From Pseudomonas faucium (GTDB lineage Bacteria; Pseudomonadota; Gammaproteobacteria; Pseudomonadales; Pseudomonadaceae): 30,000 bases of DNA. Under the pieces are notes generated by a model, which saw nothing but the letters and a program-made list of their open reading frames with translations, was not told the origin of the DNA and searched no databases. The stretch lies in assembly GCF_021602585.1 (NCBI RefSeq), contig NZ_BQIP01000011.1:100413-130412 (forward strand), in the 5' to 3' direction. Of this stretch, positions 1-30,000 are shown in pieces (position 1 is the stretch's first letter; every line of letters begins with the position of its first letter). The position numbers and the translations under genes are program-made.

Positions 1-7282: not shown

Positions 7283-8499
7283 GTGCCGCAGCGAGGCAGG
7301 GGGATGCGATTGAGCACTCTAGTGCGTTTGGTGGCCTGCTCTCGGGGCTGGCGGTCGGAGCGGGGGCAGCCCTTATCGGTATCGCTATCGTCGGAACCGG
7401 CGGCATAGGTGCGGCGGCGCTGGCAGCTATGGTAGGTGCGGGGGCTACGACAGGTGCCGGCATTGGCCAGCTCATAGGCAGACTGTCATTTGCATGCAGG
7501 GAGACCGGGCAGATTGTTTCGGGATCGGACAACGTCCATATAAACGGCCGTCCTGCGGCCAGGGCGCATTTGGACACTGTTCAATGTGATGATCATCCCG
7601 GCGCTATGGGGAGAGTGGCTCAAGGAAGTACTTCGGTTTACATCAACGGTCAGTCTGCTGCACGCGTGGGGGACCGAAGCGTATGCGACGCGAAGATCTG
7701 CGTGGGTTCCGCAAACGTATGCATCGGCGGCGGAACTGCGACCACGGATGAGATAGAACCTGAAGTGCCTGTTGTGCTAGAGCGCGCCTTGATGGCAACC
7801 GGCCTTGCCAGTGCCTTAGTGCTGGCAAGTCCAATACTGGTAGTCGCAGGTATGGCCGGCGGCATTGTAGGAGGGATGGCGGGGCATTGGGCGGGTGGAG
7901 AACTTTATGGTGAAGGATCTGATGGCCAGAAGTTGATGGCCCTCGGAGGCACCTTACTTGGAGGGGGGATTGGGGCAAAGGGAGGGAAAGCCTTCGAAGC
8001 TCGCTATGAATTTAAGGTTCAAGGGCTGGGTTCTAATCTCAGTAACGTAAAGGTCTTGTCAAAGGCGGATGCTGGGCAAGGGCGAAGCTATCAGCGCAAA
8101 CTGAAGTATTTTAGTAATCAGGCAGTTGAATGGAGAGCGACACGCTCGGCAGGTACGGATTATACTTATAAAGTTTATCAGCGGAGAGATATAGATTGGC
8201 AGCAGGTGCGATCGGGAGGGGATAAGCGGTTCGTTGGAAAGACCAACAGGGAAGCTGCTGAAAGAGGGTTGTCTCCACAGCTTTCCGATGGAAGCTTCGT
8301 AACCCTTCACCACTTAGGGCAGAAAGCACCTGGGCCGCTGGTAGAGGCCAGTACTCGTTATCACGGTGTAGGGCGTTATGGGCAGAACGTTTTGCACAGT
8401 CAGTATGGAAGGAGTAAACCTCATCCTGACCTTAAGATCGACAGGAAAAAATTTGACGTCGATTGCCGCGAGTACTGGCAGTGGCGGTTGAATAATTGA
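7279..8499 (+). CDS. Class II prePAAR/PAAR effector with LHH-type HNH-like toxin, copy B
   Basis: Identical to 1221-2441 (offset 6058). Confidence 0.85.
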   Translation: MSAAARQGDAIEHSSAFGGLLSGLAVGAGAALIGIAIVGTGGIGAAALAAMVGAGATTGAGIGQLIGRLSFACRETGQIVSGSDNVHINGRPAARAHLDTVQCDDHPGAMGRVAQGSTSVYINGQSAARVGDRSVCDAKICVGSANVCIGGGTATTDEIEPEVPVVLERALMATGLASALVLASPILVVAGMAGGIVGGMAGHWAGGELYGEGSDGQKLMALGGTLLGGGIGAKGGKAFEARYEFKVQGLGSNLSNVKVLSKADAGQGRSYQRKLKYFSNQAVEWRATRSAGTDYTYKVYQRRDIDWQQVRSGGDKRFVGKTNREAAERGLSPQLSDGSFVTLHHLGQKAPGPLVEASTRYHGVGRYGQNVLHSQYGRSKPHPDLKIDRKKFDVDCREYWQWRLNN

Positions 8500-8513
8500 G
8501 TTAGGAGGGAGTT

Positions 8514-8978
8514 ATGATGGTTGAAAATTCGATTCTGAAAGAAAAGTATGTGTCGTTCTATGGGGTTGAAGCTTGCCCACCTGGCGAGGTGCTGGAAATT
8601 GAGAAGAAGCTGAATGTGACATTGCCCACGGATTTTAAAGAAATTTCAAGGTTTTATAGTGGTGGGCTTTTAGGTGGTATTAGCCATTTCTCTATTGCCA
8701 GCGGTGATGAGGAATTTAACGTGGTTAGCGAAACGCTGAGATTACGTCGTGCAGTGGGGTTAAATAGCAAATATGTTGCACTTGCGGAGCCTGCTGGGAG
8801 CTTGATTTTGCTAAATGTCTCGCAGGGTCCCGGGGTTGTTTGGTGTGATGCATTAGATATTGATGGGTTGGAAGTTGTGGATTTTTCGAATTTTATTGAG
8901 GCGTGGGATAGCTATGAACTTTTTTTTCAGTATCTGCTTGAACAGGAGAGGTTGGAGCGAGGTGGGGAAGGAAGTTGA
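8514..8978 (+). CDS. SMI1/KNR4 (SUKH-1) immunity protein, copy B
   Basis: Identical to 2456-2920. Confidence 0.8.
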   Translation: MMVENSILKEKYVSFYGVEACPPGEVLEIEKKLNVTLPTDFKEISRFYSGGLLGGISHFSIASGDEEFNVVSETLRLRRAVGLNSKYVALAEPAGSLILLNVSQGPGVVWCDALDIDGLEVVDFSNFIEAWDSYELFFQYLLEQERLERGGEGS

Positions 8979-9021
8979 AAGCTTCAGGATCGCTCCTGCA
9001 ACAAGCTATATGTGGTGTTAA

Positions 9022-9441
9022 ATGTTCTACTTTATAGAGCCTGAGGTCGCTGGAGGATTGGGTGAAGGGGCGGTCATCGACACTGCAATTACACCACCCT
9101 ATGTAAGTTTCTTGGAATATGAGTTTTCTGGATGGTTGGGCGATGAATTGCTTGAGGCATTTCCCTGCTTTGTGATTACGCAGCGTTTGGCTAGGGCGCT
9201 GACGCAGCATCAACTCACAGGCTTCACGTTAGATGTTGCAGCGGTAAAGAAAACTGAAGAATTCAAGATAATGCATCCATTGATCGTGCTTCCTGACTTC
9301 CTATGGTTGAAGGTACATGGAGTTGTAGGTTCCTCTGACTTTGGCATAGCTCAGGATCGTCGGCTCGTTGTGTCTGAGACAGCACTGGTTATTCTTCGAG
9401 GCTACGGACTGAATTATGCAGATGTTGAGCTGTATCCATAG
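9022..9441 (+). CDS. Hypothetical 139-aa protein, possible immunity, copy B
   Basis: Identical to 2964-3383. Confidence 0.5.
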   Translation: MFYFIEPEVAGGLGEGAVIDTAITPPYVSFLEYEFSGWLGDELLEAFPCFVITQRLARALTQHQLTGFTLDVAAVKKTEEFKIMHPLIVLPDFLWLKVHGVVGSSDFGIAQDRRLVVSETALVILRGYGLNYADVELYP

Positions 9442-9585
9442 CTTGAGTTGGAGGTCAAGGCAGGCATGACGTTGTGAGAGATTAAATGGCTAGAGATTCA
9501 CACTGTTCCCCTTGTCTAGCGCTGGGCCAAGTGAGGCTTCAAGCAAGGCTCAAAGATAGGATATAGGGTCGGGGGTGTTGAGTGC

Positions 9586-10065
9586 ATGGGTTTTAAGAAT
9601 GCAACTTACGCAAAAATTGCAGATTTGCGCGCTCGGTTGAATGAAGGCGAAATATATCTGGGGCCGCCTGCAACGATGAGTGATATAGCAAATTTAACCA
9701 ATGCTGTGTGGGGCGAAATGGCCGCTGCGCTACCTCCTGAGTATTTGGATTTTCTCCAGAATTTCGACGGCCTAGTTGCGTGTGGTGTTTTTATTTATTC
9801 AAGTCGCACGCGCACGAAAGCTGATGGAAAATTAGCGCGACATGATTTTCTTGGAATGAATAGGCTTGGGCGTGAATCGGGCTGCATGGATGATTTTTTG
9901 GTTTTCGGAGGCAGTGACTTAGATGAGTATGTGTTGGACTTGGTGCGAGGTAAGTATCAGGTGCGCGACAGAGTCGCTTTTGATAACGTGTATGAAGAAT
10001 TTGACACTTTTGAAGGTCTGTTGGGGCATATGGTTGATTTGATTGTTCATTGGTCGAAGAATTAA
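9586..10065 (+). CDS. Second SUKH-family immunity-like protein, copy B
   Basis: Identical to 3528-4007. Confidence 0.7.
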   Translation: MGFKNATYAKIADLRARLNEGEIYLGPPATMSDIANLTNAVWGEMAAALPPEYLDFLQNFDGLVACGVFIYSSRTRTKADGKLARHDFLGMNRLGRESGCMDDFLVFGGSDLDEYVLDLVRGKYQVRDRVAFDNVYEEFDTFEGLLGHMVDLIVHWSKN

Positions 10066-10220
10066 AAATACCGACAGATAGGAATGAGGGAGGGTGAAAG
10101 TAGGAGGGTCGAGTGGGGATGATTGATGTGGAAATCTACCCTGGTTCAGGGGGCGCTATGAATGACTCGACAGTAGCGAACATTTTAGGATCGCACGGTA
10201 AGCGTGTTTGGATATCTTCA

Positions 10221-10250
10221 GATCAAGCGCCGCGCGGGCGGCGCTCGATC
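10221..10250. terminator. REP-derived hairpin between the convergent immunity gene and eamA-like gene
   Basis: gatcaagcgccgc / gcgg / gcggcgctcgatc gives a 13-bp stem with one mismatch and a 4-nt loop. There is no U-tract, so terminator function is inferred only from its position between convergent genes. Confidence 0.4.
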
Positions 10251-10282
10251 TCACGGCCAGCAAAAAAGCCGTGACTAGCCCC

Positions 10283-11167
10283 TCACCCCCGCGTCGCCTG
10301 CCAACACAACAACGACCCCACCGTCACCAACACCGCCCCTTGCCAGAACTGCAACCCCAGCTGCGCCCCAAGCCAAGCCGCAGCAAACGCCGATGACAAC
10401 ACCGGCGCCGCATACGAAGCCGTCGCCAGCAACGTCAGGTTGCCGCGCAAGATGCCGATGTTCCAAAGCGCATAACCCCCGGCCATACCCACCGCCGCCG
10501 CCAGCAGCTCCAGGCTGTGCACCAGCGAAAAAGCCGGCAGCGCCTCGCTGCTGAACAGGTACTTCACCCACAGCACCCCAGCCGTCAGCACAAAGAACAG
10601 CGCCACATGACTCTGCCCATTGGCATAGCGCCGGGTCACGTTGCAGTACAAGGCAAAGGTCACCGCACAGGCCGCCGCCAGGCTGTAGCTCAAGGGGTTG
10701 GACGCAATGTTGCTGGCGATGCTGGCCAGCGACAGCCCGTCGCTGCTCACCACCCAGAGAATTCCCAGCAGGGCAATGGCGGTGCCGGGCACGATCAACC
10801 AGCGCGCCGGCTGGCGGTTCATGAAGATCGCCAGCAACACCGTCAGGCTCGGCCACAGGTAATTGACCACCACCAACTGGATCGCCTGGGTACGGCTGAC
10901 GGCATACCCCAGTGCCAGGCACAGGCAGATCTCGTAGGCCACGAACAGCGCCGAGCCGCTGACCAGGTACAGCCGCGAGGCGTTGCGCAGGCGCGGGCGG
11001 CCGAGCAGCATCAGCAGCAGCGCGGCGCCGAGGGTGTAGATCAGCGCGGCGCCGCCGATGGGGCCGAAGTGTTCGCTGACACTGCGGATCAGGCCGCTGG
11101 CCGTGCTCCACAGCAGGATCGCCGCCAGGCCGCAGGCGGTCGCGGCTGAAGGGCTGGTGATGCGCAT
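10283..11167 (-). CDS. EamA/DMT-family (drug/metabolite) permease
   Basis: 294-aa polytopic hydrophobic protein with the two-fold EamA-like architecture. I chose the ATG at 11167 (MRITSPSAATACGLAAILLW..); the longer ORF to 11275 would overlap the LysR gene end. Confidence 0.75.
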   Translation of the reverse strand: MRITSPSAATACGLAAILLWSTASGLIRSVSEHFGPIGGAALIYTLGAALLLMLLGRPRLRNASRLYLVSGSALFVAYEICLCLALGYAVSRTQAIQLVVVNYLWPSLTVLLAIFMNRQPARWLIVPGTAIALLGILWVVSSDGLSLASIASNIASNPLSYSLAAACAVTFALYCNVTRRYANGQSHVALFFVLTAGVLWVKYLFSSEALPAFSLVHSLELLAAAVGMAGGYALWNIGILRGNLTLLATASYAAPVLSSAFAAAWLGAQLGLQFWQGAVLVTVGSLLCWQATRG

Positions 11168-11231
11168 GGGGCGGGCTCTCTTGGGTGAAAAAGCGCCAAG
11201 TCTAAAGGCTCGGCTGCCACGGGTCACGGGG

Positions 11232-12149
11232 TCAGCGCCGCGCCGAAAGCTGCTGCGGCGCCAGGAAGGCATCATGGAAGTAATTGCGCAGCGCCTGCAT
11301 CGCCGGGCTGAAGGCGCGTTCGCGGTGCCAGGCCAGGCCCACGCTCATCGGCGTCACCGGGTCGCTGATGGTCACGGTCTCGATGCGCTTGCCCTCCAGC
11401 GACCAGGGCCGGTGCACCAGGTCCGAAAGGATCGCCACGCCGCTGCCGTTGGCGACCATGCTGCGCACCGCCTCCACCGAACTGGTGCGCACCCGCACCG
11501 TGGGCCGCTGGCCGGCCTGCTCCCAGTAGCGCATGGCGCTCTGCTCGGCTTCATCGACCGTGAGCAGGATGTACGGCTCGCAGGCCACGTCGGCAAGGCT
11601 CACCGCCGAGCGCTCGCACAGCGGGTGATGGCCGGGTAGCCACAGGCGGCGCTCGGAGTTGAACAGGGTTTCGGAGACGATGTCCGGGTGGGTGAGGTTG
11701 GCGGTGAGCACCACGGCCATGTCGAAACGCCCGTCCAGCAGGCCTTGCTCGATGGCGCTGCGCTCCTGTTCGTGCACCTCCAGCGACACATCCGGGTGCC
11801 AGTGCGCCAGGCGCTGCAGGTGGTGGGGCAGGAAGTAGCCAATCACCGTGTAGCTGGCCGCCAGGCGCAGCAGGCCGCTGGCGCGCACGTCGGGCAGGGG
11901 GCTGTTCAGCGCATCGTCGACGCTGCGCAAGATCACGTAGGCGCGGTTGAGAAAGTGCCGGCCGGCATCGGTCAGGTTCATGCCCTGGGGCGAGCGCTGG
12001 AACAGCAGCACGCCGAGCATCGCTTCGAGCTCCTTGATCGCGGTGGTCACCGCCGATTGGGAGATGTTCAGGTGGATCGCGGCCTGGGAGATCTGGCCAA
12101 TCTCGGCGGTGGCGACGAAGTAGCGAACCTGGCGCAGGGTCAGTGACAC
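11232..12149 (-). CDS. LysR-family transcriptional regulator
   Basis: GTG at 12149 lies 8 nt after AGGAG. The N-terminal wHTH reads LTLRQVRYFVATAEIGQISQAAIHLNISQSAVTTAIKELE, followed by a LysR substrate-binding-like remainder. The gene is divergent from pxpA. Confidence 0.85.
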   Translation of the reverse strand: MSLTLRQVRYFVATAEIGQISQAAIHLNISQSAVTTAIKELEAMLGVLLFQRSPQGMNLTDAGRHFLNRAYVILRSVDDALNSPLPDVRASGLLRLAASYTVIGYFLPHHLQRLAHWHPDVSLEVHEQERSAIEQGLLDGRFDMAVVLTANLTHPDIVSETLFNSERRLWLPGHHPLCERSAVSLADVACEPYILLTVDEAEQSAMRYWEQAGQRPTVRVRTSSVEAVRSMVANGSGVAILSDLVHRPWSLEGKRIETVTISDPVTPMSVGLAWHRERAFSPAMQALRNYFHDAFLAPQQLSARR

Positions 12150-12165
12150 GATGACGGCTCCTGGG

Positions 12166-12203
12166 TATCTGTTTTTCAGAAGACACCCTATCTGTTTATA
12201 GAT
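12166..12203. promoter_or_regulatory. Candidate LysR-binding region in the divergent promoter
   Basis: TATCTGTTT occurs twice (12166-12174 and 12189-12197). The second copy is part of the palindrome ATCT-GTTTAT-AGAT (12190-12203). The region lies between the lysR start (12149) and the pxpA start (12270). Confidence 0.35.
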
Positions 12204-12269
12204 CTTCCCAAGGGGGTGGGGAGAATCTAACGTGGCCTGCATGCAGCCACAAGCACCAGGAGAACCAGC

Positions 12270-13028
12270 ATGCAGGCGGTGGATTTCAATTCGGACATGG
12301 GTGAGGGTTTCGGCCCGTGGACCATCGGTGATGGCGTCGACAACGAGCTGATGGCGTTCATCAGCTCGGCCAACGTCGCCACCGGCTTCCACGCCGGCGA
12401 CCCTGGCACCATGCGCCGCACGGTCGAGCGGGCCAAGGAGCTGGGCGTAGCCGTGGGGGCGCACCCGGGCTTTCGTGACCTGGTCGGCTTTGGCCGCCGG
12501 CACATCAACGCGCCGGCCCAGGAGCTGGTCGACGACATGCTCTACCAGCTCGGCGCGCTGCGTGAAATCGCCCGCGCCCAGGGCGTCAGCCTGCAGCACA
12601 TCAAGCCGCATGGTGCGCTGTACATGCACCTGGCCCGTGATGAAGAGGCGGCGCGGCTGCTGGTGGAAAACCTGCAAGTGATCGAGCCCACGCTGCTGCT
12701 GTACTGCATGCCGGGTTCGGTGATCTGCCGGATCGCCCAGGCGCTTGGCCAGCCGGTGGTGCGTGAGTTCTACGCCGACCGCGAATACGACCTCAGTGGC
12801 TCGATCGTGTTCACCCGCAACGTGCGCGGCTACGAGCCGCAGCGGGTTGCCGAGCGCGTGCTGCGCGCCTGCCAGGAAGGCGTGGTGCGCACCGTCGAAG
12901 GCCAGGACCTGGCCATCGAGTTCGACTCCATCTGCCTGCACAGCGACACGCCCGGCGCCCTGGGCCTGGTCGAGGCCACGCGCGCGGCCCTGGATGGCGC
13001 CGGTATCCAGGTGCGCGCCCCGCGTTAA
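12270..13028 (+). CDS. pxpA: LamB/YcsF family protein (5-oxoprolinase subunit A-like)
   Basis: AGGAGAA precedes the ATG. The 252-aa product starts with the family-typical [40 protein letters not shown]. Confidence 0.85.
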
Positions 13029-13096
13029 GCGCCATTTGCCGCACCGCATTGTTTTTGCCTGCCTTACCGATAAAGATTCCAAGAAAAGGAGCAGAC

Positions 13097-13984
13097 ATGG
13101 CCGAGCCGCTTGCCACCACCCCCATCCGCTACAGCTTCGGTGCCGACGAGCACCTGTTCGCCGAGGTCAGCGAGAGCATGTCGCTGGAGGCCTTCTTCAA
13201 AGGGCTGGCGGTGACCCGCGCCGTCGAGCGCCTGGCGCTGGAGGGCGTGCTCGACGTGTGCCTGGCCAACGCCTCGTTCCAGATCCGCTTCGACCCCGAC
13301 CGCATCGCGCCCGAGGCGCTGCTCGAAGCGGTGCGCGGCGCCGAGGCCGAGGCCGTGGCGGAGCGCTCGTTGAGCACGCGCATCATCGAGATCCCGGTGC
13401 TGTACAACGACCCCTGGACCCATGAAACCCTGATGCGTTTTCGTGACCGCCACCAGGACCCGCAGAGCACCGACCTGGAATACGCCGCGCGGATCAACGG
13501 CCTGGCCGACGTCGAGGCGTTCGTTGCCGCGCACAGTGGGGCGCCGTGGTTCGTGTCGATGGTCGGCTTCGTCGCCGGCTTGCCGTTCATGTTCCAGATG
13601 GTCGAGCAGCAGCGCCAGTTGCAGGTGCCCAAGTACCTGCGCCCGCGCACCGACACGCCCAAGCTCACCCTCGGCCATGGCGGCTGTTTCGGCTGCATCT
13701 ATTCGGTGCGTGGCGCCGGCGGCTACCAGATGTTCGGCGTCACCCCGGCGCCGATCTACGACCCGCAGCAGAGCCTGGCCTACCTGAAGGAGCACATGGT
13801 GTTCTTCCGCCCGGGCGACATCGTGCAGTTCAAGCCCATCGACCGGCGCAGCTACGACCAGGCCGTGGCCGACGTCGAGGACGGGCGCTTCGACCTGCGC
13901 ATCCGCCCGGTGGAGTTCTCCCTGGATGCATTTCTCGCCGACCCCGTCGGTTACCCCAAGACGCTGCAGGAGGCGCTGGCATGA
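13097..13984 (+). CDS. pxpB: Allophanate hydrolase subunit 1 / KipI-like (5-oxoprolinase subunit B-like)
   Basis: AAGGAG (13086-13091), then ATG at 13097. The product is 295 aa with a KipI-like pattern. The stop overlaps the next start (ATGA at 13981-13984). Confidence 0.75.
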   Translation: MAEPLATTPIRYSFGADEHLFAEVSESMSLEAFFKGLAVTRAVERLALEGVLDVCLANASFQIRFDPDRIAPEALLEAVRGAEAEAVAERSLSTRIIEIPVLYNDPWTHETLMRFRDRHQDPQSTDLEYAARINGLADVEAFVAAHSGAPWFVSMVGFVAGLPFMFQMVEQQRQLQVPKYLRPRTDTPKLTLGHGGCFGCIYSVRGAGGYQMFGVTPAPIYDPQQSLAYLKEHMVFFRPGDIVQFKPIDRRSYDQAVADVEDGRFDLRIRPVEFSLDAFLADPVGYPKTLQEALA

Positions 13985-14952
13985 TCAAGGTACTCAAACC
14001 TGGCCTGGCCACCTCGGTGCAGGACCTTGGCCGCGAAGGCTTCTATCACCTGGGCATCCCACCCTCGGGCGCGCTCGACCAGTACGCGCTGCGTGCGGCC
14101 AACCACCTGGTCGGCAACCCGGCGGGCGCTGCCGGCATCGAATGCGCGCTGGTGGGGCCGGAGCTCGAGTTCCAGCACGATGCCCTGGTGGCGGTGTGTG
14201 GCGCACAGATGCCGGTGCTGCTCGATGGCCGTGAGCAGCACCCGTACACCGCCTTTGCCGTCCGGGCCGGGCAGGTGCTGCGTTTGGGCTTCCCCACGGC
14301 AGGGGCGCGGGCTTACCTGGCCGTGGCCGGGGGCATCGATGTGCCTGAAGTGCTGGGCAGTCGCTCGACCTACGCCCTGGGCGCCCTTGGCGGCCATCAG
14401 GGGCGCAAGCTGATGGCGGGTGACGTGCTGCCGGTTGGCCAGGCCAGCGGCAAGACCCGCGCCGGGGCCAGCCTGCCCATGGCGCTGCGCCAGGCGCTGG
14501 GTGGCGAGGTGGTGTTGCGGGTGGTGCCGGGGTTGTATTTCCATCGCCTGAGCGAGGCCGCGGCGCAGAGCTTCTTCACCGATGCCTGGACCGTGGGGTC
14601 GGAGGCGGACCGCATCGGCTACCGCTACAAGGGCGGGGGCGCGTTGAGCTTCCAGCCCCGCGAGCAGCCGTTCGGGGCGGGCTCGGACCCTTCGAACATC
14701 GTCGACAGCTGCTACCCGATCGGCTCGATCCAGGTGCCGGCAGGGCTCGAACCGATCATCCTGCACCGCGATGCGGTGTCGGGTGGGGGCTACGCCATGA
14801 TCGGCACGGTGATCAGCGCCGACCTGGACCTGGTGGGGCAGATGCAGCCCAACCAGCAAGCGCGGTTCTTGCCGGTGAGCATGGACGAAGCGCTGGAGGC
14901 GCGGCGGTCGTACAAGAAGAAGCTGGGGTGCCTGGCCAAGCTGTTCGGCTGA
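13981..14952 (+). CDS. pxpC: Allophanate hydrolase subunit 2 / KipA-like (5-oxoprolinase subunit C-like)
   Basis: 323-aa product starting MIKVLKPGLATSVQDLGR.G....G.P.SGA.D, typical of the family. Translationally coupled to the upstream gene. Confidence 0.8.
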   Translation: MIKVLKPGLATSVQDLGREGFYHLGIPPSGALDQYALRAANHLVGNPAGAAGIECALVGPELEFQHDALVAVCGAQMPVLLDGREQHPYTAFAVRAGQVLRLGFPTAGARAYLAVAGGIDVPEVLGSRSTYALGALGGHQGRKLMAGDVLPVGQASGKTRAGASLPMALRQALGGEVVLRVVPGLYFHRLSEAAAQSFFTDAWTVGSEADRIGYRYKGGGALSFQPREQPFGAGSDPSNIVDSCYPIGSIQVPAGLEPIILHRDAVSGGGYAMIGTVISADLDLVGQMQPNQQARFLPVSMDEALEARRSYKKKLGCLAKLFG

Positions 14953-14960
14953 TCATCCAT

Positions 14961-14988
14961 CCGTACCGTACTGCGTGGTACGGTACGG
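14961..14988. terminator. Bidirectional hairpin between convergent operons
   Basis: ccgtaccgtac (14961-14971) / tgcgtg / gtacggtacgg (14978-14988) gives a perfect 11-bp stem. It starts 9 nt after the pxpC stop and ends 45 nt from the minus-strand gene end. Confidence 0.5.
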
Positions 14989-15032
14989 TACGATTAATGC
15001 TTTCCCACAGGATTGGCTTTCGTCCCCCCCAA

Positions 15033-15890
15033 TCAGCAGTTTTGCTGCAGGCGCTCGGCACAGGTGCGCAGCACCTCCTCGGCCGGGCGCTGCCACCAGT
15101 TGTCACGCGAGAAGATCTCCACCTCGATAGCGCCCTGATACCCGGCCGCTTCCACCCCCTGGCGCAACCCACGCAGGTCGATGACGCCATCGCCCATCAT
15201 GCCGCGGTCGAGCAGCAGGTCGCGGGTCGGCACCAGCCAGTCGGACAGGTGCAGGCCGAGGATGCGCTGCTGCTGACCGGCGCGTTGCACCTGCTGGGCA
15301 AGCTTGGGGTCCCACCAGCAGTGGTAGGCATCGATGGCCACGCCCAGGCTCTGGAAGCCCCCCGGCTCAAGGGCCTCGCACAGGTCCAGGGCCTGTTCCA
15401 GGGTCGACAGGCACGAGCGGTCGGCCGCATACATCGGGTGCAGCGGCTCCAGGGCCAGGGCCACCCCGTGCCGGCGGGCATCTTCCAGCAGCCAGCCGAT
15501 ACCTTCGCTCACCTGCTGGCGGGCATCGGCGAGGTCGCGTGAACCTTGCGCCAGGCCGCCGACCACCATGATGAAACACTCGGCCTGCAGCTCGGCGGCT
15601 TCTTCGAGGGCTTTGCGGTTGTCGGCCACGGCGGCGGCGAAGGCCTCTCGGCTGGCCGCCGGCAGGTAGGTGGAGCGGCAGTAGGCATTGACCGTCAGCC
15701 CGCAGTCGCGCAGCTGCCGGCGCACCTGTTTCAGGTCCTGGCCTTGCAGGTCGCGGCGCCAGGGCGCGACCTGGCCGAAGCCGGCGCGGGCGATCAGCTC
15801 CAGGGTTTGGCCGAGGGGCAGGCGGTGGCCGAGGGTGGCGGTGTTGATCGAGCAGCGGTCGAGGCGCTGCGCCAGGGATGAAACGTTCAT
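15033..15890 (-). CDS. Sugar phosphate isomerase/epimerase (xylose-isomerase-like TIM barrel)
   Basis: 285-aa product with a TIM-barrel family pattern (..ALEPLHP....S.L.T..QAL.L.. and ..HLSDW..). I preferred the start at 15890 because the upstream ATG at 15926 lies inside a strong hairpin. Confidence 0.7.
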   Translation of the reverse strand: MNVSSLAQRLDRCSINTATLGHRLPLGQTLELIARAGFGQVAPWRRDLQGQDLKQVRRQLRDCGLTVNAYCRSTYLPAASREAFAAAVADNRKALEEAAELQAECFIMVVGGLAQGSRDLADARQQVSEGIGWLLEDARRHGVALALEPLHPMYAADRSCLSTLEQALDLCEALEPGGFQSLGVAIDAYHCWWDPKLAQQVQRAGQQQRILGLHLSDWLVPTRDLLLDRGMMGDGVIDLRGLRQGVEAAGYQGAIEVEIFSRDNWWQRPAEEVLRTCAERLQQNC

Positions 15891-15955
15891 GGGGCAATCA
15901 CCGTGGGCAGGTGGCAGAGGGCGCAACGCCGCAGGCCGCGGCGTTGCGCAAGGGG

Positions 15956-17131
15956 CTAGGCGTCGACGCCGTAGAGCGCCAGCAGGCGCTTCATGCGGGC
16001 AACGGCCAGCACCGGGTCGGCGAGCAGGCCGGCCTGGTCGGCCAGGCGGAAGATTTCGCAGAAGTACGGCAGCGGGCGCATGGCCTGGTGCCCGCCGAGC
16101 ATCACGAAGTGCTCCTGGTGGCCGTTGAGGTAGGCCAGAAACACCACGCCGGTCTTGTAGTACTGGGTCGGGCTGCTGAAGATCAACCGGGCCAGCGGCA
16201 GGGTCGGTTCGAGCAGCCGCTGGTAGCGCGCCAGGTCATCTTCGGCCAGCGCGGCCAGGGCGTGGGCGGCGGCCGGGGCGATGGCGTCGAAGATGCCCAG
16301 CAGCGCGTGGGAGTAGCCGTGCGCGTCGCCGGCGATCAGCTGCGGGTAGTTGAAGTCGTCGCCGGTGTACATCTTCACCGAGGCCGGCAGGCGACGGCGC
16401 ATGAGGATCTCCTTGTCCTTGTCGAGCAGGGAAATCTTGATGCCATCGACCTTGCCCACGTTCTCGTGGATCACCTCCAGGCAGGTGTCCAGCGCCTGCT
16501 CGAAGCGCTCGGCGCCCCAGTAGCCCTGCAGCGCGGGGTCGAACATCTCGCCCAGCCAGTGCAGGATCACCGGCTGGTCGGCCTCGGCCAGCACCTTGCG
16601 GTACACCAGGCGGTAGTCGAACGGGGTCTTCGCCACCCGCGCCAGGGCGCGGCTGGCCATCAGGATCATGCGGCCGCCGAGCTTGGCGATGGCGTCGCGC
16701 TGCTGGGCATAGGCACGCACCACGTCATCGAGGTCGCGGGCCTGGTCCGCTGGCAACTGGTCGGTGCCGCAACCGGAGAAGATCACCGCATGGCGGATGT
16801 CGCGGGTTTCGCTCAGGGTGCGCTCGATCAGCTCCAGCGCGGTCGGCCAGTCCAGGCCCATGCCGCGTTGCGCGGTGTCCATCGCCTCGGCGATGCCCAG
16901 GCCTTGCTGCAGCAGGTAGCGGCGGTAATCCATCGTCCGCCGCCAGTCGATCGCCGCCTTGCCACCGGGGGCGCTGGCGCTGAACGGGTCGGCGACGACA
17001 TGGGCCGCCGAGAGGGCGATGCGGTTGGCGGGCAGGGGGCTGGCCGGCGGCAGCAGCGGCTCGCCAACCAGGGTGTAGCGCTGCAGCGGGTGGCCGGCCT
17101 GGGCGCTGGGCAGGTTGATGCTCAAGGACAT
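15956..17131 (-). CDS. DUF993 family protein (DapA-like fold, function unknown)
   Basis: GGAG lies 8 nt before the ATG at 17131. The 391-aa product contains AIDWRRTMDYRRYLLQQGLGIAEAMDTAQRGMGLDW..ILHWLGEMFDPAL..MYTGDDFNYPQLIAGD..GIFDAIAPAA, which I recognise as the DUF993 pattern. Confidence 0.7.
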   Translation of the reverse strand: MSLSINLPSAQAGHPLQRYTLVGEPLLPPASPLPANRIALSAAHVVADPFSASAPGGKAAIDWRRTMDYRRYLLQQGLGIAEAMDTAQRGMGLDWPTALELIERTLSETRDIRHAVIFSGCGTDQLPADQARDLDDVVRAYAQQRDAIAKLGGRMILMASRALARVAKTPFDYRLVYRKVLAEADQPVILHWLGEMFDPALQGYWGAERFEQALDTCLEVIHENVGKVDGIKISLLDKDKEILMRRRLPASVKMYTGDDFNYPQLIAGDAHGYSHALLGIFDAIAPAAAHALAALAEDDLARYQRLLEPTLPLARLIFSSPTQYYKTGVVFLAYLNGHQEHFVMLGGHQAMRPLPYFCEIFRLADQAGLLADPVLAVARMKRLLALYGVDA

Positions 17132-17145
17132 GCGTGTCACTCCAG

Positions 17146-17916
17146 TCAGAATTTGGGAAGCAGCAGGCCGCCGTCCACCGGCACGGCGTGGCCGACGGTG
17201 TAGGGCAGGGCGCCGGTGGCCATGCTGACCACCACCCGGGCGACATCTTCGGGCTGGCCCCAGCGCTTGATGGCGGTCAGGCCACGTTCGATCTCGGCGT
17301 CGTAACGGGCCTTGGAGGGGGCGGTCATCTCGGTGGCGATCAGCCCGGGCTGCACCTCGTAGACGCCGATGCCGGCCTCGGCCAGGCGCACCGCGAACAG
17401 CCGCGAGGCCATCGACAGAGCGGCCTTGGAAATGCCGTACTCGCCGCGCAGCACCGACACCGCCTGGGCGTTGGATGAGGTGATGGTGATGATGCTGCGC
17501 AGGGCCTGGCCGGCCTCGCGCCGCACCAGGCGGCGGGCGAAGGCCTGGGTCAGGAAGAAGGTGCCGCGGGTGTTGACCTGCTGGCAGCGGTCGTAGCTCT
17601 GCGGCGTCACCTCCAGCAGGTCGCCGCGCGACAGCACCGAGACGCCGGCGTTGTTGACCAGGCAGCTCAGCGCGCCAAGCGCCTGTTCGGCGGCATCGAG
17701 CAAGGCGTCATGGCCGTCGATGGCGGCGATGTCTGCTGCCAGGGCCACGGCGCGGGCGCCGTGGCGGCTGGCCAGTTCGGCCGTCTCCTGCAGGGCGGCA
17801 TCGGCCTGCAGGTCGACCAGGGCCAGGTCGAACCCGGCTTGCGCCAGGCCCAGGGCGATGGCCCGGCCAATGCCGGCGCGGGCGCCGGTGACCAAGGCAA
17901 CGGGGCGGGTGGTCAT
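17146..17916 (-). CDS. Short-chain dehydrogenase/reductase (SDR)
   Basis: Contains TGARAGIGRAIA (TGxxxGxG) and YGISKAAL (YxxxK). The start overlaps the upstream stop (ATGA, 17913-17916). Confidence 0.85.
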   Translation of the reverse strand: MTTRPVALVTGARAGIGRAIALGLAQAGFDLALVDLQADAALQETAELASRHGARAVALAADIAAIDGHDALLDAAEQALGALSCLVNNAGVSVLSRGDLLEVTPQSYDRCQQVNTRGTFFLTQAFARRLVRREAGQALRSIITITSSNAQAVSVLRGEYGISKAALSMASRLFAVRLAEAGIGVYEVQPGLIATEMTAPSKARYDAEIERGLTAIKRWGQPEDVARVVVSMATGALPYTVGHAVPVDGGLLLPKF

Positions 17917-19058
17917 GCGCGTGCTCCCTGGTTGAGCAGCTCACGGGCGATGATCGTGCGCTGGATCTGGTTGGTGCCTTCGTAGATCTGGGTGATCTTG
18001 GCGTCGCGGTACAGGCGCTCGACCTCGAAGCCGCGGATGAAGCCGCTGCCGCCGAACAGCTGCACGGCATTGGCGGTCTGCGCCACGGCGATGTCGGCGG
18101 CGAAGCACTTGGCCATGGAGCAGGCGATGGTGGCGTTGTCGGCGCGGTCCAGGCGCTCGGCGGCGTCGCGCACCAGCAGGCGGGCGGCACGGATGTCCTT
18201 GGCCATGTCGGCGAGCATCCATTGCACGCCCTGGTTGTCGGCGATCGGCTTGCCGAACTGCTTGCGCTGGGGCACGTATTCCAGCGCCGCCTCAAGCCCT
18301 GCCTGGGCGATGCCCACGGCCAGCGAGGCGATGCCGACACGGCCCTTGTCCAGGGCGCTCATCATGATGTGGAAGCCACGGCCCTCGACGCCCAGCAGGG
18401 CATCGGCTGGCAGCTCGACGTTGTCGAAGTTCAGCCCGCCGACCTGCGAGGCGCGCTGGCCCATCTTGTGCTCCTTGGGGCCCTTGGTCACACCCGCCAG
18501 GTGGCAGTCGACGATGAAGATGCTCATGCCGCGCTTGCCGGCGGCAGGGTCGGTGCGCGCCAGGACGAACGCCAGGTCGGCCACCGGGGCGTTGTGAATC
18601 CACAGCTTCGAGCCGTTGAGCAGCCAGCCGGTTTCGGTGCGCACGGCGCTGGTGCGGATGCCCGACACATCGGAGCCGGCCTCGGCTTCGGTGATGCAGT
18701 AGGCCGGGTGCTTCTCGGCGCGCAGCAAGGGCGGCAGATAGCGCTGGCGCTGCTCGGCGGTGCCGTGCACCGCGAGCAGGGTGCCGATCAGCTCCAGCAG
18801 GCCGCACTGGTCGGCGACCGAGGCGTAGCCGCGCGACAGCTCTTCCATCACCAGGGCATAGGCGAGGGTGTCCAGGCCGGCGCCGCCGAAGGCTTCGGGC
18901 ACGGTGATGCCGAACAGGCCGAGCTCGCCCATCTGCCGGTACAGCGGCGCGGGGAAGCTTTCTTCGTGGTCCAGGCGCTCGGCCAGCGGGCGGATGGTCT
19001 GGTCGGCAAAGCGCCGGGCAACGTCCTGGATCATCAGGTGTGTTTCAGAAAGCGGCAT
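17913..19058 (-). CDS. Acyl-CoA dehydrogenase
   Basis: 381-aa product with ACAD hallmarks (CITEAEAGSD, GRGFHIMMSALDKGRVGIA, QLFGGSGF, YEGTNQIQ). Confidence 0.9.
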   Translation of the reverse strand: MPLSETHLMIQDVARRFADQTIRPLAERLDHEESFPAPLYRQMGELGLFGITVPEAFGGAGLDTLAYALVMEELSRGYASVADQCGLLELIGTLLAVHGTAEQRQRYLPPLLRAEKHPAYCITEAEAGSDVSGIRTSAVRTETGWLLNGSKLWIHNAPVADLAFVLARTDPAAGKRGMSIFIVDCHLAGVTKGPKEHKMGQRASQVGGLNFDNVELPADALLGVEGRGFHIMMSALDKGRVGIASLAVGIAQAGLEAALEYVPQRKQFGKPIADNQGVQWMLADMAKDIRAARLLVRDAAERLDRADNATIACSMAKCFAADIAVAQTANAVQLFGGSGFIRGFEVERLYRDAKITQIYEGTNQIQRTIIARELLNQGARA

Positions 19059-19067
19059 TGTTGTTTT
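19059..19067 (-). promoter_or_regulatory. A-rich CA-type (AAnAAnAA) motif abutting the ACAD start codon
   Basis: The minus strand reads GGAAAACAACA-ATG. Confidence 0.4.
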
Positions 19068-19141
19068 CCTTTCCGGGAGGCGACGAGGGGGTTCATCGCG
19101 TGGGTTGTGTTCTGTTCCGGGCTGCTCTAAAGTGTTTTTAA

Positions 19142-19161
19142 GTAACCAACTGGTTATTTAT
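19142..19161 (+). promoter_or_regulatory. Operator-like 20-mer, site 1 (GTAACCAACTGGTTATTTAT)
   Basis: Lies in the divergent ACAD / CoA-transferase intergenic region. It contains the palindrome TAACCA-AC-TGGTTA and shares the 20-mer with sites at 21604 and 25024. Confidence 0.55.
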
Positions 19162-19237
19162 TTAAAGCGCCCTTTGGCAGGCCGTCAAGCACTCAATTGC
19201 ACACCTGGAGTCGCCCGGGGCCGGGCGATCGATGAGG

Positions 19238-19246
19238 AAAACAACA
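19238..19246 (+). promoter_or_regulatory. A-rich CA-type motif abutting the CoA-transferase start codon
   Basis: GAGGAAAACAACA-ATG; the same GGAAAACAACAATG string occurs at the ACAD start. Confidence 0.4.
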
Positions 19247-20758
19247 ATGAAAAGAAGCTGTACATCAGCAGCGGATGTCGCCAGCCGGATAGCCGATGGC
19301 GCGACCGTGGCCATCTGTGGCTCGGGCACCTTGCTGGAGCCGGACGCCTTGCTGGCGGCCATCGAAGCCCGCTTCCTGAGCACCGGCCACCCGCGCGACC
19401 TGACCCTGGTGCACGCCCTGGGCATCGGCGACGGGCGCGGCAGCGGCCTGGAGCGCCTGGCCCACCCGGGCCTGGTGCGCAAGGTGATCGGTGGCCACTG
19501 GAGCTGGTCGGCGAAGATGCAGGCGCTGGCACGCAACGAGCAGATCCAGGCCTACAGCCTGCCGGCCGGGGTGATCATGAGCCTGATGCGCGAGATCGGC
19601 GCCGGCCGCCCGGGGCTGATCACCCACATTGGCCTGGGCACCTTCGCCGACCCGCAGGTGGCCGGCGGCAAGTGCAACGCCAGTGCCAGCCAAGCGCTGG
19701 TCGAGCGGCTGAGCATCGATGGCCAGGACTACCTGCGCTACAAGCCGTTCAAGGTCGATGTGGCGATCGTGCGCGGCAGCCTGGCCGACCCCAGCGGCAA
19801 TATCAGCCTGTGCCACGAGGCGGCCGACCTGGACGCCTACGCCCTGGCGCTGGCGGCGCACAACAGCGGCGGCAAGGTCTACGCCCAGGTCCGCGGCCTG
19901 AGCGACAGCGCCTTCGTGCCGGCACGCCTGGTGCGCATCCCTGGCGTGCTGGTGGATGAAGTGGTGGTGGTCGAGGACCAGCGCCAGTGCGTGGCCGCCG
20001 ACTACGACCCGGCCATCAGCGGCGAGTGCCTGCCCCAGGCGGCGCGCAGCGAGGCGCCGATGGCCGACGATATCCGCCGCATCATCGCCGCGCGTGCGGC
20101 CGATGAATTCGTCCCGGGCATGTCGCTGAACTTTGGCTTCGGCATCCCCGGCGGCATCCCCTCGCTGCTCGCCGAGCGCGGCCTGCAGGACAGCTACTGG
20201 GGCAGCATCGAGCAGGGCATCCACAACGGCCGCATGATGGGCGGTGCGATGTTCGGCGCGGCGCAGTACCCGCAGGCGATCGTCACCTCGCTGGACCAGT
20301 TCGACTTCTACAGCGGCGGCGGTGTCGACCTGGCGTTCCTCGGCATGGGCGAGATGGACGGGCAGGGCAACGTCAACGTGTCCAACCTGGGCGGCACGCT
20401 GGTCGGCCCCGGTGGCTTCGTCGACATCACCCAGGGGGCGCGCAAGGTGGTGTTCTGCGGCGCCTTCGAGGCCAAGGGGCTGGAGGTGGCGAAGGTCGGC
20501 GCTGCCTTGCAGATCGAGCGCCGTGGCGAGGTGCCCAAGCTGGTCGAGCAGGTGCGCCACATCACTTTCAGCGGCCCGCAAGCGGTTCGTGCAGGCCAGG
20601 AGGTGCTGTACGTGACCGAGCGCGCAGTGTTCCGCCTGCTGGCCGAAGGCATCGAGCTCATCGAGGTGGCGCGAGGCGTGGATATCGAGCGCGACGTGCT
20701 GACGCGCATGGCGTTCACGCCGATCGTGCGCGACGTGAAAGTGGCGGGGTTGGCATGA
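19247..20758 (+). CDS. Propionate CoA-transferase / YdiF-type acyl-CoA:carboxylate CoA-transferase
   Basis: GAGGA lies 8 nt before the ATG at 19247. The 503-aa product appears colinear with what I recall of Pct-type enzymes (..GHPRDLTLVH..GHWS..GLITHIGLGTFADP..GGK.N..VAIVRGS.AD.SGNIS..DYDPAISGE..GGVDLAFLGMGEMD.QGNVNVS..GGF.DITQ...KVVFCG.F). Confidence 0.8.
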   Translation: MKRSCTSAADVASRIADGATVAICGSGTLLEPDALLAAIEARFLSTGHPRDLTLVHALGIGDGRGSGLERLAHPGLVRKVIGGHWSWSAKMQALARNEQIQAYSLPAGVIMSLMREIGAGRPGLITHIGLGTFADPQVAGGKCNASASQALVERLSIDGQDYLRYKPFKVDVAIVRGSLADPSGNISLCHEAADLDAYALALAAHNSGGKVYAQVRGLSDSAFVPARLVRIPGVLVDEVVVVEDQRQCVAADYDPAISGECLPQAARSEAPMADDIRRIIAARAADEFVPGMSLNFGFGIPGGIPSLLAERGLQDSYWGSIEQGIHNGRMMGGAMFGAAQYPQAIVTSLDQFDFYSGGGVDLAFLGMGEMDGQGNVNVSNLGGTLVGPGGFVDITQGARKVVFCGAFEAKGLEVAKVGAALQIERRGEVPKLVEQVRHITFSGPQAVRAGQEVLYVTERAVFRLLAEGIELIEVARGVDIERDVLTRMAFTPIVRDVKVAGLA

Positions 20759-20763
20759 GCCGG

Positions 20764-20803
20764 GCAGCCCCTCGCGGCGTGCGGTGTGGCCGGGAGGGGC
20801 TGC
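20764..20803. terminator. Possible hairpin between the convergent CoA-transferase and tetR genes
   Basis: gcagcccctc (20764-20773) pairs with gaggggctgc (20794-20803), with a 20-nt loop. The large loop makes this a weak call. Confidence 0.25.
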
Positions 20804-20817
20804 GTGCAGCGTGGGCG

Positions 20818-21474
20818 TCAGGCGGGGCGCAGCATGCCGAGGATGGTCTGCACGTTGAAGTCGATGCGCGCCTGCAGGGCTTCGGGCGACATCAGGTCGA
20901 AGCCGTAGATGATCTCGCCGGTGAAGCGGTTGTTCAGGTAGTAGTAGTTGATCGCGGCGATCGTGATGTTCAGCTGCACCGGGTCGACACCTTCGCGGAA
21001 CACGCCCTGGGCCACGCCACGGGCGAGGATCTGGGCGACCATCGACACCATCGGCGCGTGCATCTGCTGCATCTTTTCCTGGGAGCGCTTGAGGTGCACG
21101 GCCTTGTGCAGGTTCTCGCTGTTGACCAGGGTCAGGAAGTGCGGGTTCTTCAGGTAGTACTTCCAGGTGAAGGTCACCAGTTGGGTGATCGCCTCGACCG
21201 GCTCCAGCGCTTCGAGATTGAGCTTGCGTTCGGCCTGGCGGATGTCCTGGTAGGCCGACTCCAGGACCGCTTCGAACAGCCCCTCCTTGTTGCCGAAGTA
21301 CTCGTAGATCATCCGTTTGTTGGACTTGGCGCGCAGCGCGATGCTGTCGATGCGTGCGCCGGCCAAGCCCAGTTTGGCGAATTCGACCTTGGCGGCGTTG
21401 AGGATTCTCAGGCGCGTCGCTTCGGAATCCCGGGTGGGGCGGGCGCTGACCGCTTCGGTGGCTTTGCTGGGCAT
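20818..21474 (-). CDS. TetR/AcrR-family transcriptional regulator
   Basis: GGAGAG precedes the ATG at 21474. The 218-aa product has an N-terminal HTH region, TRLRILNAAKVEFAKLGLAGARIDSIALRAKSNKRMIYEYFGNKEGLF. Confidence 0.85.
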   Translation of the reverse strand: MPSKATEAVSARPTRDSEATRLRILNAAKVEFAKLGLAGARIDSIALRAKSNKRMIYEYFGNKEGLFEAVLESAYQDIRQAERKLNLEALEPVEAITQLVTFTWKYYLKNPHFLTLVNSENLHKAVHLKRSQEKMQQMHAPMVSMVAQILARGVAQGVFREGVDPVQLNITIAAINYYYLNNRFTGEIIYGFDLMSPEALQARIDFNVQTILGMLRPA

Positions 21475-21603
21475 GTGGAACGCTCTCCAGAGCTTGAGTG
21501 CTGTACTTCCTGACGCAGAAATCAATGGCCTGCGGTGTAGGGGCGATGAGCTTAGCCGCGGGGGCATAAGGCTGACAAACAAAGCTTAGCCCGCTGCTTG
21601 TAT

Positions 21604-21623
21604 GTAAACAACCGGTTAGTTAT
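21604..21623 (+). promoter_or_regulatory. Operator-like 20-mer, site 2 (GTAAACAACCGGTTAGTTAT)
   Basis: Lies in the tetR / aldehyde dehydrogenase divergent region. It is an imperfect palindrome centred on CCGG. It fills the 17-nt spacer between TTGTAT (21598-21603) and TATACG (21621-21626). Confidence 0.55.
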
Positions 21624-21698
21624 ACGTAGGCAACCGGCAGCCGCTCGATATGCGCTGTGCGGGTGGTTTGCCAGAACAACAACAACGCTGTACTGAGG

Positions 21699-23216
21699 AT
21701 GTTTCCCGTGAATAACAACGACAACACGCCACGCCTGGCGCCGCCGCTGCAGCCGCGGCGCTTCGAAATGTTCATCGACGGCCGCTGGACGCAGGGTTCG
21801 GCGACCACCCAGGTCACGCGCTACAGCCCGTCCCACGAGGTGCCGGTGAGTGTCTACCCCGCTGCCGGCGTCGACGACGTGCAGCAGGCGGTGGCGGCGG
21901 CCCGCCGGGCCTTCGACCACGGCACCTGGGCCCGCTCCAGTGGTGCGTTGCGGGCAGGTGTGCTGCTGCGCACCGCCGCCCTGATCCGCCAGCACAGCGA
22001 AGCGCTGGCGCTGCAGGAAACTTTCGAGACCGGCAAGCCGATCAGCCAGGCGCGCGGTGAGGTGCTGGGCGCCGCGGGCATCTGGGAATATGCCGCAGGG
22101 CAAGCCCAGGCCCTGCACGGCGACAGCTTCAACAACCTCGGTGACAGCCTGCTCGGGCTGGTCACGCGCGAGCCGGTGGGTGTGGTCGGGCTGATCACGC
22201 CGTGGAACTTCCCGTTCTTCATCCTCGCCGAGCGCCTGCCGTTCATCCTGGCGTCCGGCTGCACCGTGGTGGCCAAGCCCAGCGAACTGACCTCAGGTAC
22301 CACCCTGATGCTGGCCGGGCTGATGCAGGAAGCCGGCCTGCCCGACGGCGTGCTCAATGTGCTCACCGGCCCGGGTGCGGTGCTCGGCCAGGCGATCAGT
22401 GCGCATGCCGATATCGACATGGTGTCGTTCACCGGCTCCACCGAAGTCGGCCGCCTGACCATGGCCGCGGCCACCGGCAACATGAAGAAGGTCGGCCTGG
22501 AACTGGGCGGCAAGAACCCGCAGGTGGTGTTTGCCGACGCCGACCTGGACGCGGCCGCCGACGCCATCGTCTTCGGCATCTGCTTCAATGCCGGCCAATG
22601 CTGCGTCAGCGGCAGCCGCCTGATCGTCGAGCGCTCGGTGGAGCAGGCGCTGACCGAGAAGATCTGCGTCTTGCTCGACAAGGTGCGCATCGGTGACCCG
22701 TTGCACGCGGGCACCCAGGTCGGCTCGATCACCGAGGCTCGTCATCTGGAGCGGGTGCTGGGCTACATCGAGCAGGGGCGGCGCGAAGGCGCGCGCTTGC
22801 TGCGCGGCGGGCAGCGCATCGAATCGCCGACGGGCATGTACCTGCAGCCCACCGTGTTCGCCGACGTCACCCCGCAGATGGTCATCGCCCGCGAAGAAAT
22901 CTTCGGCCCGGTGCTGACCATCACTGCCTTCGACAGCTTCGAGCAAGCCATGGCGCTGGCCAACGACACGCCCTTCGGGCTGGCCGCCAGCCTCTGGAGC
23001 CGCAACCTGGAAACTGCGCTGCAGGCCACGCGGCAGATCAAGGCTGGCCGGGTCTGGGTCAACACCACCATTGCCGGTGGGCCGGAGCTGCCCTCTGGTG
23101 GCTTCAAGCAGTCGGGCATTGGCCGCGAGGCCGGGCGCTACGGGGTGGAGGAGTACACTGAGCTCAAGTCCGTGCATGTGCAGCTGGGTGCCCGCACGCC
23201 GTGGGTCAGCGCCTGA
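21699..23216 (+). CDS. NAD(P)-dependent aldehyde dehydrogenase
   Basis: Contains ELGGKNP and FNAGQCCVSGSR (catalytic Cys) and an EEIFGPV motif. The start is ambiguous: ATG at 21699 abuts the SD, while GTG at 21708 lies 8 nt after GAGGA. Confidence 0.85.
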   Translation: MFPVNNNDNTPRLAPPLQPRRFEMFIDGRWTQGSATTQVTRYSPSHEVPVSVYPAAGVDDVQQAVAAARRAFDHGTWARSSGALRAGVLLRTAALIRQHSEALALQETFETGKPISQARGEVLGAAGIWEYAAGQAQALHGDSFNNLGDSLLGLVTREPVGVVGLITPWNFPFFILAERLPFILASGCTVVAKPSELTSGTTLMLAGLMQEAGLPDGVLNVLTGPGAVLGQAISAHADIDMVSFTGSTEVGRLTMAAATGNMKKVGLELGGKNPQVVFADADLDAAADAIVFGICFNAGQCCVSGSRLIVERSVEQALTEKICVLLDKVRIGDPLHAGTQVGSITEARHLERVLGYIEQGRREGARLLRGGQRIESPTGMYLQPTVFADVTPQMVIAREEIFGPVLTITAFDSFEQAMALANDTPFGLAASLWSRNLETALQATRQIKAGRVWVNTTIAGGPELPSGGFKQSGIGREAGRYGVEEYTELKSVHVQLGARTPWVSA

Positions 23217-23254
23217 ATCCAGGCAGCAGAACAACAAGATCGGAGAAAACAAGC

Positions 23255-24907
23255 ATGTACGATTACGTCGTTATCGGTGGGGGTTCCGCCGGTTGTGTGC
23301 TGGCGGCGCGCCTGAGCGAGCAGGCGGATGTGCGGGTGTTGCTGCTCGAGGCCGGGCCTGCCGATACCAACCCCTACATCCATATGCCGGTGGGTTTTTT
23401 CAAGATGACCGGCGGCCCGCTGACCTGGGGCTTCGATACCGTGGCCCAAGGCACCATGAACAACCGTTCGGTGCTGTACCCGCAAGGGCGGGTGCTGGGC
23501 GGTGGCGGTTCGATCAATGCCATGGTCTATACCCGCGGCAACGCCAAGGACTATGACGACTGGGAGCAGGAGGAGGGCTGCCGTGGCTGGTCCTTCCGCG
23601 AGGTGCTGCCGTATTTTCGCAAGGCCGAGGACAACGAGCGCCTGAGCAACGAATACCACGGCACCGAAGGCCCGCTGGGGGTGTCCGACCTGATCAGCGT
23701 GAACGAGGTGACCAAGGCCTTCATCCGCTCGGCCCAGGAAGCCGGCATCCCTTACAACGCCGACTTCAACGGCGCCCGCCAGGAAGGCTGCGGCGCCTAC
23801 CAGGTCACCCAGCGCGGCGGGCGCCGCTGCAGTGCCGCCCAGGGCTACCTGAGCAAGGCCCGCCAGCGGCCCAACTTGACCATCCAGACCGACTGCCTGG
23901 TAACCCGCATCCGCATCGACAACGGCCAGGCCACGGGTGTCGAGTACGTCCAGGGCAGCGGCTCGCGCGAGGTGCGCTTCGTGGCCGCCGAGCGTGAGGT
24001 GGTGCTGGCGGCCGGCGCCATCGGCTCGCCGAAGACCCTCATGCTCTCCGGCGTCGGCCCGGCCGAGGAGCTGCAGCGCCTGGGCATCGAGGTCAAGCAG
24101 GACCTGCCCGGGGTGGGGCAGAACCTGCAGGATCACTTCGACATCGACATCGTCTACGAGCTCAAGGGGTCGCAGAGCCTGGACAAGTACGCCAAGCCGC
24201 ACATGATGTTGCTGGCGGGGCTGGAGTACAAGCTGTTCAACAAGGGCCCGGTCACCTCCAACATCGCCGAGGCCGGTGCCTTCTGGTACGGCGATTCGCG
24301 CGCCAGCGTGCCAGACCTGCAGTTCCATTTCCTGCCCGGTGCCGGGGTGGAGGCGGGCATCCCGCCGGTGCCCTCCGGCGCCGGCTGTACCCTCAACTCG
24401 TACTTCCTGCGCCCGCGCAGCCGCGGCAGCGTGCGCCTGCGCAGCGCCGACCCGCTGCAGCCACCGCTGATCGACCCCAACTACATCAGCAACCCGTATG
24501 ACCTGCACGTGTCGGTCGAAGGCATCAAGCTCAGCCGCGAGATCATGGCCCAGCAGTCCTTGAGCCGCTACATCAAGGCCGAGCATTTCCCCGGCGACAG
24601 CGTGCGTACCCAGGCGGACTACGAAGACTACGCACGGCGCTGCGGGCGCACCGGGTATCACCCGGTGGGTACCTGCAAGATGGGCATCGACGCCATGGCC
24701 GTGGTCGATCCGCAGTTGCGGGTGCGGGGCGTGCGGCGCTTGCGGGTGGTTGACTCTTCGGTGATGCCGAGGTTGGTCAGCTCCAATACCAATGCGCCGT
24801 CGATCATGATTGCCGAGAAGGGCGCCGACCTGATCCTGGGGCGCAGCCTGGCGCCTTCGCAGGTGCTGGTGCGCAGTGAGCGTGGGGAGCTGCACAAGGC
24901 AGTCTGA
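23255..24907 (+). CDS. GMC-family FAD oxidoreductase (choline/alcohol dehydrogenase-like)
   Basis: Starts MYDYVVIGGGSAGCVLAARLSE (GxGxxG). Also contains GGGSINAMVYTRG and the C-terminal HPVGTCKMG..VVDSSVMP. Confidence 0.9.
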   Translation: MYDYVVIGGGSAGCVLAARLSEQADVRVLLLEAGPADTNPYIHMPVGFFKMTGGPLTWGFDTVAQGTMNNRSVLYPQGRVLGGGGSINAMVYTRGNAKDYDDWEQEEGCRGWSFREVLPYFRKAEDNERLSNEYHGTEGPLGVSDLISVNEVTKAFIRSAQEAGIPYNADFNGARQEGCGAYQVTQRGGRRCSAAQGYLSKARQRPNLTIQTDCLVTRIRIDNGQATGVEYVQGSGSREVRFVAAEREVVLAAGAIGSPKTLMLSGVGPAEELQRLGIEVKQDLPGVGQNLQDHFDIDIVYELKGSQSLDKYAKPHMMLLAGLEYKLFNKGPVTSNIAEAGAFWYGDSRASVPDLQFHFLPGAGVEAGIPPVPSGAGCTLNSYFLRPRSRGSVRLRSADPLQPPLIDPNYISNPYDLHVSVEGIKLSREIMAQQSLSRYIKAEHFPGDSVRTQADYEDYARRCGRTGYHPVGTCKMGIDAMAVVDPQLRVRGVRRLRVVDSSVMPRLVSSNTNAPSIMIAEKGADLILGRSLAPSQVLVRSERGELHKAV

Positions 24908-24917
24908 ACCCTGCCAG

Positions 24918-24978
24918 GGCCCTATCGCCGGCAAGCCTCACCGTCCTCTGTGGGAGCCGGCTTGCCGGCGATAGGGCC
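24918..24978. repeat. REP element forming a perfect 20-bp stem hairpin (probable terminator of the GMC gene)
   Basis: ggccctatcgccggcaagcc (24918-24937) is the exact reverse complement of ggcttgccggcgatagggcc (24959-24978). The loop contains ctgtgggagcc. It starts 11 nt after the stop codon. Confidence 0.75.
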
Positions 24979-25023
24979 AGACCTGACAAACATTAAAGAT
25001 TGCATCCTCGCTGCGTTAGATTT

Positions 25024-25043
25024 ATAAATAACTAGTTGGTTAC
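25024..25043 (-). promoter_or_regulatory. Operator-like 20-mer, site 3 (minus strand GTAACCAACTAGTTATTTAT)
   Basis: Matches site 1 at 19 of 20 positions. It ends 50 nt upstream of the SBP start codon. Confidence 0.55.
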
Positions 25044-25092
25044 ATAAAAACAACAGGCAGTACTCACCCGGTGCCCTGCACCCGGAGGCCAA

Positions 25093-26196
25093 ATGAATAA
25101 CAACAATGATTCCACCCAACTGCTGGACATCACCCGGCGCAAGCTGCTGCTGGTCGGTGCCGCAGGCCTTGCCGGCGTCGGTGCCGTGGCCGCGCTGATG
25201 CCCACCGCGCTCTGGGCGCAGACCACACTGACGTTTTCCAATTCCTTCCGCTCCCTGACCAACCCCTACCACGCCATCTTCAACCGCGGCGGCCAGGCCT
25301 ACGCGGCCAGCCTGGGCCTGCCGTACTCGCCGCTGGTCACCGAAGGCAACAGCCAGAAGGGCATCGCCGATATCCGCGCGCTGATCGCCAAGACCGAAGG
25401 CAACCTGATCCTCAACATCGAGCCCAACGACTCCGCCGACGCCCGCGCCATCATCGAGCAGTGCGTCAAGGCCGGGGTCTACGTCACCACCGTGTGGAAC
25501 AAGCCCGACGACATGCACCCCTGGGACTACAGCCCCTACTGGGTGGCGCACATCTCCGAAGACGGCCAGGCGGTGGGCGAGGCGGTGGCCACCGAGCTGT
25601 TCGAAGCCATGGGCGGCAGCGGCGGCATCGTCGCCCTGGGCGGTATCCTCAGCAACGTGGCGGCCATCGGCCGGCGCAGTGGCCTGGAGGCCGCGCTGAA
25701 GAAGTACCCCGGCATCACCCTGCTGGACTTCCAGCCAGCCGACTGGAGCGCGAACAAGGCGTTCCCCATCGTGCAGTCGTGGCTGACCCGCTTCAACAGC
25801 GACATCAAGGGCATCTGGTGCGCCAACGACGACATGGGCATGGGCGCGCTCGAAGCGCTGCGTGGCGAAGGCCTGGCGGGGATGATCCCGGTGGTGGGCA
25901 TCGATGGCATCGAGCAGGCCGTCGAAGCCATTCGCACCGGCGAATACATCGCCACCACCAGCCTCGACCCTTACTGGCTCGGCAGCATGGGCCTGGCCCT
26001 GGGCCACGCGGCCAAGACCGGGCGCATCGACCCGGCCCAGGAGCCGCACGAGCACCGTGAGTTCTACGTGCGCCCGCAACTGGTCACCAAGGCCAATGTC
26101 GAGGCGTTCTACGCGAGCAACTTCAAGGCCACCCCGGTGGTGGACGTGAATGATTTCTGGGGGCGCGTGGCCGGGCCTATCCGCTACACCTCCTGA
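25093..26196 (+). CDS. Sugar-type (RbsB-like, PBP1) ABC substrate-binding protein with Tat-type signal peptide
   Basis: GGAGG lies 4 nt before the ATG. The N-terminus MNNNNDSTQLLDITRRKLLLVGAAGLAGVGAVAALMPTALWA has a twin-arginine motif. The remainder resembles periplasmic sugar-binding proteins. Confidence 0.8.
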   Translation: MNNNNDSTQLLDITRRKLLLVGAAGLAGVGAVAALMPTALWAQTTLTFSNSFRSLTNPYHAIFNRGGQAYAASLGLPYSPLVTEGNSQKGIADIRALIAKTEGNLILNIEPNDSADARAIIEQCVKAGVYVTTVWNKPDDMHPWDYSPYWVAHISEDGQAVGEAVATELFEAMGGSGGIVALGGILSNVAAIGRRSGLEAALKKYPGITLLDFQPADWSANKAFPIVQSWLTRFNSDIKGIWCANDDMGMGALEALRGEGLAGMIPVVGIDGIEQAVEAIRTGEYIATTSLDPYWLGSMGLALGHAAKTGRIDPAQEPHEHREFYVRPQLVTKANVEAFYASNFKATPVVDVNDFWGRVAGPIRYTS

Positions 26197-26278
26197 CCCC
26201 TAGCGCCTTTTTCATTCGGCCAGCCTGCCAGGCTGCACGCCGAGGGTTTTCTACTGCCTGTTTTCCGGAGTTATCGTC

Positions 26279-27223
26279 ATGGCCCGCCTGCGACGGTTTT
26301 CGTCACTGCTTGTCCTGCTGCTGATCGGCCTGCTCATCGGTTCGATCAACAGCAACTTCTTCGACCCGATGAACCTGGTGCGCATTGCCACCGCCTGTTC
26401 GATCCCACTGCTGATGGCACTGGGCGGGATGTTCGTGATCCAGATGGGCAGCATCGACCTGTCCGTGGAAGGCGTGGTGGCGGTCGCCGCCGTGTGCTTC
26501 GCCCTGCTGGTGGGCAACAACCTCAATGCCCACGCCCTTGGCCTGTGGGCCTTGCCGGTGGCCATTGCGGTTGGCGCCGGCACCGGCCTGCTCAACGGCC
26601 TGCTGCAGGTGAAACTGCGCATCCCGTCGTTCATGGCCACCCTGGGCCTGGGCTTCGTCGGCATCGGCCTGGCCACGGCCTTGCTGCAGGGCAACACCGT
26701 GCGGGTGCTGGACATGGACGTGCGCGCCATCGCCTTGCACCGCCTGCTCGGCCTGCCGTTGTCGGTGTGGATCGTGGTGCTGGCGCTGGGCGTCGCGCAC
26801 TTCATCTCGCGCCATACCGTGCTCGGGCGCCACGCCCTGGCGATCGGCGGTGGCGAGGACCTGGCGCGGCTCAATGGCGTCAACGTCAACCGCATACGCA
26901 TCGGCATCTTCGCCCTGGCCGGGGGCTTCTATGGCCTGGCGGCAATCCTTGCGGTGGCGCAGTTCGGCCAGGGGCACGCGCTGATCGCCCAGGGCCAGCT
27001 GTTCACCGCGATCACCGCCATCGTGGTCGGCGGCGCCTCGCTGGCCGGCGGCAACGGCAGCCCGCTGGTCACCTTGCTGGGCGTGCTGATCGTGGTGGTG
27101 GTGAGCAACGGCATGGTCCTGATGGGGGTTGCGCCGTATGTCCAGCAAGGTGTGCAGGGGGTGTTGATCATCGCTGCCGTCGCCATTGCCCTCGACCGTG
27201 CCAAGGCACGGGTCGTCAAGTGA
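26279..27223 (+). CDS. ABC transporter permease (ribose/xylose-type)
   Basis: 314-aa polytopic protein with a RbsC-like pattern (GSIDLSVEG.., ..TLG.. and ..GG.SL.GG.GS). Confidence 0.85.
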   Translation: MARLRRFSSLLVLLLIGLLIGSINSNFFDPMNLVRIATACSIPLLMALGGMFVIQMGSIDLSVEGVVAVAAVCFALLVGNNLNAHALGLWALPVAIAVGAGTGLLNGLLQVKLRIPSFMATLGLGFVGIGLATALLQGNTVRVLDMDVRAIALHRLLGLPLSVWIVVLALGVAHFISRHTVLGRHALAIGGGEDLARLNGVNVNRIRIGIFALAGGFYGLAAILAVAQFGQGHALIAQGQLFTAITAIVVGGASLAGGNGSPLVTLLGVLIVVVVSNGMVLMGVAPYVQQGVQGVLIIAAVAIALDRAKARVVK

Positions 27224-27234
27224 GGAAAGCCGCC

Positions 27235-28737
27235 ATGCTCACCCTGAACAATGTCACCAAGCGCTTCAACGGCGTCACCGTGCTCAAGGGCATCGACCTT
27301 GAGGTACGCAAGCATGAAGTGGTCGGCCTGATCGGCGAGAACGGTGCCGGCAAATCGACCCTGATGAAAATCCTCACCGGCGTGCACCAGCCCGATGAAG
27401 GGCACCTGGAGCTCGACGGCCAGCCCATCGTCCTCGACGGCCCTCGCGGTGCCACCGCGCAGGGCATCGCCATGGTCTACCAGGAGCAGTCGATCCTGCC
27501 CAACCTGTCGGTGGCCGAGAACCTGTTCATGGGCCGCGAAGACGAATTCTCGCGCTTTGGCTGGCTGAACTGGAAAAAACTGCACCGCGCGGCGCGCCAG
27601 CAGCTGGCCAAGGTCAACCTCGATATCGACCCGGGCATGCTGTGCAGCGAGCTGAGCTTCGGCCAGCGGCAGATGATCGAGCTGGCCAAGGCGCTGGCGC
27701 TGGAAGAACGCTGCCAGGGCCACCTGGTGATCTTGCTCGACGAGCCCACCTCGGTGCTGGAGCAGCGCGAGATCGACACGCTGTTCCGCCTGGTGCGCCA
27801 GCTCAAGTCGCGCGCCTCGTTCATCTTCGTCTCGCACCGGCTGGACGAACTGCTCGAACTCAGCGACCGGGTGTACGTGATGAAGGACGGCGAGGTGGTG
27901 GCGCAGATGCCCGCTGGCGAAGCCTCCAAGGAGCGCCTGCACAGCCTGATGGTGGGCCGTTCGCTGCAGGCCGAGTTCTACCGCGAGTCGCTGCAGAAGC
28001 CGTGCTTGCCCGAGGTGGTGCTGTCGGCACGCGGGCTGGCCTTGCACGGCCATTTCGCCAGCCTCGACTTCGACCTGCACCGCGGCGAGATCCTCGGCAT
28101 CGCCGGGGTAATCGGCTCGGGCCGCGAGGAGCTGTGCCGGGTGCTGGCCGGGTTGCTGCCCCGAAGCAGCGGCGAGCTCAAGGTGCACGGCAAGCGCCTG
28201 GCCGGCGGCGGCCCGGCGGCGGCGATCCGCGCCGGGATCGGCTACATCCCGCGCGAGCGCAAGGTCGAGGGCATCGTCTCGATGCTCAGCGTGGCGCAGA
28301 ACATGACCCTGGCGCGGATCGGCCAGGTCACCCGCGCCGGCCTGCTCGACGAGAAGCGCGAGCGCAGCCTCGCCGAGAGCTGGATCAAGCGGCTGAGCAT
28401 CAAGACCCCAGGCCCGGATGCCTTGCTGCTCAACCTCAGCGGCGGCAACCAGCAGAAGGTGGTGCTGGCCAAATGGCGCAACGCCGGCTCCAGCATCCTC
28501 ATCCTCGACCACCCCACCCGTGGGCTGGACGTGGGTGCCAAGGAAGACGTCTACCAGTTGATCCGCGAGATCACCGAACAGGGCGTGTCGGTGATCCTCA
28601 CCGCCGACACCCTGGAAGAAATGATCGGCCTGAGCCACCGCATCCTGGTGATGCGCGATGGCGACGTGGCGCAATCCTTCGCCTGCCTGCCGGGGGCCAA
28701 GCCCCAGCAGGTCGACCTGATCCAGTACATGGTCTGA
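27235..28737 (+). CDS. Sugar ABC transporter ATP-binding protein (two fused ABC domains)
   Basis: GAGGA lies 8 nt before the ATG. Walker A is GENGAGKST. Signature-like motifs are LSFGQRQ and LSGGNQQK. There are two Walker B-like stretches (ILLDEPT and LILDHPT). Confidence 0.9.
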   Translation: MLTLNNVTKRFNGVTVLKGIDLEVRKHEVVGLIGENGAGKSTLMKILTGVHQPDEGHLELDGQPIVLDGPRGATAQGIAMVYQEQSILPNLSVAENLFMGREDEFSRFGWLNWKKLHRAARQQLAKVNLDIDPGMLCSELSFGQRQMIELAKALALEERCQGHLVILLDEPTSVLEQREIDTLFRLVRQLKSRASFIFVSHRLDELLELSDRVYVMKDGEVVAQMPAGEASKERLHSLMVGRSLQAEFYRESLQKPCLPEVVLSARGLALHGHFASLDFDLHRGEILGIAGVIGSGREELCRVLAGLLPRSSGELKVHGKRLAGGGPAAAIRAGIGYIPRERKVEGIVSMLSVAQNMTLARIGQVTRAGLLDEKRERSLAESWIKRLSIKTPGPDALLLNLSGGNQQKVVLAKWRNAGSSILILDHPTRGLDVGAKEDVYQLIREITEQGVSVILTADTLEEMIGLSHRILVMRDGDVAQSFACLPGAKPQQVDLIQYMV

Positions 28738-28747
28738 GAGAACAACG

Positions 28748-29695
28748 ATGCCTATCCTGCTCAATGGTTTTCGCACCCAGGCGCCGCTGCTGGCGCTGAT
28801 CGTGCTGGTTGCCCTGATCGCCGGCTACGACCCCGGCTTCATCCACCCCGGTGCCGTGTTCGGGCTGCTTGCCGACACCGCCACGCTGTTCATCATGGCC
28901 ACCGGCATCACCTTCGTGCTGCTGATCGGCGGCATCGACCTGTCGTCCCAGGCGGTGGCTTCCATGGCCAGCGTGCTGGTCGCGCTGCTGCTGCCAGGCT
29001 TCGGCCCGTGGGCCTTCGCCATCGGCCTGCTGGCGGGCATTGCCGCAGGGGCGCTGAGCGGGGTGCTGCACACCTGGCTGCGCATCCCGTCGTTCATCGT
29101 CACCCTGGCCATCGGCGGGGTGGTCACCAGCCTGACCATGCTGGTGTCGAGCAATCGCACCATCAACATCGATGGCGCGCAGCGCGATGCCTGGTTCGGC
29201 TGGGTCACCGGGCAGACGGCGGGTATCCCCAACGAAGTGCTGGTCGCAAGTGTGGTACTGGGGCTGTGCATCTTCCTGCAGCGCAAGACGCCGTTCGGCC
29301 GCTTCGGCAATGCCGTGGGCGCCGGTGAGCCTGCGGCCTGGGCCTCGGGAATCAACGTCAACCGCATCAAGGTGCTGACCTTCGCCCTGTCGGCGGGGCT
29401 GGCGGCGTTGTCCGGCGTGCTCATGGCCGGGCGCCTGTCCAGCGGCTCGCCGACCCTGGCCAACGAGTTCCTGCTGCCGGCGATTGCCGCCGTGCTGGTC
29501 GGCGGCACCGCACTGACCGGCGGCGTCGGCAGCGTGTGGCGCACCCTGGTCGGCGCGTTGCTGGTGTCGGTGGTGCGCATCGGCATGACCTTCGTCGGCA
29601 TCAGCGTGTTCGCCCAGCAGATCGTCTTCGGCGTGATCCTGATCATCGCCGTGGCCTTCACCCTGGACCGTTCCAAGCTTCCCATCGTCAAGTAA
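28748..29695 (+). CDS. Second ABC transporter permease
   Basis: 315-aa polytopic protein, paralogous in pattern to 26279-27223 (GGIDLSSQA.. and ..GG.AL.GG.GS). Confidence 0.85.
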
Positions 29696-29721
29696 CCCAT
29701 CGCAAAGGTGAAAACACTGCA

Positions 29722-30000
29722 ATGAAAGTCCTTGTGTCAATCAAGCGAGTGGTCGACTACAACGTCAAGGTTCGCGTCAAGGCGGACCACTCCGGCGTCG
29801 ACCTGGCAAACGTCAAGATGGCCATGAACCCCTTCTGCGAAATCGCCGTGGAAGAAGCCGTGCGCCTGAAAGAGAAAGGCGTTGCGACCGAGATCGTGGT
29901 CGTCTCCGTCGGCCCGACCACCGCCCAGGAACAGCTGCGTACCGCGCTGGCACTGGGTGCCGACCGCGCCATCCTGGTCGAGGCCGCCGATGAACTGAAC
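29722..30000 (+). CDS. etfB: Electron transfer flavoprotein beta subunit, 5' part (runs off the window)
   Basis: Absent from the ORF track because there is no stop in the window. My translation from ATG at 29722 reads [93 protein letters not shown], a canonical EtfB N-terminus. Confidence 0.9.

Follow-up and report, generated by a model that had tools for sequence, protein, structure and literature searches.

Organization of the locus

The window, a stretch of 30,000 nucleotides (positions 100413–130412 of contig C11 of a 5.9-Mb genome with Pseudomonas-like housekeeping genes), contains the genes and candidate regulatory sites listed in Table 1. The cluster genes are all intact ORFs, with GC3 values of 0.87–0.94 by the ORF calls in the window. 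Each gene listed in a first-pass annotation made from the DNA letters was recovered intact, with the Pfam family stated there; the tetR gene is an addition to that list. The minus-strand operon has the order ACAD-SDR-DUF993-TIM barrel, with gaps of −4, 14 and 65 nt. The CoA-transferase gene diverges from it and is followed by tetR, and the plus strand then carries ALDH-GMC and, further on, SBP-permease-ATPase-permease-etfB. The SBP matches 2RJO, a structure reportedly solved with galactose, which carries no weight in the argument below. As the first-pass annotation had remarked, the ORFs and Pfam matches of the cluster include neither an enoyl-CoA hydratase nor a thiolase, so the locus does not qualify as a classical β-oxidation operon.

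Table 1 Genes and candidate operators of the cluster, in window coordinates
Feature	Position	Strand	Basis
Xylose-isomerase-like TIM barrel	15033..15890	-	PF01261; 3JU2/3QC0 E 4e-91; metal-site motifs present
DUF993 protein	15956..17131	-	PF06187; 4DNH E 8e-136
SDR	17146..17916	-	NCBIfam PRK12745, score above cut-off
Acyl-CoA dehydrogenase (ACAD), catalytic Glu360	17913..19058	-	Pfam and NCBIfam profiles
Palindromic candidate TetR operator, between ACAD and CoA-transferase	19141..19158	.	30.4 bits
Family I (YdiF/Pct-like) CoA-transferase	19232..20758; likely start 19247	+	PF01144; tree
TetR-family repressor	20818..21474	-	PF00440 and PF17938; orthologues 53-62%
Two overlapping operator-like sites, tetR/ALDH interval	21603..21624	.	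18.8 and 15.7 bits; kept in two related genomes
Aldehyde dehydrogenase (ALDH), L-sorbosone dehydrogenase (SNDH) orthologue	21699..23216	+	7W5L E 9e-189
GMC flavoprotein, probable FAD-dependent L-sorbose dehydrogenase orthologue	23255..24907	+	Pfam/NCBIfam profiles; 57% to GMC adjoining Gluconobacter SNDH
Palindromic candidate TetR operator, ahead of ABC operon	25027..25044	.	29.6 bits
CUT2 sugar-binding protein (SBP), twin-arginine leader	25093..26196	+	PF13407; 2RJO E 1.5e-133
ABC permease 1	26279..27223	+	ORF; relatives' loci
Double ABC ATPase	27235..28737	+	Pfam/NCBIfam profiles
ABC permease 2	28748..29695	+	ORF; relatives' loci
Second etfB, start of gene	29722..30000 (window end)	+	etfA and OprB porin downstream, outside window

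The etfB gene starts 26 nt past the last permease gene, a spacing that we re-measured and found as first given. Together with etfA it makes up a duplicate of a housekeeping pair beside ETF-QO on contig C4, to which the two are 97 and 91% identical. We rejected the possibility that etfB is a chance housekeeping neighbour because of this separate pair on C4. A second, dedicated etfBA copy supports the earlier suggestion that ETF is the adjacent electron acceptor of the ACAD.

Shared operators and recurrence in distant genomes

All three promoter regions of the cluster contain a palindrome with the consensus AGTAACCATATGGTTACT. We built an operator matrix only from sites of other genomes and scored it across the 5.9-Mb genome, where the window sites ranked 1, 2 and 4. 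The site between the ACAD and CoA-transferase genes, which is kept in orthologous loci, gave the top score and the one ahead of the ABC operon the second. A looser operator pattern had 108 matches in related loci, compared with about 20 in shuffles. Thus, as judged from its predicted TetR operators, the cluster is one co-regulated unit. The idea that the genes form a single unit had been put forward earlier, and could have failed on independently regulated sub-operons; the operators are common to all of them. Further operator-like sites lie in the vicinity of pcaH-like and pet genes on contigs C25 and C3.

The first-pass annotation had also called for a gene-neighbourhood analysis of DUF993, and the cluster proved to recur in distant genera: Sinorhizobium, Paracoccus, Rhizobium, Burkholderiaceae and Gluconobacter. 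Within the host genus, 6 of 400 other genomes were found to have DUF993, and two of these carry the cluster at 75-92% identity with etfB again after the last permease gene. The same gene set accompanied by etfBA is found on S. meliloti pSymA and in Paracoccus versutus, Rhizobium TH2 and Paraburkholderia caribensis, and in Gluconobacter and Acetobacter the cluster enzymes and etfBA form a single run. The Gluconobacter operon contains ACAD, ETF and ETF-QO, and its CoA-transferase and ACAD genes have the oxidases on one side and the SDR-DUF993 block on the other; one crotonase query found no match there. This recurrence and the operator ranks together indicate that the grouping of the genes is more than chance.

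The oxidases are related to sorbosone and sorbose dehydrogenases

The best solved match of the ALDH is the G. oxydans L-sorbosone dehydrogenase 7W5L, the next family scoring about 1e-116. The catalytic and channel residues of SNDH (taken from PMC10602560) are kept at N163, F164, E171, R172, E262, C295, C296, V297, R445 and E471, with a difference at M167, which is F in the window protein. By these residues the ALDH is an SNDH-subfamily member with the corresponding predicted function. The GMC protein forms one clade with the GMC beside the Gluconobacter SNDH, a comparison made among sequences other than that of the assayed G. oxydans enzyme, and is likely an L-sorbose dehydrogenase orthologue, for which primary-alcohol oxidation is predicted. 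In Gluconobacter sp. Gdi an ALDH-GMC pair heads this same cluster, and the Gluconobacter ALDH in that position matches 7W5L with an E value of 7e-283; the industrial sndh-sdh pair thus probably belongs to this type of cluster.

L-Sorbopyranose is 1,5-anhydroglucitol with one additional hydroxyl group. Reactivity towards 1,5-anhydro-D-glucitol has been reported for a sorbose dehydrogenase from Sinorhizobium (PMID 25721692). That enzyme may be the paralogue encoded in the operon described below; S. meliloti SMc04390 bears the same name.

A sister operon contains 1,5-anhydro-D-fructose reductase

By tracking another PRK12745 SDR through the genomes of rhizobia we came upon an operon headed by 1,5-anhydro-D-fructose reductase (AFR). 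In S. meliloti its order is afr, CoA-transferase, crotonase, ALDH, ABC, GMC2, SDR, GMC and glycerate kinase, with DUF993 divergent. The first 105 residues of the S. meliloti AFR agree with the 4KOA alignment, and the Peteryoungia AFR matches 4KOA and 2GLX (E 2e-108). AFR adjoins the CoA module in 10 of the 11 AFR loci examined, which include Peteryoungia, Roseibium, Microvirga, four Rhizobium and two host-genus genomes; the link is missing on a Bradyrhizobium plasmid. A Burkholderiaceae Gfo gene located after the TIM-barrel gene was rejected as an AFR orthologue (93 bits, versus 366 for a true one).

Both the window and the AFR operon hold, together, homologues of the CoA-transferase, ALDH, PRK12745 SDR, GMC and DUF993. 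The identities to the S. meliloti AFR-operon proteins are 57% for DUF993, 54% for GMC, 50% for ALDH, 45% for SDR and 42% for CoA-transferase, and the two sets form separate clades. Four ALDH channel residues that read E/R/V/R in the window are Q/K/N/T in the AFR-operon paralogue. From the separate clades and the channel differences we take the substrate to differ from that of the AFR operon, and the comparison suggests that closely related substrates undergo similar chemistry in the two systems. No afr or crotonase gene lies beside the CoA-transferase gene in the window locus, and one AFR query gave no hit with E below 1e-15 in the host genome. The AFR operons seen are without ACAD and without the TIM-barrel gene. 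Both loci occur within the species S. meliloti, in different strains. The route of the AFR operon itself is a prediction; the published proposal has P450 hydroxylation to mannose (PMC12441222).

The first-pass annotation could assign no substrate. That position can now be revised: the orthology to SNDH and, probably, to sorbose dehydrogenase, together with the five AFR-locus paralogues, narrows the substrate to the anhydro-sugar class.

Enzymes appear to replace one another among DUF993 loci

We counted genes by tblastn in 80 DUF993 loci; the spans were cut at 10 kb and the loci are mutually related, and the counts are purely descriptive. Of the 28 loci that contain a CoA-transferase, 12 combine ACAD with crotonase (enoyl-CoA hydratase, ECH), 7 have ACAD alone and 9 crotonase alone, and every one has at least one of the two; a sub-threshold crotonase is present in one of the ACAD-only loci, and one crotonase-only genome has the ACAD elsewhere. 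Because ECH is thus present in 21 of these 28 related loci, its lack is a trait of the window variant. Two distant CoA-transferase clades are in use, as judged by the tree. Across the 80 loci etfB was found only alongside ACAD. SDR occurs in 32 loci and Gfo/Idh/MocA in 41, with both in 1 of 72, and two genomes have a shikimate-dehydrogenase-like (AroE-like) gene and a ShiA-like transporter gene in place of the SDR. An enolase-family gene is found in 29 loci, none of them with a CoA-transferase, and about 40 DUF993 loci are without CoA genes.

Across the relatives, ACAD and ECH appear to be interchangeable, as do the SDR, Gfo/Idh/MocA and shikimate-dehydrogenase-like enzymes. We infer that three routes may lead to one α,β-unsaturated, shikimate-like ring acid, whose allylic hydroxyl would be oxidized by three dehydrogenase families. 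The window SDR is accordingly predicted to be a dehydrogenase of the allylic ring hydroxyl.

The ACAD, which has all three domains and the catalytic Glu in a YEGT motif, is better conserved across genera (70-81%) than any other enzyme of the cluster. It fell below the cut-off of all three named equivalog models of NCBIfam: acryloyl-CoA reductase, the best (372 bits, cut-off 640), cyclohexane-1-carbonyl-CoA dehydrogenase (304, cut-off 650) and desulfinase (278, cut-off 600). The ESM Atlas returned generic ACAD names only.

DUF993 and the TIM-barrel protein

An alignment-based model of DUF993 (pLDDT 92.9) superimposed on proteins of the DHDPS/NAL group with Z 29.9 and rmsd 2.4 over 286 residues, at 11-17% identity. 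Lys232, invariant in 50 sequences, lies on the sixth barrel strand of the model, its placement as the strand β-6 Schiff-base lysine coming from strand counting and not from residue-level superposition. His191 and an AMDTxQRG motif replace the β-5 Tyr and the pyruvate-binding GxTGE motif of DHDPS. We rejected dihydrodipicolinate synthase proper as its identity because GxTGE and the catalytic Tyr are missing. By this model, DUF993 is a TIM barrel of the DHDPS/N-acetylneuraminate-lyase (NAL) fold and probably works as a class I aldolase-like or hydratase-aldolase-like enzyme that cleaves a C–C bond. It had been described as without assigned function, and our literature search likewise found no paper on DUF993.

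The xylose-isomerase-like TIM-barrel protein is an orthologue of S. meliloti SMc04130 and is predicted from its family to be an epimerase or β-eliminating lyase acting on a keto intermediate. Literature searches found nothing functional on SMc04130-04137 and no match to a set of S. meliloti pSymA locus tags.

Discussion

We regard it as reasonably probable that the cluster encodes an aerobic, CoA-dependent route for a 1,5-anhydrohexitol-type sugar, whose six-membered ether ring bears a CH2OH arm but has no anomeric hydroxyl. The ABC system would import this sugar, and the GMC protein and ALDH would oxidize C6 to give a 2,6-anhydro-hexonate, which the CoA-transferase would convert to its thioester. 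ACAD with ETF would then desaturate the thioester to a cyclic enol ether, shikimate-shaped with a ring oxygen; in the relatives, crotonase would dehydrate the thioester in place of this desaturation. CoA would be released after the ACAD step and before the SDR oxidizes the allylic hydroxyl. The TIM-barrel protein would epimerize C5 or eliminate the ring oxygen, and DUF993 would hydrate the product and cleave it through a Schiff base to pyruvate and either glycerate or another pyruvate. The cluster has no glycerate kinase gene; one lies on contig C4. A start from 1,5-anhydromannitol would give a D-erythro skeleton with no need of an epimerase, which fits the AFR operons that are without the TIM barrel, and a start from 1,5-anhydroglucitol an L-threo skeleton requiring one.

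A more specific version of this pathway, to which we give slightly less than even weight, is an aerobic route that breaks down 1,5-anhydroglucitol, or a sugar closely related to it, and in which ACAD desaturation of a sugar-acid CoA ester unlocks the ether ring, DUF993 is the C–C cleaver common to the pathway family, and sorbose and sorbosone dehydrogenases perform the first two steps. As to the sugar itself, 1,5-anhydroglucitol is a tentative and rather doubtful choice; ACAD plus SDR make one oxidation beyond the need of pyruvate plus glycerate, which counts against it. A 4-deoxy-1,5-anhydrohexitol from ascopyrones is an unlikely one, although for a cluster with ACAD only we infer from redox counting that a 4-deoxy ring suits best. 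Anhydrofructose gives rise to such 4-deoxy rings in the form of ascopyrones (PMC12441222, PMC8056936).

The orthology of the ALDH to G. oxydans SNDH, with its channel residues kept, and the DkgB-like reductase and Zn-dehydrogenase genes of rhizobial copies would also suit L-sorbose as the natural substrate, oxidized through L-sorbosone to 2-keto-L-gulonate that other enzymes then degrade. 2-Keto-L-gulonate has no α-hydrogen, and its CoA ester is closed to ACAD or crotonase. L-Sorbose is for this reason a poor candidate for the natural substrate, given that ACAD is the most conserved enzyme, is co-regulated and in Gluconobacter shares an operon with sndh-sdh; it also leaves the AFR-linked paralogues unexplained. 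We consider this reading improbable, and under the anhydrohexitol pathway L-sorbose would be a look-alike substrate.

Equally improbable is a ring that is a carbocycle or pyrone (a hydroxymethyl-cyclitol, or an ascopyrone/kojic-type compound via comenate) handled like cyclohexanecarboxyl-CoA or shikimate. The AroE-like and ShiA-like genes of variant loci, the carboxylate-type transporters of acid-level variants and the match of ACAD to the cyclohexane-1-carbonyl-CoA dehydrogenase model favour it, but that match is far under its cut-off, the uptake genes encode a sugar ABC system, the nearest characterized links (AFR, SNDH) are to pyranose-like sugars, and a literature search turned up nothing on genes for ascopyrone or comenate catabolism in bacteria.

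The least probable reading, in which the SDR, TIM barrel and DUF993 open and cleave the ring free of CoA and the CoA-transferase and ACAD merely oxidize a short-chain acid product, draws on acryloyl-CoA reductase as the best ACAD model and on the DUF993 loci without CoA genes, yet it sits poorly with the Gluconobacter gene order, with the apparent interchange of ACAD and ECH, and with the restriction of the enolase-family protein to loci where CoA-transferase is absent, as expected for an alternative α-carbon chemistry on the ring acid.

Our literature search found no aerobic anhydro-sugar CoA pathway and no paper on the pathway encoded here, in keeping with the first impression that the gene set matches no known route; the cluster is a conserved, apparently undescribed pathway candidate. 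According to a 2025 review, an oxidative 1,5-anhydroglucitol pathway has not been described, and an aerobic enzyme would be needed to lower 1,5-anhydroglucitol in two inherited neutropenias (PMC12441222). If our reading is true, it names genes that can be put to the test and explains what the sorbose and sorbosone dehydrogenases used in industry do in nature. It would also assign functions to DUF993 and to two further proteins known only as structures (4DNH, 3QC0, 2RJO), and provide a case of acyl-CoA dehydrogenase chemistry acting on a sugar.

Among known systems, the AFR operon of Sinorhizobium (PDB 2GLX, 4KOA) has paralogous CoA-transferase, ALDH, SDR, GMC and DUF993 proteins, but it has AFR, crotonase, LacI and a CUT1 transporter where the window cluster instead has ACAD, ETF, the xylose-isomerase-like protein, TetR and a CUT2 transporter. 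The Gluconobacter sorbose/sorbosone system shares the orthologous ALDH-GMC pair and is known as an industrial two-step oxidation, its downstream genes and natural substrate not being described in the literature searched. Gut bacteria have anaerobic 1,5-anhydroglucitol/mannitol pathways (PTS, glycyl-radical YbiW/PflD; PMC12441222) that are alike in substrate class and in breaking the ether ring. By contrast, these pathways are radical, phosphorylated and oxygen-sensitive, and have no genes in common with the window cluster. In CoA-dependent ring oxidation (cyclohexanecarboxyl-CoA, 2-furoyl-CoA), thioester activation and α,β-unsaturation precede ring opening, and in the non-phosphorylative 2-keto-3-deoxy-acid routes C4 oxidation is followed by cleavage to pyruvate and a C3 acid. 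We propose that the window cluster joins both in one sugar pathway, with DUF993 replacing the crotonase hydrolase or FAH-family hydrolase.

DUF993 loci of other enzyme composition

In related DUF993 loci, some enzymes of the main cluster appear to be replaced by alternatives. Five stretches (L031, L033, L038, L062 and L064) carry loci of the Gfo plus enolase-family type, each adjoined by a sugar ABC system, and these loci have in common the predicted TetR operator, a palindrome also common to the main-cluster promoters. One of the five additionally has an NAD-dependent epimerase/dehydrogenase, taken for a putative uronate-dehydrogenase-like enzyme. A fragmented Gfo locus in L113 is similar to one in Pantoea; the genome carrying it has 9% contamination, and the locus is probably on a contaminant contig. 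We found no GMC, ALDH or ACAD gene within the L120 stretch, whose locus is an acid-level variant of the DUF993 cluster.

Loci discussed and their coordinates
Locus	Position	Genes
Type VI secretion cassette in repeat	window 1-4180, 6059-10238	vgrG, DcrB, PAAR-LHH nuclease, SUKH immunity
pxpABC-like operon, divergent LysR regulator	window 11232-14952	LysR; LamB/YcsF, carboxyltransferase
ThDP/HisD/GMC2 locus (L096)	G000:C11:134488-148833, just past window	ThuA-like, ThDP enzyme, GMC2, MFS, LacI, HisD-like dehydrogenase, a further GMC
Fragmented Gfo locus	L113:11340-14929	Gfo, TIM barrel, MFS, DUF993
Acid-level variant	L120:9679-17345	galactonate-type MFS, crotonase, CoA-transferase, TetR, SDR, DUF993, TIM barrel
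S. meliloti AFR operon	L105:15998-30897	
AFR + GMC2 pair	L107:13992-16667	
AFR + GMC2 pair	L111:2457-5132	

Flanking regions

No LysR/pxpABC-like operon was seen adjoining orthologous main clusters. The type VI cassette at the window start lies in a tandem repeat with a 6058-bp unit, which reaches 1875 bp upstream of the window; its copies are 100% identical, representing either a recent duplication or an assembly artefact, and its vgrG is broken over two frames near window 5137-5480.

Possible anhydro-sugar routes

The ThDP, HisD-like and GMC2 genes of the host locus are grouped again in Priestia, Paracoccus and Rhizobium; the Paracoccus and Rhizobium groups are accompanied by an ABC system that shares 43-68% identity with the one in the AFR (1,5-anhydro-D-fructose reductase) operon. 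The host locus may serve a related sugar by a route that does not depend on CoA. AFR–GMC2 pairs, which stand by themselves or divergent from a CoA module, may epimerise 1,5-anhydroglucitol via anhydrofructose to 1,5-anhydromannitol; in L100 and L101 the partner of GMC2 is an AroE-like gene. The S. meliloti AFR operon suggests a CoA-dependent fate of 1,5-anhydromannitol, in place of the proposed P450 hydroxylation to mannose (PMC12441222).
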